A stretch of 64,000 bases of DNA from a virus. Below, piece by piece: positions 1 to 64,000 of this stretch. The notes beneath the pieces are model-generated. The model was not told where the DNA came from. It searched no databases and saw only the letters and a list, made by a program, of their open reading frames with translations. Where the stretch lies: positions 1 through 64,000 of IMG/VR virus record IMGVR_UViG_3300036985_006427; one strand, given 5' to 3'. The position numbers were made by a program, and so were the translations under genes. Every line of letters begins with the position of its first letter. Positions within the stretch are counted from its first letter, which is position 1.

Positions 1-2
1 TC

Positions 3-107
3 AAGAAAAATATCCCAGAGCGTCGGAAAAGCTTCAGGGCACGTCATAATTGTGACAATCCCGGTCCAAAATTTAAAAGTAGATACTGGGCATGTCGGAG
101 CTGGTGA
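3..107 (+). CDS. 3' end of a small conserved phage protein (RRKSFRARHNC...YWACRSW type), truncated by the window edge
   Basis: Manual translation from nt 3 gives KKNIPERRKSFRARHNCDNPGPKFKSRYWACRSW*; I recognise this motif from small phage proteins. Confidence 0.7.
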   Translation, partial: KKNIPERRKSFRARHNCDNPGPKFKSRYWACRSW

Positions 108-110
108 TAT

Positions 111-596
111 ATGAGAAAATGTCGCAAGTGCAAAATAAATGAAGTTATAGAAACTAGAAAATTCTGCAGTGACTGCAAAATACAATCAAAAAATTGTATA
201 TGTGGTAAAGCATTTAAGTCTAAAAAACATAACTATTGTCCTAGATGTAGAACATCTAAAGGTGACAATGAGAAATGCTATGTTTGCGATGAATTCAGAT
301 TTATTTATGCTCAGGGGTGTTGCACAACCTGCTATAGATTTTTAACTAAATATAAAGTTACACCAAATGAATTACTTGAACTGCGCAAAATTTTAAACTG
401 TCAATTGTGCGGAATTGAGGTGTCTCATCATGTAGGAAATGGAAAGGGCAGAGCTGTGATAGATCACTGTCATGAAACTGGTAACGTCAGGGGGATTTTA
501 TGCAATCATTGTAATATAATTGAAGGAATGATAAGGAACGTTGACCACCTAGAAAATTTCTATAAAAATTATAAAAGATGGGTAGATCATGCCTGA
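111..596 (+). CDS. Endonuclease VII-type (His-Me finger) nuclease with Cys-rich N-terminus; possible homing endonuclease
   Basis: CQLCG...IDHCHETGNVRGILCNHCN Endo VII signature; several N-terminal CxxC pairs. Confidence 0.8.
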   Translation: MRKCRKCKINEVIETRKFCSDCKIQSKNCICGKAFKSKKHNYCPRCRTSKGDNEKCYVCDEFRFIYAQGCCTTCYRFLTKYKVTPNELLELRKILNCQLCGIEVSHHVGNGKGRAVIDHCHETGNVRGILCNHCNIIEGMIRNVDHLENFYKNYKRWVDHA

Positions 597-2889
597 ATGT
601 CAATGTGAAAATGCCGGTTGGTGTGATTTATTCAAAAAAGAAATGACGTATGATCCTCCAAACTGGCAGTGGTGCAAATCACTGTCAGAGGATCAGCGTC
701 GTGACTATTTCAATAAAATGGAAAGCACTGTGAGGGTTTTAAAAAAAGCTCCAGACAAAAAAAAAGCTGACATCGTAAATTTCTTTGATATTCTACCTGA
801 AAAAAAAAGTAAATATGCTGTGTGCGTCATTCCAGCGAATGATTCGGCAATGGAATTGCTTGATATCACACGAGCTGGAGTAAAGAAGTATGCGGAAAAA
901 TGTGGTGCTGATTACATAGAGTTGTCCGGAGATCAAAACCCAAATTGGCCTATGTCAAATAAATATAGACTAAACAGGGTAGCAAAAGCGTATGACAAAA
1001 CATTATATTTAGATTGTGACATTGTCGTAAAGGATGATGCTCCGAATATATTTGAGCTAACACCAGATGATAAAATATCTGCATATGATGAATATGAGAT
1101 TTTTAAACAAAGAAATGACACTGCATGGATCAGAAACCAACAAGAGCATATCTTTATCACCACGCTAGACTCCTTTTCTGACGACATAAAAGAAGAGTAT
1201 ATAACAAATGGTGAATTCATAACGGAATCAATGATAAATGGTGGCGTTCTTGTCATACCAAACGCTTTAGCAGATTATTATAAACAACCAAGCAGTCCAT
1301 ATACTAAATTTTGGTGTTTTGATCAACATCTTTTAACCTTGGAGCTTCCAGAGGAAAAATTTAATAATCTTACTTACAAATTTAATTGTGAATATGAAGG
1401 AAATGATTTTTGGAATTTCGTAAATAATTCTCATTTTATTCACTTCAACGGACTCAAGAATAAACCTGACCTTAGAAAAAGTCTATTAAATCAATTTAAC
1501 CTTGGAGACTTTACTCCGATTAGTGCAGATCTGACTGTTGTTATCCCTTGCCACAATTACGCCCGATATCTGGGCGAATGTCTACAGTCGGTAGCTGATT
1601 CGTCGAAGCTTCCTGTTCGCGTAATTATTATTGATGATGCGAGCGATGACGATCCTCAAACGGTATGCATGGAATATTTCCTTTCACACAAATTCGAATA
1701 CCGTCGTGTAGAATTCCGTGATGTTCATCAGGTGCGTAGATTCGGATTATCACTTGTCGAAACAAAATACGTCCTTTTTTTGGACGCCGACAACACGTTG
1801 AATCCCGGCTATTTGCAGCACTGTGTTCAAAGACTTGAAAGGGACAGAAACGCGGCGTTTGTCTTTCCTATGCTCTTGGCTTTTGATGGCGGTGCGGGCT
1901 TCTTGCATGAAATTAATCTAGCCCCCAATATAGTCCAGTGGAAGGACATTGAAATGCGGAACTTGTGCGATGCCGCATGTGTTCATCGGACGGAAGTTTT
2001 GAGAAGCTCCTTGGCTCTGAAGGGCGATATATCAACTACTTGCATGGCACAAGATTGGCGAATGGCCAGAACCATTCTCCGCGCTGGTTCTTGGCATGGG
2101 CTGAAATCTGAAATTCCTCTGAATTATCGTATTCATTCGGATCAAATGACGACGCAGCCATCAAAATCAGTCTGGATTGGCTCGGATCTGGAACATGAAA
2201 TTGTAACGATCATCGTCGCATTCTCCGGCAGGTGGGATGTGTGGCTAAAACTGAAAGAATGGATTGTCAGTCAGTCATGGCCTGCCGAACAAACAAGACT
2301 TATGATTCTGAATTCCACTCATTCGGCTTTGTCTGTGGCTGATTTTGGGTTGGAAGCATTAAAGCTCTCTGGGATTCAGATTGAGAGAATTGACGCCGGG
2401 AGACCTCTATTGGCGGATCTGGACCGTCGCCCTTCTCAATTGATCGGTAGAGAAGTGGAAGCAGCAGTTGCAGGGTTGTACAACCGGGCGATTCAGATGG
2501 CATTTGGCGAGTATATCTTTTTCTTGGAAGACGATGTTATTCCACTCAGGCCGGATGCGATTAAACAGTTGTTTCAGGGAATGGGAGCGCTGGTGGCGGC
2601 AGTTTCAGGGTTATATAAACATCGATATTTTGAAAACGCGGTGGCGTTTTATCTTCCGTTTACCGGCCAATTGTTCCCGATGACAGGGGTTGATTTTGAG
2701 AAAGTTGGGGGAACGGGATTTGGTTGTCTTTTAGCAAGAAGATCATTGCTGCTAAATTACTTGTTGTCTGGCGATGATATTAGACATCCTCATTATGATG
2801 TTGATGTTTCAGTAAGGGTGGCGAAAGATGGTTGGGAATGGTGGTTAGACAGGACGGTGAAATGTGACCATTTGATAAATGTTGATTAA
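589..2889 (+). CDS. Multidomain glycosyltransferase: Cys-rich N-terminus, GT8-like domain, GT2 domain and a third GT-A domain
   Basis: YLDCDIVV...INGGVL...DQH...HFNG (GT8-like); VVIPCHNY...IIIDDAS...FLDADN (GT2); FFLEDDVIP...GFGCLL...H (GT-A). Confidence 0.8.
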   Translation: MPECQCENAGWCDLFKKEMTYDPPNWQWCKSLSEDQRRDYFNKMESTVRVLKKAPDKKKADIVNFFDILPEKKSKYAVCVIPANDSAMELLDITRAGVKKYAEKCGADYIELSGDQNPNWPMSNKYRLNRVAKAYDKTLYLDCDIVVKDDAPNIFELTPDDKISAYDEYEIFKQRNDTAWIRNQQEHIFITTLDSFSDDIKEEYITNGEFITESMINGGVLVIPNALADYYKQPSSPYTKFWCFDQHLLTLELPEEKFNNLTYKFNCEYEGNDFWNFVNNSHFIHFNGLKNKPDLRKSLLNQFNLGDFTPISADLTVVIPCHNYARYLGECLQSVADSSKLPVRVIIIDDASDDDPQTVCMEYFLSHKFEYRRVEFRDVHQVRRFGLSLVETKYVLFLDADNTLNPGYLQHCVQRLERDRNAAFVFPMLLAFDGGAGFLHEINLAPNIVQWKDIEMRNLCDAACVHRTEVLRSSLALKGDISTTCMAQDWRMARTILRAGSWHGLKSEIPLNYRIHSDQMTTQPSKSVWIGSDLEHEIVTIIVAFSGRWDVWLKLKEWIVSQSWPAEQTRLMILNSTHSALSVADFGLEALKLSGIQIERIDAGRPLLADLDRRPSQLIGREVEAAVAGLYNRAIQMAFGEYIFFLEDDVIPLRPDAIKQLFQGMGALVAAVSGLYKHRYFENAVAFYLPFTGQLFPMTGVDFEKVGGTGFGCLLARRSLLLNYLLSGDDIRHPHYDVDVSVRVAKDGWEWWLDRTVKCDHLINVD

Positions 2890-2993
2890 TTAGGATTTCC
2901 GAATTGATTCAAATGAAAATCGTGTTGATGGATTTATCAAAATAACAAGATAAACCTTTTACAAATACGCTCTAAAAATATAGGAAAATACAT

Positions 2994-3731
2994 ATGATTT
3001 TAAAAGATGTTGTGATCCCATTTGGTGGGTCTAATTCACTGAGAACAGCCCAGTCTTATGGAGATGTTATTCGCCAGAAACTTGAGATAATTGCTGACAT
3101 AAAACAGGCGGATTCAATCCGAGACTTTGGAGGGCTCTATATCGTCCACGGGAAATATTTACTAGAAGGCGCGGCGTCGATCAACGCAAAGTACGCACAA
3201 ATGATTGACGTAACCTATCTAGACGAATTTGAGTCTGAGAAACGAAAAGCTCAAGTATCCAGTCCTGACCTTGTCATTGATTTCCTTCAAGGAGATTTCC
3301 GCGAAAAGGAACTCTTTGTCGGAATGAGAACCGTAGACGTTTCCATCCTCTACGAAGTGCTACTACATCAGGATAATGCTGTTGAAGTGATCAGAAACGT
3401 AGCGAGCAAAACGAAAAAGTACATTGTAATTGCGCAACCATGTCTGAAAGAGTCAATTTTCCCGTTGCCCAACTGTTGCGTGAACATTCAAATAATGGAT
3501 GAACAAACAAAGGACGAGCTTCGAGAGGGGAGTTTTTGGCCAAAGGAAGAGCCAACGGAGCGATTCACGACAAAATTTTGGATGTGGGGTCAGACTACAA
3601 CGTACATCGTCTCTGTATTGAAAGGACTTGGCTGGTGCTTGGATGATGGTTTTAACATCGAAGGTATCTGCGGAAAGTATTGGGATTACCCTATTATGCG
3701 TTTTAAGCCAGAGAACCTAAAAAATGATTGA
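2994..3731 (+). CDS. Putative class I SAM-dependent methyltransferase
   Basis: IRDFGG motif I-like; FLQGDF; VDVSILYEVLLHQDN..EVI resembles the post-motif segment of class I methyltransferases. Confidence 0.55.
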   Translation: MILKDVVIPFGGSNSLRTAQSYGDVIRQKLEIIADIKQADSIRDFGGLYIVHGKYLLEGAASINAKYAQMIDVTYLDEFESEKRKAQVSSPDLVIDFLQGDFREKELFVGMRTVDVSILYEVLLHQDNAVEVIRNVASKTKKYIVIAQPCLKESIFPLPNCCVNIQIMDEQTKDELREGSFWPKEEPTERFTTKFWMWGQTTTYIVSVLKGLGWCLDDGFNIEGICGKYWDYPIMRFKPENLKND

Positions 3732-4308
3732 CATAATAGCAGTAACATACGGTCAAAATGAAATATTAAAATGTTTCATAAATTCTATAAAAGCACAAAC
3801 AAGCAATAATTGGAGATTGGTTATCGTTCATGATGGTCTAAATTCAACGTTACGTAAAGACCTTGAAGACAATGGTTATTTAAGTTCAAGTAGCATTGTT
3901 TTTATTGAAAATCCCGTGAGAACCGAAAATTATGGTCATTTATTACGTAAATGGGCGTTAGAAAATATAATTCAAAATGAATACGTATTATTAACCAATG
4001 GTGACAATTACTACACGCCCAATATGATTGAGGAAGTCAGTAAAAGAAATGAAGATTTAATCTATTTCGATTTAGTTCATTCACATGAATTGGGATCTAA
4101 TAGCAATAAATCTTCCTATGGACATTTGAATAGCCAACTGGTTTTTGCAATGGTTGATATTGGTAATGTTGTTATTAAAAGTGAATTTGCTAAAAAAGCA
4201 GGTTTTAATTCCACATGTTTTGCTGCTGATTGGGATTATATAAATGGAGTTTTACGTTTATCTCCAACCGTTTTTAAAATAGATAAAATATTATTTGTAC
4301 ATAATTAA
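3724..4308 (+). CDS. GT2-family glycosyltransferase
   Basis: IIAVTY, QT..NWRLVIVHDG, YVLLTNGDNYY, AADW. Confidence 0.8.
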   Translation: MIDIIAVTYGQNEILKCFINSIKAQTSNNWRLVIVHDGLNSTLRKDLEDNGYLSSSSIVFIENPVRTENYGHLLRKWALENIIQNEYVLLTNGDNYYTPNMIEEVSKRNEDLIYFDLVHSHELGSNSNKSSYGHLNSQLVFAMVDIGNVVIKSEFAKKAGFNSTCFAADWDYINGVLRLSPTVFKIDKILFVHN

Positions 4309-4378
4309 AAAGCGAATTCGCCCAGATGCTCATATTGAGTAAATAATAGTCTCATCTCAAGCAAACAGTTTTACGGAG

Positions 4379-5155
4379 TTAATTAATATTTAATTTTTTA
4401 TTTTTATCATAAATTTCATTAAATTTCTTGGTCATTTCGTGAAAATACGGAGTCACTAAGTGAGGATATGGGTAGTTAGTAAAGTCCGATTCTTCATACG
4501 TTGGTTTAGGTCCGTGAAAATGCAGTATCTTACTACCAATCTCTTCATTCCAATAAGGTTTATAGTTATATCGATAATCTAGACTTTCAATCTTGTCGTT
4601 GAAGAACAATATAATAGCGTCTTGGTCATAAACTTGAAACTTGAATAAGTTCGATGTAATAAAAAGGATAAATTCGTCGTATATCTGATTCATATTTCTC
4701 CAATTGATCCACATAACACCTGCATTGATTTCGGGTGGCACAAACTGTTTTGTGAATTCTCCAGCCACCATAAAATAATTAGGTGTTAGATTTTTTAATT
4801 CCGAAATGTCATCTAAAAATAGGACATCATTATCGGTATATAATACATAATCATCCTCAATGTTTAATTTCTCACATATCTTGGGGATATCCACCCTTAA
4901 GAAAGTTCCGAAGGCGATTGTATCATCTTTATAGTGGATTTTTAATTCATCGTAAAATAATGATCTATGACTTATTATTGTAACGCCTAACTCAATTAAT
5001 TGCTCAATAGATTCGTCAATATCACCATCTAAAATTAGATGTGGTTTGATGTTAGGGTTAGTTTCTTTTGCAGATAAAACTGCGACGGTATACATCTTAA
5101 TATAATTTGAATACAATTTTTTATTGTGACTATTAACTCCTGAAAACCAATACAT
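4379..5155 (-). CDS. GT8-family glycosyltransferase
   Basis: FLRVDIP, VLYTDNDVLF, INAGVMWIN, DQDAI, YNYKPYW, ILHFHGPKP. Confidence 0.85.
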   Translation of the reverse strand: MYWFSGVNSHNKKLYSNYIKMYTVAVLSAKETNPNIKPHLILDGDIDESIEQLIELGVTIISHRSLFYDELKIHYKDDTIAFGTFLRVDIPKICEKLNIEDDYVLYTDNDVLFLDDISELKNLTPNYFMVAGEFTKQFVPPEINAGVMWINWRNMNQIYDEFILFITSNLFKFQVYDQDAIILFFNDKIESLDYRYNYKPYWNEEIGSKILHFHGPKPTYEESDFTNYPYPHLVTPYFHEMTKKFNEIYDKNKKLNIN

Positions 5156-5208
5156 AATATTAAGCTCCTGTTGAAACCAAATTTTGAACCAAATAACATT
5201 CCCAATGT

Positions 5209-5218
5209 ATTATACTCA
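5209..5218 (-). promoter_or_regulatory. Putative promoter -10 element (TGAGTATAAT) for the GT8 gene
   Basis: Reverse complement of attatactca, about 55 nt upstream of the start at 5155; resembles the motifs at 27445 and 63668. Confidence 0.5.
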
Positions 5219-5249
5219 TTTCTTTTTGATTAAAATGAAAAGAATTTGA

Positions 5250-5278
5250 ATGCAAAAAATCGAATAGCTTGCTATAAT
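5250..5278 (+). promoter_or_regulatory. Sigma70-like extended -10 promoter of the dnaE operon
   Basis: ATGCAA-17 nt-TATAAT with TGc directly before TATAAT (5270-5278), about 45 nt upstream of ATG 5323. Confidence 0.6.
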
Positions 5279-5322
5279 AGCATAGCGAACTGTCTTTGAG
5301 TTTAAAAGATTGAAAGGTTTTT

Positions 5323-6960
5323 ATGAAATGGTTTCCGTTACTGAATTACACACACTATTCTTTGCAGTATGGTTTCTCAAGACCCAAAGAGCTTGCTAAA
5401 AAATGTAAAGAGAATTCCTATCCAGCGTGTGGGATAGCTGACTACAAGTCAATTTCCGGAGCCGTGTCTTTCTACAAAGCCTGTGTAGACAACGATATCA
5501 AGCCTATCATTGGATGTTCATTCGATGACTTTTCCGTTTTCGCCAAGAATAAAAACGGATGGCTTGAGTTGATACAGATCGTATCGTCGATAGATGAAGA
5601 TGGCTCTTACGATCCTTCTTTGCTGATTCAGCTTGGTAAAAATGGAAACTTGATTTGCGTAGCTTCGAAAGAAGTTTCATCGCCAATCAATGGTGATGAT
5701 TTTTACGCTTGGTCTGAGTCTTTCACAAAAACGTTTTATGTAAACAAAGATCAAGCTGAATTGCATAGAATTCTTCTTTGTTCAGCGAACAAAACAACCC
5801 TTCCTCAGGTAAAGAAAGAGCTGGCATCAAACAAATGCCAATCGATCAAGAATTGGCAATTCTTCACCTCTGATGATTTCTATCTCAAAGCAAAGAATGA
5901 GATATCACACATTTTGGTGAATGATGCTCGTGTCGATGATTTTCAAGAGATTTTTGATAAATGCGAAAACTATAATATTCTCAATCAACCGATGTTGCCC
6001 ACGTTCGCTACTCCAAACGGAGAGTCTGAAAAAGACTTCTTGAAAACATTGGCAAGAGAAGGTTGGAAAGAGCTATTGAACGACAAAATCAAAAACGTTG
6101 ATGAACGTACCGTTTATGGCGACAGGTTTCGCAGAGAATATGAAGTTATCGAGAAAGCAAATCTCTTTGGATATTTCCTTATCGTTTGGGATATTTTAAA
6201 CTATTGTCGCAGTCAAGGATGGATGGTTGGTCCCGGAAGAGGGTCAGCAGCAGGCTGCTTGATATCTTATTTGATTGGTATCACGCAAATTGATCCAATT
6301 GAATTTGACCTTTTGTTTGAAAGATTCTATAATGCTGGACGAAACACAGAGGGTCACATCTCTTTGCCAGATATTGACATGGACGTTCCGGGAGAAAAAC
6401 GTGATGAAATCATCGCTTACCTAAAAGACAAGTACACAAACACCAATGTTAGTCAAATGTTAACCTTTGGAAGACTTCAAGGCAGAAGTGCCATCAAAGA
6501 AGTATTGAGAGTAAACAACGCCTGTGGTTTTAGCGAAATGAATGAAATCACAAGATACATTCCAAATGAAGCTGATATCTCGGATCAATTGGCAGAAATG
6601 GATGAAGAAGATCGATCTATTATTCGTTGGTCTTTGATAAATAACGCCAAAGAATTGAGAGATTATTGCTACATTTCAGAAGAAGGAGAACTCAAAGGAG
6701 ATTATGCCGTTTATTTTCAGCAAGCAATAGATATTGAGGGAACATTCAAAACCCAAAGCAAACATGCTGCTGGAGTTGTTATATCAGCAGAACCTCTTCA
6801 TAAAGTATGCCCAATGGTGAACCAAAAAAACGGATCTGAAAAGATAGCCGGTTTGGAAATGTCTGATCTAGAAGCTTTAGGACACGTCAAATTCGACGTT
6901 CTGGGTCTCAATTTACTGGATAAAATAATGAAAATCAAGGAGCTAATCAATGAATCGTGA
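5323..6960 (+). CDS. dnaE: DNA polymerase III alpha, N-terminal part (degenerate PHP, palm, thumb)
   Basis: GPGRGSAAG, GITQIDPI..DLLFERF, PDIDMD, SKHAAGVVI, KFDVLGL; all three catalytic Asp present. Confidence 0.95.
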   Translation: MKWFPLLNYTHYSLQYGFSRPKELAKKCKENSYPACGIADYKSISGAVSFYKACVDNDIKPIIGCSFDDFSVFAKNKNGWLELIQIVSSIDEDGSYDPSLLIQLGKNGNLICVASKEVSSPINGDDFYAWSESFTKTFYVNKDQAELHRILLCSANKTTLPQVKKELASNKCQSIKNWQFFTSDDFYLKAKNEISHILVNDARVDDFQEIFDKCENYNILNQPMLPTFATPNGESEKDFLKTLAREGWKELLNDKIKNVDERTVYGDRFRREYEVIEKANLFGYFLIVWDILNYCRSQGWMVGPGRGSAAGCLISYLIGITQIDPIEFDLLFERFYNAGRNTEGHISLPDIDMDVPGEKRDEIIAYLKDKYTNTNVSQMLTFGRLQGRSAIKEVLRVNNACGFSEMNEITRYIPNEADISDQLAEMDEEDRSIIRWSLINNAKELRDYCYISEEGELKGDYAVYFQQAIDIEGTFKTQSKHAAGVVISAEPLHKVCPMVNQKNGSEKIAGLEMSDLEALGHVKFDVLGLNLLDKIMKIKELINES

Positions 6961-7627
6961 TATCATCGTGTTCGACTTTGAAACGGGTGGTCGCAACCCA
7001 CACAAATGTCAACCAACTCAAATAGCTGCTGTAGCTCTTGATGGTAGAAATTTTAAACTAAAAGGAACCTTCAATAGCTTGATGAGACCAATCATCGACG
7101 ATGAAGCTGCTATTGCAGCAGGAGTAGGTCCGCTAGAAGAAGAAGCGTTAAAAATCACCAGACAGACACGAGAGGTGTTGGCCAAAGCACCATTGCCCAA
7201 AGCTGTTTGGAAGAAGTTCGCAAACTTTGTGAACAAGTACAATTGGAAAGGCACACCGTTTTTTGCTCCTATTCCTTGTGGTTTCAACATCAACGGGTAT
7301 GATATGCACATTGTGAACAGACTGTGCCAACAATATGGACCGTGGGATGAAGTGCGACTGCAACAAAAGTTATTTCATCAAATCTATAAAATAGATGTCA
7401 TGGATGACGTTTGGCTATGGACAGAAAGTGATCCAGAAGTTAAATCCATCAGCATGGACGCTCTCAGAAAAAGAATGGGTCTTTCTACTGAAAACGCTCA
7501 CGACGCACTGCAAGACGTTAAAGATACAGCCAATATTTTTATAAAACTACAAAAGTCAAGACGTGCAGTATACAGAAATATGAAATTTGATAACGCCTTT
7601 GTTGACGGCGATTTGTTTATTGTGTGA
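6950..7627 (+). CDS. DEDDh 3'-5' exonuclease (DnaQ/epsilon-like)
   Basis: Exo I DFETGG, Exo II GFNINGYD, Exo III HDALQD; own GGAG RBS. Confidence 0.9.
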   Translation: MNRDIIVFDFETGGRNPHKCQPTQIAAVALDGRNFKLKGTFNSLMRPIIDDEAAIAAGVGPLEEEALKITRQTREVLAKAPLPKAVWKKFANFVNKYNWKGTPFFAPIPCGFNINGYDMHIVNRLCQQYGPWDEVRLQQKLFHQIYKIDVMDDVWLWTESDPEVKSISMDALRKRMGLSTENAHDALQDVKDTANIFIKLQKSRRAVYRNMKFDNAFVDGDLFIV

Positions 7628-7652
7628 ATAACCATTATATATTGAGGTTTGA

Positions 7653-9218
7653 ATGATCGACAGAGATGACCCTGAGGCTTGGAGTCTATACAAAAACGGT
7701 TTGACAAAAGGGATTTTTCAATTAGAAAGTAATCATGGTCGCAATTGGTCTAAAAAGTTGGCTCCGGAAAACATAGAAGAACTTTCAGCATTGATAGCAC
7801 TTTTAAGACCGGGGTGTACCAAGGCTATCATCGACGGAAAGTCAATGACACAAAGGTTCGTTGACCGAAAACACAAAAGGGAAGAAGTTTCATATCTACA
7901 TGCATCGCTTGAAGATATTTTAAAACCAACTTATGGGGTTTTAGTTTATCAAGAACAAGCGATGCGTATTGCTGTAAAGTTAGCTGGTTTCAACGAAACA
8001 GAAACGGACAACCTTCGCAAGGCTATTGGTAAAAAGAAGGCTGATTTGATGGCCTCGATTCGAAACGATTTTATCGCTGGATGTAAAAACGTAGGACTTG
8101 TAGACGAAGAAACAGCCAAAGAAATTTTTGGATGGATTGAAAAGTCTTCCAGATATTCGTTCAATAAATCACACGCAGTAGCCTATGCGTTTGACTCTTA
8201 TTGGTCAGCTTGGTACAAGGCTCATCACACAAAAGAGTTTTTCCTGTCTTACTTGTTCTATGCTAATGAAAAACAAGATCCTCATCAAGAAATTTATGAG
8301 CTGGTCAATGAAGCTAAACTATTCAACATAGAAGTAAAGATTCCTAAACTAAGTGGGTTTTCTACTAAATTCTGTATTACAAATGACGGCATTTGTTTTG
8401 GAATAAAAGATATCAAAAGCTTGACTGGTGTGACTGGCGACAAAGTCATTCAGGCTATCGGTCAAGCAGTGGATGAAATCAAAAAGCAACCGTCAGAATT
8501 TACTTGGCTGGATGTCCTCGTTTATTTATCTCCAAAGATTAATTCTACAGCATTCAAAGCTTTGTGTGCTATTGGTTTCTTTTCTACAAAATCCACAGGT
8601 GTCACCAGAAATCAAGCTATCTATGAATATTTGATATTTAAAGAACTAACCAAGAACGAAGTGCAATGGGTCTTCGAAAATCAAGCAAAAAGACAATGGC
8701 AAAAGCTTTACGAATGTTTCAATGATTTGGCTCCAACCAAGAAAAACGGAGGAGGAGCAAGCAATGTGAATCGCAATCAGATCATATTGAATGAACTGAA
8801 CATGCTGAAAAATCCACCGTACGATCTGAAAGATGATCCAGCGTGGATTGTTGATCAAGAAACCAAGATGCTTGGATGTCCAATTTCTCTTTCAAAGATA
8901 GACGCTGTAGATACGTCTGTAGCAAACGCTACGTGCAAGGATATTGTGAATGGAAGAAAGGGTAAAAACATTTGCCTTGTAGCAAATGTTCAGCGTGTAT
9001 CTAATCATAAGATAAACAAAGCAAACAGCAAACAAAGGGGAAGGGTCATGTCTTTTCTGACGATAGAAGACGCTACATGCAGTTTAGACAGTGTGGTCGT
9101 ATTTCCAGATGTCAGAGACGTATACCATTTTATTCTTTATGAAGGAAACAATCTTATGCTTTGCGGAGAAGTTGATAAGGATAATTCGTTTATTGTAGAA
9201 AAAATTCATGAAATTTGA
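7653..9218 (+). CDS. dnaE: DNA polymerase III alpha, C-terminal part (fingers, HhH, OB fold)
   Basis: GIFQLES, ALLRPG, TYGVLVYQEQ, LRKAIGKKK, YSFNKSHAVAY, OB-fold MSFLTIED. Confidence 0.95.
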   Translation: MIDRDDPEAWSLYKNGLTKGIFQLESNHGRNWSKKLAPENIEELSALIALLRPGCTKAIIDGKSMTQRFVDRKHKREEVSYLHASLEDILKPTYGVLVYQEQAMRIAVKLAGFNETETDNLRKAIGKKKADLMASIRNDFIAGCKNVGLVDEETAKEIFGWIEKSSRYSFNKSHAVAYAFDSYWSAWYKAHHTKEFFLSYLFYANEKQDPHQEIYELVNEAKLFNIEVKIPKLSGFSTKFCITNDGICFGIKDIKSLTGVTGDKVIQAIGQAVDEIKKQPSEFTWLDVLVYLSPKINSTAFKALCAIGFFSTKSTGVTRNQAIYEYLIFKELTKNEVQWVFENQAKRQWQKLYECFNDLAPTKKNGGGASNVNRNQIILNELNMLKNPPYDLKDDPAWIVDQETKMLGCPISLSKIDAVDTSVANATCKDIVNGRKGKNICLVANVQRVSNHKINKANSKQRGRVMSFLTIEDATCSLDSVVVFPDVRDVYHFILYEGNNLMLCGEVDKDNSFIVEKIHEI

Positions 9219-9247
9219 TTGCATTATCATTGTCAATAGACTATGAT
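9219..9247 (+). promoter_or_regulatory. Sigma70-like promoter of the main glycosylation operon
   Basis: TTGCAT (9219-9224), 17 nt spacer, TATGAT (9242-9247), upstream of ATG 9318. Confidence 0.6.
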
Positions 9248-9317
9248 AGTACACGAGCAGGACACACGAACGACTGTGTTTTTAAATGATTTGGACGCTT
9301 AGACAGCAAGGAATAAA

Positions 9318-11006
9318 ATGAGAAAAAAAAGGATATTGTTTTGTAGTGAAGCCACTTTCCTAAACACTGGCTACGCTACTTACACTCGTGAAATTTTAAA
9401 TTACTTACATTCAACCGGAAAATATGAGCTGGCTGAAATGTCCAGTTATGGTCAAAGAAATGACCCAAGAGCTGCCGATATTCCTTGGAAGTATTATGGT
9501 GTTCAGCCAAACACAGAGTATGAGCCAAAAGCTTCACAGCAAGAGATTGAGGCTTACCACGGAGCTGGAACAAACCAATTTGGTGAATTTATATTTGAAC
9601 ACGTTTGTCTAGATTTTATGCCAGACATTGTCTGCGACATCAGAGACTTCTGGATGTTAGACTTTGCAGAACGCAGCCCTTTTCGCCCATTCTTTAATTG
9701 GGTGATCATGCCAACGGTTGACGCTAGACCTCAAGCTCGCCAATGGATTTCTACATACTCTGGAGCAGATGGAGTTCTGACCTATTCTGATTGGGCTGGT
9801 GAAGTTTTGCTCAACCAATCAGGAGGCAAGATGAAGTACTGGGGTTCTTCTCCACCTTCTGCTCATCCAGCCTATAAGCCAGTGCAAGACAAAAAGCTTC
9901 ACAAGCTTTCTATGGGTCTTAATCCTGATTATAAAATAATAGGCACTGTGATGCGCAATCAGCGTCGTAAATTATATCCAGATTTATTTGAAGCATTTCG
10001 AAAATTTCTTGACAAGGCAAACAATAAGAATTACTATCTTTATTGTCACACGTCTTATCCAGACTTGGGATGGGATATTCCAGAATTGCTTTTACAAAAC
10101 GATTTATCTTCACACGTTTTGTTTACGTACATCTGTCAACAAACCAAAAAGCCATTTCCATCGTTGTTCAGGGGTGCTGTAGCTCAATCCCCTTACACTG
10201 GAAAATGGAACGCAACATTATCGAATGTTAAAACTGGAGCTTCATACGAAGAGCTATCAAATATCCAAAATCTATTTGATTTATACACTCAGTATGCTAA
10301 CTGTGAAGGTTTTGGTCTTCCGTATGTAGAAGCTGCGGCTTGTGGTGTTCCTGTTTGCGGAACAGATTATTCTGCTATGGAGAGTGAAATAAGAAAGCTG
10401 GAAGGTTATCCAATCAAACCGGCAGCACTCTACAAGGAACTGGAAACAGGATGTTTGCGAGCAGTTCCAGACAATGATTTAGCAGCAGAATATTTCTTAG
10501 AATTCTTTGAAAAGTTCACCGATGAAGAACGAGAAGAAATTGGCAAACGCACTCGTTCCAATTTTGAAAAATACTTTCAATGGCATCTGAGCGGATCTAA
10601 GTGGGAAAATATTTTTGATTCTTTGCCAATCAAGCCAATAGAACAAACTTGGGCTTCTGCACCTAGAATTTTAGAACCAGACCCTAAACCAAGCGAAGAA
10701 ACTATCAATCAAGTAGAATCAACAAAGCTTGCTAGGTTTTTGATTGCAAACGTATTGAAAGATCCCAACAAATTAAATTCATTCTTTGAATCTAGATTGA
10801 CAAGAGATTTGACATACAAGCAAACCACTGGTTCTACCGGAGGAATGTATTTCAATGAATCCTCTCAAGCTTTTGACGGCATGAATCATAGACATAATTT
10901 TGATTTTCACGCAGCTTACAATCAAATGGTCATGCAACGAAATAAAATAAATCAGTGGGAACAACGCAGAGTAGAAGTTATGAAACAAAGAGGTGTAATA
11001 CAATGA
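9318..11006 (+). CDS. GT-B (GT4-like) glycosyltransferase
   Basis: TGYA N-terminal motif, RNQRRK, EGFGLPYVEAAACG (E-x7-E). Confidence 0.85.
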   Translation: MRKKRILFCSEATFLNTGYATYTREILNYLHSTGKYELAEMSSYGQRNDPRAADIPWKYYGVQPNTEYEPKASQQEIEAYHGAGTNQFGEFIFEHVCLDFMPDIVCDIRDFWMLDFAERSPFRPFFNWVIMPTVDARPQARQWISTYSGADGVLTYSDWAGEVLLNQSGGKMKYWGSSPPSAHPAYKPVQDKKLHKLSMGLNPDYKIIGTVMRNQRRKLYPDLFEAFRKFLDKANNKNYYLYCHTSYPDLGWDIPELLLQNDLSSHVLFTYICQQTKKPFPSLFRGAVAQSPYTGKWNATLSNVKTGASYEELSNIQNLFDLYTQYANCEGFGLPYVEAAACGVPVCGTDYSAMESEIRKLEGYPIKPAALYKELETGCLRAVPDNDLAAEYFLEFFEKFTDEEREEIGKRTRSNFEKYFQWHLSGSKWENIFDSLPIKPIEQTWASAPRILEPDPKPSEETINQVESTKLARFLIANVLKDPNKLNSFFESRLTRDLTYKQTTGSTGGMYFNESSQAFDGMNHRHNFDFHAAYNQMVMQRNKINQWEQRRVEVMKQRGVIQ

Positions 11007-12019
11007 AATCTGTAATAATCACGGGATGTGCTGGATTGATAGGGTCTCATTTTACTAGACATTTGTTGAAAAGCGGCTATCGGGTAATTGGAATAGATGA
11101 TCTTAGTGGTGGATATGCTGAGTACTTGCCCAAAGATGCATCGTTCGAGCAGATTGAAATTCATTTTTTGAATTTGGCGGCAGAAAACGCTCCAAACAGA
11201 CTAAATGATATTTTCAGTCGAGAAAAACCAGTGGCTTGCTATCACTTTGCCGCATATGCAGCAGAAGGATTGTCACCCTTTATTCGCAACTTTAATTATA
11301 CCAACAACATACTGTCTAGTGTGAACGTTGTGAATGCTTGCATAAACCACGATGTTAAACTGATCTTTACATCATCCATGGCTGTCTACGGAGACCAACA
11401 AGCCCCGTTTACAGAAAATATGACTCCAAGGCCGATAGATCCATACGGAGTCGCCAAATACGCTGTGGAGCAAGATATCAGAATAGCATCTGTTCAACAT
11501 GGTTTGAGATACACAATACTCAGACCGCACAATGTCATTGGTATTTATCAGAATATCTGGGATAGATACAGAAACGTTGTGGGAATCTTTATTCGCAAGG
11601 TTTTAAACGATGAGCCAATGTTGATCTACGGAGACGGAAATCAAACTAGGGCTTTTTCAGACATCAAATATTGTATGCAACCTTTAGAAAAATTGATGAC
11701 TGTGTGTGATGGTTGTACATTCAATATAGGTTCCGACAAGTCTTATTCATTGAATGAGTTGTCAGACATTGTGGCGAAAGTAGCCCGCAAGTATTCACGC
11801 ACAGCTTCAAGGAAGTATGTTCAAGAAAGACACGAAGCAAAACACGCTGAATGTGACCACTCGCTGATCAAAGATGACAGAAACTTACGTTTTTATGACA
11901 ATACAGATTTAGAACAAACTGTAGATGAAATGTTTCAGTGGGCAACAACACAGCCGATTCGTGAACAAAAAACCATGAAATATGAAATACAAAAAGGAAT
12001 GTATGAATACTGGAAATAA
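11003..12019 (+). CDS. NAD-dependent NDP-sugar epimerase/dehydratase (extended SDR)
   Basis: ITGCAGLIG, FTSSMAVYG, YGVAK (YxxxK), GDGNQTRAF; start moved to the ATGA overlap at 11003. Confidence 0.9.
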   Translation: MKSVIITGCAGLIGSHFTRHLLKSGYRVIGIDDLSGGYAEYLPKDASFEQIEIHFLNLAAENAPNRLNDIFSREKPVACYHFAAYAAEGLSPFIRNFNYTNNILSSVNVVNACINHDVKLIFTSSMAVYGDQQAPFTENMTPRPIDPYGVAKYAVEQDIRIASVQHGLRYTILRPHNVIGIYQNIWDRYRNVVGIFIRKVLNDEPMLIYGDGNQTRAFSDIKYCMQPLEKLMTVCDGCTFNIGSDKSYSLNELSDIVAKVARKYSRTASRKYVQERHEAKHAECDHSLIKDDRNLRFYDNTDLEQTVDEMFQWATTQPIREQKTMKYEIQKGMYEYWK

Positions 12020-12773
12020 ACTACAACTACCAGATGTTACAATTTTTACATTCTGCTGGGGAACAGAGCATGTGACAAAATCTCTCAGAGCAATGCTGAT
12101 TGGTATGGATCAGGTAGATTTTAAACGTTCAGTTTTAATCACTGACAGTTCAAAAACTGATTTGACCATCTTTTCAAATGTGATAGACTCTTTTGGTATC
12201 GAAGTCTATGACATGAACGTCAACTTAAATGAAAACATGTTTGATGATGACACGAATCGAATAGGGTTTTGTGAATCGTTTATTCAACAGACGAATAGAT
12301 ACATTGTTGATGATTTTTGTTTGAATGTTCAGCACGACTCGACCATCATCGATGCCAGCAAATGGGATCAAAGATATCTTGACTATGACTACACGGGCGC
12401 TCCTTGGCCTATGAATATCATACAAGCAAGCGATATGGTGGCTGGTCGCATAGAGAAAATCCCGAACGTTGTTGGCAACGGAGGGTTTTCACTGAGAACT
12501 CGCAAGTTTGTAGAAGAATCAGCGAAACTAGGCTGGCAACACAAAAATGAAGATTTAAACGCTTGTGTTTTCAGCTATGACGCCATGAAGAATGCGGGTA
12601 TAAATTTTGCTCCACCAGAACTTGCAGCAAAGTTTTCAGTAGAACATCCTACACCTTATAAAAATTTCGACAGAAGAATGTTATTTAGTTATGGGTCCTT
12701 TGGATTCCACGGAGAATTTAACAGTGCAGGGATGGACTTTATTAAAAACTATAATCTGAAAGGCAATCAATGA
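12003..12773 (+). CDS. DUF5672-like putative glycosyltransferase
   Basis: VQHDS, YDYTGAPW, VGNGGFSLR, ED, AAKFSVE, FGFHG. Confidence 0.75.
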   Translation: MNTGNKLQLPDVTIFTFCWGTEHVTKSLRAMLIGMDQVDFKRSVLITDSSKTDLTIFSNVIDSFGIEVYDMNVNLNENMFDDDTNRIGFCESFIQQTNRYIVDDFCLNVQHDSTIIDASKWDQRYLDYDYTGAPWPMNIIQASDMVAGRIEKIPNVVGNGGFSLRTRKFVEESAKLGWQHKNEDLNACVFSYDAMKNAGINFAPPELAAKFSVEHPTPYKNFDRRMLFSYGSFGFHGEFNSAGMDFIKNYNLKGNQ

Positions 12774-13333
12774 AATTATCACAGATGGTTCCCAACCCAA
12801 GATATTGTACCGATAAGGATACAGTGCATTCATATCTTGAAGTATATGATGACCTTTTCGCACCTTATCAGGATAAAGATATAAATTTGCTTGAGATAGG
12901 CAACCAGAGAGGAGGATCAATTAAATTATGGTTGGATTACTTTAAGTCTATCAAAATTCACGGATTAGAAATAAATGACTCGAAAGAGCTTCATGATTTA
13001 AATAATCAATACGATAATATTGATATCGTTATGGGACTAGATGCTTATTGTGAAAAAACCTTAGAATTAACTAGGTCAAAAGGGCCGTTTGACATTATTA
13101 TTGATGATGGATCTCATTCGACTGAGCATCAACTATTTGTTCTAAATTATTATATGCCACTGTTGAAGAGCGGTGGGTTGATGGTTATTGAAGATATTTA
13201 TAGTGTGGATTTAATATCTTTATTCTTGAAGAATATTATTTCATTAAAATCAAACGATAAAGTAGAAGTGTTTGATAGAAGAAACATAAAAGATAGATAT
13301 GACGATATTATGATTGTAATAAAGAAAGGTTGA
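12770..13333 (+). CDS. Class I SAM-dependent (sugar O-)methyltransferase
   Basis: HSYLEVY, LLEIG, FDIIIDDGSH, GGLMVIED. Confidence 0.85.
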   Translation: MKLSQMVPNPRYCTDKDTVHSYLEVYDDLFAPYQDKDINLLEIGNQRGGSIKLWLDYFKSIKIHGLEINDSKELHDLNNQYDNIDIVMGLDAYCEKTLELTRSKGPFDIIIDDGSHSTEHQLFVLNYYMPLLKSGGLMVIEDIYSVDLISLFLKNIISLKSNDKVEVFDRRNIKDRYDDIMIVIKKG

Positions 13334-13339
13334 TACTAT

Positions 13340-14452
13340 ATGATAAAAACCAACAAGGTTCTGTACGTAGGATATTATAAAGAATATAGCGATTGGGGAA
13401 AGTTTGCGGTAAATAATATCAAAGCTTTGATGTCTGCTGACGTAGATGTAGCGTGTAGATCAATTACGTTTCAAGACAATCGAACACCAAGGGATATATT
13501 CAACGTAGAAAAAAATCAAATTGACGATTGTGATATTTGTATTCAGCATTTGTTTCCAAATCATATGTTGGCATCTTCCAATTTTAAAAAGAACATTGGA
13601 ATACTAGCAAATGAATTTGTAACTATTGATCATTCTTGCTGGGTAGAAAAACTGAATACGATGGATCAAATATGGGTTTCTTCACCCTCAGCAAAAGAAG
13701 TGTTGGACAAGACTGTTCTTCGAGATAAAACCGTTGTGGTTCCTTTTGCTTTTGATACAGACGTATACAAGAAGCAGCACCCAGCGTTGAAGGGAGGCAT
13801 TGAGTCTGAAGGTAAATTTAGATTTTATACTATCAGCAATCTAGACAATCCAGAAATAGAAAGAGTGATCAGATGTTTTCATTCTGAATTTGACCATGCT
13901 GACGATGCAGTTCTTGTGGTTCAAATCAATGGTGAAAACACCAATGGTCTTGATGATAGGATTTCTAAAGTGAAAACAAACCTTGGACTTCAAAAGAATC
14001 CCACTTTGTACAAAAAGGATATAATTGTCACCAAGGACGAGCTTGCTCAATCTTCAGATAATTCTCATGCTTTTTGTGACTGTTACGTTTCAAGCCTTAG
14101 TCAACGATCTCTTTTTAGTGAAGAGTTTCATGCTATGGCATTTGGAAATACTCCTATTGTGTTACAAGATACAGACGCTGAATATTACACTGGACCCAAA
14201 TACTCTGTGAGCACTGTCTATGAAACCAATGCGGTTCGCTCTGAACTTTGGCCTGACATCAACAATGGCAAGAATTATATTGTCAAACCTTGTGAGAAAC
14301 AAACCAAGGCTATCATGAGAGAATTGTACAACGAATGGAAAGAGAATCCAGCGACTTATAAAGTCAACAAGAAAAAAGAAGCTTTTGATAGATCAGAAGC
14401 GTTTTCAATCAAAAATGTTGGGAAAATAATGAAGGAGATATTGTATGCTTAA
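13340..14452 (+). CDS. Degenerate GT-B glycosyltransferase-like protein
   Basis: DQIWVSS, VVPFAFD, HAMAFGNTPIV; the canonical E-x7-E is missing. Confidence 0.6.
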   Translation: MIKTNKVLYVGYYKEYSDWGKFAVNNIKALMSADVDVACRSITFQDNRTPRDIFNVEKNQIDDCDICIQHLFPNHMLASSNFKKNIGILANEFVTIDHSCWVEKLNTMDQIWVSSPSAKEVLDKTVLRDKTVVVPFAFDTDVYKKQHPALKGGIESEGKFRFYTISNLDNPEIERVIRCFHSEFDHADDAVLVVQINGENTNGLDDRISKVKTNLGLQKNPTLYKKDIIVTKDELAQSSDNSHAFCDCYVSSLSQRSLFSEEFHAMAFGNTPIVLQDTDAEYYTGPKYSVSTVYETNAVRSELWPDINNGKNYIVKPCEKQTKAIMRELYNEWKENPATYKVNKKKEAFDRSEAFSIKNVGKIMKEILYA

Positions 14453-15425
14453 ATTACACTCTATGTTCAACAGGCACAACAAGCCCAAGGAAACTCCCTA
14501 CAACGTATTGACTTTCAACACGCACGAAAGATATCAAACTCAATTAGCTAAAACTGGACATGATTTCTACGCCTTTAATTATGATGGAGGCAAAGATTGG
14601 TTTAGCGGTCACGCCCCTATGCCAAATAATTATTATCAGCTTCCTAAAAACTCATTGTATCCCGGAGTGCCTTTTGATTTCATCTTGGTCAACAGTAAAT
14701 TTGGCCAGTTCCAAACTGCTATGCGAATCAATCGAACTTTACAGATTCCAATCCTCTGCTTGGAGCATACGCTTCCTTTGCCTCAATGGCCGAATCAGCA
14801 GCTTGAACAGTTTCAGTCGATGAAGGGCGATGTCAACGTATTCATCACAGAGTACTCCAAGAAGCAATGGGGAATGACAGGTGATGTAATTTATCACTCT
14901 ATTGATACTGAAGCTTTTAAGCCAGATGCTCAAATTCAAAGGTCTGGAGTTCTGACAGTAGCTCACGATTTTATCAAACGCGATTATGCGTTGAATTATT
15001 CTGGGTGGGAAAGAATCACAAAGGGTTTGCAACGAACTGTCGTTGGTGAAACAGAGGGTCTTTCAAAGCAAAGTGAATCTGTGGAAGATCTGATCAAATC
15101 TTATCAAAATGCTTTGGTTTATATAAACCCTAGTGTGTTGAGCCCAGTACCAACGTCTATGCTTGAGGCTATGGCTTGTGGATGTGCAATCGTGACGACT
15201 GAAACGTGTGAAATACCAAATATAATCAAACATGGTGTCAACGGATTTATGTCCAACGACGAAAATGAATTGAGAAAATTCACAGAGCAATTGCTTGCAG
15301 ATCCAGATTTAGCTGCCACGATGGGAGCTGAAGCAAGACTAACAATTGAAGAAAAGTTTTCAGAACAGCGTTTTATTAAACAATGGAACAATACCTTTGA
15401 CAAAGTACACGGGGTGGTAAAATGA
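14445..15425 (+). CDS. GT4-like glycosyltransferase
   Basis: VIYHSIDTEAF, PTSMLEAMACG, IIKHGVNGF. Confidence 0.85.
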   Translation: MLKLHSMFNRHNKPKETPYNVLTFNTHERYQTQLAKTGHDFYAFNYDGGKDWFSGHAPMPNNYYQLPKNSLYPGVPFDFILVNSKFGQFQTAMRINRTLQIPILCLEHTLPLPQWPNQQLEQFQSMKGDVNVFITEYSKKQWGMTGDVIYHSIDTEAFKPDAQIQRSGVLTVAHDFIKRDYALNYSGWERITKGLQRTVVGETEGLSKQSESVEDLIKSYQNALVYINPSVLSPVPTSMLEAMACGCAIVTTETCEIPNIIKHGVNGFMSNDENELRKFTEQLLADPDLAATMGAEARLTIEEKFSEQRFIKQWNNTFDKVHGVVK

Positions 15426-15841
15426 AAGTGCAAATCGTAAGAAAAGATCAGGAAGCTATCGTTGGATACGAAGTTGTAAAAGTTGAATCTCCAAACTCAT
15501 TGGAAATTTCACACCTTGTTGATAACTCGTGCGAAAATATCATCGCTGCCGATCTTGTGGACTCATTCAACAATGAAATACTTCCGCAGCTATGCAAAGC
15601 TTTGGTGAGCAAGCTGAGGTTTAATGGTCAAATTGTTTTGGGAGGTACGGATATTCGATTTTTCGCCAAGCATCTTCTGAATGGAATTCTTTCTCCAGAA
15701 GAAGCGTGTGGCATAATCGCGTCAACATACTCTATGTCAACATCAGACATGGTCAGGCAGCAATTAGAAAACGTAAACTTAAGAATTATTTCAATCCATA
15801 CAGATGGCTTACACTACGAAGTAAAAGCCACGAGGGTTTAA
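15422..15841 (+). CDS. Hypothetical protein, possibly a degenerate methyltransferase fold
   Basis: DNSCENIIA...KLRFNGQIVL resembles a methyltransferase C-terminal half; no SAM-binding motif. Confidence 0.4.
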   Translation: MKVQIVRKDQEAIVGYEVVKVESPNSLEISHLVDNSCENIIAADLVDSFNNEILPQLCKALVSKLRFNGQIVLGGTDIRFFAKHLLNGILSPEEACGIIASTYSMSTSDMVRQQLENVNLRIISIHTDGLHYEVKATRV

Positions 15842-15842
15842 T

Positions 15843-16349
15843 ATGACAAAAACTTTATTTGGCGTGGCTGTTTATTGCAATGAAGATGTTGAAATTCAAA
15901 ATTTAAAGAATACTATCGATTCATTAAAACTCATAGACTATAACGACAAAAGGGTGAAAGTTGTTATATCAAAAAATCATTCTAGCAATTGTCAAACGAT
16001 AGTTCATTTTGTAAACATCCTCAAAGAAACTTTTCCGGCTTCAGAAGCTGTGTTCCATTTACACGACAATACCACTCTGAGAGACACAGAATGCTTTGAA
16101 AAATTGACACAAGCTACATACTTTGTAAAAGTAGAAGCTGGAATGACAATAGATAAAGATTTATTTTCTAAAATAGATACGATGTTAAACGAAGATTCTA
16201 GAAAAATAGATCTGTTTGAGACAGACCATTTCTTTTTAGCATCTAACGATAGTGTGCGAGACAATTATTTGAATTTTAATGATTACGACTCAACGACTGA
16301 ACATATTAGAAATTTATCTATCAAACAGGAAAAATATGAAAAAATCTAA
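15843..16349 (+). CDS. Hypothetical protein, weakly GT-A-like
   Basis: Packed in the operon; GT2-like topology but no DxD. Confidence 0.4.
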   Translation: MTKTLFGVAVYCNEDVEIQNLKNTIDSLKLIDYNDKRVKVVISKNHSSNCQTIVHFVNILKETFPASEAVFHLHDNTTLRDTECFEKLTQATYFVKVEAGMTIDKDLFSKIDTMLNEDSRKIDLFETDHFFLASNDSVRDNYLNFNDYDSTTEHIRNLSIKQEKYEKI

Positions 16350-17097
16350 TAGATTCACAACAATAGTCAAGTCGAGCAATCCTTCTTCTTTAAGAGAAGA
16401 AAAAATAACGATAATACTGCTTGCAGAAAACTATGGCTATAGAATGAAGTCTTACGGTCCAATTTCATTGGTACAAGTAGATGATAAGACGCTATTAGAA
16501 AAACAAGTGAAAGCTATTAGTTCTGTTTTTATTGATTTTGAAATTATTTTGTGCTCTGGATTTGAAACCTACAAAGTATATAATTTTATTCAATCTAAAT
16601 TTCCCAACAATAAAAATATAAGAATTGTAGAAAATCAAGTATACTATCATTCCAATTGCTGCGAGGGTTTGAGACTATGTCTGAGCAACACCACAAACAA
16701 TAGAATATTAGTGTGTGGAGGAGGAATAGTTTTAACCACAGATTATTTAAAGTCATTGAATCTAAGAAGGTCATCTATACTAACTCAATCCGGAGAAAAA
16801 GATAGTACCTTTGAAATAGGTGTGATCGAGAATGATTCAAGACTAGAAACCATGTCTCTCGCTGTTAAAGAAAAGGTTTGGACAGAATTGCTGTATTTTA
16901 CGGGCGACACATTGATCAGGTCGTTTTATAATATAGTGTCAAAACCAGAACTGAAAAATAAATTCTTGTTTGAAGCTCTCAATGTCTGGAAGTGCAGAAA
17001 ACAACTTTACGTATCTGATAATTCTTCAGAACCAATTTTAAAAATCGACAATATCAAAACCTTAAAGAGGATAACAGATGAAAATTTTGTATCATAA
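16336..17097 (+). CDS. Degenerate sugar-phosphate nucleotidyltransferase-like protein
   Basis: IILLAENYGYRMKSYGPISL...KTLLEKQ compared with canonical IILAAGxGxR...PKxL; AGGA RBS before 16336. Confidence 0.6.
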   Translation: MKKSNRFTTIVKSSNPSSLREEKITIILLAENYGYRMKSYGPISLVQVDDKTLLEKQVKAISSVFIDFEIILCSGFETYKVYNFIQSKFPNNKNIRIVENQVYYHSNCCEGLRLCLSNTTNNRILVCGGGIVLTTDYLKSLNLRRSSILTQSGEKDSTFEIGVIENDSRLETMSLAVKEKVWTELLYFTGDTLIRSFYNIVSKPELKNKFLFEALNVWKCRKQLYVSDNSSEPILKIDNIKTLKRITDENFVS

Positions 17098-17968
17098 CTA
17101 TAGTAATTTCCTATCGACAGAACCTATGTATATGCACAACGCTTTCACAAGATGCGGCATAGACAGTGTTTTTTGGAATTCGAATCAAACAAGTGCATAC
17201 GATATGTTTGATTTAAATAAACCAGACGTATTTGTCACTCACTTTAAAACATTTACATATGACATATTAGATTACTTGAAGAACAACAAGTCTAATATTG
17301 AAATTGTGATGAATGTCACTGGTGCCACTCAAAGTCAAATCAATTCAATAGAGCAGGCATTTGAAGAATGCAAGGTCAAGTCACCATTCATTTTTACAAA
17401 TGATTTTACTTTAAATGTAAAAAGCAATCTTAAATTGATTCAGCTTTATCCAGCAGCAGATGTTTTTATTGCCGATCCTTCTGCTTTCAAGGAGATTGGC
17501 GTACCTGAAGCAATCGTTTCTGATAAATTTACTGAAAATTTGGAAAAACATATTGCCAATAAAGAGGTTTTCCACCTATTACATATGAATGGTGAAAAAT
17601 TGGATAGCAATTTTGATATCATGGTGAATATCCAGAGTTTGTCTCAATTGTATAAAGTGTATCCTAAGTTTACTCTCGTTGGAGACAACGAGTTGTGTTG
17701 CTCACAGTTGTTCTTGGATATGAATTTAAGTTGCAAGAAAATGGAAGTGAGAAGCTCAGACCCCGTTGGTTTTCAAAAAATGTTAAAGGAACTGTTTTCT
17801 GAAACACAAACAGAAGACGTTCAACTAGAAATAAAGAATCAAATTAAAAATAAACACACGCCATTTGACAGAGCATGGAGATTCATGAAATATCTTGGCG
17901 ATAAAGATGCTATGGATAAAGTAATGAATGTTAAGAATAGTATTCCATCTTCTGCTCACCCAGCCTAA
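17078..17968 (+). CDS. Hypothetical protein, possibly GT-B-like
   Basis: KPDVFV, C-terminal HTPFDRA; translationally coupled within the glycan operon. Confidence 0.4.
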   Translation: MKILYHNYSNFLSTEPMYMHNAFTRCGIDSVFWNSNQTSAYDMFDLNKPDVFVTHFKTFTYDILDYLKNNKSNIEIVMNVTGATQSQINSIEQAFEECKVKSPFIFTNDFTLNVKSNLKLIQLYPAADVFIADPSAFKEIGVPEAIVSDKFTENLEKHIANKEVFHLLHMNGEKLDSNFDIMVNIQSLSQLYKVYPKFTLVGDNELCCSQLFLDMNLSCKKMEVRSSDPVGFQKMLKELFSETQTEDVQLEIKNQIKNKHTPFDRAWRFMKYLGDKDAMDKVMNVKNSIPSSAHPA

Positions 17969-17986
17969 TTCATCAAGGGCCGTATA

Positions 17987-18697
17987 ATGAAAATTCTAAT
18001 CCAATTCCCGACATACTGCAGAGCGTCCAAATTTCTAAAAGTTCTGGACAAGTATGTGGAAACTTGTAGCTCATTCAATGAGCTATTTTTTAATATAAAC
18101 TGCGATGCGTCTGATTTAAGTATGACAGACTCATACATATTCGAAAGAATAAAGTATATATTGAGCAAGAGAAAAAACGTAAGTGGTAAAGTAAATTACG
18201 ATGATGATACCACCAAGATAAGTGCTATCAATGATCATGTGGATGAGCATGATTTTGATATCGTTGTCTGTGCCAGCGATGATATGGTTCCAAAGGTAGA
18301 TTCTTGGGATCAAGAAATCGTGAATGCGATGAAAGACAATTTCCCGAATTTAGACGGGTGTGTTCATTTCAATGACGGCAACACCAAGGGTGAATTGATT
18401 ACTTTTTCTATCCTTGGAAAAGAGCTTTACAAATACTTTGGGTATATTTACCATCCAGATTACAAGAGCTTGTATTGCGACGATGAGTTTACTCAGGAGG
18501 TCGTACGCTTGAACAAGGTGGCATATATCGACAAGGTTATTATCAGCCATGAGCACTGGAGCGTTGAGGGCACAGAGAACCACAATCAAGTAGACGTTGC
18601 GGTTCAAAAAACCATTCATTATTCAGGAAGAGATGGTTCAGTTTTTAAAATGAGAAAAGAGCTTGGTTTTCCAAGAGAGAGGATAACAAATGACTAA
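17987..18697 (+). CDS. GT-A (GT2-like) glycosyltransferase
   Basis: ILIQFPT, KISAIN, VVCASDDMVP, YKSLYCDDEF, HEHW. Confidence 0.75.
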   Translation: MKILIQFPTYCRASKFLKVLDKYVETCSSFNELFFNINCDASDLSMTDSYIFERIKYILSKRKNVSGKVNYDDDTTKISAINDHVDEHDFDIVVCASDDMVPKVDSWDQEIVNAMKDNFPNLDGCVHFNDGNTKGELITFSILGKELYKYFGYIYHPDYKSLYCDDEFTQEVVRLNKVAYIDKVIISHEHWSVEGTENHNQVDVAVQKTIHYSGRDGSVFKMRKELGFPRERITND

Positions 18698-19328
18698 AAA
18701 AATCATATCTTTCAGTTTGTGGGGCGATAATCCAAAGTATACAGTAGGAGCGATTAAAAACGCTTTGCTGGCTCAGATTATATATCCAGAATGGATTTGT
18801 AGATTTTATATTGGAAATGATGTTCCTCAACACATAAGAAATCAGCTTGATGATTTAAATGTTGAAATTATGGAGATGGGTGACAGCGGTTGGAACGGAA
18901 TGTTTTGGAGATTCTTTGCTGCTGACAGCTACGATATCGTAATTTGCAGAGACACTGACTCTAGACTAAATCTAAGAGAACGAGTCGCTGTGGATGAATG
19001 GCTTTCTAGCGACAAAGACTTTCATATAATGCGTGATCATCCGTATCATAACACTGAGATACTAGGAGGAACTTGGGGTTGCAGAAATGGAATTATAAGA
19101 GGCGTAGAAGAAGCAATCCAAGATTACAACAAGGGATCGTTTGATAATCAATATCAGGTTGATCAAAACTTCTTGCGTGAAGTCGTTTATCCGCTTGTAA
19201 AGCATGAATCGATTGTACATGATGAGTTCTTCGAACTAAAGCCATTTCCAGCTAATGCCACCAAGCGAACTGGATCGTATTTTGTAGGACAAGTGTATAA
19301 TGAAAATGACATCCCTCAATTTAGTTGA
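18690..19328 (+). CDS. Putative GT-A glycosyltransferase (conserved ISFSLWG/RDxDSR family)
   Basis: ISFSLWG..PKY..GA, MFWRF, CRDTDSR, MRDHPYH, DQNFL. Confidence 0.6.
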   Translation: MTKKIISFSLWGDNPKYTVGAIKNALLAQIIYPEWICRFYIGNDVPQHIRNQLDDLNVEIMEMGDSGWNGMFWRFFAADSYDIVICRDTDSRLNLRERVAVDEWLSSDKDFHIMRDHPYHNTEILGGTWGCRNGIIRGVEEAIQDYNKGSFDNQYQVDQNFLREVVYPLVKHESIVHDEFFELKPFPANATKRTGSYFVGQVYNENDIPQFS

Positions 19329-19342
19329 TAGAAAGATACAAT

Positions 19343-19957
19343 ATGCATAATTTCTATTCTCAGTATGGAGAAGAAAGAATATTATCTCAGTTTTTTGGAG
19401 ATAAACAACACGGATTTTTAGTAGACATTGGTGCTATGGATGGTATCACATATTCTAATTCAAGGTATTTGATAGAAGACAAATCTTGGTCTGGAATATT
19501 AGTAGAGCCACACCCAGAATATTTTCAAAATCTACAAAGAATATATCAAAATAACAATAACGTTAGGTTGCTAAATTATGGGTGCTTTAATGTAGAAACT
19601 GAACTAGATTTTTACCCATACTCTACTGGTATAGATGGATCAGTCTCAACCATATCTCAAGACTTTAAGGAACGTGTTACTAGGATACATGGTGATAAAT
19701 ATCAAAAAACAATCAAAATTAATACTATGACATTGAACAATATAATCAAAGATTGTGAAAGCGTTGATTTTTTATCGATAGATGTTGAAGGAGTAGACAT
19801 GGAAGTGCTATCATCAAATGATTGGACAAAGAATAGACCATCATTGGTATGTGTAGAGCATAGCATGGATATTAATATTCTTAATGAATTTATGGATAAT
19901 ATAAACTATGTTAAGTATGCAGAAACTGGTGGAAACACATTTTTTATCAGAAAGTAA
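19343..19957 (+). CDS. FkbM-family methyltransferase
   Basis: YSQYGEE, VDIGAMDG..SNS, WSGILVEP, FLSIDVEG. Confidence 0.9.
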   Translation: MHNFYSQYGEERILSQFFGDKQHGFLVDIGAMDGITYSNSRYLIEDKSWSGILVEPHPEYFQNLQRIYQNNNNVRLLNYGCFNVETELDFYPYSTGIDGSVSTISQDFKERVTRIHGDKYQKTIKINTMTLNNIIKDCESVDFLSIDVEGVDMEVLSSNDWTKNRPSLVCVEHSMDINILNEFMDNINYVKYAETGGNTFFIRK

Positions 19958-19973
19958 GAGAGGGCATCTGATA

Positions 19974-27464: not shown

Positions 27465-30400
27465 TTATGTTAAACTAATACTTTCTATCGTGATGTGTTG
27501 CTCTATGGATTCAGTGGGATTATTACTATCTCCATGAGGCTGTCCATTCTCACCTTGCACTGCCCCACAAGCCAACCAAGTCATGGTGATATCATTATGA
27601 AAATGGAAAAATATGTCATAAGTTGAATCTGCAGATTTTACAGCATCATCTAAAGTAAACGACACGTCGTAAGGTTCATCGATATAAGATTCGCTCTCAG
27701 CTTCTGCTGTACCACCCGTATCTTTGTGAGTTGGACCAGCTTTATTCGCTGCAATTCTAACAATTTCGTCTCCATAAGATCCATTTTGCTTTACGATCAA
27801 TGGTTTTGGATCACACTTTATTTTTTTTCTCACCTGAGAACATACAAAATATGCGTCAAAATCTTTTCCTGTAGAACCCGCTATCAGTGCGATTGTTGTT
27901 ACTTTATGCTGAGGGGTTAAACTTCCGATTTGCTTCGAATTAGGCATACAAAATGATAATGGAAGATTTTCACCGTTATTTATTACTTTTAGTTTTGTTA
28001 TTCCACCATCTGTGTGAACCTCCTCCACTCTTAATAAGATATTTAATGCACTAATGCCAACAATGTCTCCTTTCTTATAATCTGTCCCACTTTTTTCTAC
28101 AATTAAACAATGCTTACGTTCTAATACTCTATCAAGAGCAGCTTGTGATTTAAGAATCATCGAATTATTACTTGTCGAAAAATACCCACCAATATCCGCT
28201 GGAATAGTCAGAGTCAACATTTCGTAACGGTAAGGCAATAATTTCCCTGTTCGTCGCGGGTCTACATTCCAGTATGTTTCTAACATAATCGGTGGGTTTT
28301 TCATTGCACCTTCAGATGTTGCATCGGAAAAAATATAAGTTTCATCGTTTAATGTTACTGGTTGACATGTAGATCCCTCTGTATGAACATCTTTATATCT
28401 AGAAGGAATTTTAATGTCCACACCGCTAGCTTGTTGATAATTGTACTTGACACTATTTAAAATATTTCCGTCTGAGTCTTTTAAATTTTTAAAATCTTCT
28501 TGTAATAAATTTCTGATGTTTCTCGGATCAACCAAGCCTAAATCATTTACCTGAATACTGCCTGCTGCACCTCCACGATATACACCGTCAAGAAATTCTA
28601 CACCCGGATTAAAGTGGTGAACAGCAAAATACCTTGGGTCATAAACAGTAGATGAAGAGTCGTGACCTTGATATATCCTCACACTCAAATCTATAATATG
28701 CGCCTGCTTGTAACTGTCCACTAAATTACCAACCCCCCAAGTCTTTGTTTGATCTTGGGCTAATACTATTCCTAGTACGTCACCAAAAGAAGTACTTCTT
28801 GGAGCAGGTCCGGCTGCGGCAGACATTCCGTATAAATTTTGAGTTGTAAATTTTATCGATTCGTTTGCTTTAACTTTGTTGCTTGTTGTTATAACTCCAA
28901 ATGCTGCAGCACCCTCCCAATTGGATTGTGGAGATTTCTCATAAGCACCTGTCAGTTTGGTTGTCCAATTCATGCCTCCACCAACAGACGATGTATTCCA
29001 ATATCCTGCTTCGTGAAGTCTACCACCATAGCTTGGTTTAGGTGAAATTGATGGATTTGGAACCCAACCTCCCCATTTTAAAGGTCCGCCAACCTCATAG
29101 ACTACACGATTAGCGCTACAATTATGTTGTTCACGCTCTGGGGCATAATATGATATAGGAAACTTATAATTTGTCTGAGTTCTGGCTGCTTCGGCATAAA
29201 AACCACCCACGTCTTTTTGAACGCTACTCATGAATAAATTTTTGGCAAGTGTATCTTCAGTTCCATATTTAATTCCTATGGGCAAGCCAAACTGAAGATA
29301 TGCTTCCAGTTTCAAGGGTCTAAACATTAAATTACCATTTTTCCTTGGTTTAAAGTCGAAGGCACTCTCATTGGGATTGGGAGTTCCCGGTCCCGTGTTC
29401 GGACGTTTACATAGCCACGCACCTCCCGTAACCAAGTCATAAATATAAGCGTTGCTCTTGACCCCTGCGGTATTCATTTCGTTAAAAAGACCAATTGGCT
29501 TTATTGGACTGCCGTATGTCCCGTCTGGAGATGCATTTAGCATAACATCTGCTGGTATTGTTTTTCTACCGTCATTAAGACCTAGTTCAAACAAACTAGC
29601 GTCAGGCTTATCGCTTCCTCTGGACCATCTAGGGCCTTCTTGAGGAGGAGTTAGAGGATTTCCAAATGTGGCGTCACATTTCGCATTAGACGTGTTTCTT
29701 TCTGGAATATTCTCAAAAGGACTTATATTTGCAGGGTTGCTTGTGTCAAAATAATCAGCTTGAGTTGATATTGAGCCTTTGCTTGCAGAAACAACGTCCC
29801 AAGCTCTCGCATTGTCATAAACATTTGTTCCATCATATCCTGCTGGAAATACACATCCAAAAAATGTACCAGTATGAGCAGAATTTCTACTTGAGCGATC
29901 CTTGTTAAAAATAGATTTGCCAGCAGCATTTATGGTTGCAGAAGTGCTTGAAATAGAACATTTATCATCATTATTTTTATCGCCAACGCCTCCTTTACCT
30001 CTGATTCCAAAAATTTGACTATCTAAATAATCAAAAGATGTTGTTTGAAACCATCCACGTTCATCGAACCACTCTTCGTGAGTGCTTGTGTTAAAAGGTA
30101 CACCTGAATCATAACCTCCAGCAGTTCCATAATCTATTCCTGTTGTGCCATAGTTAAAAGGATGATCGTCACCGCCCCTGTGTTTATAATACAATTTATG
30201 AAAATTTAATTCTGCACTTCTTGGTGTTACATTTACTCTAGCATTACCATTTACTTTTTTCCCTTTAAAGAAAAATTCACTGGATGTTGCCATATATGTA
30301 AAAGAGCCCCATTTTCCAACAGAGGTTGTCACTACATCTGTTGTCGCGGCGTTCGGTTCACCCAATGAACTCACATACCATCTCCCATCTATTTCTGTAA

Positions 30401-31676
30401 GCAAAACCATATCTTCAGCCGAATATTCTTTTACAGAATTGATATTATATACTGTTACTGTTATTTTTTTATTTTTCTCCTCTGTAGCTGCCGTTGATGA
30501 GCATCTAGCTTCTCTTGTCATTTCGTAAGTAGGAGCCAATCGTAATCCCCCAAAGTTTTGATCGGTAATAGGCATCGCAAGACCAGTGGAAGGTATAAAT
30601 GAATACGTATTTTTTTCATCTGCAAAATCTTCAGCAGTGTTACTGACTGCTAGATGCGCATTAGATGGTCCATTGGGAGCTTTATCTAAACGTGTTGTTA
30701 ATCTAGCTAAAATGTTTTTATTTCCACTTTGCCATTTTCCTGTGACTGGATTGATTTGAACGTCTAGGGGAGCAGCGGTCTGAGCGGCAGTGTCAGTTGT
30801 GTTTGGAACGATGCTTTCACCATCACCATCTGGAATAGTTCCAATTGCATTAACCTTTGGACCGACGATAGTTAAATTTTTAATGGTAATAGCGTTGTTT
30901 CCAGATTTCATCATTGACTCATTGCCAAGATAAAGATTGAAAGATACATTTTCCGTTATGCTGCACCTATCGAAAACTCCATTGTCAACATAAAAGGTCA
31001 CAGGTCCGCTCCATTGAAGGTATGGACCTGCCTTGCTGCATTTTATTTCAGTGAGCAGTGCCCAGTCTGGAATGAGAACATCTTGAGCCGCGCCCCACAG
31101 TTTTCTTGGAAAATAATTCTGATGAATAACCATCCATTTGTTTAATTGAATCAAACCATATAACGGCTTTATGACTTTTAAAAGTGTAGATGGGTTATTA
31201 ACGCTGTTGTCTGGAACGTTGTAATGCTGCACCAAAGTGGTTCCATTTAAACCCATCGCATACAATATTTCTGAATCCTTTAAGGAATTCATCATCATCG
31301 CATCATTTATATTTTTTCCTTTATATTCCCATTTATCTGTATCCGATCCTCCAGCGTTATTCAAAGCTCCTTTTAAATTCTGTTTTTTAAATCTTCCAGC
31401 ATTTGGTATTTCTCTGTTTGGTTTCCATCCGTCCCAAAAAAATTCAGTAGTTGGAGTTATACCTAAAAGTTTATCTAAGCCATTGGGCGCATAAGATAAA
31501 GGATCAGAAGGGCTTGCTTGGTTTATATGTCTTCTGTTGAGATATCTACCATCAGCAGTTTTTTGATTCCACCAGTCTATGAGCGTGCCTGTTGTGAAAC
31601 TACTGAGTCCTATTTCTAAAAACCAAGGGTGATTTGTAGTAAATAAATGAATATCACCTTTATTTTGCTGTATCAT
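27465..31676 (-). CDS. Large putative tail-tip/virion protein (1403 aa)
   Basis: Position in the tail module; C-terminal SGTDYKKGDIV...GGITKLKVINNGEN resembles phage structural repeats. Confidence 0.55.
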   Translation of the reverse strand: MIQQNKGDIHLFTTNHPWFLEIGLSSFTTGTLIDWWNQKTADGRYLNRRHINQASPSDPLSYAPNGLDKLLGITPTTEFFWDGWKPNREIPNAGRFKKQNLKGALNNAGGSDTDKWEYKGKNINDAMMMNSLKDSEILYAMGLNGTTLVQHYNVPDNSVNNPSTLLKVIKPLYGLIQLNKWMVIHQNYFPRKLWGAAQDVLIPDWALLTEIKCSKAGPYLQWSGPVTFYVDNGVFDRCSITENVSFNLYLGNESMMKSGNNAITIKNLTIVGPKVNAIGTIPDGDGESIVPNTTDTAAQTAAPLDVQINPVTGKWQSGNKNILARLTTRLDKAPNGPSNAHLAVSNTAEDFADEKNTYSFIPSTGLAMPITDQNFGGLRLAPTYEMTREARCSSTAATEEKNKKITVTVYNINSVKEYSAEDMVLLTEIDGRWYVSSLGEPNAATTDVVTTSVGKWGSFTYMATSSEFFFKGKKVNGNARVNVTPRSAELNFHKLYYKHRGGDDHPFNYGTTGIDYGTAGGYDSGVPFNTSTHEEWFDERGWFQTTSFDYLDSQIFGIRGKGGVGDKNNDDKCSISSTSATINAAGKSIFNKDRSSRNSAHTGTFFGCVFPAGYDGTNVYDNARAWDVVSASKGSISTQADYFDTSNPANISPFENIPERNTSNAKCDATFGNPLTPPQEGPRWSRGSDKPDASLFELGLNDGRKTIPADVMLNASPDGTYGSPIKPIGLFNEMNTAGVKSNAYIYDLVTGGAWLCKRPNTGPGTPNPNESAFDFKPRKNGNLMFRPLKLEAYLQFGLPIGIKYGTEDTLAKNLFMSSVQKDVGGFYAEAARTQTNYKFPISYYAPEREQHNCSANRVVYEVGGPLKWGGWVPNPSISPKPSYGGRLHEAGYWNTSSVGGGMNWTTKLTGAYEKSPQSNWEGAAAFGVITTSNKVKANESIKFTTQNLYGMSAAAGPAPRSTSFGDVLGIVLAQDQTKTWGVGNLVDSYKQAHIIDLSVRIYQGHDSSSTVYDPRYFAVHHFNPGVEFLDGVYRGGAAGSIQVNDLGLVDPRNIRNLLQEDFKNLKDSDGNILNSVKYNYQQASGVDIKIPSRYKDVHTEGSTCQPVTLNDETYIFSDATSEGAMKNPPIMLETYWNVDPRRTGKLLPYRYEMLTLTIPADIGGYFSTSNNSMILKSQAALDRVLERKHCLIVEKSGTDYKKGDIVGISALNILLRVEEVHTDGGITKLKVINNGENLPLSFCMPNSKQIGSLTPQHKVTTIALIAGSTGKDFDAYFVCSQVRKKIKCDPKPLIVKQNGSYGDEIVRIAANKAGPTHKDTGGTAEAESESYIDEPYDVSFTLDDAVKSADSTYDIFFHFHNDITMTWLACGAVQGENGQPHGDSNNPTESIEQHITIESISLT

Positions 31677-31705
31677 ATTTTCCTCCTTTTGAGTCCATCG
31701 TTACA

Positions 31706-34700
31706 TTATAGAAAATTTAAGTCAGAAAAGTTTTGTTGAATTTCCATAGACGGCAAAGATGAGTTTGGTCCTTGTGAATACGCTTGAAGTATATCGCCCA
31801 TAGATGATACTGCTGTTGAATTTAAAGCCTGCTGAGTACCATAAGTGCCTACTCTTGCCATCGCTGCCGCTGAAGAATAAGAAACACCTGTATCTTTTCC
31901 AACTGCTACAACCCCTTCTTTTATTTCTTCACCAAATACTCTATTTGATTCAACTTGATTTGTCACACTATTGACCAAGTTCATTATTTGTTTTCCCCCA
32001 CCGTTCATCACGGTGTTCACCAAATCTGCGCTGGTGGCGCGTTTTCCTAAGCCTCTTCTTATAGCGCTATTTTGTTCATCTCTGAGTTTTTGTCTTTCTC
32101 TGGCTATTTGACTTATTGCCATCTCTTTTTGTTTCGCTAATTTTCCCCATTGAGCTGTGTATAAATCCAACTTGACGGTCGTTTTTACTCCTCCTTGAGA
32201 AACATTTATTCCTATAGACGTTATCAACGGTCCTTCTGCTTGTAAGGCTTTTGCTAACGCTATACCTGTTGGAGCATCTGGAAAAACAAAACCTCCTCGT
32301 TCACTAAACAAAAGTAAACTGTTTGAAAACTGAGCTTCTAAAGATCCTGCTTCGTTCATCAATTGATAACCAGCATAATTCCAAGGAGCTAAATTTTCAT
32401 TCTTGATAAATTCTACCTTGCCGCCAATATCAGAATATTTAATTCTTGAATCCTCTTCAGGGTTTAATTGGCTCGCTGACATCCATGGACCATAACATCT
32501 TTCCATAGACATCAATGGCAAAGCTATCAAGTCTGGATAAACTGGTGACGGTTGAATATAATTGATAGCAGTATTTGGACTGTTTGCTATGCTTCCTTTT
32601 ACTATTTTTTTAGCAATTGATCTTGCGGATGAAATTTCACCCAAAGATAGATTGAGCCAATCTGATTTTTTTCCGGGTATAAAGGCCATTTCCAACGGAG
32701 CCAATCCAAATACTCCTATCACAAATTCTGAACCAACTAAATTATATCTTTGTGCCTCTCTTATTGCTTTTTCTCTTTGTTGTAAGAAAACCGGAGAAAG
32801 TAGGTCTGAAGGATTGACCCTAAACAGAGTAGGTTCACATCTTAAATTTGGTGGTCCGGGAACTGGAATAGCTGGGAAATTAAACTCCGGAATTTGCACA
32901 GTATCTTGTGTCATAAGATGTTTAAGCTGCGCCGCTTGATATGTTTGATTTTGACCATCATTCCATCTTGTGTCCACTGAGCTTTTTATTCTTCCGGGAA
33001 GCGTTATCAAAGCATACACATGTTCATCGTCTAATTGTTCTGTATCTGTGTCTATGATCCAACCATCTAAATCTGCATTGTAGGTTCTGCTAAAATCAAC
33101 CCAAGGAGAAGCTGTACCATCAACACCCCCGTTTTTAGGAAGGGAAAACAATGGAACGATTTCTTCAAAAATATATTTAGACGCCCTGCATCCGTTAGCA
33201 CCAACGGTTTCTACTAATTTTTGTTCCGGAATAGACAAGTTAAACGAATAGTTTCTTGCAAATTGAGTCAACGAATAATCTTTGAGTCTCGGAGGCATGT
33301 ATAGCTTTTCTTCAACACTACACTTTACAAAAGCCATTGATGGCGGTTGTAATATTTTTTTATTTCGATCCGCTTCTGTTGCCGCTAAACCTTCAAACCT
33401 TGTTTTTTGATCTATATTGTTGTTTGGCAATTCTTCGACAACATCCGCAATGAATTGACCGCCCTGAGTAACAACCTGTTGAACAATGTCGTTCTTACTA
33501 ACGCCAGTAAAGTCTAACAATTCACTATGATTAAACCTAACATAGCATTGAACACGACTGGTATCGCTGAGTAAATTTGTGGTATCAACTGGACACAAAC
33601 CTTGCTGAATAGCCGGAGGCAAAGCGCTCCAAGGAACGCCATTTTTCAGAGCTTGCAATGCAGATATATTGACTCCAAACATATTGAATCCAAAAAAACC
33701 GCCTTGTGATTCTGGTTTATAATTCCATTCCCAAGCTTCACTGAATGGATTAAAATTACCTTTCAAGGCTCCAAAATTATATGAAGCAGAAGCTCCACGT
33801 CTTTGAGATAGATTTTTATCTGAAACATAATCTTGTAAATAAGGATACCACAAGTTTGAAGGATTGCTGTTTGATAGTGCGTCCAATGCCCTCAGTTCAT
33901 ATCCTATGTTGCCAGAAAGTCTATTGATATCATAATAAACTCCTCCGATAGCAGCGGGATCTGAAGAAATAGGTTTCGGAGGAAATCCAAAAGGACCATT
34001 TTTAACATTGAATGGAGTTGTTCCAGTGAAAGTAGAGATCGTTGATGAATAGCCAAGGTTGCATGACTTTGGAAGTCTAACCAAAAACTTTTTACCAAGA
34101 CATTCATCTGCTATAGCTTTTACAAATTCGTATACTTTTTTCGCATTTTCTTCATGTTTCTTTGCTGTTTTTTCGATATTAAATAAGAATTTTCCCAAAG
34201 GGCCATTTCCTATATTTTGAACATAAGCTACTGTGTCTCCAGCCGCTTTTAGTTGAGATTGTAATTTCAAATAATTATTGATGGTTTGCTGAGCCTTTGA
34301 AATTTCTTCTGTTAATGCTTTCTTTTCTTTGTCATCAGAATAATAAAGCTTATTTAAAGTATCTTGTAAATCAGCTACATGATCTATAGCTCTCGGCAAT
34401 TGCAGCATCGGAGCTTCAACACTTTCAAGTCCTTTTTGTAGATGTTCTGTATCTTTTATCAATCTAGTTTTTGCATTCACAAGGCTACTGATTCCAGCTT
34501 CAAGTATTCCAATGTTGGTGGCTCTTCTGTAATAAAGAGGATAACCAAAAGGAGGAGAGCATGGACTAGCTGGATATCCATCCTCAGTAACGACAGGTTT
34601 GTCAGAATGCCAAACGCATCTTGGAACTGTGACTGCATATTGCCTGCCTTTTAATGCGTTTATAGCACTGGTGATTTCACCATCCTGTAAAGCTCCAGCT

Positions 34701-36793
34701 AATTCAGTAATTTTTGCAAACGATTGAGCTTGAATCGCTTCTGATCCAGCAGACAGAGTGCTTAAAAAAGCTCGGTGCTCTGAAATATCTTCAATGTAAG
34801 TATCGTTGTATGATAATAAAAAATCTTTCCATTTTTCGTATGAGATTAAAGCTGCTCGTAGCTCCATCTCTGTCGCCACGTAATAGCTTCCAACTCCATG
34901 AGCGTTTAGAGATGTGGCGTCCAGTAAAATCTGTTGGTAAGAACCAAAGCCTCTTGGTATTGATATAGCTTTGTTTCCAATCATACCATAATACGGCAAA
35001 AGTTGCTGTTGCTCTTGAACTCTGAGATCCCATTGGGATTGTTGAAGCCAAGTCATATTGGCGGTATTGTTCGCTTGATTCGAAGTCCAGAGAGTGTCTC
35101 TATCACGTTCAGTGGAAAAGAAATATGTTTCGACCTCTTGGGCACCAACAACAAACTTGTCGGTAACAACATTGGATAATTCATAACCAACATCTTGGTT
35201 TTCTACATTGATGCCTCTTGACTCTAAATTATCTAAGTATGATTTTATCGCGCCATATTTTGGCTGCTTTGTTTTATCTATAGCATCTAGTCTTATTATT
35301 CCTGTGATAATATTTGCGGATTTTCCTTGAGATATTTGGTCGTTGTTGTAATTATAGAAAAATTCACATGACGGATGATCTATAACCGGAAGCAATGTTA
35401 CGTATAGTTCATGACTAATGATATCGCATAACTCTTGAGCTAGGCTCAGCAAGTCTATTTGGCTAAAATCCATGTAATACAATAGTGGGATTTTTCCTGT
35501 GGGGATTCCACCAAAATCAACCACATAATTAAATCCTCTAAAATTTATTGATCCGCCAAAACCAGCTTGAACATATTCTTGTGGCATGAACCCGTCGTAT
35601 TGAAACAATGCGGACAAAGCTTGAGAAATGCGATAAAATGGCATTCCTTTGTCGCTTCTTCTTGAAAAACCTTGACCAGTGATTGGGAAAAATCTAGGTA
35701 GATTTTCTGGGTTAACAATAGAATTGTTTACTTCAAAAAAGTATTCATCCTTCAAGAGAACTGGCTTAGGGTTTATATCAGTTGTCAACGATCCATCAGA
35801 TGAAACCCATTGTCTCGCTGAAGGTGTAACTTGAGCTATGTTATTAGTCTTTTCCCAACCAGTAACGTCATTCCAATTAGATAAAACTCCAACATAATCT
35901 ACTCTTCCAGAATTATCAACAAGCTTAGTTACAATTGCGGCTGTGCCTTCTCTTTCAAATTTTGTCAGCAATTGAACCGATGGATCATATTCTAAAAACC
36001 CATAGACATTTATAAGGTTTTTATTGTTGAATGTTGTTCCTTGGTAGTCGTTTAATAGAACTGCTACATTGGATAGAATTTCCCTCGGATCTGTGAGCTG
36101 AACAGCATACGTTGGCTTGCCACCGTTGCCTTTATTTTGAGTGTAGCTTTGCAGTATCCCACCAAAATTAAAGTGAGAACGTCCTCGCCAGTATGTGTTT
36201 ATATCCCATAAAGCGCTTCTGTTTTGAATGAGTTTCGCTTGACGGTCAACAAAATGATATGGTTTCAATTCGTCGAAATCATCTGGGTTCCAGCTTGACG
36301 TAGGAAATGGAACGCCCCAAGCATTATTGGCTATTTTTGGAGGAAGGGTTTCTATGCCATACAGATCATCGTACGTTTGACGGAAAGCCTGATCTATTGT
36401 TGCTGGATTTTTTCCAAACTTAAAAAATACTGGCGTGCCAACAACGGGAGGTCTGAAAGTATCATATTCTCCGTTGTGGTATGGATCGTCTCCGTAACCC
36501 AATGTTGTTGAGTCTGATTTATTGAATTCGTCATTTATTAAATTGACGCTCATTGTAGATGATGAAGATCCAAACCCTGCGCTTAAATCAAAGTCAATGA
36601 TAGAAGCTCCAAGAAATGTTTGTTGTACAAACCCTTCATTGCCAAAGTTTCCACCGGTGAGATTATCTGCGGTCCAACCTCCAGTTGATATGCCTCCGCT
36701 GGCTCCTTGAGGTAGATTAAAATGAACAGGCCAATCTTTTCCGTATTCACCTGAAGGCGGAATTATTCCATATGCATTATCTAAATTTGACAT
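31706..36793 (-). CDS. Putative baseplate hub/central tail protein (1695 aa)
   Basis: N-terminal beta region (STMSVNL, FGGILQSY, VQLTDPRE..L) and C-terminal ITSIGINV..GGVKTT typical of hub proteins; lies downstream of the TMP. Confidence 0.55.
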   Translation of the reverse strand: MSNLDNAYGIIPPSGEYGKDWPVHFNLPQGASGGISTGGWTADNLTGGNFGNEGFVQQTFLGASIIDFDLSAGFGSSSSTMSVNLINDEFNKSDSTTLGYGDDPYHNGEYDTFRPPVVGTPVFFKFGKNPATIDQAFRQTYDDLYGIETLPPKIANNAWGVPFPTSSWNPDDFDELKPYHFVDRQAKLIQNRSALWDINTYWRGRSHFNFGGILQSYTQNKGNGGKPTYAVQLTDPREILSNVAVLLNDYQGTTFNNKNLINVYGFLEYDPSVQLLTKFEREGTAAIVTKLVDNSGRVDYVGVLSNWNDVTGWEKTNNIAQVTPSARQWVSSDGSLTTDINPKPVLLKDEYFFEVNNSIVNPENLPRFFPITGQGFSRRSDKGMPFYRISQALSALFQYDGFMPQEYVQAGFGGSINFRGFNYVVDFGGIPTGKIPLLYYMDFSQIDLLSLAQELCDIISHELYVTLLPVIDHPSCEFFYNYNNDQISQGKSANIITGIIRLDAIDKTKQPKYGAIKSYLDNLESRGINVENQDVGYELSNVVTDKFVVGAQEVETYFFSTERDRDTLWTSNQANNTANMTWLQQSQWDLRVQEQQQLLPYYGMIGNKAISIPRGFGSYQQILLDATSLNAHGVGSYYVATEMELRAALISYEKWKDFLLSYNDTYIEDISEHRAFLSTLSAGSEAIQAQSFAKITELAGALQDGEITSAINALKGRQYAVTVPRCVWHSDKPVVTEDGYPASPCSPPFGYPLYYRRATNIGILEAGISSLVNAKTRLIKDTEHLQKGLESVEAPMLQLPRAIDHVADLQDTLNKLYYSDDKEKKALTEEISKAQQTINNYLKLQSQLKAAGDTVAYVQNIGNGPLGKFLFNIEKTAKKHEENAKKVYEFVKAIADECLGKKFLVRLPKSCNLGYSSTISTFTGTTPFNVKNGPFGFPPKPISSDPAAIGGVYYDINRLSGNIGYELRALDALSNSNPSNLWYPYLQDYVSDKNLSQRRGASASYNFGALKGNFNPFSEAWEWNYKPESQGGFFGFNMFGVNISALQALKNGVPWSALPPAIQQGLCPVDTTNLLSDTSRVQCYVRFNHSELLDFTGVSKNDIVQQVVTQGGQFIADVVEELPNNNIDQKTRFEGLAATEADRNKKILQPPSMAFVKCSVEEKLYMPPRLKDYSLTQFARNYSFNLSIPEQKLVETVGANGCRASKYIFEEIVPLFSLPKNGGVDGTASPWVDFSRTYNADLDGWIIDTDTEQLDDEHVYALITLPGRIKSSVDTRWNDGQNQTYQAAQLKHLMTQDTVQIPEFNFPAIPVPGPPNLRCEPTLFRVNPSDLLSPVFLQQREKAIREAQRYNLVGSEFVIGVFGLAPLEMAFIPGKKSDWLNLSLGEISSARSIAKKIVKGSIANSPNTAINYIQPSPVYPDLIALPLMSMERCYGPWMSASQLNPEEDSRIKYSDIGGKVEFIKNENLAPWNYAGYQLMNEAGSLEAQFSNSLLLFSERGGFVFPDAPTGIALAKALQAEGPLITSIGINVSQGGVKTTVKLDLYTAQWGKLAKQKEMAISQIARERQKLRDEQNSAIRRGLGKRATSADLVNTVMNGGGKQIMNLVNSVTNQVESNRVFGEEIKEGVVAVGKDTGVSYSSAAAMARVGTYGTQQALNSTAVSSMGDILQAYSQGPNSSLPSMEIQQNFSDLNFL

Positions 36794-36807
36794 TTATCCT
36801 CTCCAAA

Positions 36808-37344
36808 TTATCCGTATGGGTTCCAATTGACAGAAGTCCTAAAGGTAGAAATATATGGTATTGATATTACTCCCACTGGAAGAACTAGTTCATGATGAAT
36901 ATAGTTGTTGAATATGGTAAAATCTTCTATTTGTTTAGACCTTACATCTTCGCCATTAGAAAATCTACTTCTCTCAAGATTATAATGAAAAATGCCACTT
37001 TGCCTATTCTGATCGCATAAAACCCCATCTTCTGATGGATATGTTTTTAATATTCCTGAAGCATCCCACCAAGCGTCACTATAATAGTTGTTTATATCGC
37101 TGGCTTTATACTTTGCTTCTGTTTGTTCGTTGGGATATGGAAACGGTACATTTATCCCAGAGCCTCTGAAAGACGGTGCTTCTGATCTCATTCTGTGAGA
37201 TTGAGTAACGTCAAAACCGTTTGATTCTCCCGAAGGCAACAATCCAGAGACTGGCATTGCTTGTTGCTGTGAAGACAAAGGAAGGTTTGGACCTAACCCT
37301 GCGTCAAAAAAATCTGACCATTTAGGTTTATAAGCATGTGTCAT
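36808..37344 (-). CDS. Hypothetical virion protein (Ser-Gly-rich)
   Basis: Tightly packed in the tail operon. Confidence 0.6.
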   Translation of the reverse strand: MTHAYKPKWSDFFDAGLGPNLPLSSQQQAMPVSGLLPSGESNGFDVTQSHRMRSEAPSFRGSGINVPFPYPNEQTEAKYKASDINNYYSDAWWDASGILKTYPSEDGVLCDQNRQSGIFHYNLERSRFSNGEDVRSKQIEDFTIFNNYIHHELVLPVGVISIPYISTFRTSVNWNPYG

Positions 37345-37346
37345 GA

Positions 37347-39092
37347 TTAACGATCCAACTCATATGTCCAAGAGATATTGAATGAATAAGTGCCTTCTTT
37401 AGGATTCCAACTTTCGCTAGGAGGAGATATGAAATACTTTCTGACTCCGGGTTCATTCTTTGGACTAAGTTCGTTTATTAATCCAGCTATTTGACTAGCG
37501 GTTGGTTCAACAAGACTGGGTTTTTTCAATATCAATGTATTTCTTTTGTCTCCATATGCTATTTTTGTATAGTCCATAGTCAAGCTTATAGAAACATCCC
37601 TTTTATACTCTGTTCTTCCGCCTATATATTGTAGCACTGGACCAGTTGCTCTGCCAAGAACTGGAATGATCGCAAAAATATCTCCGGGATAAGTATCGTT
37701 GACCTGAATACTTTCAGCGATAACCCCTGATATTATATTTGTTGGTCTGTTGTTGAAGCTAAGATTATAAGATATATCTCCAGTGTATTGATTTGAACTC
37801 AAGCTCATGGAGACTGGCTGAGAATTAAGGGCAACTGCAACTAAATTATTAGCACGTTTATATATTGGACTGATCAATCCAAACCTTCCGCTGTTTGATA
37901 TTTCATTATATTTTGACAAAGCGTTTGCATACGCTCCGCTGACAGCGTTAAAATTTGCACTTCCAAGACCAGATCCATAAACTGGTGAAAAATTACGCAA
38001 ACCCTTTATCGCTCCATCTATTTGGACCGTAATGAAAGGATCGGTGTTTGATGTGGATGTAGATAAATTATAAACTTCATTTGCTTTTCCACTGCTCAAT
38101 ATCCAGTTTTCTGACACTGAGTATGTACCTTCAGTGACATTGATTTGCTCAGTTCTTACATGATTATAACCACCGTAAGAATTCACTAAATTGATAGTAC
38201 CAGAGCCTATTTGACCAATAATATTAGGATATTGTATGCCAGTTCCGCCACCGCTTAGTCTTTTCTGCACAAACCTTTTAGCTTGTTCCCAAGCTGGCAC
38301 ATTCAAGCTTCCAATGGCAGACGTTTGGTAATTGTAGCTTGTGCTTGCTGGTCCATAAACCGTTTTACCAGTAGCGCTCAGAGAATGAGATATTCTATAA
38401 GTTATGGGATTATCAACAGACTCACCAGTTTGGTCGTCTGCTTCGATACCCCAGTCTTCACTGTAAGTTTCGATAAACGCAGTATCTTGACTGCTGAGCA
38501 AGGCAGAAATGTTAGTGTCTGTGGCTCGAAGATCTCCATTAACAAATGTTCCTTCATAGTCTACATACTGGTCTGGATCGTCCCCTCGAAGTAGATAATC
38601 AGCTTCTAAAACTATCGTATACTCACACTTAGTGATATATTGACCTTCAGTAAAGTCAACACTAATAGTTCTTGGAAAACAAGTTATTGTAGCCCCAGCA
38701 TTATCGAGAATATCTGTTATTTCTACTCGTTGTCCATCTTGGGCAAACAAAGCTCTTAAAGCTCGCTGTTTGCTAAAAATAGCAGACTCTGGTTTATGAA
38801 CTTTTTGCTTGGGTGGTCTTGATCGTTGGGATGTAGGAACAGAGTCAAACTGGCCATACGGACCAACACCTGTAGGAGCAGCGTTTGCAAAAAAATCAAA
38901 CAGCGTATTTGTATCTGGACTTAATGCGTACGGTGTTCCTTCATTTGGCAGTAAACTACCAGTAAGGGTAATTGTATAGGTAACCCCAAAATTTCCCTCT
39001 TTATTTTTTAGAATAGACTCAGAAATTTGAACTAACGGTGTTGGACGCACAGTACAAATGTCAGTATTTTTGTAATAAACTTTTATTGGCAT
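37347..39092 (-). CDS. Putative distal-tail/tail-tip protein
   Basis: Repeated beta motifs (YTITLTG, YRISHSLSATG, ISYNLSF, YSFNISWTY); position in the tail module. Confidence 0.5.
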   Translation of the reverse strand: MPIKVYYKNTDICTVRPTPLVQISESILKNKEGNFGVTYTITLTGSLLPNEGTPYALSPDTNTLFDFFANAAPTGVGPYGQFDSVPTSQRSRPPKQKVHKPESAIFSKQRALRALFAQDGQRVEITDILDNAGATITCFPRTISVDFTEGQYITKCEYTIVLEADYLLRGDDPDQYVDYEGTFVNGDLRATDTNISALLSSQDTAFIETYSEDWGIEADDQTGESVDNPITYRISHSLSATGKTVYGPASTSYNYQTSAIGSLNVPAWEQAKRFVQKRLSGGGTGIQYPNIIGQIGSGTINLVNSYGGYNHVRTEQINVTEGTYSVSENWILSSGKANEVYNLSTSTSNTDPFITVQIDGAIKGLRNFSPVYGSGLGSANFNAVSGAYANALSKYNEISNSGRFGLISPIYKRANNLVAVALNSQPVSMSLSSNQYTGDISYNLSFNNRPTNIISGVIAESIQVNDTYPGDIFAIIPVLGRATGPVLQYIGGRTEYKRDVSISLTMDYTKIAYGDKRNTLILKKPSLVEPTASQIAGLINELSPKNEPGVRKYFISPPSESWNPKEGTYSFNISWTYELDR

Positions 39093-42000
39093 TTAATATC
39101 CTCTTACTCTTAAATTAAGAGCATTCGTTGTCTGAGTACTCGTCAGTGATAAATTCAAGGATTCTGAACTCTGCCCACTTGGAGCAGAGATAAACAGAGA
39201 TAATCCAGAAGGGTTCTCTCCGCTAGCAATCCCTAAAACACCAAAGTTATACAATCCTAATGTATTATACACATTTGCTCGATCTGGCCCCAACAACGAT
39301 AGGTTCATATCTCCAGACATAGCGACTGGTCTTCCGGAGGTTATCAAGTTGAATGAATTGTTGATTTCTGTACCCGGAAACAGTTCAAACTTTATGTTAT
39401 CGATGTATGGTCTATGAGCCACAAAACCCTTTGTTGATGGGTCAAAACCAGAAGCTTCTAAGAAAATGTCTCCATTTTTATTGCTAAACACTATGCCTGA
39501 AACTACATATTCTAATGAATCTCCAGATGAATTCTGGTACACCCTTAGGCCAACCCTGTCTGTTGATCCAGACTCTTGTTTGTTTCCAAACACATGAGCG
39601 TCTATCCAACCTCCGCTATTTTGTATAGAAGGAATCTGTTGTCTTAAAACACAGTCGAAGGTATAAGCAGCTCCAGCATTATTTAAACCTTTTGTTGGAT
39701 GATCTCCACTCGTTGGCCAATCGTGATTTGGAGAACCAGCAATCAATGTATAATCACTATCTCCTCTAAGTGGCCTATCTATACAAACGGAGGCTCCAAA
39801 GTTGTCATTGTCTGAACCACTAGCCGCCAATATTCCGGTTGTTAATGCGGTTTGAACTCTAGACTTGTAACCTACGGCAAGCATCTTTTCAGCAAATATC
39901 CATCTTTGTGTTCTTTCATTGAAGTTGACCATTTCGTTTCTATAGTTATAAACAGCACCATTGTTTAGAGTCATTGTTCCGCTGTTGTTGCCAAATGTAT
40001 TTACTCTGATTCCGGAATCGGCTAAATCGTAGAATGAATGTTTTGGAATATCAAACTTGGCGTCAAAACTCTTTCTCTGGAAGGCTGTAGATCCACTGTA
40101 GATATGGTGATGTAAAGTTTCAAACGAATGATTTGGAGCGCCCACAACGGCCATGTCGTAAGCTATATCAACTGAAAATCCAAATCTATCTCCACGGCGA
40201 GCGTATTCTGATATAAATGAAGAATCGTTTATTTGATGTGGACCTCTCAAACTTGTTAATTTCTGAGATGGAGTTGGAGAGAAATCGTAGATGCCAACAT
40301 TTATGCTGTTTGGCTTTATCTTTTGTTTGAACTCCCAAGGTAGAAACTCTTCTATTACATTTTTACCATTGTTTGTTTTCTCGAATATGAATGCAGCTCC
40401 AGCGCCTCCGTCTGCGCCTATTCTTATTCCAGATCTAGTTGCATCGTTTTTGATTTCATGCCACTGAACAATTCCACTGACACCGCTTATAGCTCCTTCT
40501 GAATGAAATGCGTTGTATGGTGTTCCAACTATAATTTTTCCATTGTCTATAGCGACAGAGTATCCGAATAAATCTCCCGGACATCCAGAGTTGAATAAAT
40601 CATAATCAAGATAGTCTGCGTTAGCTATCTTCATAAGCTCATTCAATCCGCCTCCGATACCGGCATCAACTATAAAGCTTCTGTTTGAATTTTTATCTAA
40701 TCCTAACAGGATATCATAATCGGTATAAATACCTCCATTGTAGGTTACAATATCCAAGAAGTCTCCACTGAACCTAGGGTACATTCCATATTTAGTGATA
40801 ACTTCATCGTTAAAGAAGCTTTTGGATCTTTGTTCCATTTCTTCTGAAGTTTTAAGTTCTGGTGGTCTAGATAGAGTTGTAGGATCGTACGTATCCTCGT
40901 TGTCAGAATAGTTGTTCAAATTACCAGCAACACCATTTCCTCCCCAAAGTCTAGAAGGAATCAAAGTAGCGCCAATAGCCTGACCGCTAACCGCAGCATA
41001 TTTAGCCGGAGAGCCTCGTTCAGGAGCGCGTAATTTCTGAGAAAGTTCCCAGTTTCTGCCTTCTTTTATTAGGGCAGTATCGTAAACCCCTCCTGATTGT
41101 AGTCTTCCTGCCCCGTTACCAATGTTGATGGTTTCGCCAGTATCGTTTGGACTCGGAGGATATAGATTTCTAACAAAGCTTTGGTTGCCAGTTATAGTCG
41201 TTGATCTATAATGAGGGCATTGACCTTGAAGCAAAGTTGAGTCTGCTATTAAAATGATTTTTGATCTTCTCTTGCCATTCTGGAACGATGAGAAGTTTTC
41301 AAACTCTTCTGCCACAATGACTGGTCCATCTTCTATCAATTCTTCAGCCCAGCTTTCAGACGCAGAAATACACTCATCTGTTGTGAAATTGTTTTCATCA
41401 CAGTAAATGGAACTCTTGTGTTTGACTGGTCTAGAAACACCCGGAACTACTCCGCTAGCTGCTGGATTCACAGCGTACCGGAAGTTGAATTGAACTGGAA
41501 GTCCATCGTTTATCAAACCGCTGGTTGTTATAGCATTGATTTCAGTAATGATTGGAAGCAACGCTCCAGAGATAGACAGCATTCTAGGAGTTTTAGGAGG
41601 CAATGAAATGCCTTCTAATTCTTTGACATCTATAAAACTAGACCATTTACTTGTTTGAAAAGTTATTCCAAACTCATCTATGTTGCTATTTGATTCTGTT
41701 CTAAATTCAAAAATGGTTTCCTGAGGAATATAGGTCGTTGTTTTGGTTAGCTCTCCAACGCTTCCACAGGCGAACGAAGGCAAACCTACGGGCGTATCAA
41801 ATATTAGATTTCCACTATGATTCGCGCATATTTTAAATTTTTCATCTGGAGACTCAGAGACCCAATTTATCCATACTCTGTATCCAGATCCGGGTAAAAT
41901 AGGGAAAGTAACAGCGCCTGCCCCGTTAATCTGCCAAGTGTTTTTAGCTCCATACACTTTATAGGTTTGTTTTATCTCTGGCAAGAAAGATAGTATTCTT

Positions 42001-45000
42001 TCAAAATCCTGCCCTCCTGATAATGGCACAAAGTTTGTTCTGCTTGCGTATGAAAACTCTTCACTTTGAGATGCAACGCTAATTGTAGCTGTGTTTGGAT
42101 GGAAATCTATTCCACTGAGACTTGTAGAGGTTTTGTAACTAGGATATGTGAAGTGATACCCATCATCACAACCGCTGATGCTGTCTGTTGCATAGTTTAT
42201 CAATTGTTTGTTGTCATTTTCTGTATATCTGCTCAACTTGTCTGACAAGTAATACTTGCCAAGTTTTGGTAAGTACATTGGCTTGCTTGTCATTCTCAGG
42301 CCACTGCAAAGATATGTAATATTATCAGATATTTCTTGAGCGGTACTATCTTTTACAGCACTGTAAGTTATAATTATCTTCTTGTTGCCAAAGTCAAGCC
42401 AGTCGTTTAGCGTCATTAAATCTTCACTCGAAGGTTTTCCAGACGGAAACGCCAACCACACAAAGTCTATGGAGCCGTTGACATATCTCATTTCACTGTT
42501 TTCTGTGAAAAATCCGCCATCAGGAAAAAATTCAACGTTTAATTTATTTGCTAAATTATGACCAGAGGCAGAATTTCCAGAAGAGTCATAAGCGTTCTTG
42601 AGAGATGTTCTTCCTGTAAAGCCATTTATCTGCAAACCCTTTGGGGCATACAAGCAATCTTTACGGATCATATTTATATAAAACTCTGTATTCTTATCTT
42701 TATTCAACGTGGCGTAACTAAGACCACGGCTAGCATCATCTTCACTCCACTGCGTAGCCAAGACATAAATGCGAGAATTATTAAATGATCCATCTGGTTT
42801 TCTTCCAGACTCCACAAGGGCTACTATCTGATCTGGGTAAACCGTTTCTGTGACATCAACAGCTTCAGATAAAATTTTACCAGCAGCTTGCATCAATCCG
42901 TCACGACCATTTTCAAGAGCAGGGTCGAACATATCTCCGTTATAATAAAATGAATTAAAGTTTCCACTAACAACCGATGGTCCATTTTCCATTATATGGA
43001 ACGCAAGTTCATTTATGTTGTTGGCAGCAAAAGATATCTTTTCTTCAAACTGCTTGTTGACTTTATAAACCTGTGGCTGAAAAGTATCCCATATCAATCC
43101 AGATGTAGCTGGATCGTACCAAGATGTTGGAGGCAAGTGTTCAGCGGTCGTCAAGACTGGCACGGGTTCTTCATTGCTTTTGTTGAACAACGATTGTGGA
43201 GGGCTATCACAATCGATAGTAAAGTTCTGGAACTGCAAAGGCCAGTTTTTATAATATGACACTACGCTACAAGTCTTTGGAGTTGTTTTTACGCACTGCT
43301 CTTTCCATTGGGCTCGTAAATCACCTACAATCCCTTTTAATGGAAATTCACATTTTGAATTTATAATTGGAGCAGGACCGTCACCGCAAGTAGCTCCTTC
43401 TGGGCAATTTAGATTTTCAAAAAATTCATCAAGATTATCTCTAGACAAATCTATACGAATATCGCCAACACCCTTGATATAATATTCTCCATGATGCTCA
43501 ATCGTTCTTCCAGTTGATCTATCTGGCAAGAAAGATTTAGTAGCATTGTATTTATTGCTAGAAACATCTTGTTGAGAAATGCATCCTTGAGCAGAATACT
43601 CAACATTACGCGCAGGATGTATTCTCATTCTGGAGCCTAATTTTTCCAGAATTTTGTTTACAATTTTATTTGAATCTTCATACAATCCATCTTCTTCCCA
43701 TACTGGGTCGTTGCCAACGATAACAAGATTTCTATCACCCAAAGACAACCAATCTTTGATGTTTTGAATAATTTCATCGCTTGCAGCATCTAGTTCTGGA
43801 GTGACAATAAACGCAAGACCAGCGTCTCTAGGAATTTCAATTTCAGAGAAATCAGTTCTTCTCCAAGATTTACCTTGATATCCAATCGTTCCGTTTGACC
43901 CAGAAGCGAAGATCAAAGGCCAATTAGAATTATCATAATAACCCAAAGCTCTTTCTTCAGGATGAGAAGATCTGTCAAGATTGCCAAACCTTCCAAACTC
44001 AACAACTTTGTTGTGAGGATAATATTTTCTGTTTTGGAATACTCTCACCGCTCCAGCATTTGTATATGAAGCCCAAGAGAGAATGTTATCACCCCAAACG
44101 TTAGCGTCTTCAAATTCGTTAAAGCAGTCTGTGGGTGCTCCGAACGCTACGGTTTCTCCGTCTTGGTCTACAGCACAGCTCCATCCGAGCCTCGACGTTG
44201 AAGCGAACGTAGATGGCAAGAACTGTCTGGTTCCTAAGTATTGAATATCATTGTGCCCATACTGATATGTCATTTTATAAGGGGTTGGCAGAGTTCCCCA
44301 GAAGTTGATATCATTTCTATATTCAAATCTTTCTGAGGATTGTATAAAGTCGTATGTAGACACTTTGGCTATAGCTTGTCCAGATTGAGACGCTATAGAA
44401 TCGTAATGACTGACAGCTTGCGGCTTGTTCGTGGAAACGCACCAGCTACGAATATTGTCGTAAACCTTCTGGGCTTCTTTTTCGTTTCGTTCAAAAATAT
44501 TACAAGATTTATCGTTCCACGGAGAACCGACTGCTACAACTTCTCCATTTTTACTTATAGAAACGGCGTGTCCAAACCTATCGTTGTATGTCTTGCTGTA
44601 TATCGAACCTAAACCATCCATACTGTCAAAGTTAAATTCTAACTTGTCGTTTGGAGACACAATGACTTGTATACAATTGAAAGTGTTTCTTTCTTTTTCA
44701 AATATATAAACTCTTCCGCCAGAGGCTGGTGGTACTTGAAATTCTGTTACAACAGACCCATGAGTAGAACCCCATTCTTGACCAACGCCACTTGCTATAA
44801 AGTTTCTGTTTAAAGTAGTGTTGGTGTATCCTGCGGACAATCTTCCGCTATCGAATGTATTTTCAAACAACTGCTTGCAAGTGGTATCCCATGTTTCAGA
44901 CTCTCCAGTGATCTTATTCAGATGACCACTTTGCGCAATGTTTTGGACAAGATCTTTGACTCCACTCGCATAAGAGTGAGCTAAATAAAACTTTTCAAAC

Positions 45001-48000
45001 TCATCATAGATGTTGATGACCACCCCATTGTTGCCGTATTGCAACGCTCCTTCAGTAGACCCTGTTTGTTCTTTGAAAAGACCAATGATAGCTGGTATTC
45101 CGCTATACACTGAGAATTCAGTAGAACCACTAGGAAACGCTTGGAAGAAAGCGGACTTTACTCCGCTGAGCATTTGATTGAACACAACTGGTCTTCCAGA
45201 AGCTATGAAATTTGCAGGAGATCCTAATCCACCAAGAACCCCTGAACCAGTATCAAGCAGTAATTCTAGGTCATCCAATCTAGGAATGTATTTGTGGACA
45301 AACCATGAAGACTCATCGGTTGGTATAACTGGATAATTTCTATTTGAATGAGTTAATTGTAGTACTATCAACTTAGGGTTGATTTGAGCGTACCATTCGT
45401 TTGGTCCGCTGTTCCAAGGTGCAGAGAAATATTTCCATAGTGTATTAAATTTTTGAGCTGTTGCAGCTACACTTTTCAGCTTTTCTTTTTCGTATTCAAA
45501 TAAGTCTGTAAATATGATTCCTGCCGTTGGAATGCCAGACACAGCAATGTCAGAGAAGCTTCTTGACCACTTGGCTCTTGGGGCACCCACAACCACAATC
45601 TCACGTTCACCACTAGAGCAAATATCTAAGGATTCTCCGAATTTTCTGCCTTCCTGTCCAATCTGCCATTTGTTTCCAGATATAGAGAATTGATCAAATC
45701 TAATTATATTTTCTTCTGTTCTTTGTATGTAATCTTTTCTGAAACCAGATGGTAACATCAACTGTTCAGCGTAAGACCATCCAGCCTTTTTGCCAGCTTG
45801 ATCAGAACCTCTTCTGTACAAGAATACAGATCCAGCTCCAGATACGTTCACTGTAGATTCGTCGTAAGGTGAATAATCTGAGATTGTAATGTTAGGAGCA
45901 GATATAGCCATCAAGTCATTGCTGACACGCACCTGTTGACCGTAATTATCATTTACGTTTCTGCCAGAAGCAGATATTAACTTCACACCTGAGAATACTA
46001 TGTTTTGATCACAATCTTCAGTGCAGCAACCGCTATTGTTTGGATACCAAGCTGGTCCACACATTCCGTATTCCCATTCTTCGAATGTTCTTGGAACAGG
46101 AATAGATTGATTAGAACCAGTTTTAATAACTAGCGTGGTCTTATAAGCAAGCGATGGCAATAGCTGATCAAACTTTCTTATTCCATAGTAATTTCCGCTA
46201 TATCCAAATCCACCTGCGAAATTAATTGCTCCAGAGTTTGTGTACGTATTCTTTGCTCTGAAGATGCCTCCATCATTGCATGTTTCTTGTCTCCACGTAA
46301 TGCCGTCAGTAACCAAAGCTTTATCTATAGCTTTGCTTGGACTGTCTCCTGTGCATGATCCATAACCTATTAAATCTACACCTCTGATTTCATTGTTTGC
46401 AGGCAGAAATGCAACATGATTGTCTGCAAGTTCTATTGGAGATCCATAGCTACTGCTGTTCCATACAGCCAAAGAAGATCCAAAATTAGAGCTATAGTTT
46501 GCTGTTACAAAATTTAGAGATCCAGTCAACAAGGATTTAACCAAAGGATTATGCACATACAAAGGCATAGATTGATTTATAATGTTTGGAGCGTTTATGT
46601 ACAAAGGCATAGAATGTGAGCGTCGTGTGGACACTCCTTGATTATGACCAACAATGGTCAATCCGATCACTCCACTGGCACTGCCTTTTTGTCTGTTCAA
46701 TTGCTGGTTATGTAAAAATAATGGCAATGAAGATAAAACGCCCACGTTTCCAGAAGAAGCGAATAGATTAAGATTTAATACTGGACCTTCTGGTTTACCT
46801 GCCAACTCTATATTGACCAGAGTCAATGGCATACCAAAGAAACTACCAACAGATGTATTTGGGTTTCCGTCATCTGATGTATCGAGCATACCTAAAACTT
46901 TAGGCATAGATAAAGACAAGCCGCTACTCAGCGATGTTGGTAATTCTCCGCTGATATTTAAATTAAAATAGCTGTATCCAGATTGAGGAGGTATAAATAG
47001 ATTCAATGAATTAGATTCAGTGAAAGCTCCACTTACATTCAAGAAAAATCCAGATGGATGATCTACTTCATTGAAGATATTATACGGTATAGGAACCTGA
47101 ACTATCAACGGTAGTATTCCACTGTTTTCTCTTGGGAAACCGCCAATGTTAAGATTGATTTGGCTAGAAGCCGGGAAAGCTCCACTAACATTCATATTGA
47201 ATGTGCCGGAAGAACCCAGTGCCAAAATATTAGCATCTACCATTCTCACATGAGAAGAGTGCATATCTATTCTAGATTCAAATGCTGGTCCAGAAGGATA
47301 AACCAGATCGTATTGAACGAACATTTGATTTACATCGTCTTTGAAATATCTTTCTGAAAAATCTTTTAACCTTGGTTCTTTTGGGAATACAGCCCAAGGC
47401 TCTGTTTCATCGATTAGATCTTCATAATCAAATGTAGATTCTAACTTAACAAAACAGCTAGACGGTTCGATGTAATGAATTTTTCTGTTTACCAATCCCC
47501 AATTCGGCTCTTCTGTTGTCCAATATGGGTCTTGTTTCTTTGTGTACAAGCTAACTATAAACTTTGGACCAGATGGAGCGATTGTTTCACAAGATGGCCA
47601 CTTTATTCCATCTCCAAATTTATGCTCAACAATAGTTTCTACAACGAGGGCTCGTTCAGAAAATTTATATCCAACTGGTATGCTCTTGGTTATTCTTCTG
47701 TTGACTGCGTAAAAATTATCCACAACGTCAGATAAATGAAATCTTAAAAAGTCATTTTCTATCTGAGTATGGTAAGCTACAGTGTTATCCACAGATGTTG
47801 GCAGCGTTATATTTGTCTTGTCTGAATATCCAATGCCATCGCTTTTCAAATTAAAGGAAATCAGATCACGACCTGTGCGTTTTGTCAAGAAGTCAAACGA
47901 AGCGTCAAATTGGCAATATTTAAAGTCACCTACGTGCCAATCATTGTGCGTATCTTCGTCAACGTTTTGCCATAATGTAAATCTATCGTTGGTGTGTGAT

Positions 48001-51000
48001 TCAGAAGGATTCCATAGTTTAACTCTTTGATTTGCTAAAAATACATCTGCACTAGTTTCTTTGAGTTGTAAATCTGGATCTGATTGGACTATTTTACAAC
48101 CAGACGCAAGACCAAACTCACTAACAAACATATTCATGCCAACACCAGAACCAGTAGAAAACCCTACTGTAACATCGCTGTCTCCGACATAGATATCAAA
48201 CGGAGTAGAAGTAGCACGCAATGTATTCCAAGGATAAGCAAATTCGTTGTCTGTATATAATTTTAATTCACTCAAATCCTTATCGTTATAAGTAAGAATA
48301 ACTGCAAGTGGATATTGATATTCTGAATAATGAGCAGTGTCAGTTATTTTAATGATATTTCCAGTTGTGCTCCGAGCTAAACCGCAGAGATAACCGTTTT
48401 CGTAAGATATAGCAAACTCTAATTGTCTTCCTCCATGAGCATTGTGGAGACCCCATTTAGACACAAGTACTCCGCTATTAAATAAATTATAACCAACACC
48501 GCTTACATTTACGTCTGGTGTAAATTTAATATAAGAAACAAATCCATCGGAAGTATCTAAAGAATGATTAAAATCAATATAAGAGTTTTGTCCGCTAATT
48601 CTTACTATGTTGTTAAAAGCATCTGAAATCTGACCGTATAGCTGATCACTTGTAAAATTAGCCGCTCCATTGCTTAAAGACGTCCAGTCGGTAGTTTGGT
48701 AAGAGGTACTATAACCCGGCAACTGATTGTTGAATATTGTAGGGTTAGTAAATCTCCAACCAATGTTTTTATATCTATATTGACCATTACCATAAGTTGT
48801 GTGTAAAACACCGCCATTTCCGGTGTTATTGTGTGGATTTATTGTATGACCATCATCATAATCAAAATCATAAAAACCAAAATTAAATGGAGAATCTAAC
48901 AATGGATTATAGAATGAAAAACCAAACATGTTGGGATGGAAATCCCCTTGTGTTAGACCTTCCATTCCTTTCCATCTTCGAGCGTAGTTGGTTCTTATTG
49001 TATTTGGTGAACCATAAGCATGGGGAATGTTTTGTATTCTAGATATTGGCCCATATCCAGATCCAGCGTTGAGTACGCTATCATAAGATTGCATACCAGA
49101 AGGATACAAAGCGGCTTCAGATCTTCCGTCTTGAGTTTTGCCAAACTTCTCTCCACCCTGAGTGTACAGATTTATAGCATTAGCAGGAGCATATCTCACG
49201 CACAATTCGGCGTATCCAATAGCTGCACCGCTTGGCAATGGGAATATATCAAGGTATACATTTTCTAAGAAAGAGCTAAGACTATAATCTCTAGACAACC
49301 CCAGCTTTACTTTATCGTCAAGTATAACCAAAGGTATTTCATAAAGTTGAAAACCCGTACTGTTAACAACTGGGTATTGAGACAATCTATAATGATCGTT
49401 TCCGCTTGATTCAAAGTAAGTGTCATTTTCAGACAATGAACCACCACCGATTGTTCTGTCTGAATCACCTCGGTAAAATCCAGACAGCACAGGGTAGTTG
49501 CCAATGTTAGAAACGAAAGTGTCATTCAAGAAAATTCCAGATGGATCTTGAATAAATCCGCCAGACGGAGGTGTTACAAACAATAAATCGTCGTTGCTGT
49601 ACCCTACAACGTCCAAGATATAATCTCGGCTACCAACCTGTTTCTTAGCAAGAACTTTGAGTGTTAGAGATTCAACGTTATAAAAACAAATATCTTCTTG
49701 AATATTTTCAATACGTTTTTCTACACTGAATGCTCCAGTTGGTTTCCACCATGTTGTGTTTGTCCCTTGATCAAATGAGAAGTTAAAATCACCATTTGTA
49801 ATTTCATCTACTTTGTTGTATCCGGTTTGAAACTTTAAAATCAACTTTCCAGAATTCGCTATGTTTCCACCGCTGGTTGATTGCAATTTGATGAATCTAT
49901 CGGCATTTTTAACATTCAATATATTTATTAATTCTTTAGAGCCACAAACGTCTTGATTTGTTGCTCCTATTGGATATCCAGCAGTTATCGTTGTGTCATC
50001 TGCCCATACATTGTTGTTGACAGAAGGATAAATGGTTGTATCGTACGTATTGATAGCTATGAACGTTGGATTGATGCTTCTCTCTAGCCTTCGTCCAATT
50101 TCTCTCACAGGTATGCGGAATGGTAAATAATTCTCTAACCTTGGACCATACCCGCCACTGTTGCAAATTTCTACTGCTGATATTCTGAATCCTCTGGTAG
50201 GATTTATAAATCTTGTTTCATTGCTTGATAAAGGTTGTCCATCAATCGCCAAGTAGCTGTTGCCATTGTTGCTAAGTATCTCTGGAATAATATAATTTTC
50301 TTCAAAACCATCATCGAAACCCTTGTTGAAGGGATCGTCTAATGAGACAGCTCTTACGCTAAAAGACAATTGATATCCACTCACCTTATGCATATGAGGA
50401 ATGGTTCGCTGCCAGTCGTATTTTTCATTTATAACATTTATTTGAGGAAGAGATGAATACGTAGTAAAGTTAGAGTATTCTTCTGTGGAATCGCCTCTCA
50501 TCTGAATGTCATTGTATTTAACTATCAAATTTCCAGATGGGTCAGATAATTTAATGTTATATAATGTATACAGGGGTGGAAGTTTAGACTCATAATTATA
50601 CAGAGGTGTTGCTACTCTTATTCTAAAAGAAGAGCGTTCAGGTCTGACATACATATCAGTAAGTTCGCACTTGTACTGAAAAAGACCCTCTGTATGAAAA
50701 GTGTTTGGTTCAATGTAGGAGTTTTTGTCATCAGACAATAAGTTGGAATCTCCACGATCTTTCAAGACGCCTTCATAAATACCTTCATCTATATTGGACC
50801 ATAAGTTTGTTGACTCTAAAGACGGTCCAGCAAAAGTTCCAAACCCACTGTCTATCGGCAGATCGTTTGATGGATACAGTTTGCCTTGACAGTAAAAGTC
50901 CCCAAAATCACCCGCTACCTTGTCTGTTATTGTGTTTATGATATTAGCTTCGCCGGTTATCACTTGTGACAATACATAGCTAGCCTTGATGCTGTTGAGA

Positions 51001-51569
51001 ATATCTGACGAACCTATGATTTCTGACACAAGGCTTATGTAAGAACTAAAAATAGTTGATATGTCAGCTACACCAACAATACTTGCTCCTCCAACAGACT
51101 TAGCGGTCACCATGTTCGGAGCGGTGGCGTTAGCGTATCCAAAAACACTTGGATCTACAGCAGGAGGATTGCTCAGCAAGCCAAGGTTTGGACCGTCATA
51201 AAAAAATAAAACTGATCCATTTTCGAATTTTTGGATCACATTGGATGAAATCTTGACAAACTGATTTGGAGAAACTTCATACGACAACTCTATATTCCAG
51301 CCTTCATCGATAAGATCTTTGTACTGACAGGTGTTTGCAGAACATCCAGATAGAGTGTATAATGGTCCACTTCCAGCCAATGAATTTTTATCGAAATAAA
51401 CAATTATTTGCTGTGGAGGCGCTGCTATTTTAGAAAACGTATTGAATGAGGCTGATAAAGCAGCTTCATTGAGTGTCATTGTAGCAAGAAGCTCACCTCC
51501 TCCGGGACAGGTGGCTGAGGTTCCTTTTATACAACAACATTCCAAACTCTTCAAGAACGGTTCTGACAT
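39093..51569 (-). CDS. Giant virion/adhesin protein (4158 aa) with a LamG-like domain and seven FG-GAP repeats
   Basis: FG..V/L...GAP...G.VY/AF repeats; LamG-like segment at about 48100-48600; directly after the TMP. Confidence 0.75.
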   Translation of the reverse strand: MSEPFLKSLECCCIKGTSATCPGGGELLATMTLNEAALSASFNTFSKIAAPPQQIIVYFDKNSLAGSGPLYTLSGCSANTCQYKDLIDEGWNIELSYEVSPNQFVKISSNVIQKFENGSVLFFYDGPNLGLLSNPPAVDPSVFGYANATAPNMVTAKSVGGASIVGVADISTIFSSYISLVSEIIGSSDILNSIKASYVLSQVITGEANIINTITDKVAGDFGDFYCQGKLYPSNDLPIDSGFGTFAGPSLESTNLWSNIDEGIYEGVLKDRGDSNLLSDDKNSYIEPNTFHTEGLFQYKCELTDMYVRPERSSFRIRVATPLYNYESKLPPLYTLYNIKLSDPSGNLIVKYNDIQMRGDSTEEYSNFTTYSSLPQINVINEKYDWQRTIPHMHKVSGYQLSFSVRAVSLDDPFNKGFDDGFEENYIIPEILSNNGNSYLAIDGQPLSSNETRFINPTRGFRISAVEICNSGGYGPRLENYLPFRIPVREIGRRLERSINPTFIAINTYDTTIYPSVNNNVWADDTTITAGYPIGATNQDVCGSKELINILNVKNADRFIKLQSTSGGNIANSGKLILKFQTGYNKVDEITNGDFNFSFDQGTNTTWWKPTGAFSVEKRIENIQEDICFYNVESLTLKVLAKKQVGSRDYILDVVGYSNDDLLFVTPPSGGFIQDPSGIFLNDTFVSNIGNYPVLSGFYRGDSDRTIGGGSLSENDTYFESSGNDHYRLSQYPVVNSTGFQLYEIPLVILDDKVKLGLSRDYSLSSFLENVYLDIFPLPSGAAIGYAELCVRYAPANAINLYTQGGEKFGKTQDGRSEAALYPSGMQSYDSVLNAGSGYGPISRIQNIPHAYGSPNTIRTNYARRWKGMEGLTQGDFHPNMFGFSFYNPLLDSPFNFGFYDFDYDDGHTINPHNNTGNGGVLHTTYGNGQYRYKNIGWRFTNPTIFNNQLPGYSTSYQTTDWTSLSNGAANFTSDQLYGQISDAFNNIVRISGQNSYIDFNHSLDTSDGFVSYIKFTPDVNVSGVGYNLFNSGVLVSKWGLHNAHGGRQLEFAISYENGYLCGLARSTTGNIIKITDTAHYSEYQYPLAVILTYNDKDLSELKLYTDNEFAYPWNTLRATSTPFDIYVGDSDVTVGFSTGSGVGMNMFVSEFGLASGCKIVQSDPDLQLKETSADVFLANQRVKLWNPSESHTNDRFTLWQNVDEDTHNDWHVGDFKYCQFDASFDFLTKRTGRDLISFNLKSDGIGYSDKTNITLPTSVDNTVAYHTQIENDFLRFHLSDVVDNFYAVNRRITKSIPVGYKFSERALVVETIVEHKFGDGIKWPSCETIAPSGPKFIVSLYTKKQDPYWTTEEPNWGLVNRKIHYIEPSSCFVKLESTFDYEDLIDETEPWAVFPKEPRLKDFSERYFKDDVNQMFVQYDLVYPSGPAFESRIDMHSSHVRMVDANILALGSSGTFNMNVSGAFPASSQINLNIGGFPRENSGILPLIVQVPIPYNIFNEVDHPSGFFLNVSGAFTESNSLNLFIPPQSGYSYFNLNISGELPTSLSSGLSLSMPKVLGMLDTSDDGNPNTSVGSFFGMPLTLVNIELAGKPEGPVLNLNLFASSGNVGVLSSLPLFLHNQQLNRQKGSASGVIGLTIVGHNQGVSTRRSHSMPLYINAPNIINQSMPLYVHNPLVKSLLTGSLNFVTANYSSNFGSSLAVWNSSSYGSPIELADNHVAFLPANNEIRGVDLIGYGSCTGDSPSKAIDKALVTDGITWRQETCNDGGIFRAKNTYTNSGAINFAGGFGYSGNYYGIRKFDQLLPSLAYKTTLVIKTGSNQSIPVPRTFEEWEYGMCGPAWYPNNSGCCTEDCDQNIVFSGVKLISASGRNVNDNYGQQVRVSNDLMAISAPNITISDYSPYDESTVNVSGAGSVFLYRRGSDQAGKKAGWSYAEQLMLPSGFRKDYIQRTEENIIRFDQFSISGNKWQIGQEGRKFGESLDICSSGEREIVVVGAPRAKWSRSFSDIAVSGIPTAGIIFTDLFEYEKEKLKSVAATAQKFNTLWKYFSAPWNSGPNEWYAQINPKLIVLQLTHSNRNYPVIPTDESSWFVHKYIPRLDDLELLLDTGSGVLGGLGSPANFIASGRPVVFNQMLSGVKSAFFQAFPSGSTEFSVYSGIPAIIGLFKEQTGSTEGALQYGNNGVVINIYDEFEKFYLAHSYASGVKDLVQNIAQSGHLNKITGESETWDTTCKQLFENTFDSGRLSAGYTNTTLNRNFIASGVGQEWGSTHGSVVTEFQVPPASGGRVYIFEKERNTFNCIQVIVSPNDKLEFNFDSMDGLGSIYSKTYNDRFGHAVSISKNGEVVAVGSPWNDKSCNIFERNEKEAQKVYDNIRSWCVSTNKPQAVSHYDSIASQSGQAIAKVSTYDFIQSSERFEYRNDINFWGTLPTPYKMTYQYGHNDIQYLGTRQFLPSTFASTSRLGWSCAVDQDGETVAFGAPTDCFNEFEDANVWGDNILSWASYTNAGAVRVFQNRKYYPHNKVVEFGRFGNLDRSSHPEERALGYYDNSNWPLIFASGSNGTIGYQGKSWRRTDFSEIEIPRDAGLAFIVTPELDAASDEIIQNIKDWLSLGDRNLVIVGNDPVWEEDGLYEDSNKIVNKILEKLGSRMRIHPARNVEYSAQGCISQQDVSSNKYNATKSFLPDRSTGRTIEHHGEYYIKGVGDIRIDLSRDNLDEFFENLNCPEGATCGDGPAPIINSKCEFPLKGIVGDLRAQWKEQCVKTTPKTCSVVSYYKNWPLQFQNFTIDCDSPPQSLFNKSNEEPVPVLTTAEHLPPTSWYDPATSGLIWDTFQPQVYKVNKQFEEKISFAANNINELAFHIMENGPSVVSGNFNSFYYNGDMFDPALENGRDGLMQAAGKILSEAVDVTETVYPDQIVALVESGRKPDGSFNNSRIYVLATQWSEDDASRGLSYATLNKDKNTEFYINMIRKDCLYAPKGLQINGFTGRTSLKNAYDSSGNSASGHNLANKLNVEFFPDGGFFTENSEMRYVNGSIDFVWLAFPSGKPSSEDLMTLNDWLDFGNKKIIITYSAVKDSTAQEISDNITYLCSGLRMTSKPMYLPKLGKYYLSDKLSRYTENDNKQLINYATDSISGCDDGYHFTYPSYKTSTSLSGIDFHPNTATISVASQSEEFSYASRTNFVPLSGGQDFERILSFLPEIKQTYKVYGAKNTWQINGAGAVTFPILPGSGYRVWINWVSESPDEKFKICANHSGNLIFDTPVGLPSFACGSVGELTKTTTYIPQETIFEFRTESNSNIDEFGITFQTSKWSSFIDVKELEGISLPPKTPRMLSISGALLPIITEINAITTSGLINDGLPVQFNFRYAVNPAASGVVPGVSRPVKHKSSIYCDENNFTTDECISASESWAEELIEDGPVIVAEEFENFSSFQNGKRRSKIILIADSTLLQGQCPHYRSTTITGNQSFVRNLYPPSPNDTGETINIGNGAGRLQSGGVYDTALIKEGRNWELSQKLRAPERGSPAKYAAVSGQAIGATLIPSRLWGGNGVAGNLNNYSDNEDTYDPTTLSRPPELKTSEEMEQRSKSFFNDEVITKYGMYPRFSGDFLDIVTYNGGIYTDYDILLGLDKNSNRSFIVDAGIGGGLNELMKIANADYLDYDLFNSGCPGDLFGYSVAIDNGKIIVGTPYNAFHSEGAISGVSGIVQWHEIKNDATRSGIRIGADGGAGAAFIFEKTNNGKNVIEEFLPWEFKQKIKPNSINVGIYDFSPTPSQKLTSLRGPHQINDSSFISEYARRGDRFGFSVDIAYDMAVVGAPNHSFETLHHHIYSGSTAFQRKSFDAKFDIPKHSFYDLADSGIRVNTFGNNSGTMTLNNGAVYNYRNEMVNFNERTQRWIFAEKMLAVGYKSRVQTALTTGILAASGSDNDNFGASVCIDRPLRGDSDYTLIAGSPNHDWPTSGDHPTKGLNNAGAAYTFDCVLRQQIPSIQNSGGWIDAHVFGNKQESGSTDRVGLRVYQNSSGDSLEYVVSGIVFSNKNGDIFLEASGFDPSTKGFVAHRPYIDNIKFELFPGTEINNSFNLITSGRPVAMSGDMNLSLLGPDRANVYNTLGLYNFGVLGIASGENPSGLSLFISAPSGQSSESLNLSLTSTQTTNALNLRVRGY

Positions 51570-51573
51570 TTTG

Positions 51574-54500
51574 TTAACCTAATACAGAGTTAGTTTTCTT
51601 TAAATCACCGGATGTGTTTGTCTTAAACTGCGATATTTGTTTTCCTACTTCGGTCAACAATTCTTGCTTTATGTCTTCTTTCATTGTTTCTAAGAAAGAA
51701 GCTCCATTAAAGTTAACATTGATATTCGTTGTATCTAAAGCTACTTGGAATTTACTTCCTATAAGCTTGTCTACGGTCGCAGCGAAATTATTGAATATAG
51801 TTGTTAACTGTGGTATCGCTGCACTGAATGCGCTGCCTACACCATCTACCGCTCCTCCAACGTTATAATATCGAGCTTTACCTCCACCGCTCATTGCTCC
51901 GGGAGCACTCGCTCCACCACCTTTGTTCATAGCTTGTAGTATCTGTAAATTATTGCCACGTTGAACTGACGATCTGTTGACCACAAATTCTCCCGGAGTC
52001 AACATAGCCGGAACGGTATCTGTTCCACGCGGAACGAACATTCCTCTGTTCGCATAAACTGGACCTCCTCTGTAAAGACCCGGAGGAGCAGGTGCCGCAG
52101 CAGGTGCTTGAGCTGGAGCAGCAGCAGCGCCACCTAAAGCTTGGTTTAATTGTTTGCCAATGTCTCCAATTGTAAGTTCTTGAGCATAAACAATTGCTTG
52201 TTTAGTATTAACTTCTGCTCTTTCAAATTCGGCTGCTTGTTGACCAAGTTGACCAAGTGTTGTCGCTAATTCTCTACCTTCAGCTTTCTTAGCTTGCTCT
52301 TCGGTTGTTGTGCCAGATAGTACACCCGTTGATTGAACTCCGAAACGTTGCAGCGTTAAATCTTCTGCTCTTCTTTTTTTATCATCCGATAAGCCTTGTC
52401 CCTCAAGGGTTTTGAAACCAGCTCCCAACGCTGAACCACTAAACAAACTAGTCAAAGCAGAGCTTCCGCTCGCTAGTGCAGCACCAGCTCCAGCAGCCGC
52501 TTGTTTTTCTAAAAACCCTTCTATGTCACCGCTTATGAGTGATTCGAGAGAATCCTTTTCTGCTTGATTTTTTCTTTGAATTAATTGAAGTTCTTCTTTT
52601 CTAGCTTCAATTTCTTGTTTTGTTTGTGAGATTAAATCTTGTTGTAACGCTTTCAGTCTTTCTCTAGTGTCTTCTTCCGCTCCAGCGCCACCAGAAAAAG
52701 CTCTTTCTCCAGACACTGCGCCAGCTCTAGCTCTTTCTTCTAGTTGTAAGAATTGATTGCTAATATCAGCGGATACGCTTTGAATATCACCAGCGTTGCC
52801 AGTTTGAAGACCACGCACACCAACAGCCTCAGCGCCAACATTGAAGCTTGCAACTCTAGCTTGTTGTTTTTCGCCTGCTGTTAAAGCTTTACCACCAAAC
52901 TCTTCAAAGATCTTGCCAGCCTCTAGTTGTAATTCTATAGCCCTTCTTTGTGCTGCTACATATTCTTGTTCAGATGCTATACGTTGTTGAATTCCCTTGA
53001 TCAGTAATTGCTCTGCCTCTGAGCGTTTTTGAAGAACACCAAGAACTTCTTTGTTGAATGCATCACTAGTTTTTTGCAATGCTTCTCTTAATGGACCAAA
53101 ATTTCCAGCTTGAATTTCAGCAAGATCTTCTCCGTTAAACTTAGAGCTTGCTTCGTCAAGACCAGCATTAATTCTTGTTGCCACTTCAGGATCTAATCCG
53201 GCGGTCAATTCTTCACTGAGTATCCTTGATATTTCTTGTGGAGTTGCTCCCGCCGGTCCTTTTTCCGTTAATTTCTTTTGTATGTTTGCAAAAGAATCTG
53301 AATCTTTATTTAGTCTAGAAAAGGCAGTGTTGAAACCTTTAGCTGCACCACTCGCGTTACCTATGGCAGCCTCACTAGCTCCAGCTTCACGCAAAGTACC
53401 TTCTAGTGTTGCAATGGCTCCATCTAATTCCTTTGCTGACAAAGTGCCAGCAGCGCTAGTCAATGCGGTCTGTAAGATATCTAATGAATCACCAAACTTA
53501 TCTCCAACCTGATCTATAGTTAATAATTTCGATAATTTTTTGTTTGTAGCATCCAATGAATCAGAAAGTGTTCCAAGGCCAAAGTTAGTAGCTTTGATAA
53601 GAGCTAATTGTCTTATGGCTTGCTCTTTAGCGGCTTTCAAAGACTGTTTACCAGCTTCTTCTCTTTGTTTTTCAAATCCTCTAATTTTAATTTCTTGTTG
53701 TTCAAGATCTGAAAATACTCTGGCTCCCGGTCCTTGTGATTGCTGCACATTTGCGTCAATTCTAGCTTGCTCTGCTGGAGAAAATTGTGAAGTAGTAGCA
53801 GCTTTAAATGCTGAATTATCGGTAACAGTCCTTTCAGCTTCGTCCGCCGTTGCTCCTCTCATGATCTGATCCGCAAGAACATTACCAAACATTGGTAATT
53901 GTTCCATAAATGCAGTAGTAGCTTTTTCTTGGTCTGGAATTTGTTCTTTCAAAGCTTCGGCTCTTTTTTTGTCGTTAGACTTATCCAATTGCCCCTGAAG
54001 CATACTGCCAACCAAAGCACCCAAAGGACCAGCAATAGCTAATCCAGCCATAGTTGAGGCTCCTTCCAGAGCCCAGAATGAATTATTAACATCTTCAATT
54101 CTTGAATTGCTCAAAGCTATGGATTGTGCAAGAACACCAAACTCATTGTTTAAATTACCAGTTAAATTGCCTTTCGTAAATTCATCGGTTAAAGTGCTAG
54201 ATCCAGACTCTACACGTTGCATAGCCATAGCGACATCGTTGGCGTTTTTAGAAGCTTCGTTTTCCTGTTTCTTTCTGGCGGCAGCTAATCTAGCTTCTTG
54301 TTTAACTGTATCTGTACTTGGACCTAATCCAAAGAATGCTAAAGTTTTTCTAAAGGCATTTAATGGTCCTTCTAACAGCCCAAACGCATCAGCTAATTTA
54401 AGACCAATCGCAACAATACCAATCGTAACACCAACTAGCACACCTAATGGTCCACTGACAGCAATTAAAACACCAGCTAAAATTCCAAGAGCTATAGTTA

Positions 54501-57500
54501 CTTTATTTACTATGTTAGAATTTGCAGACGCTACAGCCGTTTCTCCAGCTTTTGCGACATTGCCTTGCTCAATAGCCTTTTTAGCTTTTTCATGCACGCC
54601 TGTTAAAGAATCAACAGCTTTAGTTAAAGCAAAAGCAGCTATACCGCCAGCAGCAAACCCAGCAATCAATGGACCAAGTACTGGACCAGAACGGGCAAGT
54701 ACTTTACCTAGCTGTGGACCTAATTTAGTTAGTTGGGAGCCGAATTTACCTAATCGACCCGGAAATTTTTCTAATATCTCTCCTGCTTTTTTAACTCCGC
54801 TTTCCAAACCACTGTTCTTGGCTCCAACTTGTAAGCCAGCACCTACTCTGGAAGATTTACCACGGAAGAATTGACCAATGTCTTTCAGTCCTGCTGCGTT
54901 TAATTTTAGACCAAAAGCTTGAGCAGCAGCAGCAGCACCAAGTAATCCTGCAAGAAGTGTTTGCAAACCACCCACTAACCCATCGGCAAATTTTGCAAGA
55001 GCGCTGCTATTTTCATCAATTTGTGGTTTTAAATAACCTAAGCCGCCAATAACAGCAGACACCCCAACAGATAACTTCAGAAGGTAATCATCATCTTTTT
55101 TTCGTGTTTTACCTGTTGGTGGACTAGTTGGAGATGTTCCTGTGCCAGTTCCAGCGTTTGGACTAGTCGGACTAACTGGAGGACAAGGACACACCGGAGG
55201 AACTACTTGAGGAGTTGCTGCGGGTAGACTAGTTGGATACCCTAGCCCTCCCGGTTTTGGATTGGTAGTTGCTGCGGGTGGAATAATGACTGGAGGTTTT
55301 ACCGTAGTCATTGCCGGGTTTCGTCTTTGCACTGAACTTGGCTTCTTGCCTAAGGCTAATTTAGCTGCATTTTCTTGAACTCCAGCAGCCTTGATAGCTT
55401 GAGCGTTTGTCTGTAATTCTGCTGTGACCTTATCTCTAATTTCCTTTCCTCTTTTTAAAGATTCTTCTTCTCGCTGTAAAGCAGCGTTTGTATCTTTTAG
55501 ATTTTTATCCATCACTGTGGATTCTTTCAGAAGATCATTCAGCTTTTTCGCATGCTCATCTTGAGCCTTCCTGTGGGTTCGTAAAGCCTTTTTATATTCG
55601 TTTAAATCTTTCTCGACCGATTCTTTGCTATCACCAAAATCCTTGAAACCATTTGGACCAGATTTTTTTCTAAGAGCAAGTTTACGTTCTTCAATTTTTG
55701 CTTTAATTTCTGCTTCATTTAATGGTTTCGAGGAACCTCTAACATCAACAGTAGTTTTAAGATCTTTTACTGAAGTTAGATCGGCAAATTCCTTTGTTTT
55801 TAAATCTATAGCGGATTCTTGTTCAGCCTTCTTTGCTTTTAAAGAGCCGACAGTAATCTCTTTTTTGGATATGCTTGATGAGATACCAACCTGTTGTCTT
55901 TGTAAATTACCCCTATCTTTTTGCAAATTTTGTCTAGTTACTTTTGCTGCATCTCTCATAGCTTCAAGCTCTGCTTTAGTAGGAGACACTGGAAGAACTG
56001 CCGGAGTAGTAGCCACTGGAGGTGCTGCAGTAACTGGCGGAGTAGTAGCCACTGGAAGAACTGCCGGAGTAGTAGCCACTGGAGGTGCTGCAGTAACTGG
56101 CGGAGTAGTAGCCACTGGAGGAACTGCCGGAGTAGTATCCACTGGAGGTGCTGCAGTAACTGGCGGAGTAGTAGCCACTGGAGGTGCTGGTACAGCAGCT
56201 TCTGGTGCAGGAGGTTCTGGCTGTTTAGGAGTTGGAGTTCCTAAAAATTCAGCAGCTTTCTTTTCTTTTACGTTAGCCTCTTGTGTGAGTTTAGCGTTTT
56301 TCTCTAAGTTAGACTGAAGCTTATCTCTAATTCTAATCGAACTATTTAAACTATCCTGTTCTCGCTTTAAAGAATCTGCTGTCTTTTTTAACGAGTCTTT
56401 GAGATCTGTTTCTTGTTCTTCAAGCTTCTTGGTTTGTAAATGAGCAGAAGCCATATCTTTAGCCAAAGATTGAAGATTACCTTTTAATAGTTCTAAATCC
56501 TTTGTTACAAAATCTCTACCTCCAAGGAGTTCAAGCTCACCAGAATCTCCGTTAAGAGCAGATTCACGTTTCTTAATTTCACTTTTTATATTGACAGAGG
56601 TTTGTACGTCGGACTTTCTTTTCCTCTTATTCACATAAATGTCATCACTCACTGACGTCAGAGTAGATATTTGTTCATTCCTCTGAGCATCTAAAGCGTT
56701 TATATTACCTTGTTTTTCAGTTATGTCACCAGAAACATGAGCCTGACCGCTTTTTAACCCATCTCGTTTCTTTTCTAATTCTGCTCTAGTTTCGATTGCC
56801 GCTTTGTGAATAGCTTCAACGTCTGATGTTAAATCCTCTGCAGATAATCCAGCAAAACCTTCACCACTCTTTTTTAACTCCTCGGCCATCGCAATCATAG
56901 CTAATTCAGCGTCACCAGTACTTGCTAATATAGATTGTGCAGCAGTATTAGAGCCTGCAAACAAATTAGCAAAAACTTCTCTGTTTTGACCAGCATAGTT
57001 TTCAATAAAATTTAAACTAGCACCAGTCTTTTTCATAGACGTTACAAGAGCTTGAGTTATTTTATCTGTTATTTGCTTTTGAAAAGTACCTTCTTTTTCG
57101 CTAGCATAACCAGAACCTCCTCCACCAATCTTGTCTCCAGCAGCAACATCCACTAAATGACCAACCTCATGATCTATTGTTCCTGTTGTTGCTTTATCCT
57201 TGGCTGTCTTAACTTGAAATACACGCTCATTTTTGTCGTTTCCACCAGCTCTAAACTGACCGTAGGATGAACCACCATCAATATTGTCAACAATCCCACT
57301 TTTGTACTCTTCAGTACCTTGACCCTTTTCAATTCCGTCTAATATTGCTTTCTTTATATCTTCTGGTAGATGATTCGTTACTTTTTTGAATGCCTTACCG
57401 AAATCTTCGGCGGTCTTTACTTTATCTTTTCCACCAACCCGTGCTCGCACGATATCTTTAGCAGCTTCGTCAGTCGCTAGACCTCCAACTTCAAAACGAT

Positions 57501-59952
57501 TCCAACCGCCTCCAACCGAACCGCCCTTGGCGAATTTAGCAACACCCTGCTTGTTCATTCGGTTAAGGTTTCCATAACCGATACGCTGTGCAGAGCTTTT
57601 GTTCACAACAAACTCACCGGGAGTCAGCAAAGCTGGAACCGTGTCTGTTCCAGCAGAACCTCCTTCAGCGAATTTAGCAACACGCGAACCAGATGTGGAA
57701 CCTCCAGACGCTTTCTTTGAAGTATTTGTCGCTTTAGGTTGAATTTGTATATTTTTGAAAGTAGATTCATATAAATCTGAAGCTAATTGATTTTTTATCT
57801 TTTTGTGAAATTCTGCTGGTGCAATATTACTGTTACTTGAGCCAGCAGACACTTTAGCGTCAATATACTTGATATTTTTCAATGCCTTGAATAAATTCCC
57901 AGAGTTTATACCGCCGGTAAAGTCAAATGGTCTATTTTCTTCTTTAGCTTCAACAGCAATTGGCTGACCATTGAAAGCATCAACAACATCTTCAAATAAA
58001 TTACCTTTTTGAGCTTGAGCTAACTTATATTGCGGAGAAAATCTAACTTCATCCCCTTTTAATTTAACGCCAGCGAAGTTTCCAAATTTATTTACTACAG
58101 ATTTTATTAAAACTTTAGATTCTTCGTTTACGATATCATCGAAATTAATCTTTTGCTCATATCCAATACCTTCTGCTAATGTAGAATATGTTTTTTGTTC
58201 AAATTGAAGTTGTTTTCGTGCTATATTTTTTATGTCGTCGGTGGACATATTTCCAGAACTGCCGTATATGTCTTCGATTGATAATGATCTTAGTCCACCA
58301 AATCCAGTTCTTGTCTTTATAATATCATCAATAGATACTATAGCTTTTCCAACTTTTGGTTCGAGTTCTGGATTTATTATATCTGGAACTGCAATTCCGA
58401 CAGAACTTTCTTGAGCTATTCCTCCAGTAGCATATCTATGCTCATTCATCGCCGCCAATTTATCAGCACCAATTTTATTGACGCTGCTCTTGCGGATTAC
58501 GAATTCTCCGGGAGTGAGCATAGCCGGAACGGTGTCTTGATTTCCAACACCCGGAACAGAACCTCCTCGTGCAAAACCTAATATTCGTCCACCATCATTT
58601 TTACCCAACGTTCCCAATCCACGAATAGCAGCTCCAGCGCCAGAGGCGAAAGAACCTAGGCCCTTAGCGAATTTAAATGCAGCCATAGCAGCAATAAGAG
58701 GAACAAGCGGTTTAATAGCATCAGCGACTTTGATTAACGCACTAGCAACTTCTAAAGCTGTACGAGCAAAAAGCTGAAAAGATGTGCTTTCGGCAATACT
58801 ACGAACTAAAGCTAAAAATTCTTCTTTGACTTTAGTGATTTGAACCGCTAAGGCTTGCTGTGCAGTAGCGGCATCCTTAGTCAATGAACCACTACCGGAT
58901 TGCGCGACATTGAGAGCATTTTGAGCTACAGAAAACTGCTGTAGTAAAGGAATGACTTTACCAATTTGTCTAAAACCACCGAGTTCTTCAGCTACTCTAA
59001 TAAATTTAATATCACCCTCTTCTAATCCAGATAATGCTTGTGCTAATCGTTTAGAAGCTTCGAATGGTCCAACAAATTTACCCTCCAAATCCAATAGTTC
59101 AACGCCATATTGACGTAAGAACTCAATTGTCTGGGGTCTTTGAATACGTGTAAAGATCGTTCTCAAGCCAGTGGCAATACTTTCAGCACTTTCACGAGTT
59201 GTGGCTCGAACCGATGTAAATAGAGCTAATAGTTCTTCTAAACTACCGCCAGAAGCTTTAAAAACACCACCAAATCTGCGAACAGCACTGATTAAGTCTT
59301 CAGCTTCAACGGCAAACGCTCCAGCAACAGCGTTAACAGAGCCAAGCTGTGCTTCTAAAGCACCAACACCTTGTCCAAACTGAGCTAAAATAGCAACAGC
59401 ACCCTCGGCAGTTTCTGTGATGCTATCGAAGTTTGGAGCAAGAGTTGTTTTAGCAAGAGCCTCAAGGGCCACTTTTAAGTCGTCTGCACCAATACCAGCT
59501 TGTGCTAATATAGTTGCTGTACTTAATAAGTCTTTACTAGAAGTGCCAAGGCCGACAGATAGTCTAGTTATTGTGTCTGTTAGGTCTCTTAATTCACCTA
59601 TTGACTTACCTGTAACTTGAGAAACTTTAATGACTTCCCTTTGGAAAGCGATAGATTCATCTATTGCGCCAGCTAAAGAATTTGTAAACAAACTGACTGC
59701 ACGACTTGCAATCGTAAAAGCTGCAAATCTTTTTATAGCCAAACCAAAAGATCTACCCATAGCATCAGCGGCAGAAGAAGCTCTCTGTGTTGCCGCTGTT
59801 AATTGGTTTATCTGTTTGGTGGCAGATCCAGCGGCTTTGATAGACACTGGAATGTTAACGCCCTGAAGTTGTTGATTTATTTGCTGTACAACTTGAGAGG
59901 CGTTGTTTGGAGCTTGCAATTGAATTTGTGCAGTGAGTACAAATTTAGCCAT
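51574..59952 (-). CDS. Tail tape measure protein (2792 aa) with inserted domains
   Basis: TP901-type core (KVSQVTG, VNAVAGAFAVEAEDL, SIATGLRTIFTRI); Ala/Gly-rich helices; hydrophobic TM-like segments; FAxGG..DTVPA motifs. Confidence 0.9.
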   Translation of the reverse strand: MAKFVLTAQIQLQAPNNASQVVQQINQQLQGVNIPVSIKAAGSATKQINQLTAATQRASSAADAMGRSFGLAIKRFAAFTIASRAVSLFTNSLAGAIDESIAFQREVIKVSQVTGKSIGELRDLTDTITRLSVGLGTSSKDLLSTATILAQAGIGADDLKVALEALAKTTLAPNFDSITETAEGAVAILAQFGQGVGALEAQLGSVNAVAGAFAVEAEDLISAVRRFGGVFKASGGSLEELLALFTSVRATTRESAESIATGLRTIFTRIQRPQTIEFLRQYGVELLDLEGKFVGPFEASKRLAQALSGLEEGDIKFIRVAEELGGFRQIGKVIPLLQQFSVAQNALNVAQSGSGSLTKDAATAQQALAVQITKVKEEFLALVRSIAESTSFQLFARTALEVASALIKVADAIKPLVPLIAAMAAFKFAKGLGSFASGAGAAIRGLGTLGKNDGGRILGFARGGSVPGVGNQDTVPAMLTPGEFVIRKSSVNKIGADKLAAMNEHRYATGGIAQESSVGIAVPDIINPELEPKVGKAIVSIDDIIKTRTGFGGLRSLSIEDIYGSSGNMSTDDIKNIARKQLQFEQKTYSTLAEGIGYEQKINFDDIVNEESKVLIKSVVNKFGNFAGVKLKGDEVRFSPQYKLAQAQKGNLFEDVVDAFNGQPIAVEAKEENRPFDFTGGINSGNLFKALKNIKYIDAKVSAGSSNSNIAPAEFHKKIKNQLASDLYESTFKNIQIQPKATNTSKKASGGSTSGSRVAKFAEGGSAGTDTVPALLTPGEFVVNKSSAQRIGYGNLNRMNKQGVAKFAKGGSVGGGWNRFEVGGLATDEAAKDIVRARVGGKDKVKTAEDFGKAFKKVTNHLPEDIKKAILDGIEKGQGTEEYKSGIVDNIDGGSSYGQFRAGGNDKNERVFQVKTAKDKATTGTIDHEVGHLVDVAAGDKIGGGGSGYASEKEGTFQKQITDKITQALVTSMKKTGASLNFIENYAGQNREVFANLFAGSNTAAQSILASTGDAELAMIAMAEELKKSGEGFAGLSAEDLTSDVEAIHKAAIETRAELEKKRDGLKSGQAHVSGDITEKQGNINALDAQRNEQISTLTSVSDDIYVNKRKRKSDVQTSVNIKSEIKKRESALNGDSGELELLGGRDFVTKDLELLKGNLQSLAKDMASAHLQTKKLEEQETDLKDSLKKTADSLKREQDSLNSSIRIRDKLQSNLEKNAKLTQEANVKEKKAAEFLGTPTPKQPEPPAPEAAVPAPPVATTPPVTAAPPVDTTPAVPPVATTPPVTAAPPVATTPAVLPVATTPPVTAAPPVATTPAVLPVSPTKAELEAMRDAAKVTRQNLQKDRGNLQRQQVGISSSISKKEITVGSLKAKKAEQESAIDLKTKEFADLTSVKDLKTTVDVRGSSKPLNEAEIKAKIEERKLALRKKSGPNGFKDFGDSKESVEKDLNEYKKALRTHRKAQDEHAKKLNDLLKESTVMDKNLKDTNAALQREEESLKRGKEIRDKVTAELQTNAQAIKAAGVQENAAKLALGKKPSSVQRRNPAMTTVKPPVIIPPAATTNPKPGGLGYPTSLPAATPQVVPPVCPCPPVSPTSPNAGTGTGTSPTSPPTGKTRKKDDDYLLKLSVGVSAVIGGLGYLKPQIDENSSALAKFADGLVGGLQTLLAGLLGAAAAAQAFGLKLNAAGLKDIGQFFRGKSSRVGAGLQVGAKNSGLESGVKKAGEILEKFPGRLGKFGSQLTKLGPQLGKVLARSGPVLGPLIAGFAAGGIAAFALTKAVDSLTGVHEKAKKAIEQGNVAKAGETAVASANSNIVNKVTIALGILAGVLIAVSGPLGVLVGVTIGIVAIGLKLADAFGLLEGPLNAFRKTLAFFGLGPSTDTVKQEARLAAARKKQENEASKNANDVAMAMQRVESGSSTLTDEFTKGNLTGNLNNEFGVLAQSIALSNSRIEDVNNSFWALEGASTMAGLAIAGPLGALVGSMLQGQLDKSNDKKRAEALKEQIPDQEKATTAFMEQLPMFGNVLADQIMRGATADEAERTVTDNSAFKAATTSQFSPAEQARIDANVQQSQGPGARVFSDLEQQEIKIRGFEKQREEAGKQSLKAAKEQAIRQLALIKATNFGLGTLSDSLDATNKKLSKLLTIDQVGDKFGDSLDILQTALTSAAGTLSAKELDGAIATLEGTLREAGASEAAIGNASGAAKGFNTAFSRLNKDSDSFANIQKKLTEKGPAGATPQEISRILSEELTAGLDPEVATRINAGLDEASSKFNGEDLAEIQAGNFGPLREALQKTSDAFNKEVLGVLQKRSEAEQLLIKGIQQRIASEQEYVAAQRRAIELQLEAGKIFEEFGGKALTAGEKQQARVASFNVGAEAVGVRGLQTGNAGDIQSVSADISNQFLQLEERARAGAVSGERAFSGGAGAEEDTRERLKALQQDLISQTKQEIEARKEELQLIQRKNQAEKDSLESLISGDIEGFLEKQAAAGAGAALASGSSALTSLFSGSALGAGFKTLEGQGLSDDKKRRAEDLTLQRFGVQSTGVLSGTTTEEQAKKAEGRELATTLGQLGQQAAEFERAEVNTKQAIVYAQELTIGDIGKQLNQALGGAAAAPAQAPAAAPAPPGLYRGGPVYANRGMFVPRGTDTVPAMLTPGEFVVNRSSVQRGNNLQILQAMNKGGGASAPGAMSGGGKARYYNVGGAVDGVGSAFSAAIPQLTTIFNNFAATVDKLIGSKFQVALDTTNINVNFNGASFLETMKEDIKQELLTEVGKQISQFKTNTSGDLKKTNSVLG
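55987..56189. repeat. 63-bp in-frame tandem repeat (about 3.2 copies) encoding VATTPPVTAAPPVATTPAV(L/P)P in the TMP
   Basis: Units start at 55987, 56050, 56113 and 56176. Confidence 0.95.
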
Positions 59953-59979
59953 GACTTGGTCTTACCTTTTTATGTAAAT

Positions 59980-60900
59980 TTAGACTACACTTTCCGCTTC
60001 ACTTTCCTCTTCACTTTCCGTATTCTTTTCTGTCGTTTTTTTACTCTTTGTTTTTGGTTTCTTTACACTTTCAGGTTCTACAGTCAGTTCTACGATCAGG
60101 TCGTTTTCATAGTCGGCTAATTCATAAGTTCCCTCTTGAGTTAACTTAGAACCTTCTCGATCTATTCTGTTGCCTTGATCGTCGATGTAATAACCGTCTT
60201 TGTCGATATTTTTACCCTTTGTATCAACCAACTGGCTTGGGTTTTGAGGATCAACCAAACTCAAATCTTCATTCACCAAACCAAACTTTGTAAGGAATTT
60301 ATTTTCTGGTAAATTCTTCTCAAAATCACTGTCTAAATTATACAGTATCTTTCCCAGCAACCCTGCGCAAGCGTAGGCTATTTCGTCCGCACTTTTATTA
60401 TTATACTCATTAAAGTCTTTATAAACGCGAGTTCCGTTTTTATAGAAAGAGCAACTAGCAACGAGATAATCGAATCTAGAGTTGTCGGCTAAATTATCAG
60501 CCGTATTTTCTTCCAGAGTGATTCTTTCTGTGATCAAGTCTCTCAACTCAAAGCGTTTTCTTCTGATTTGAATGGCAACGTCTCTGCCTTCAGATAACTT
60601 TGGCTTTGCTTTGCCAATTTTGCCTTGATAGAGTTCTCTTTCGAGCATCAATATTTCTTTGGTTATTTCTTCTTCTTCTCTGTCTTTGGATTCATCCCAA
60701 ATGCCACGCTTTCTCATGAAAACTGCTAGTTCTTTTTTGGTCAAGATATCATCTTGAATACATTGATTCCAAACCTTGGATTTGTATCTTTCAGCCATCT
60801 TCAAAACTTCATTGCTTGGCTTTTGTACGTAAATTTCAACTTCCTTGATTTCACCGTCAACGTTAACGCTAACCTTGGTTTCCATCTTATTATTAATCAT
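59980..60900 (-). CDS. Putative tail assembly chaperone (paralog B)
   Basis: Charged helical protein directly upstream of the TMP; similar to 61273..62307. Confidence 0.55.
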   Translation of the reverse strand: MINNKMETKVSVNVDGEIKEVEIYVQKPSNEVLKMAERYKSKVWNQCIQDDILTKKELAVFMRKRGIWDESKDREEEEITKEILMLERELYQGKIGKAKPKLSEGRDVAIQIRRKRFELRDLITERITLEENTADNLADNSRFDYLVASCSFYKNGTRVYKDFNEYNNKSADEIAYACAGLLGKILYNLDSDFEKNLPENKFLTKFGLVNEDLSLVDPQNPSQLVDTKGKNIDKDGYYIDDQGNRIDREGSKLTQEGTYELADYENDLIVELTVEPESVKKPKTKSKKTTEKNTESEEESEAESVV

Positions 60901-61270
60901 TCTGTTCCCCTTTTCCTTTTATTCTTGTATAAACTGGAAGAGTCGCCTGATATCTCAACCATTTGACATCATACTGGGCTAACTCGGCATCAACATTCCT
61001 GCATTGAGTGTTTCCCTTGTCGAGAATCTCAGATCTAACTTTTTGAAAAATTTCATACATAATTATTTGTTCAGGTGATAATTCCCCTTCCTTTGATAAC
61101 CATAAAAATGAAAAATGATCTTCCATAGAGCTTAAAGCTCCAATCATTGTTGTTTCCACTTTTTTCTTTAAAATTTTACTCAATCTGTCCCGAGAGTCTT
61201 GCTTGTACTTGTCCTCTCTTACACTTTTATACTCTGATTGCTTTCTTATCAATTCTTCGAAATTGTCCAT
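60893..61270 (-). CDS. Hypothetical protein
   Basis: GGAGG RBS; lies between the chaperone-like paralogs. Confidence 0.65.
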   Translation of the reverse strand: MDNFEELIRKQSEYKSVREDKYKQDSRDRLSKILKKKVETTMIGALSSMEDHFSFLWLSKEGELSPEQIIMYEIFQKVRSEILDKGNTQCRNVDAELAQYDVKWLRYQATLPVYTRIKGKGEQND

Positions 61271-61272
61271 CT

Positions 61273-62307
61273 TTACCTCCTTTTATCCTTCATCATTTGA
61301 TGTTGAGTAGCTTGAACTTCTATTTTCTTATCTTGAAAGTCAAGGTCTGTAACGTTACCAAGACGTTTAACTGTATCTAATCTTTGTTTTCTGACTATTT
61401 CAGCTCCAAACGAATTCATGCCATGGATATTTTCAGCCTCTTTGGCAGAGTCCGTCATGATCATGATCTCATCTGAATTTGCTATTTTTTGATTTGATGT
61501 TTTTGATTCTAATTCACTCTTGGCTTTTTCGCTTTTTTGTTTTCTTTTCTGTAAGATAAACCAACCGTCGAGCATGTCGTCGTCGGCTATAACTTCTTCT
61601 GTTGGACACTCCATAGACTCTTGAATGTTATCATACATACTTGACCAGAGTATCAATGACTTTTGATCATTTGATAATACTCTGTTTGTTTCGTTTCCAA
61701 AAAGAGCGGAGTAGCTTTTAGAATGCCAACAAACTCTCCAAGGGTCGTTTCTCGCTAGATCTCTGATTTGCTTTTCTGATAATTGTATTGAATTATATAG
61801 ATAGTATAGTTCTGTCAAATCTACATTTCCGATGTCCAACAACTCATTGCCAACAAAACAACACTTGCCAAATAAAAACAGCGACTTTTCTTGAGTGGCA
61901 ATACCTTCACACGTTTTACTGAAAAGGTCATCTTTTTCATTGTTGAGTTTGATCAAAGCTTTTTCAGCAGCCCTGATATAAAGTCTGATGGTTTCTCTTA
62001 GCTTTTCTTTGCTTCTGGAGTTGAAGATTTCTACTTTCAGCTTGTCTATATCTTTTTTACAACCTTCAATTTTTTCTTCTTTTTCTTTTGTCCACAATCC
62101 ATGACCTTTCATCCATTCTAACATTTCTTCGTACGTAAGAATATCATCCGATCTAGCTGCATCAAAAGATTCCATGAAGACTTCGTTGGCTAAAAACTCA
62201 TCTTCTATGGTTGGAGTTACAACCTTTACTCGAACATTTTCTAATTTTAGAATATAAAATCCAGATCTTATTCTTGATATGAAATACTCCCGTTCATAAG
62301 AGTTCAT
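61273..62307 (-). CDS. Putative tail assembly chaperone (paralog A, with C-terminal extension)
   Basis: Between tail tube and TMP; DDILT..E....M...G.W motif shared with 59980..60900. Confidence 0.55.
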   Translation of the reverse strand: MNSYEREYFISRIRSGFYILKLENVRVKVVTPTIEDEFLANEVFMESFDAARSDDILTYEEMLEWMKGHGLWTKEKEEKIEGCKKDIDKLKVEIFNSRSKEKLRETIRLYIRAAEKALIKLNNEKDDLFSKTCEGIATQEKSLFLFGKCCFVGNELLDIGNVDLTELYYLYNSIQLSEKQIRDLARNDPWRVCWHSKSYSALFGNETNRVLSNDQKSLILWSSMYDNIQESMECPTEEVIADDDMLDGWFILQKRKQKSEKAKSELESKTSNQKIANSDEIMIMTDSAKEAENIHGMNSFGAEIVRKQRLDTVKRLGNVTDLDFQDKKIEVQATQHQMMKDKRR

Positions 62308-62441
62308 AAAAACCTCATGATACGGGAGTTTAGTGATTTCATAAAAAAGTCCTTCCTCACCCCATCGTCACTCGCTATCCTGTGTCGCTATCGCAGTTCA
62401 GGGGTGTGTCCATCAGTAACAAAAACTTACCGATAATTACA

Positions 62442-63629
62442 TCAACCTATCAAGCCAGTTGGAAACGTTCCCTGACCAACGTCGTTCGCACGCTTTGAGG
62501 TTACACCAGCGTTTAGCGTCAAAGCTCCAAATCCAATATAACCGCTTGCTTGGGCAATGTCTTGTACGTCCAATGAATTGAAATTCTGGAAGCTATATGA
62601 GCAAGATACGTTTCCTCCACCAGCATCTCCTCCACCATAACTAACGCTCGTTAATTTATTCTTGTTTCCAAGATCGAACGCAACTCCGCATCTCAGAAGT
62701 AAAAATATAGGCTCATTTCTAAGGTTATTGCCAGAGTCAACTGTTCCGGTAAGAGATGCGGCTCCTGCTTCGAGAGCATCAACAAAATCTCCAGAAGTTG
62801 TGATAGCTTCAATCTCACAAGTTACTTCTACAGGAAAAGTAGCTGGTCGAAAGAAAGCTGCTTTTCTTCCAAGTTCAAGAATGTCCTCACGACCAAAGTC
62901 GGTGCTGCAAGTGAAATTCTGAATATGAACCCTTGGATTAGTGCCATTCAAACCATTGCCATAACCACTTGCGGCAGTTCCAATGTTCAAGACACCATCA
63001 ATAACCCTTGGCAGAATCGATCCGGCCAACAGTACGTCTTCGCGTCTTTGAACGCCTCCGCTAGGTGATGAGTCAATACCAAGAGCTTTTGGAGAGTCGC
63101 TTCCGTTAAAAGAAGCCACATCAGCAGATGCGATCTGTTGACCTGTCACTAGCCATCTTTTGTTGTTGCCCACCAAGGTTACTGATTCTGTACAGTTTCC
63201 ATCAACAGGAACTGTATAACTAATGGATGAAACCGCCATTCCAGAACAATAAACTTCTACTTCTGCATTTTGGCCAGCAACATTGTTTTTCTGAGCGTCA
63301 AAAATACCAAGTCTAAGATCGCACTTGGTGTCAGCTCGACCAACAATGCCGCTATTGCTTGTTCCAACAACACCAACAGTAGCCATGTGGTAAATCAATG
63401 GGTATCCATCTATTACTTTTTCTAGGGTAACCTCGATATCTGGAGTACCTTCAATGTTTTCATAAATTTCTACTTGACCAAGCTCAAAAACCTGTTCAAG
63501 GTTGAAACTTGTGTTGATACCTACGCTTTGTACGCCGTGAACCATGTCTGTAGCGTCAATACCGGCGTCACCCTCGTTGGTGATAGCCAAAGCTTGACAG
63601 GCGTAAAATATTCTCTTATTGTTTGACAT
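62442..63629 (-). CDS. Major tail tube protein with an internal two-fold repeat
   Basis: GVQSVGINTSFNLEQVFELG motif; upstream of chaperones and TMP; strong AGGAG RBS and own promoter. Confidence 0.75.
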   Translation of the reverse strand: MSNNKRIFYACQALAITNEGDAGIDATDMVHGVQSVGINTSFNLEQVFELGQVEIYENIEGTPDIEVTLEKVIDGYPLIYHMATVGVVGTSNSGIVGRADTKCDLRLGIFDAQKNNVAGQNAEVEVYCSGMAVSSISYTVPVDGNCTESVTLVGNNKRWLVTGQQIASADVASFNGSDSPKALGIDSSPSGGVQRREDVLLAGSILPRVIDGVLNIGTAASGYGNGLNGTNPRVHIQNFTCSTDFGREDILELGRKAAFFRPATFPVEVTCEIEAITTSGDFVDALEAGAASLTGTVDSGNNLRNEPIFLLLRCGVAFDLGNKNKLTSVSYGGGDAGGGNVSCSYSFQNFNSLDVQDIAQASGYIGFGALTLNAGVTSKRANDVGQGTFPTGLIG

Positions 63630-63667
63630 TATATCTCTCCTGAGTTAAAATGAAAGATCGCTATTAA

Positions 63668-63681
63668 ATAATACACAAAAA
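63668..63681 (-). promoter_or_regulatory. Putative promoter TTTTTGTGTATTAT
   Basis: About 40 nt upstream of the tail tube start; matches 27445-27458 at 13/14 nt. Confidence 0.6.
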
Positions 63682-63683
63682 TG

Positions 63684-63998
63684 CTAAATATTTGTCTTTA
63701 TTCCCAATGTGCAGAACCTCACAATACCTCCAAATAAATTAGGACTCACCATGTCCATTTTCTCGACGACGGTGTTTTCCATACGAAAAGGACCAGCGTT
63801 ATAATTCTCTATCAATTCTGGGTACAAAATAGCGCTTGGATTAGGATAACCTAAATGATTTATAGGGTATTTATTCTCACTGTTTAGCCTATCGCTATCA
63901 ATAACATATACGCTTTTATCATTTTGAAGCGAAACTATATCCACCAGCATATTGCGTGTTTGTTCGTCTTCAGCTATGCAATGAGCTATAACATCTGT
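63684..63998 (-). CDS. 3' part of a putative tail completion/terminator protein (runs off the window)
   Basis: The frame is open to the window end (TDVIAHCIAEDEQTRNMLVDIV...); lies just upstream of the tail tube. Confidence 0.5.
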   Translation of the reverse strand, partial: TDVIAHCIAEDEQTRNMLVDIVSLQNDKSVYVIDSDRLNSENKYPINHLGYPNPSAILYPELIENYNAGPFRMENTVVEKMDMVSPNLFGGIVRFCTLGIKTNI

Positions 63999-64000
63999 GT

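What the first reader, a model, noticed from the sequence alone, without database searches (positions are those of the whole stretch)
36808..51569. Ser-Gly dipeptide enrichment in selected structural proteins: a possible glycosylation sequon
Approximate hand counts of SG: about 90 in the 4158-aa protein, 5 in the 178-aa protein, 7 in the 249-aa protein (26660..27409), 7 in the 395-aa tail tube and 7 in the 581-aa protein. The 1695-aa protein has only about 4 and the 1403-aa protein about 6. The typical context is [A/S/V/P/N]-S-G-hydrophobic (ASGI, VSGA, PSGF, NSGI). The selectivity suggests a signal beyond composition. Established: Ser-Gly is the O-xylosylation site of animal proteoglycans. 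Inference: SG marks acceptor sites for the adjacent glycan cluster.
Basis: partly seen in the sequence, partly recalled or inferred. Interest (0 to 1): 0.8.

Follow-up and report, generated by a model that had tools for sequence, protein, structure and literature searches.

The report
Conserved Ser-Gly pairs in phage appendages
The giant tail protein of this uncultured aquatic phage, and a few of its fibre proteins, carry about 2.5 times more Ser-Gly pairs than chance at strictly conserved positions; these look most like a lineage-specific way of building turns and caps, and nothing yet shows that the phage's sugar enzymes use those serines.

Summary
The counts are right and the excess is real. 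The 4158-aa protein has 92 SG against 36.9 expected (z about 10), while GS is at expectation. SG is by far the most deviant of the 400 dipeptides. The signal lies in the protein, not the DNA.

About 50 homologues (25-94% identity) all share the excess (median O/E 2.36). It comes entirely from conserved columns: 38 SG, against 4 GS and 1 TG.

The 178-aa family is even richer (O/E 4.26). The 249-, 395- and 581-aa proteins sit near the baseline of unrelated phages (about 1.35) and are not individually significant.

The sequon reading is neither shown nor refuted. Every relative carries glycosyltransferases, so no GT-less control exists. No protein-specific glycosyltransferase was recognised. The flanks are not acidic as in proteoglycans.

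For a structural role:
- Gly is more conserved than Ser.
- Ser is replaced by Thr, Asn, Asp, Gln or Glu.
- Pro or Ala precedes the pair, and a strand-like pattern follows.
- In one FG-GAP blade slot, unrelated proteins use Asp-Gly where this family uses Ser-Gly.

Best reading: cap-plus-glycine structural elements (about 0.5). Glycan acceptor: about 0.25.

The scan has already noted this signature in at least 40 other genomes.

The parts
39093..51569 (-). 4158-aa giant tail protein directly downstream of the tape measure gene. It contains FG-GAP blades, an inserted alpha/beta domain and short NL/PLFI-type repeats. It is the main carrier of the SG excess.
   Evidence: SG 92 against 36.9 expected, GS 38. 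Pfam FG-GAP_2 hit at E 6e-22. Fifty homologues have O/E 1.6-3.0. There are 38 conserved SG columns. AF2 models were made of residues 1420-2300 and 3560-4158.
36808..37344 (-). 178-aa protein of unknown function with five conserved SG sites.
   Evidence: 5 SG against 1.5 expected. Family total 106 against 24.9, O/E 4.26. The sites align in 16 homologues of 31-55% identity. No Pfam, PHROG, PDB or Atlas match.
37347..39092 (-). 581-aa protein with only a mild SG excess.
   Evidence: 7 SG against 4.9 expected, p 0.2. Family O/E 1.44, GS 1.11. 5 of 27 conserved G columns are preceded by S.
51574..59952 (-). 2792-aa tape measure protein, near baseline.
   Evidence: Pfam PhageMin_Tail hit at E 2e-22. 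SG 30 against 19.8 expected. Family O/E 1.14.
31706..36793 (-). 1695-aa tail protein, SG-poor. Serves as an internal negative control.
   Evidence: 4 SG against 10.8 expected. Family O/E 1.08. Only 4 of 40 conserved G columns are preceded by S.
27465..31676 (-). 1403-aa tail protein, SG-poor.
   Evidence: 6 SG against 9.9 expected.
26660..27409 (-). 249-aa Gly-rich protein with a nominal SG excess.
   Evidence: 7 SG against 2.8 expected, p 0.014, not significant after correction for 41 ORFs.
62442..63629 (-). At baseline.
   Evidence: 7 SG against 3.9 expected, p 0.08. No Pfam or PHROG hit.
589..24289 (+). Glycan-synthesis block holding GT2, GT8, GT4/GT1, GT11 and DUF5672 genes, two NAD-dependent epimerase/dehydratase-family enzymes and several methyltransferases. 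Replication genes are interspersed at 5323-9218.
   Evidence: Pfam hits. NCBIfam gives only generic similarities, all far below cut-off. The proteins of this block have SG O/E 1.00.

Best explanation
The Ser-Gly pairs are conserved structural elements. A small polar residue caps the end of a strand or helix through its side-chain oxygen. The following glycine takes the left-handed or flexible backbone conformation needed to turn the chain, as in a type-I turn with G1 bulge, a helix N-cap or C-cap, or a beta-solenoid rung corner.

This clade's appendage proteins fill that slot almost exclusively with Ser, where other proteins use Asp, Asn or Thr. The proteins concerned are the giant FG-GAP tail protein, the 178-aa protein and, outside the window, the fibre and spike-like proteins.

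Shown: the excess, its restriction to conserved columns, the substitution spectrum and the flanking pattern. Inferred: the actual backbone geometry and hydrogen bonds. The reason Ser is preferred remains unknown.
For: 1. Gly is more conserved than Ser: 88% against 77% in the close set. Where the pair is broken, G is usually the residue kept: TG 31, NG 13, EG 13, DG 8.
2. Replacements of the Ser are T 46, N 39, D 23, Q 21 and E 19, with A only 11. That is about 71% oxygen-bearing polar residues, against about 46% at other Ser positions. This is the equivalence class of capping residues.
3. Flanks: hydrophobic at -3, P/V/A at -1, and hydrophobic at +1, +3 and +5 after the Gly. This reads as strand, turn, strand.
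4. All of the excess sits in conserved columns (38 SG against 4 GS). Rare columns are equal (469 SG against 498 GS), so there is no ongoing gain of sites.
5. In the motif-defined FG-GAP blade slot xG..D-FG-SV, 36 unrelated FG-GAP proteins have D in 51% and S in 6%. The giant family has S in 67%.
6. In the 1563-aa fibre outside the window, SG sits inside recurring YadA-head-like repeat units.
7. Virion proteins of four unrelated phages, among them lambda, which has no known glycan cluster (established knowledge), already show SG 1.35 against GS 1.05. Lambda J reaches 1.86 and the MaeS tail fibre 2.65.
8. In the confident parts of the AF2 models, 15 of 26 SG lie in loops and 5 of 7 helix-associated ones lie at helix termini.
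Against: 1. The sites do not share one structural context. They occur in loops, strand interiors and mid-helix. Several different motifs would therefore all have to prefer Ser.
2. The conserved unit is exactly two residues. The flanks are at average conservation (0.52-0.59 against a mean of 0.55). Ser, normally among the most mutable residues (0.49), reaches 0.78. This is unusual for a mere cap.
3. The FG-GAP fold does not explain the excess: 36 unrelated FG-GAP proteins have SG 1.29 and GS 1.28.
4. Unrelated folds in the same virion share the habit, while the other large tail proteins (1695 and 1403 aa) and the probable capsid- and portal-like families (0.50 and 0.39; roles assigned by gene position only) do not. 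This would be natural if a trans-acting factor read the motif.
5. Compensation for Asn-Gly avoidance fails as an explanation. NG is equally low in SG-rich and SG-normal virion proteins.
6. No atomic coordinates were available, so Gly phi angles, Ser hydrogen bonds and burial were not measured.
Confidence: 0.5

Rival explanations
1. The serines of the SG pairs are acceptor sites for O-glycosylation by the phage's own cytoplasmic glycosyltransferases. The appendages would then leave the cell coated with a fucose-containing, methylated glycan. This can coexist with a turn location, as in the heptosylated beta-helix autotransporters.
For: A block of about 20 kb holds about 12 GT-like genes, epimerase/dehydratase-family enzymes and methyltransferases beside the tail genes. 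A Gmd homologue lies among the packaging genes. A DUF5672 gene lies inside the fibre cluster. A core of 3-4 GT-B genes is present in 10 of 10 complete relatives that also carry the SG-rich giant protein. The signal is Ser-specific, a two-residue island, independent of context, and shared by unrelated appendage folds. The probable capsid- and portal-like families are depleted. Non-virion proteins are at 1.00. Phage virion glycosylation has a precedent in mycobacteriophages (Freeman et al. 2023, as cited in PMC12619734). Cytoplasmic hyper-glycosylation of serines in repeat proteins has a precedent in TibC/TibA (PMC4358343).
Against: No GT with a recognisable protein-substrate domain or protein-GT family was found; the hits are generic and far below cut-off. 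TG is not enriched (0.83). A third of the replacements at the Ser are N or D, which cannot be O-glycosylated. There is no excess of young SG sites of the kind glycan shields usually show. A two-residue sequon gives no specificity, yet the phage's own cytoplasmic proteins do not avoid SG (1.00). Some sites are predicted mid-helix or in strands. The GT co-occurrence is one lineage-wide trait, not independent evidence. The GT cluster could instead act on DNA or on host envelope glycans.
Confidence: 0.25
2. SG is read by some other trans-acting factor. This could be a different modification such as phosphorylation or acylation, or an assembly chaperone shared by the appendage proteins.
For: The same two-residue island appears in unrelated folds of one virion, and some other virion proteins are depleted. 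Glu, Asp and Gln are over-represented among replacements of the Ser. That pattern is reminiscent of sites that exchange with acidic residues.
Against: No kinase, acyltransferase or dedicated chaperone candidate was identified in the ORFs scanned. The hypothesis makes no specific prediction that could be tested here.
Confidence: 0.1
3. The excess is a by-product of composition, local Ser/Gly-rich stretches, tandem repeats or a DNA-level motif.
For: The proteins are rich in S (10%) and G (9%). The 1563-aa fibre does have repeat units that contain SG.
Against: GS is at 1.03. Window-restricted shuffles reach at most 57, against 92 observed. The pattern is in frame only: 92 against 6 and 14. Both Ser codon families are used, and 24 of 38 conserved columns switch between them. 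SG spacing in the giant protein is irregular. The sites are conserved down to 25% identity.
Confidence: 0.02

Closest known systems
Capping-residue plus left-handed glycine motifs of protein structure: type-I turn with G1 beta-bulge, Schellman helix C-cap, and Ser/Thr/Asp/Asn N-caps (established structural knowledge, recalled rather than computed here)
   Same: Small polar residue followed by Gly. Pro or Ala often comes just before. S, T, N and D are interchangeable. Gly is the more conserved partner. The pair sits at the ends of strands and helices.
   Different: These motifs normally use Asp or Asn at least as often as Ser. Here 40 of 136 conserved glycines follow a Ser, against only 3 after Asp and 6 after Asn. 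The bias is limited to a subset of virion proteins.
Autotransporter heptosyltransferases (BAHT: TibC, AAH) acting on TibA and AIDA-I (PMC4358343)
   Same: Cytoplasmic hyper-glycosylation of many serines on a repeat-rich, beta-structured adhesin, by an enzyme encoded next to its substrate.
   Different: No GT9-like or iron-finger enzyme was found in the ORFs scanned. The giant protein is not a regular beta-helix. The acceptor motif of BAHTs was not checked here. No chemistry exists for the phage.
Mycobacteriophage virion glycosylation (Freeman et al. 2023, known here only through its citation in PMC12619734)
   Same: Phage-encoded glycosyltransferases decorating virion proteins.
   Different: There the glycans sit at the C-termini of the capsid and tail-tube subunits. 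Here the candidate sites are spread through appendage proteins, and the probable capsid family is SG-depleted.
Ser-Gly xylosylation sites of animal proteoglycans
   Same: The dipeptide Ser-Gly.
   Different: The animal sites lie in acidic, often repeated SGxG contexts in secreted proteins and are made by Golgi enzymes. The phage sites have Pro, Ala or Val before and a hydrophobic residue after. No xylosyltransferase-type family was hit.
FG-GAP / integrin-alpha-type beta-propeller repeats
   Same: Pfam FG-GAP_2 hit at E 6e-22. AF2 shows blades with an inserted alpha/beta domain. There are weak Foldseek matches to integrin alphaX/alphaM (E about 1e-3).
   Different: Unrelated FG-GAP proteins show no SG>GS bias (1.29 against 1.28). 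They use Asp where this family uses Ser.

Membership tests
Protein O-glycosylation system with an SG sequon | Acceptor motif over-represented beyond composition, and direction-specific | tested here: met
   SG O/E 2.49 against GS 1.03 in the giant protein. Family median 2.36 against 1.08.
Protein O-glycosylation system with an SG sequon | A glycosyltransferase of a type known to act on proteins, or one carrying a protein-binding domain | tested here: inconclusive
   Only generic GT2, GT4, GT8, GT11 and DUF5672 hits were found. The SdgB-like score is 26 bits against a cut-off of 800.
Protein O-glycosylation system with an SG sequon | Motif enrichment tracks presence of the enzymes across independent lineages | tested here: inconclusive
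   GT1-family genes are present in 28 of 30 related records and in 10 of 10 complete ones. GT2 genes are present in 25 of 30. No GT-less relative exists to compare with.
Protein O-glycosylation system with an SG sequon | Acceptor serines exposed to solvent | tested here: inconclusive
   Only DSSP strings are available. In confident regions 15 of 26 sites are in loops, 3 in strands and 6-7 in helices. No coordinates were available for accessibility.
Protein O-glycosylation system with an SG sequon | Glycan chemically attached to the serine | not testable with these tools
   The clade is uncultured: no match among 50,697 cultured-phage records.
Proteoglycan-type xylosylation site | Acidic residues flanking Ser-Gly | tested here: not met
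   Position -1 is enriched for P, A and V. Position +1 is enriched for V, I and C. Only a 2-fold Asp enrichment is seen, at -4.
BAHT-type autotransporter heptosylation | GT9-like heptosyltransferase gene beside the substrate | tested here: not met
   No heptosyltransferase family appeared among the Pfam or NCBIfam hits of the window's ORFs. The genome record is probably incomplete, so absence is not proven.
Cap-plus-glycine turn motifs | Gly at least as conserved as the polar residue, and the polar residue exchangeable with T, N or D | tested here: met
   G 88% against S 77%. Replacements are T 46, N 39, D 23 and A 11.
Cap-plus-glycine turn motifs | Location at strand or helix ends, with positive-phi Gly and a side-chain-to-backbone hydrogen bond | tested here: inconclusive
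   The flanking hydrophobic alternation and the loop or terminus positions agree. Backbone angles and hydrogen bonds could not be measured.
FG-GAP repeat proteins (for the giant protein) | Match to the family profile above its cut-off | tested here: met
   PF14312 scores 77.9 bits against a cut-off of 23. A profile of the C-terminal region also finds multi-FG-GAP proteins.

The most novel reading that the evidence does not exclude
This abundant, uncultured clade of 150-175-kb aquatic phages runs its own cytoplasmic protein O-glycosylation system. The system would use the bare Ser-Gly pair at turns and caps of appendage proteins as acceptor. The giant integrin-like tail protein alone would then carry dozens of phage-made, fucose-containing, methylated glycans.
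Probability: 0.22. Interest if true: 0.8.

Novelty: new variant of a known kind. Interest (0 to 1): 0.45.

Why it matters
If the pairs are only structural, the result is a curiosity of protein design. A whole phage clade would have standardised on Ser-Gly for turns and caps in its external appendages, which is useful as a recognition signature for these proteins in metagenomes.

If the serines are modified, this would be a phage-encoded virion glycosylation system with a defined minimal acceptor, in a widespread aquatic phage group. That would bear on host recognition, particle stability and the purpose of the large glycosyltransferase clusters seen in many big phages.

The present evidence does not decide between the two readings. 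It does narrow the experiment to 38 conserved sites and a core of 3-4 conserved glycosyltransferases.

Tried and rejected
1. DNA-level motif or codon artefact. Rejected: the pattern is in frame only, and both Ser codon families are used.
2. Local Ser/Gly-rich composition. Rejected by window-restricted shuffles.
3. Tandem-repeat origin in the giant protein. Rejected because the spacing is irregular. It is partly true for the 1563-aa fibre.
4. A general property of the FG-GAP fold. Rejected: controls have SG 1.29 and GS 1.28.
5. Ser substituting for deamidation-prone Asn before Gly. Rejected as an explanation of the selectivity: NG is equally low (0.74-0.81) in SG-rich and SG-normal virion proteins.
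6. GT co-occurrence test. Uninformative, because all relatives carry GTs.
7. Family, structure and database searches:
   - Pfam gave only FG-GAP_2 for the giant protein and nothing for the 178-aa protein.
   - PHROGs found nothing for either.
   - PDB sequence searches gave only insignificant hits for the giant protein and nothing for the 178-aa family.
   - The ESM Atlas gave no usable hit for the 178-aa protein.
   - Cultured-phage searches with a giant-protein segment found nothing.

8. Foldseek on the AF2 model gave only weak matches to integrins and alpha/beta hydrolases.
9. AF2 failed on the NL/PLFI repeat regions, with pLDDT below 50. Half of the SG-dense stretch at 1420-1870 could therefore not be mapped.
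10. Enrichment of SG near secondary-structure boundaries. By eye, roughly half of all modelled positions lie near a boundary, so the test has no power.
11. The Freeman 2023 paper is not held in the library.


Full report
**What the window is.** The window is the first 64 kb of a 109,965-bp virus record.
- It encodes a split DnaE, an exonuclease and endonuclease VII. A block of about 20 kb holds glycosyltransferases (GT2, GT8, GT4/GT1, GT11, DUF5672), two epimerase/dehydratase-family enzymes and several methyltransferases.
- On the minus strand lies a long tail module: a 2792-aa tape measure (PhageMin_Tail), then the 4158-aa protein, then proteins of 581, 178, 1695, 1403 and 249 aa.
- No cultured phage is related at the DNA level or through the giant protein. 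The terminase is only 22-26% identical to those of Microcystis phage MaeS and Bacillus phages.
- IMG/VR holds hundreds of related contigs. Complete relatives are 150-174 kb, two of them with terminal repeats, so this record is probably a fragment.

**The observation.**
- All hand counts were reproduced.
- The 4158-aa protein has 92 SG against 36.9 expected from its own composition (O/E 2.49, shuffle z = 10.1). GS is 38 (O/E 1.03).
- SG is the most deviant of all 400 dipeptides (Poisson z 9.1; the next is 3.3). Shuffling within 20-, 40- or 100-residue windows never exceeds 57.
- The DNA pattern encoding SG occurs 92 times in frame, against 6 and 14 times in the other sense frames.
- TCT, AGT and AGC all contribute. 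In 24 of 38 conserved columns, homologues use both serine codon families. The signal is therefore selected at the amino-acid level.
- SG spacing is irregular, so the excess is not a tandem-repeat effect.

**Which proteins carry it.**
- In the window only the giant protein is individually compelling.
- The 178-aa protein (5 against 1.5) becomes convincing at family level: 106 against 24.9 in 16 homologues, with five aligned SG sites.
- The 249-, 395- and 581-aa proteins have p = 0.014, 0.08 and 0.2 among 41 ORFs tested.
- The 1695- and 1403-aa proteins are SG-poor at 0.37 and 0.61. The 1695-aa family is at 1.08.
- Outside the window, several fibre- or spike-like proteins are enriched: a 1563-aa fibre (64 against 28.7), a 324-aa protein (11 SG, 0 GS), a 533-aa protein (family 2.33) and a Gp80-like 162-aa protein (family 3.30).
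- The 335-aa and 671-aa families, probably capsid and portal by position, are depleted at 0.50 and 0.39.
- Proteins of the replication and glycan block are at exactly 1.00.

**Baselines.**
- Thirty virion proteins of lambda, T5, Microcystis phage MaeS and Bacillus phage Basilisk give SG 1.35 and GS 1.05. Lambda J is at 1.86 and the MaeS tail fibre at 2.65. A mild SG>GS bias is thus ordinary in phage tail proteins, including lambda, which has no known glycan cluster (established knowledge). The giant protein lies about 1.8-fold above this baseline.
- Thirty-six unrelated multi-FG-GAP proteins, found with a profile of the C-terminal region, give SG 1.29 and GS 1.28. The fold itself is therefore not the cause.

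**Conservation.**
- Two scans of IMG/VR returned about 50 full-length or near full-length homologues of 25-94% identity. All are enriched: O/E 1.62-2.98, median 2.36, with GS 1.08 and TG at or below expectation.
- In a 12-sequence alignment, the Ser of SG is 77% identical against 44.5% for other serines. The Gly of SG is 88% identical against 74%.
- In a 38-sequence alignment there are 38 SG columns kept in at least 60% of sequences, against 4 GS, 1 TG, 2 NG and 4 DG. Rare columns are equal (469 SG, 498 GS). The whole excess is therefore old and positionally fixed, with no sign of turnover or recent gain.
- Forty of 136 conserved glycines follow a conserved serine. The residues on either side of the pair are at the protein's average conservation, which makes the pair a two-residue island.
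- The same analysis gives 4 of 40 for the 1695-aa family and fewer than 3 of 66 for the tape measure.

**Context and substitutions.**
- Upstream, position -3 is hydrophobic and position -1 is enriched for Pro, Val and Ala. Downstream, positions +1, +3 and +5 after the Gly are hydrophobic. This is the pattern of a strand following a tight turn.
- Where the pair is broken, the Gly is usually kept (TG 31, NG 13, EG 13, DG 8). The Ser is replaced by T 46, N 39, D 23, Q 21 and E 19, and rarely by A (11). This is the exchange group of hydrogen-bonding cap residues. It is not the pattern expected if only a hydroxyl would do.

**Structure.**
- AF2 with 38-sequence alignments gave confident models only for residues about 1870-2300 and parts of 3615-4050. 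These show beta-propeller blades with an inserted alpha/beta domain. The NL/PLFI-type repeat regions stayed below pLDDT 50.
- Of the 26 SG in confident regions, 15 are in loops, 3 are in strands and 6-7 are helix-associated. Five of the helix-associated ones lie at helix ends. There is no single structural context, and accessibility could not be computed because no coordinates are returned.
- Foldseek found only weak similarity to I-domain integrins and alpha/beta hydrolases.
- In the recurring blade element xG..D-FG-SV, unrelated FG-GAP proteins have Asp before the Gly in 51% of cases and Ser in 6%. The giant family has Ser in 67%. At least here, SG fills an existing structural slot.

**The glycosylation idea.**
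- The adjacency is real. GT1-family genes occur in 28 of 30 related records and in all 10 complete ones, and GT2 genes in 25 of 30. DUF5672 occurs in 9 of 30. This genome has one copy in the glycan block and one inside the fibre cluster. Because the whole clade shares both traits, this co-occurrence counts as one event and tests nothing.
- No enzyme resembles a known protein O-glycosyltransferase beyond generic GT4 similarity. The 562-aa GT has only viral GT neighbours in the Atlas.
- The proteoglycan analogy fails on the acidic context.
- A two-residue sequon would give no specificity, yet the phage's cytoplasmic proteins do not avoid SG.
- Three features would be natural for a motif read in trans: the two-residue island, its independence of structural context, and its sharing by unrelated appendage folds while the probable capsid and portal families are depleted. 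TibC/TibA shows that cytoplasmic hyper-glycosylation of serines on repeat adhesins exists (PMC4358343).

**An idea that failed.** Ser might replace deamidation-prone Asn before Gly. NG is indeed low in the giant family (0.71). It is equally low in SG-rich and SG-normal virion proteins of this phage (0.81 and 0.74), against 1.07 in non-virion proteins. NG avoidance therefore does not explain the selective SG excess.

**Verdict.**
It is not individually confirmed for the three smaller proteins.
- The most likely reading (about 0.5) is a clade-specific, strongly conserved use of Ser-Gly as a cap-plus-glycine element in appendage proteins.
- Use of those serines as glycan acceptors remains possible (about 0.25) and is untested.
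- The scan has recorded the same signature in at least 40 other genomes, with similar open verdicts. Those notes are not independent evidence.

Noticed in passing
whole record (G000, 109,965 bp): Relatives judged complete are 150-174 kb, two of them with direct terminal repeats. This record is therefore probably about two thirds of a genome.
   Followed up: partly
L002:5271-6278 (-) and L002:8336-10351 (-), genome 85271-86278 and 88336-90351: The 335-aa and 671-aa families, probably capsid and portal by position, are depleted in SG (O/E 0.50 and 0.39) while GS is 1.36 and 1.18. This is the opposite of the fibre proteins. The sequences are related, so the totals are not independent.
   Followed up: partly
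virion block, window 26660-64000 and beyond: Asn-Gly is under-represented in virion proteins (0.74-0.81) but not in non-virion proteins (1.07). Pro-Gly is low throughout the phage, at 0.33-0.40.
   Followed up: partly
window 9318-11006, 14445-15425 and homologues in 30 related records: A core of 3-4 GT-B genes, with products of about 330, 355-375 and 560 aa, is conserved in all complete relatives, down to those whose giant protein is only 25-30% identical.
   Followed up: partly
L001:9873-10490 (-), genome 72873-73490: A second DUF5672 gene (E 4e-21) sits inside the fibre gene cluster, next to a BppU_N-domain protein.
   Followed up: no
window 44670-45960 (-), giant protein residues about 1870-2300: AF2 gives beta-propeller blades with an inserted alpha/beta domain (pLDDT 65-94). 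The best Foldseek matches include I-domain integrins alphaX/alphaM at E about 1e-3.
   Followed up: partly
window 46500-47220 (-) and 39096-39360 (-), giant protein residues about 1450-1690 and 4070-4158: Short degenerate repeats of the type SG-x-x-(L/M)-N-L and (M/L)-P-L-(F/Y)-(I/V) are conserved in the family, but AF2 does not model them (pLDDT below 50).
   Followed up: no
L001:12020-12460 (-) and L002:4656-5144 (-): Two proteins match Pfam Gp80 (podophage GP4 fibre I protein; E 3e-21 and 2e-24). Each lies just upstream of a fibre-like gene.
   Followed up: no
window 59980-61270 (-): ORFs of 125 and 306 aa overlap by 8 bases directly upstream of the tape measure. This is the usual place of the tail assembly chaperone pair. 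Not examined.
   Followed up: no

Follow-up and report, generated by a model that had tools for sequence, protein, structure and literature searches.

A conserved module of about 60 residues marks the edges of exchangeable domains in the tape measure protein of an uncultured marine phage

The window analysed here, a stretch of 64,000 nucleotides, encodes a tape measure protein (TMP) that is probably modular. A module of about 60 residues, whose conservation is at the protein level, delimits exchangeable domains and would likely serve as a handle and/or cleavage point, with cargo that acts on the envelope of the host or on the cell itself. Among the relatives, the breakpoints of recombinants coincide with the module edges, and the zones that follow modules 1 and 2 have been exchanged independently of one another and of the backbone. 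TMPs are ejected into the host, occasionally carry wall-hydrolase motifs, and are cut during assembly in lambda and T5. The locus, with its more than 3000 relatives, bears on how a TMP gains cargo and on where lambda gpH is cut. The rule proposed is that one ancient 60-residue module marks the places of domain exchange in TMPs. Siphovirus TMPs and a virion protein of a myovirus both carry enzyme domains directly behind this module, which suggests how related phages may swap the enzymes injected ahead of their DNA.

The product of the TMP gene (Table 1) is identified by its sequence as a TP901-type TMP of an uncultured marine phage. Residues 128–312 matched PF10145 (PhageMin_Tail) with 80.2 bits against a Pfam cut-off of 33.2, and a Pfam search of the whole TMP at E ≤ 1 returned nothing besides this family. 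The ORF was also matched by phrog_4211 (E 3e-28), annotated as 'tail length tape measure protein', and by phrog_28 and phrog_167, which carry the same annotation. The two coiled-coil units are paralogous (31% identity, E 1e-15), and the first aligns to a gap in the closest relatives, L002 and L003, and is thus missing there. The product of the 63-bp tandem repeat is a linker rich in proline, threonine and valine. The Gly/Ala-rich stretches, judged from the translation alone, are a candidate membrane-inserting part. The C-terminal tail is expected to dock in the tail tip, by analogy with the C-terminal helices resolved in the TMPs of lambda, T5 and Douge (PMC10721106, PMC13033339).

Table 1. 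Features of the TMP gene, with positions in the window and residue numbers of the TMP.
Feature	Position	Strand	Basis or remark
TMP gene	51574–59952	minus	one uninterrupted ORF, 2792 aa
Conserved N-terminal TMP domain, aa 1–449	58606–59952	minus	~70% mean identity across 108 relatives
Module copy 1, aa 450–520: FARGG...DTVPAMLTPGEFV...YATGG	58393–58605	minus	module HMM 86.5 bits
Cassette A, aa 521–750: hypervariable folded domain	57703–58392	minus	replaced in L002/L003/L004; AF2 pLDDT 69.6
Module copy 2, aa 751–819: FAEGG...DTVPALLTPGEFV...FAKGG	57496–57702	minus	module HMM 91.4 bits
Cassette B, aa 822–1050: predicted zincin metallopeptidase-like	56803–57489	minus	AF2 model, VIA-align, homologue alignment
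Coiled-coil unit 1, aa ~1043–1238	56239–56826	minus	paralogue of unit 2
63-bp tandem repeat, 3.3 copies	55978–56189	minus	TRF, 97% matches
Coiled-coil unit 2, aa ~1327–1535	55348–55974	minus	paralogy with unit 1
Gly/Ala-rich hydrophobic stretches, aa ~1620–1880	54313–55095	minus	translation by eye; kept in relatives
Long ruler-like region, mostly helical, aa 1881–2625	52078–54312	minus	strongly conserved relative to L002
Module copy 3, aa 2626–2698	51859–52077	minus	module HMM 77 bits
C-terminal tail, aa 2699–2792	51577–51858	minus	84–135 aa long in 110 relatives

The module has the consensus [FY]AxGG-x(6-12)-DTVPA(M/L)LTPGEFV-x(~25)-[FY]AxGG. A short Gly-rich loop separates the first [FY]AxGG from the core (here DTVPAMLTPGEFV), and a segment of about 25 residues ending in MN precedes the second. 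An earlier note on this DNA had placed three copies of the motif in the TMP, and exact DTVPA[ML]LTPGEFV was found within all three of the ranges it gave, at residues 473–485, 770–782 and 2645–2657 (window positions 58498–58536, 57607–57645 and 51982–52020). It was also right that there are additional partial copies. These are the [FY]AxGG flanks of the modules, seen as FARGG at residue 460, YATGG at 507, FAEGG at 761, FAKGG at 807, FEVGG at 820 and YRGG at 2627. The module limits given in Table 1 were set by a profile of 464 copies, with scores of 77–91 bits. The DNA of the three module cores is 79–87% identical over 39 nt.

No family was returned by a Pfam search with 48 module copies, and the module is nowhere described in the literature searched for the GEFV motif and for TMP cassettes or hypervariability. 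A profile built from 48 module copies was compared with the PDB, and matched lambda gpH (8iyk_H) at residues 732–785 (E 2.3e-6), the Douge TMP twice, at 962–1028 and 1411–1471 (E 2e-15), and the JBD30 TMP once, at 1017–1078 of 1158 aa (E 0.003). Judged by these profile matches, the module is ancient and homologous to residues 732–785 of gpH. According to the earlier note, a TMP usually has this motif once, close to its C-terminus; this holds for lambda gpH and JBD30 but not for Douge, with its two copies. The module is also present in the 3404-aa TMP of the cultured Nodularia phage vB_NpeS-2AV2, where modules lie at 978–1125.

The comparison set comprised 120 relatives from a family of more than 3000 members. 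Exactly three modules were present in 110 of the 120, with up to seven in one relative, and their places are fixed in the family: one copy follows the N-terminal domain, a second follows cassette A, and the third stands about 95 residues before the C-terminus. The lengths of the N-terminal domain and of the C-terminal tail are nearly constant among the relatives (standard deviations of 2 aa and 9 aa, respectively), and the length variation is confined to the A zone (212–936 aa) and to the zone from module 2 to module 3 (825–1807 aa). The last module also lies at a nearly constant distance from the anchor motif (912–963 aa).

With the N-terminal domain about 70% identical, no BLAST match was found in zone A for 64% of the pairs and in zone B for 79%, the latter with clustering in a fixed 235-aa window that overstates non-homology, as many pairs are Gly-run offsets or have no insert. 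The variation in zone B is better expressed as differences in length and content of the stretch that separates module 2 from the conserved hydrophobic region. In the 261 pairs with an N-terminal identity of at least 90%, A was unrelated in 61% and B in 76%, and the two were discordant. The earlier note had proposed that the segments between motifs should vary while the flanks are conserved, and this was the outcome: nucleotide identity between the window and L003 is 92–99%, then ~42%, then 96%, and the breaks lie at the module edges. Across 56 independent near-identical pairs, the breaks clustered around these edges, to within some 10 residues, with similarity lost 26–36 aa past the core of module 1 and regained 0–15 aa before the core of module 2. 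Past module 2, similarity was lost at 36–55 aa in most of 63 pairs. In most relatives, module 2 runs directly into the linker and the hydrophobic region, with nothing globular between, and it thus needs no cargo behind it.

The segments behind copies 1 and 2 had been described as globular and unlike the rest of the TMP. AF2 agreed, and gave folded, non-helical domains rather than plain helical TMP, with a pLDDT of 69.6 for residues 505–765 and 82.3 for residues 822–1050. In cassette A, a conserved core (G..FE / FDF / DAK) lies at about residues 650–700; among 44 sequences, its G, E and D each reach a conservation of 90% or more. The A cassettes all belong to one homologous, extremely diverged family, which forms 66 clusters at ≥50% identity among 108 backbones. 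On these alignments, cassette A is one domain, spread through the whole family in a great many alleles, and not a set of unrelated domains, and it behaves like an arms-race locus. The proposal of swappable domains was upheld in that the zones are exchanged independently, and has to be narrowed in that cassette A is one diverged family and most relatives have no globular domain past module 2.

A single family with a shared conserved core would also be compatible with rapid divergence of cassette A in place, through diversifying selection or a diversity-generating retroelement, without exchange. This explanation is very improbable, given that cassette A is replaced in L002, L003 and L004, where flanks of 92–99% nucleotide identity abut a cassette of ~42% with many indels, and that the same A allele is found in differing backbones, and the same backbone with differing A alleles. 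For P0063 and P0114 the values are 0.98 in A and 0.07 in B, and for P0114 and P0115 they are 1.00 in the N-terminal domain and 0.00 in A.

Cassette A is exposed by this comparison as a very diverse domain without a known fold match. Foldseek against the PDB returned nothing at E ≤ 0.001, the wide VIA-align search reached at most Z 4.2, for a single pair of helices, the ESM Atlas contained no usable match, and a profile search of the PDB found nothing. The E/D/DAK pattern is suggestive of a PD-(D/E)xK nuclease, but the AF2 model (pLDDT 69.6) shows neither such a core nor a nuclease match, and this assignment was not adopted. As no fold or family is recognisable, calling cassette A an effector is a guess.

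The 16-bp direct repeat GCGAATTTAGCAACAC, which the earlier note had reported, is present at 57530–57545 and 57668–57683. Both copies lie inside module 2, within a 35-nt repeat of 83% identity, and by our own estimate about 0.008 exact 16-mers would be expected by chance in 8.4 kb. The repeat codes for VAKFA(K/E)GG on both sides of module 2 and is explained by the repetition of this peptide. It is not kept in the closest relative, where the peptides are RYAKGG and ARFAKGG. The repeat was thus rejected as a signal.

The module as a whole could nevertheless be a DNA-level recombination signal, either a recombinase site or a stretch of selected nucleotide homology. Its edges are the positions of the breakpoints, the direct repeat surrounds module 2, and in one relative (L005) the DNA of module 1 is near-identical to that of the window, with a codon identity of 0.96 against 0.55 in the N-terminal domain. 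However, codon identity at identical residues in 20 other relatives was ~0.40 in the module, no higher than the ~0.45 of the N-terminal domain, so that it is selection on the protein that keeps the module. The copies inside the gene are just 79–87% identical, the nearest relative is without the 16-bp repeat, and conservation of the peptide extends to lambda and Douge despite unrelated DNA there. By these sequence comparisons the DNA signal is largely refuted, and we give it next to no credence. The motif had been put forward as a recombination joint; its edges are indeed the breakpoints, while a joint at the level of DNA was rejected by the synonymous-site test. If the module is needed and invariant, only those recombinants that join within or at it would survive, which would make it a de facto joint.

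Cassette B of this phage is an optional insert with a predicted zincin metallopeptidase-like fold and an intact HExxH...E signature. The AF2 model of residues 822–1050, which was built on an alignment of 10 rows, reached a pLDDT of 82.3 and a pTM of 0.84. The HEVGH motif (residues 928–932, window positions 57157–57171) lies in the helix at 102–121 of the model. Residues H928, E929, H932, D935 and E992 are invariant in 40 of 40 cassette B homologues. Glu992, found within N-x-E-x-F-A (window positions 56977–56979) and likewise invariant in all 40, is the putative third zinc ligand. VIA-align, with moderate Z values, placed the protease domain of anthrax lethal factor first (1yqy_A, Z 8.1, rmsd 4.3, 153 residues aligned), followed by PPEP-3 (9g0j_A, Z 6.7) and PPEP-2 (6fpc_A, Z 6.6), and most of the other matches listed were zinc metallopeptidases. 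Foldseek probabilities against M34 structures were 0.8–0.94. No peptidase was found by a profile search of the PDB, and there was no Pfam match at E ≤ 1.

In structure, cassette B comes closest to the M34 enzymes (lethal factor, PPEP-2/3), with which it shares HExxH and a downstream Glu. In cassette B, 60 residues separate His from the invariant Glu, compared with about 43–45 in M34, and an invariant Asp stands 3 residues past the second His. Given these differences and the lack of a sequence-level match, cassette B resembles M34 in fold without being a member. The domain was found in 39 representatives, mostly giant proteins of 1.7–6 thousand aa, always behind a module. Among the mapped cases, about half have its start no more than about 10 aa from the end of the module, and in the remainder it begins tens of residues past the module; the absolute positions range from 60 to 3224. 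A related-locus search with the cassette B domain gave one new locus only.

The suggestion of delivered domains was borne out as regards enzyme-like cargo, namely the zincin-like cassette B, an ADP-ribosyltransferase (ART) in a relative, and a glucosaminidase that follows the same module in the cultured Synechococcus phage S-SCSM1. The relative, P0079, matched ADPrib_exo_Tox with 28.5 bits against a cut-off of 23.4, which indicates an ART. In S-SCSM1, the virion protein gp213 ('lysozyme') carries a module at 591–656 (61 bits), directly followed by a Glucosaminidase domain (PF01832) at 697–816. Unlike the TMP of the window, gp213 is a 950-aa protein of a contractile-tailed cyanomyovirus, with one module and a known wall-hydrolase cargo. 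The gp213 gene adjoins baseplate hub genes. Pfam analysis of 133 post-module segments of 300 aa identified EF-hands in two, an ART in one, a Gly-zipper in one, and little else.

The cassettes may be envelope-breaching enzymes, that is, hydrolases of peptidoglycan or of the surface layer, and not cytoplasmic effectors, and their diversity would then track that of host cell walls. This is a serious possibility, which we place a little short of an even chance. The module also precedes the glucosaminidase of gp213, cassette B has a peptidase-like fold, and T5 pb2C and the mycobacteriophage TMP motifs are muralytic (bioRxiv 10.1101/2022.09.20.507954; PMC1796659). However, the exoenzyme-type ART of P0079 needs NAD+ and an intracellular protein or nucleic-acid target, and cassette B is nearest to family M34, with lethal factor and the Pro-Pro endopeptidases, and not to known muramidases or M23/M15 wall peptidases. 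Cassette A bears no hydrolase signature.

In the preferred reading of a modular TMP, the module would have its own role in the protein, most likely that of a handle and/or a cleavage point. Each downstream domain would travel inside the tail lumen in an unfolded or loosely folded state and come free upon ejection of the TMP, as does the T5 pb2C peptidase, and the cargo would act, as infection starts, on the envelope of the host or on the cell itself. TMPs are trimeric or hexameric, and the tail lumen measures ~4 nm. Globular domains of such an oligomer must fit this lumen, which counts against the reading.

Cleavage at the modules is plausible by analogy. Lambda gpH sheds a C-terminal piece of ~14 kDa 'from the glycine-rich region', at a cut site that is unmapped (PMC12617516), and T5 pb2 is cut between a hydrophobic stretch and the peptidase domain, with release of pb2C (bioRxiv 10.1101/2022.09.20.507954). 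The gpH module, HFATGG...GEFVFTKEATSRIGVGNL...YATGG at 732–785 of 853, is placed relative to the C-terminus as copy 3 is here. It lies in the Gly-rich region near the cut that yields gpH* and gpHC, a proximity that would link it to cleavage and makes the module a concrete candidate for the gpH processing region. As the module falls inside gpHC (~690–853), the cut may precede it in the chain instead of lying within it. The gpH protein differs from the TMP of the window, which is of the TP901/PhageMin_Tail type, in having a single copy, no embedded domains, and the core EPAGIVHRGEFV in place of DTVPAMLTPGEFV. A JAB/MPN protease, which might cut after GG, was a lead taken from lambda gpK. It was rejected as the module cutter, as PF14464 (JAB) had no match in the 110-kb record (about 66% complete) and the genes upstream of or neighbouring the TMP gene matched no Pfam or PHROG family.

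The GG-flanked module might further be a general 'cargo handle and release' signal of tail-lumen proteins in phages, each copy being cut at assembly in the same event that converts gpH to gpH*, perhaps through self-cleavage or a novel tail protease. This would make the TMP a true polyprotein that loads freely exchangeable enzymes and effectors into the tail lumen. If this is true, several separate cargoes (a protease, an ADP-ribosyltransferase, a wall hydrolase) would be injected ahead of the DNA, and cassette A would be a host-specific or counter-defence factor; we consider it rather doubtful.

Similarly unlikely is that the module is an assembly or docking element only (a binding site for a chaperone, the tube or the hub, or a hinge) that is never cleaved, in a TMP that remains one chain and tolerates inserts in its zones. 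Exchange would here be a by-product of selection for intact domain boundaries. Such an element would be conserved as protein and not as DNA, as the module is, and the C-terminal copy is placed like that of lambda, adjoining the docking helix (PMC10721106). Most relatives have no globular domain past module 2, and TMP cleavage is documented for lambda and T5 only (PMC12617516). Copies 1 and 2, however, lie 2100–2300 residues from the tip, far from any hub, and docking alone hardly accounts for the enzyme domains that unrelated backbones, as well as a virion protein of a myovirus, carry directly behind modules.

Among known systems, T5 pb2 offers, by analogy, the best precedent for a TMP as a polyprotein with enzyme cargo, being cut at assembly and later freeing its enzymatic C-terminal domain into the host envelope (bioRxiv 10.1101/2022.09.20.507954). 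An enzyme-like domain embedded in the TMP was likewise found here, as cassette B and as the ART of P0079. The cargo of pb2 is single and C-terminal, and the PDB search gave no module match to T5. Mycobacteriophage TMPs (TM4 gp17, Douge gp16) contain small enzyme motifs that aid infection (PMC1796659), and that of Douge contains two modules. In the Thermus phage P23-45, whose TMP is fused to the virion RNA polymerase, and in the TMP-related Sle1-type effectors of actinobacterial contractile injection systems, whose functional domains are interchangeable, a scaffold delivers a functional domain into or onto the cell (bioRxiv 10.1101/2022.12.01.518664; PMC13277306). Both differ from the present protein in carrying one cargo at one end, and no sequence relation to the TMP of the window was found. 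To our knowledge, family-wide exchange of cassettes has not been described for T5 pb2, nor a delimiting module in the publications on mycobacteriophage TMPs, nor a repeated delimiter module for the P23-45 TMP or Sle1.

The module provides a sequence signature with which injected phage proteins could be found in metagenomes, and a natural design rule for the placement of cargo in tail-lumen proteins. The TMP gene is followed by giant ORFs, the first of 4158 aa with FG-GAP repeats and the next of 1695 aa and 1403 aa.

The 2792-aa open reading frame (ORF) matched the Pfam family PhageMin_Tail at aa 128-312 (80.2 bits; cut-off 33.2) as well as PHROG tape-measure families, and giant ORFs come after it. 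These features identify it as the tape measure protein (TMP) of a large phage with a long tail. The source record comprises 110 kb and is about 66% complete. A family search with the ORFs of 581, 178, 1695 and 1403 aa that follow the 4158-aa ORF matched none. The giant ORFs downstream of the TMP probably code for unusually large tip or fibre proteins.

Features of the tape measure protein and its surroundings (plain numbers, window positions; aa, TMP residues) and segment lengths among relatives
Feature	Position or length	Strand	Remark
TMP gene	51574-59952	(-)	One open frame, 2792 aa
4158-aa ORF	39093-51569	(-)	Directly downstream of TMP; sole Pfam match FG-GAP repeats, E 6e-22
Module 1	aa 450-520		Profile
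Cassette A	aa ~521-750		Hypervariable
Module 2	aa 751-819		Profile
Cassette B	aa 822-1050		Confident fold, pLDDT 82.3, pTM 0.84
Module 3	aa 2626-2698		Profile
Extra coiled-coil unit	56239-56826	(-)	Single in 95%-identical relatives L002/L003
63-bp tandem repeat	55978-56189	(-)	3.3 copies, 97% matches; codes Pro/Thr/Val (Pro-rich) linker
N-terminal domain	sd 2 aa		110 three-module proteins
Module 1 to module 2	212-936 aa		110 three-module proteins
Module 2 to module 3	825-1807 aa		110 three-module proteins; window TMP longest
C-terminal tail after module 3	sd 9 aa		110 three-module proteins

The 13-residue motif DTVPA(M/L)LTPGEFV starts at TMP aa 473, 770 and 2645, in agreement with the three copies reported in an earlier note. 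A profile built on 464 distinct copies from relatives placed it as the core within a module of ~60 residues. In order, this module comprises [FY]AxGG, a short loop rich in Gly, the core, ~25 residues with (M/I)N at their end and another [FY]AxGG. The additional partial copies of the earlier note are these flanks. The 16-bp direct repeat that it listed is present at 57530 and 57668, where it codes for VAKFA(K/E)GG, one copy on each side of module 2. As a signal the repeat did not hold up; it is missing from the nearest relative and thus simply follows from the repetition of the peptide.

The N-terminal 520 residues of the TMP, used as the search query, found more than 3000 relatives, some from marine (Tara) data. 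Homologues were sampled (120 of the >3000 proteins, and 80 loci); the 120 retrieved proteins were 1847-4416 aa long, with exactly three modules in 110 and seven in one. The distance from a hydrophobic region to module 3 was near-constant in relatives, at 912-963 aa. Identity among relatives was ~70% in the N-terminal domain, 43% in the C-terminal tail and 26% in the long helical part. Zone A, the segment after module 1, gave no BLAST hit in 64% of relative pairs, and the 235 aa after module 2 gave none in 79%, a figure in which the fixed window overstates non-homology. The zones after modules 1 and 2 thus vary while their flanks are kept, as the proposal of swappable cassettes had anticipated.

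The nucleotide identity of the TMP gene to its closest relatives, L002-L004, was 92-99% up to aa 510, ~42% with many indels over aa 511 to ~760, and 96% over aa 781-1050. Among 261 pairs of relatives that share at least 90% identity in the N-terminal domain, zone A was unrelated in 61% and the post-module-2 sequence in 76%. The two zones were discordant with each other in these pairs, as in P0072/P0096 (A 0.99, B 0.23) and P0106/P0108 (A 0.25, B 0.97), where identity fractions are summed BLAST segments. When measured with a 12-residue window, similarity in 56 same-backbone pairs with different A zones collapsed 26-36 residues past the module-1 core start, at the C-terminal [FY]AxGG, and was back 0-15 residues before the module-2 core. 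After module 2, most of 63 pairs showed the collapse 36-55 residues past the core. Exchange thus has its joints at the module edges, and to that extent the recombination joint of the earlier note stands. A joint acting as a DNA signal was, however, rejected, as codon identity at residues identical to the window's was ~0.40 in module 1 against ~0.45 in the N-terminal domain (20 relatives), and the three module cores within the gene were 79-87% identical over 39 nt. The module is instead maintained by selection on the protein, and recombinants joined elsewhere are presumably lost. In the related locus L005 (L005:5966-7507), codon identity, taken at residues shared with the window, was 0.96 in module 1 and 0.55 in the N-terminal domain; the near-identical module-1 DNA resembles a tract of recent exchange whose end lies in the module.

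All A zones joined one family by transitive similarity. The core of cassette A, G..FE-x(~20)-(F)D(F)-x(~20)-DAK, is conserved to at least 90% at G, E and D across 44 sequences, the N-terminal domains of which are about 40-80% identical to the window's. Divergence outside this core is such that 108 backbones, a single cluster at 70% N-terminal identity, carried 66 cassette A clusters at 50% identity. The AF2 model of cassette A is a mixed alpha/beta domain (pLDDT 69.6) with no structural match found in the PDB, and an assignment as a PD-(D/E)xK nuclease was not supported.

The structural matches listed for cassette B were mostly zinc metallopeptidases, led by the protease domain of anthrax lethal factor (Z 8.1, rmsd 4.3, 153 residues), with the Pro-Pro endopeptidases PPEP-3 (Z 6.7) and PPEP-2 (Z 6.6) next. 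Residues H928, E929, H932, D935 and E992 were invariant in 40/40 distinct homologues. No sequence-level membership of a peptidase family was found. The alignment behind the cassette B model had 10 rows. The domain occurred in only 39 proteins among 1.84 billion representatives, mostly giants of 1700-5991 aa, and began within ~10 residues of the module end in about half of the mapped cases and a few tens of residues past it in the remainder, while its absolute start ranged from 60 to 3224. Cassette B was present in 7/108 three-module relatives analysed; most have no globular domain after module 2, only a linker and then the conserved hydrophobic region, and cassette B is thus an optional insert. 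The globular domains that had been proposed to follow the first two copies both fold here in AF2 models, but the second is not general to the family.

Other domains were found beside modules. In the 3018-aa relative P0079, an enlarged zone between modules holds an exoenzyme domain of the ADP-ribosyltransferase type (PF03496, 1067-1276; 28.5 bits, cut-off 23.4), and EF-hand matches lie within 300 aa past a module in two other loci. In the cultured T4-like cyanomyovirus Synechococcus phage S-SCSM1 (L091:2177-5029, MK867354.2), the 950-aa virion protein gp213, annotated 'lysozyme', has a module at 591-656 (61 bits) and then a Glucosaminidase domain at 697-816; its gene adjoins baseplate hub genes. 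The module thus also occurs outside the TMPs of siphoviruses. The profile also matched mycobacteriophage Douge gp16 twice (962-1028 and 1411-1471, E 2e-15), lambda gpH (732-785, E 2.3e-6) and the Pseudomonas phage JBD30 TMP (1017-1078, E 0.003); the module is old and widespread. These stretches are absent from the cryo-EM maps of the three TMPs, which resolve only 818-849 of lambda gpH and only 1658-1699 of Douge (PMC10721106, PMC13033339). No Pfam family covers the module. Proteins P0122-P0133 of the 1.84-billion-protein library, up to 5991 aa, are TMP-like, with 4000-6000 aa and 2-5 modules; we know of no described tail corresponding to such lengths. P0123 has two HExxH sites.

A repeated module is conserved at the protein level, adjacent zones are exchanged at its edges and enzyme-like domains lie behind it. 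On balance, the module probably serves as a functional handle, by which the downstream domain would be carried together with the TMP inside the tail lumen and delivered when the TMP is ejected. Judging by the glucosaminidase case and TMP precedents, the cargo may act at the envelope; judging by the ADP-ribosyltransferase and the M34-like fold, it may act inside the cell. If the chain were cut at the modules, the TMP would be a polyprotein; this attractive extension draws on the lambda homology and on the precedent of T5 pb2, where the cut falls between the hydrophobic stretch and the peptidase domain and pb2C is released (bioRxiv 10.1101/2022.09.20.507954). TMP processing is already known in lambda and T5; lambda gpH gives up a ~14-kDa C-terminal piece from its glycine-rich region, for which neither cut site nor protease is established (PMC12617516). 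A search for a JAB domain in the 110-kb record and Pfam/PHROG searches of neighbouring genes found no protease candidate. The cultured cyanophage Nodularia phage vB_NpeS-2AV2 (L090:6022-16236, KU230356.1), with tandem modules at 978-1060 and 1071-1125 of a 3404-aa TMP in which no Pfam domain was found, is a possible laboratory model for the cleavage question. Wall hydrolases embedded in TMPs (PMC1796659), an RNA polymerase fused to a TMP (bioRxiv 10.1101/2022.12.01.518664) and TMP-like injection-system effectors with interchangeable domains (PMC13277306) are already known. The literature searched yielded no mention of the module and no description of a delimiter module, of its presence in three copies at fixed places across a very large phage family, of exchange breakpoints that coincide strictly with module edges, or of the hyper-allelic cassette A.

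A coiled-coil unit of ~200 aa is duplicated in the window TMP (31% identity, E 1e-15); this duplication and the 63-bp repeat account for the longest module-2 to module-3 distance of the 110 relatives. The tail would be longer if this part contributes to the ruler. In L003, the second Pro-rich linker (~aa 1563 in window numbering) contains an 18-residue tandem duplication (NPKPGGLGYPTSPPAAT) that the window and L002 lack, and the linkers are indel-prone.
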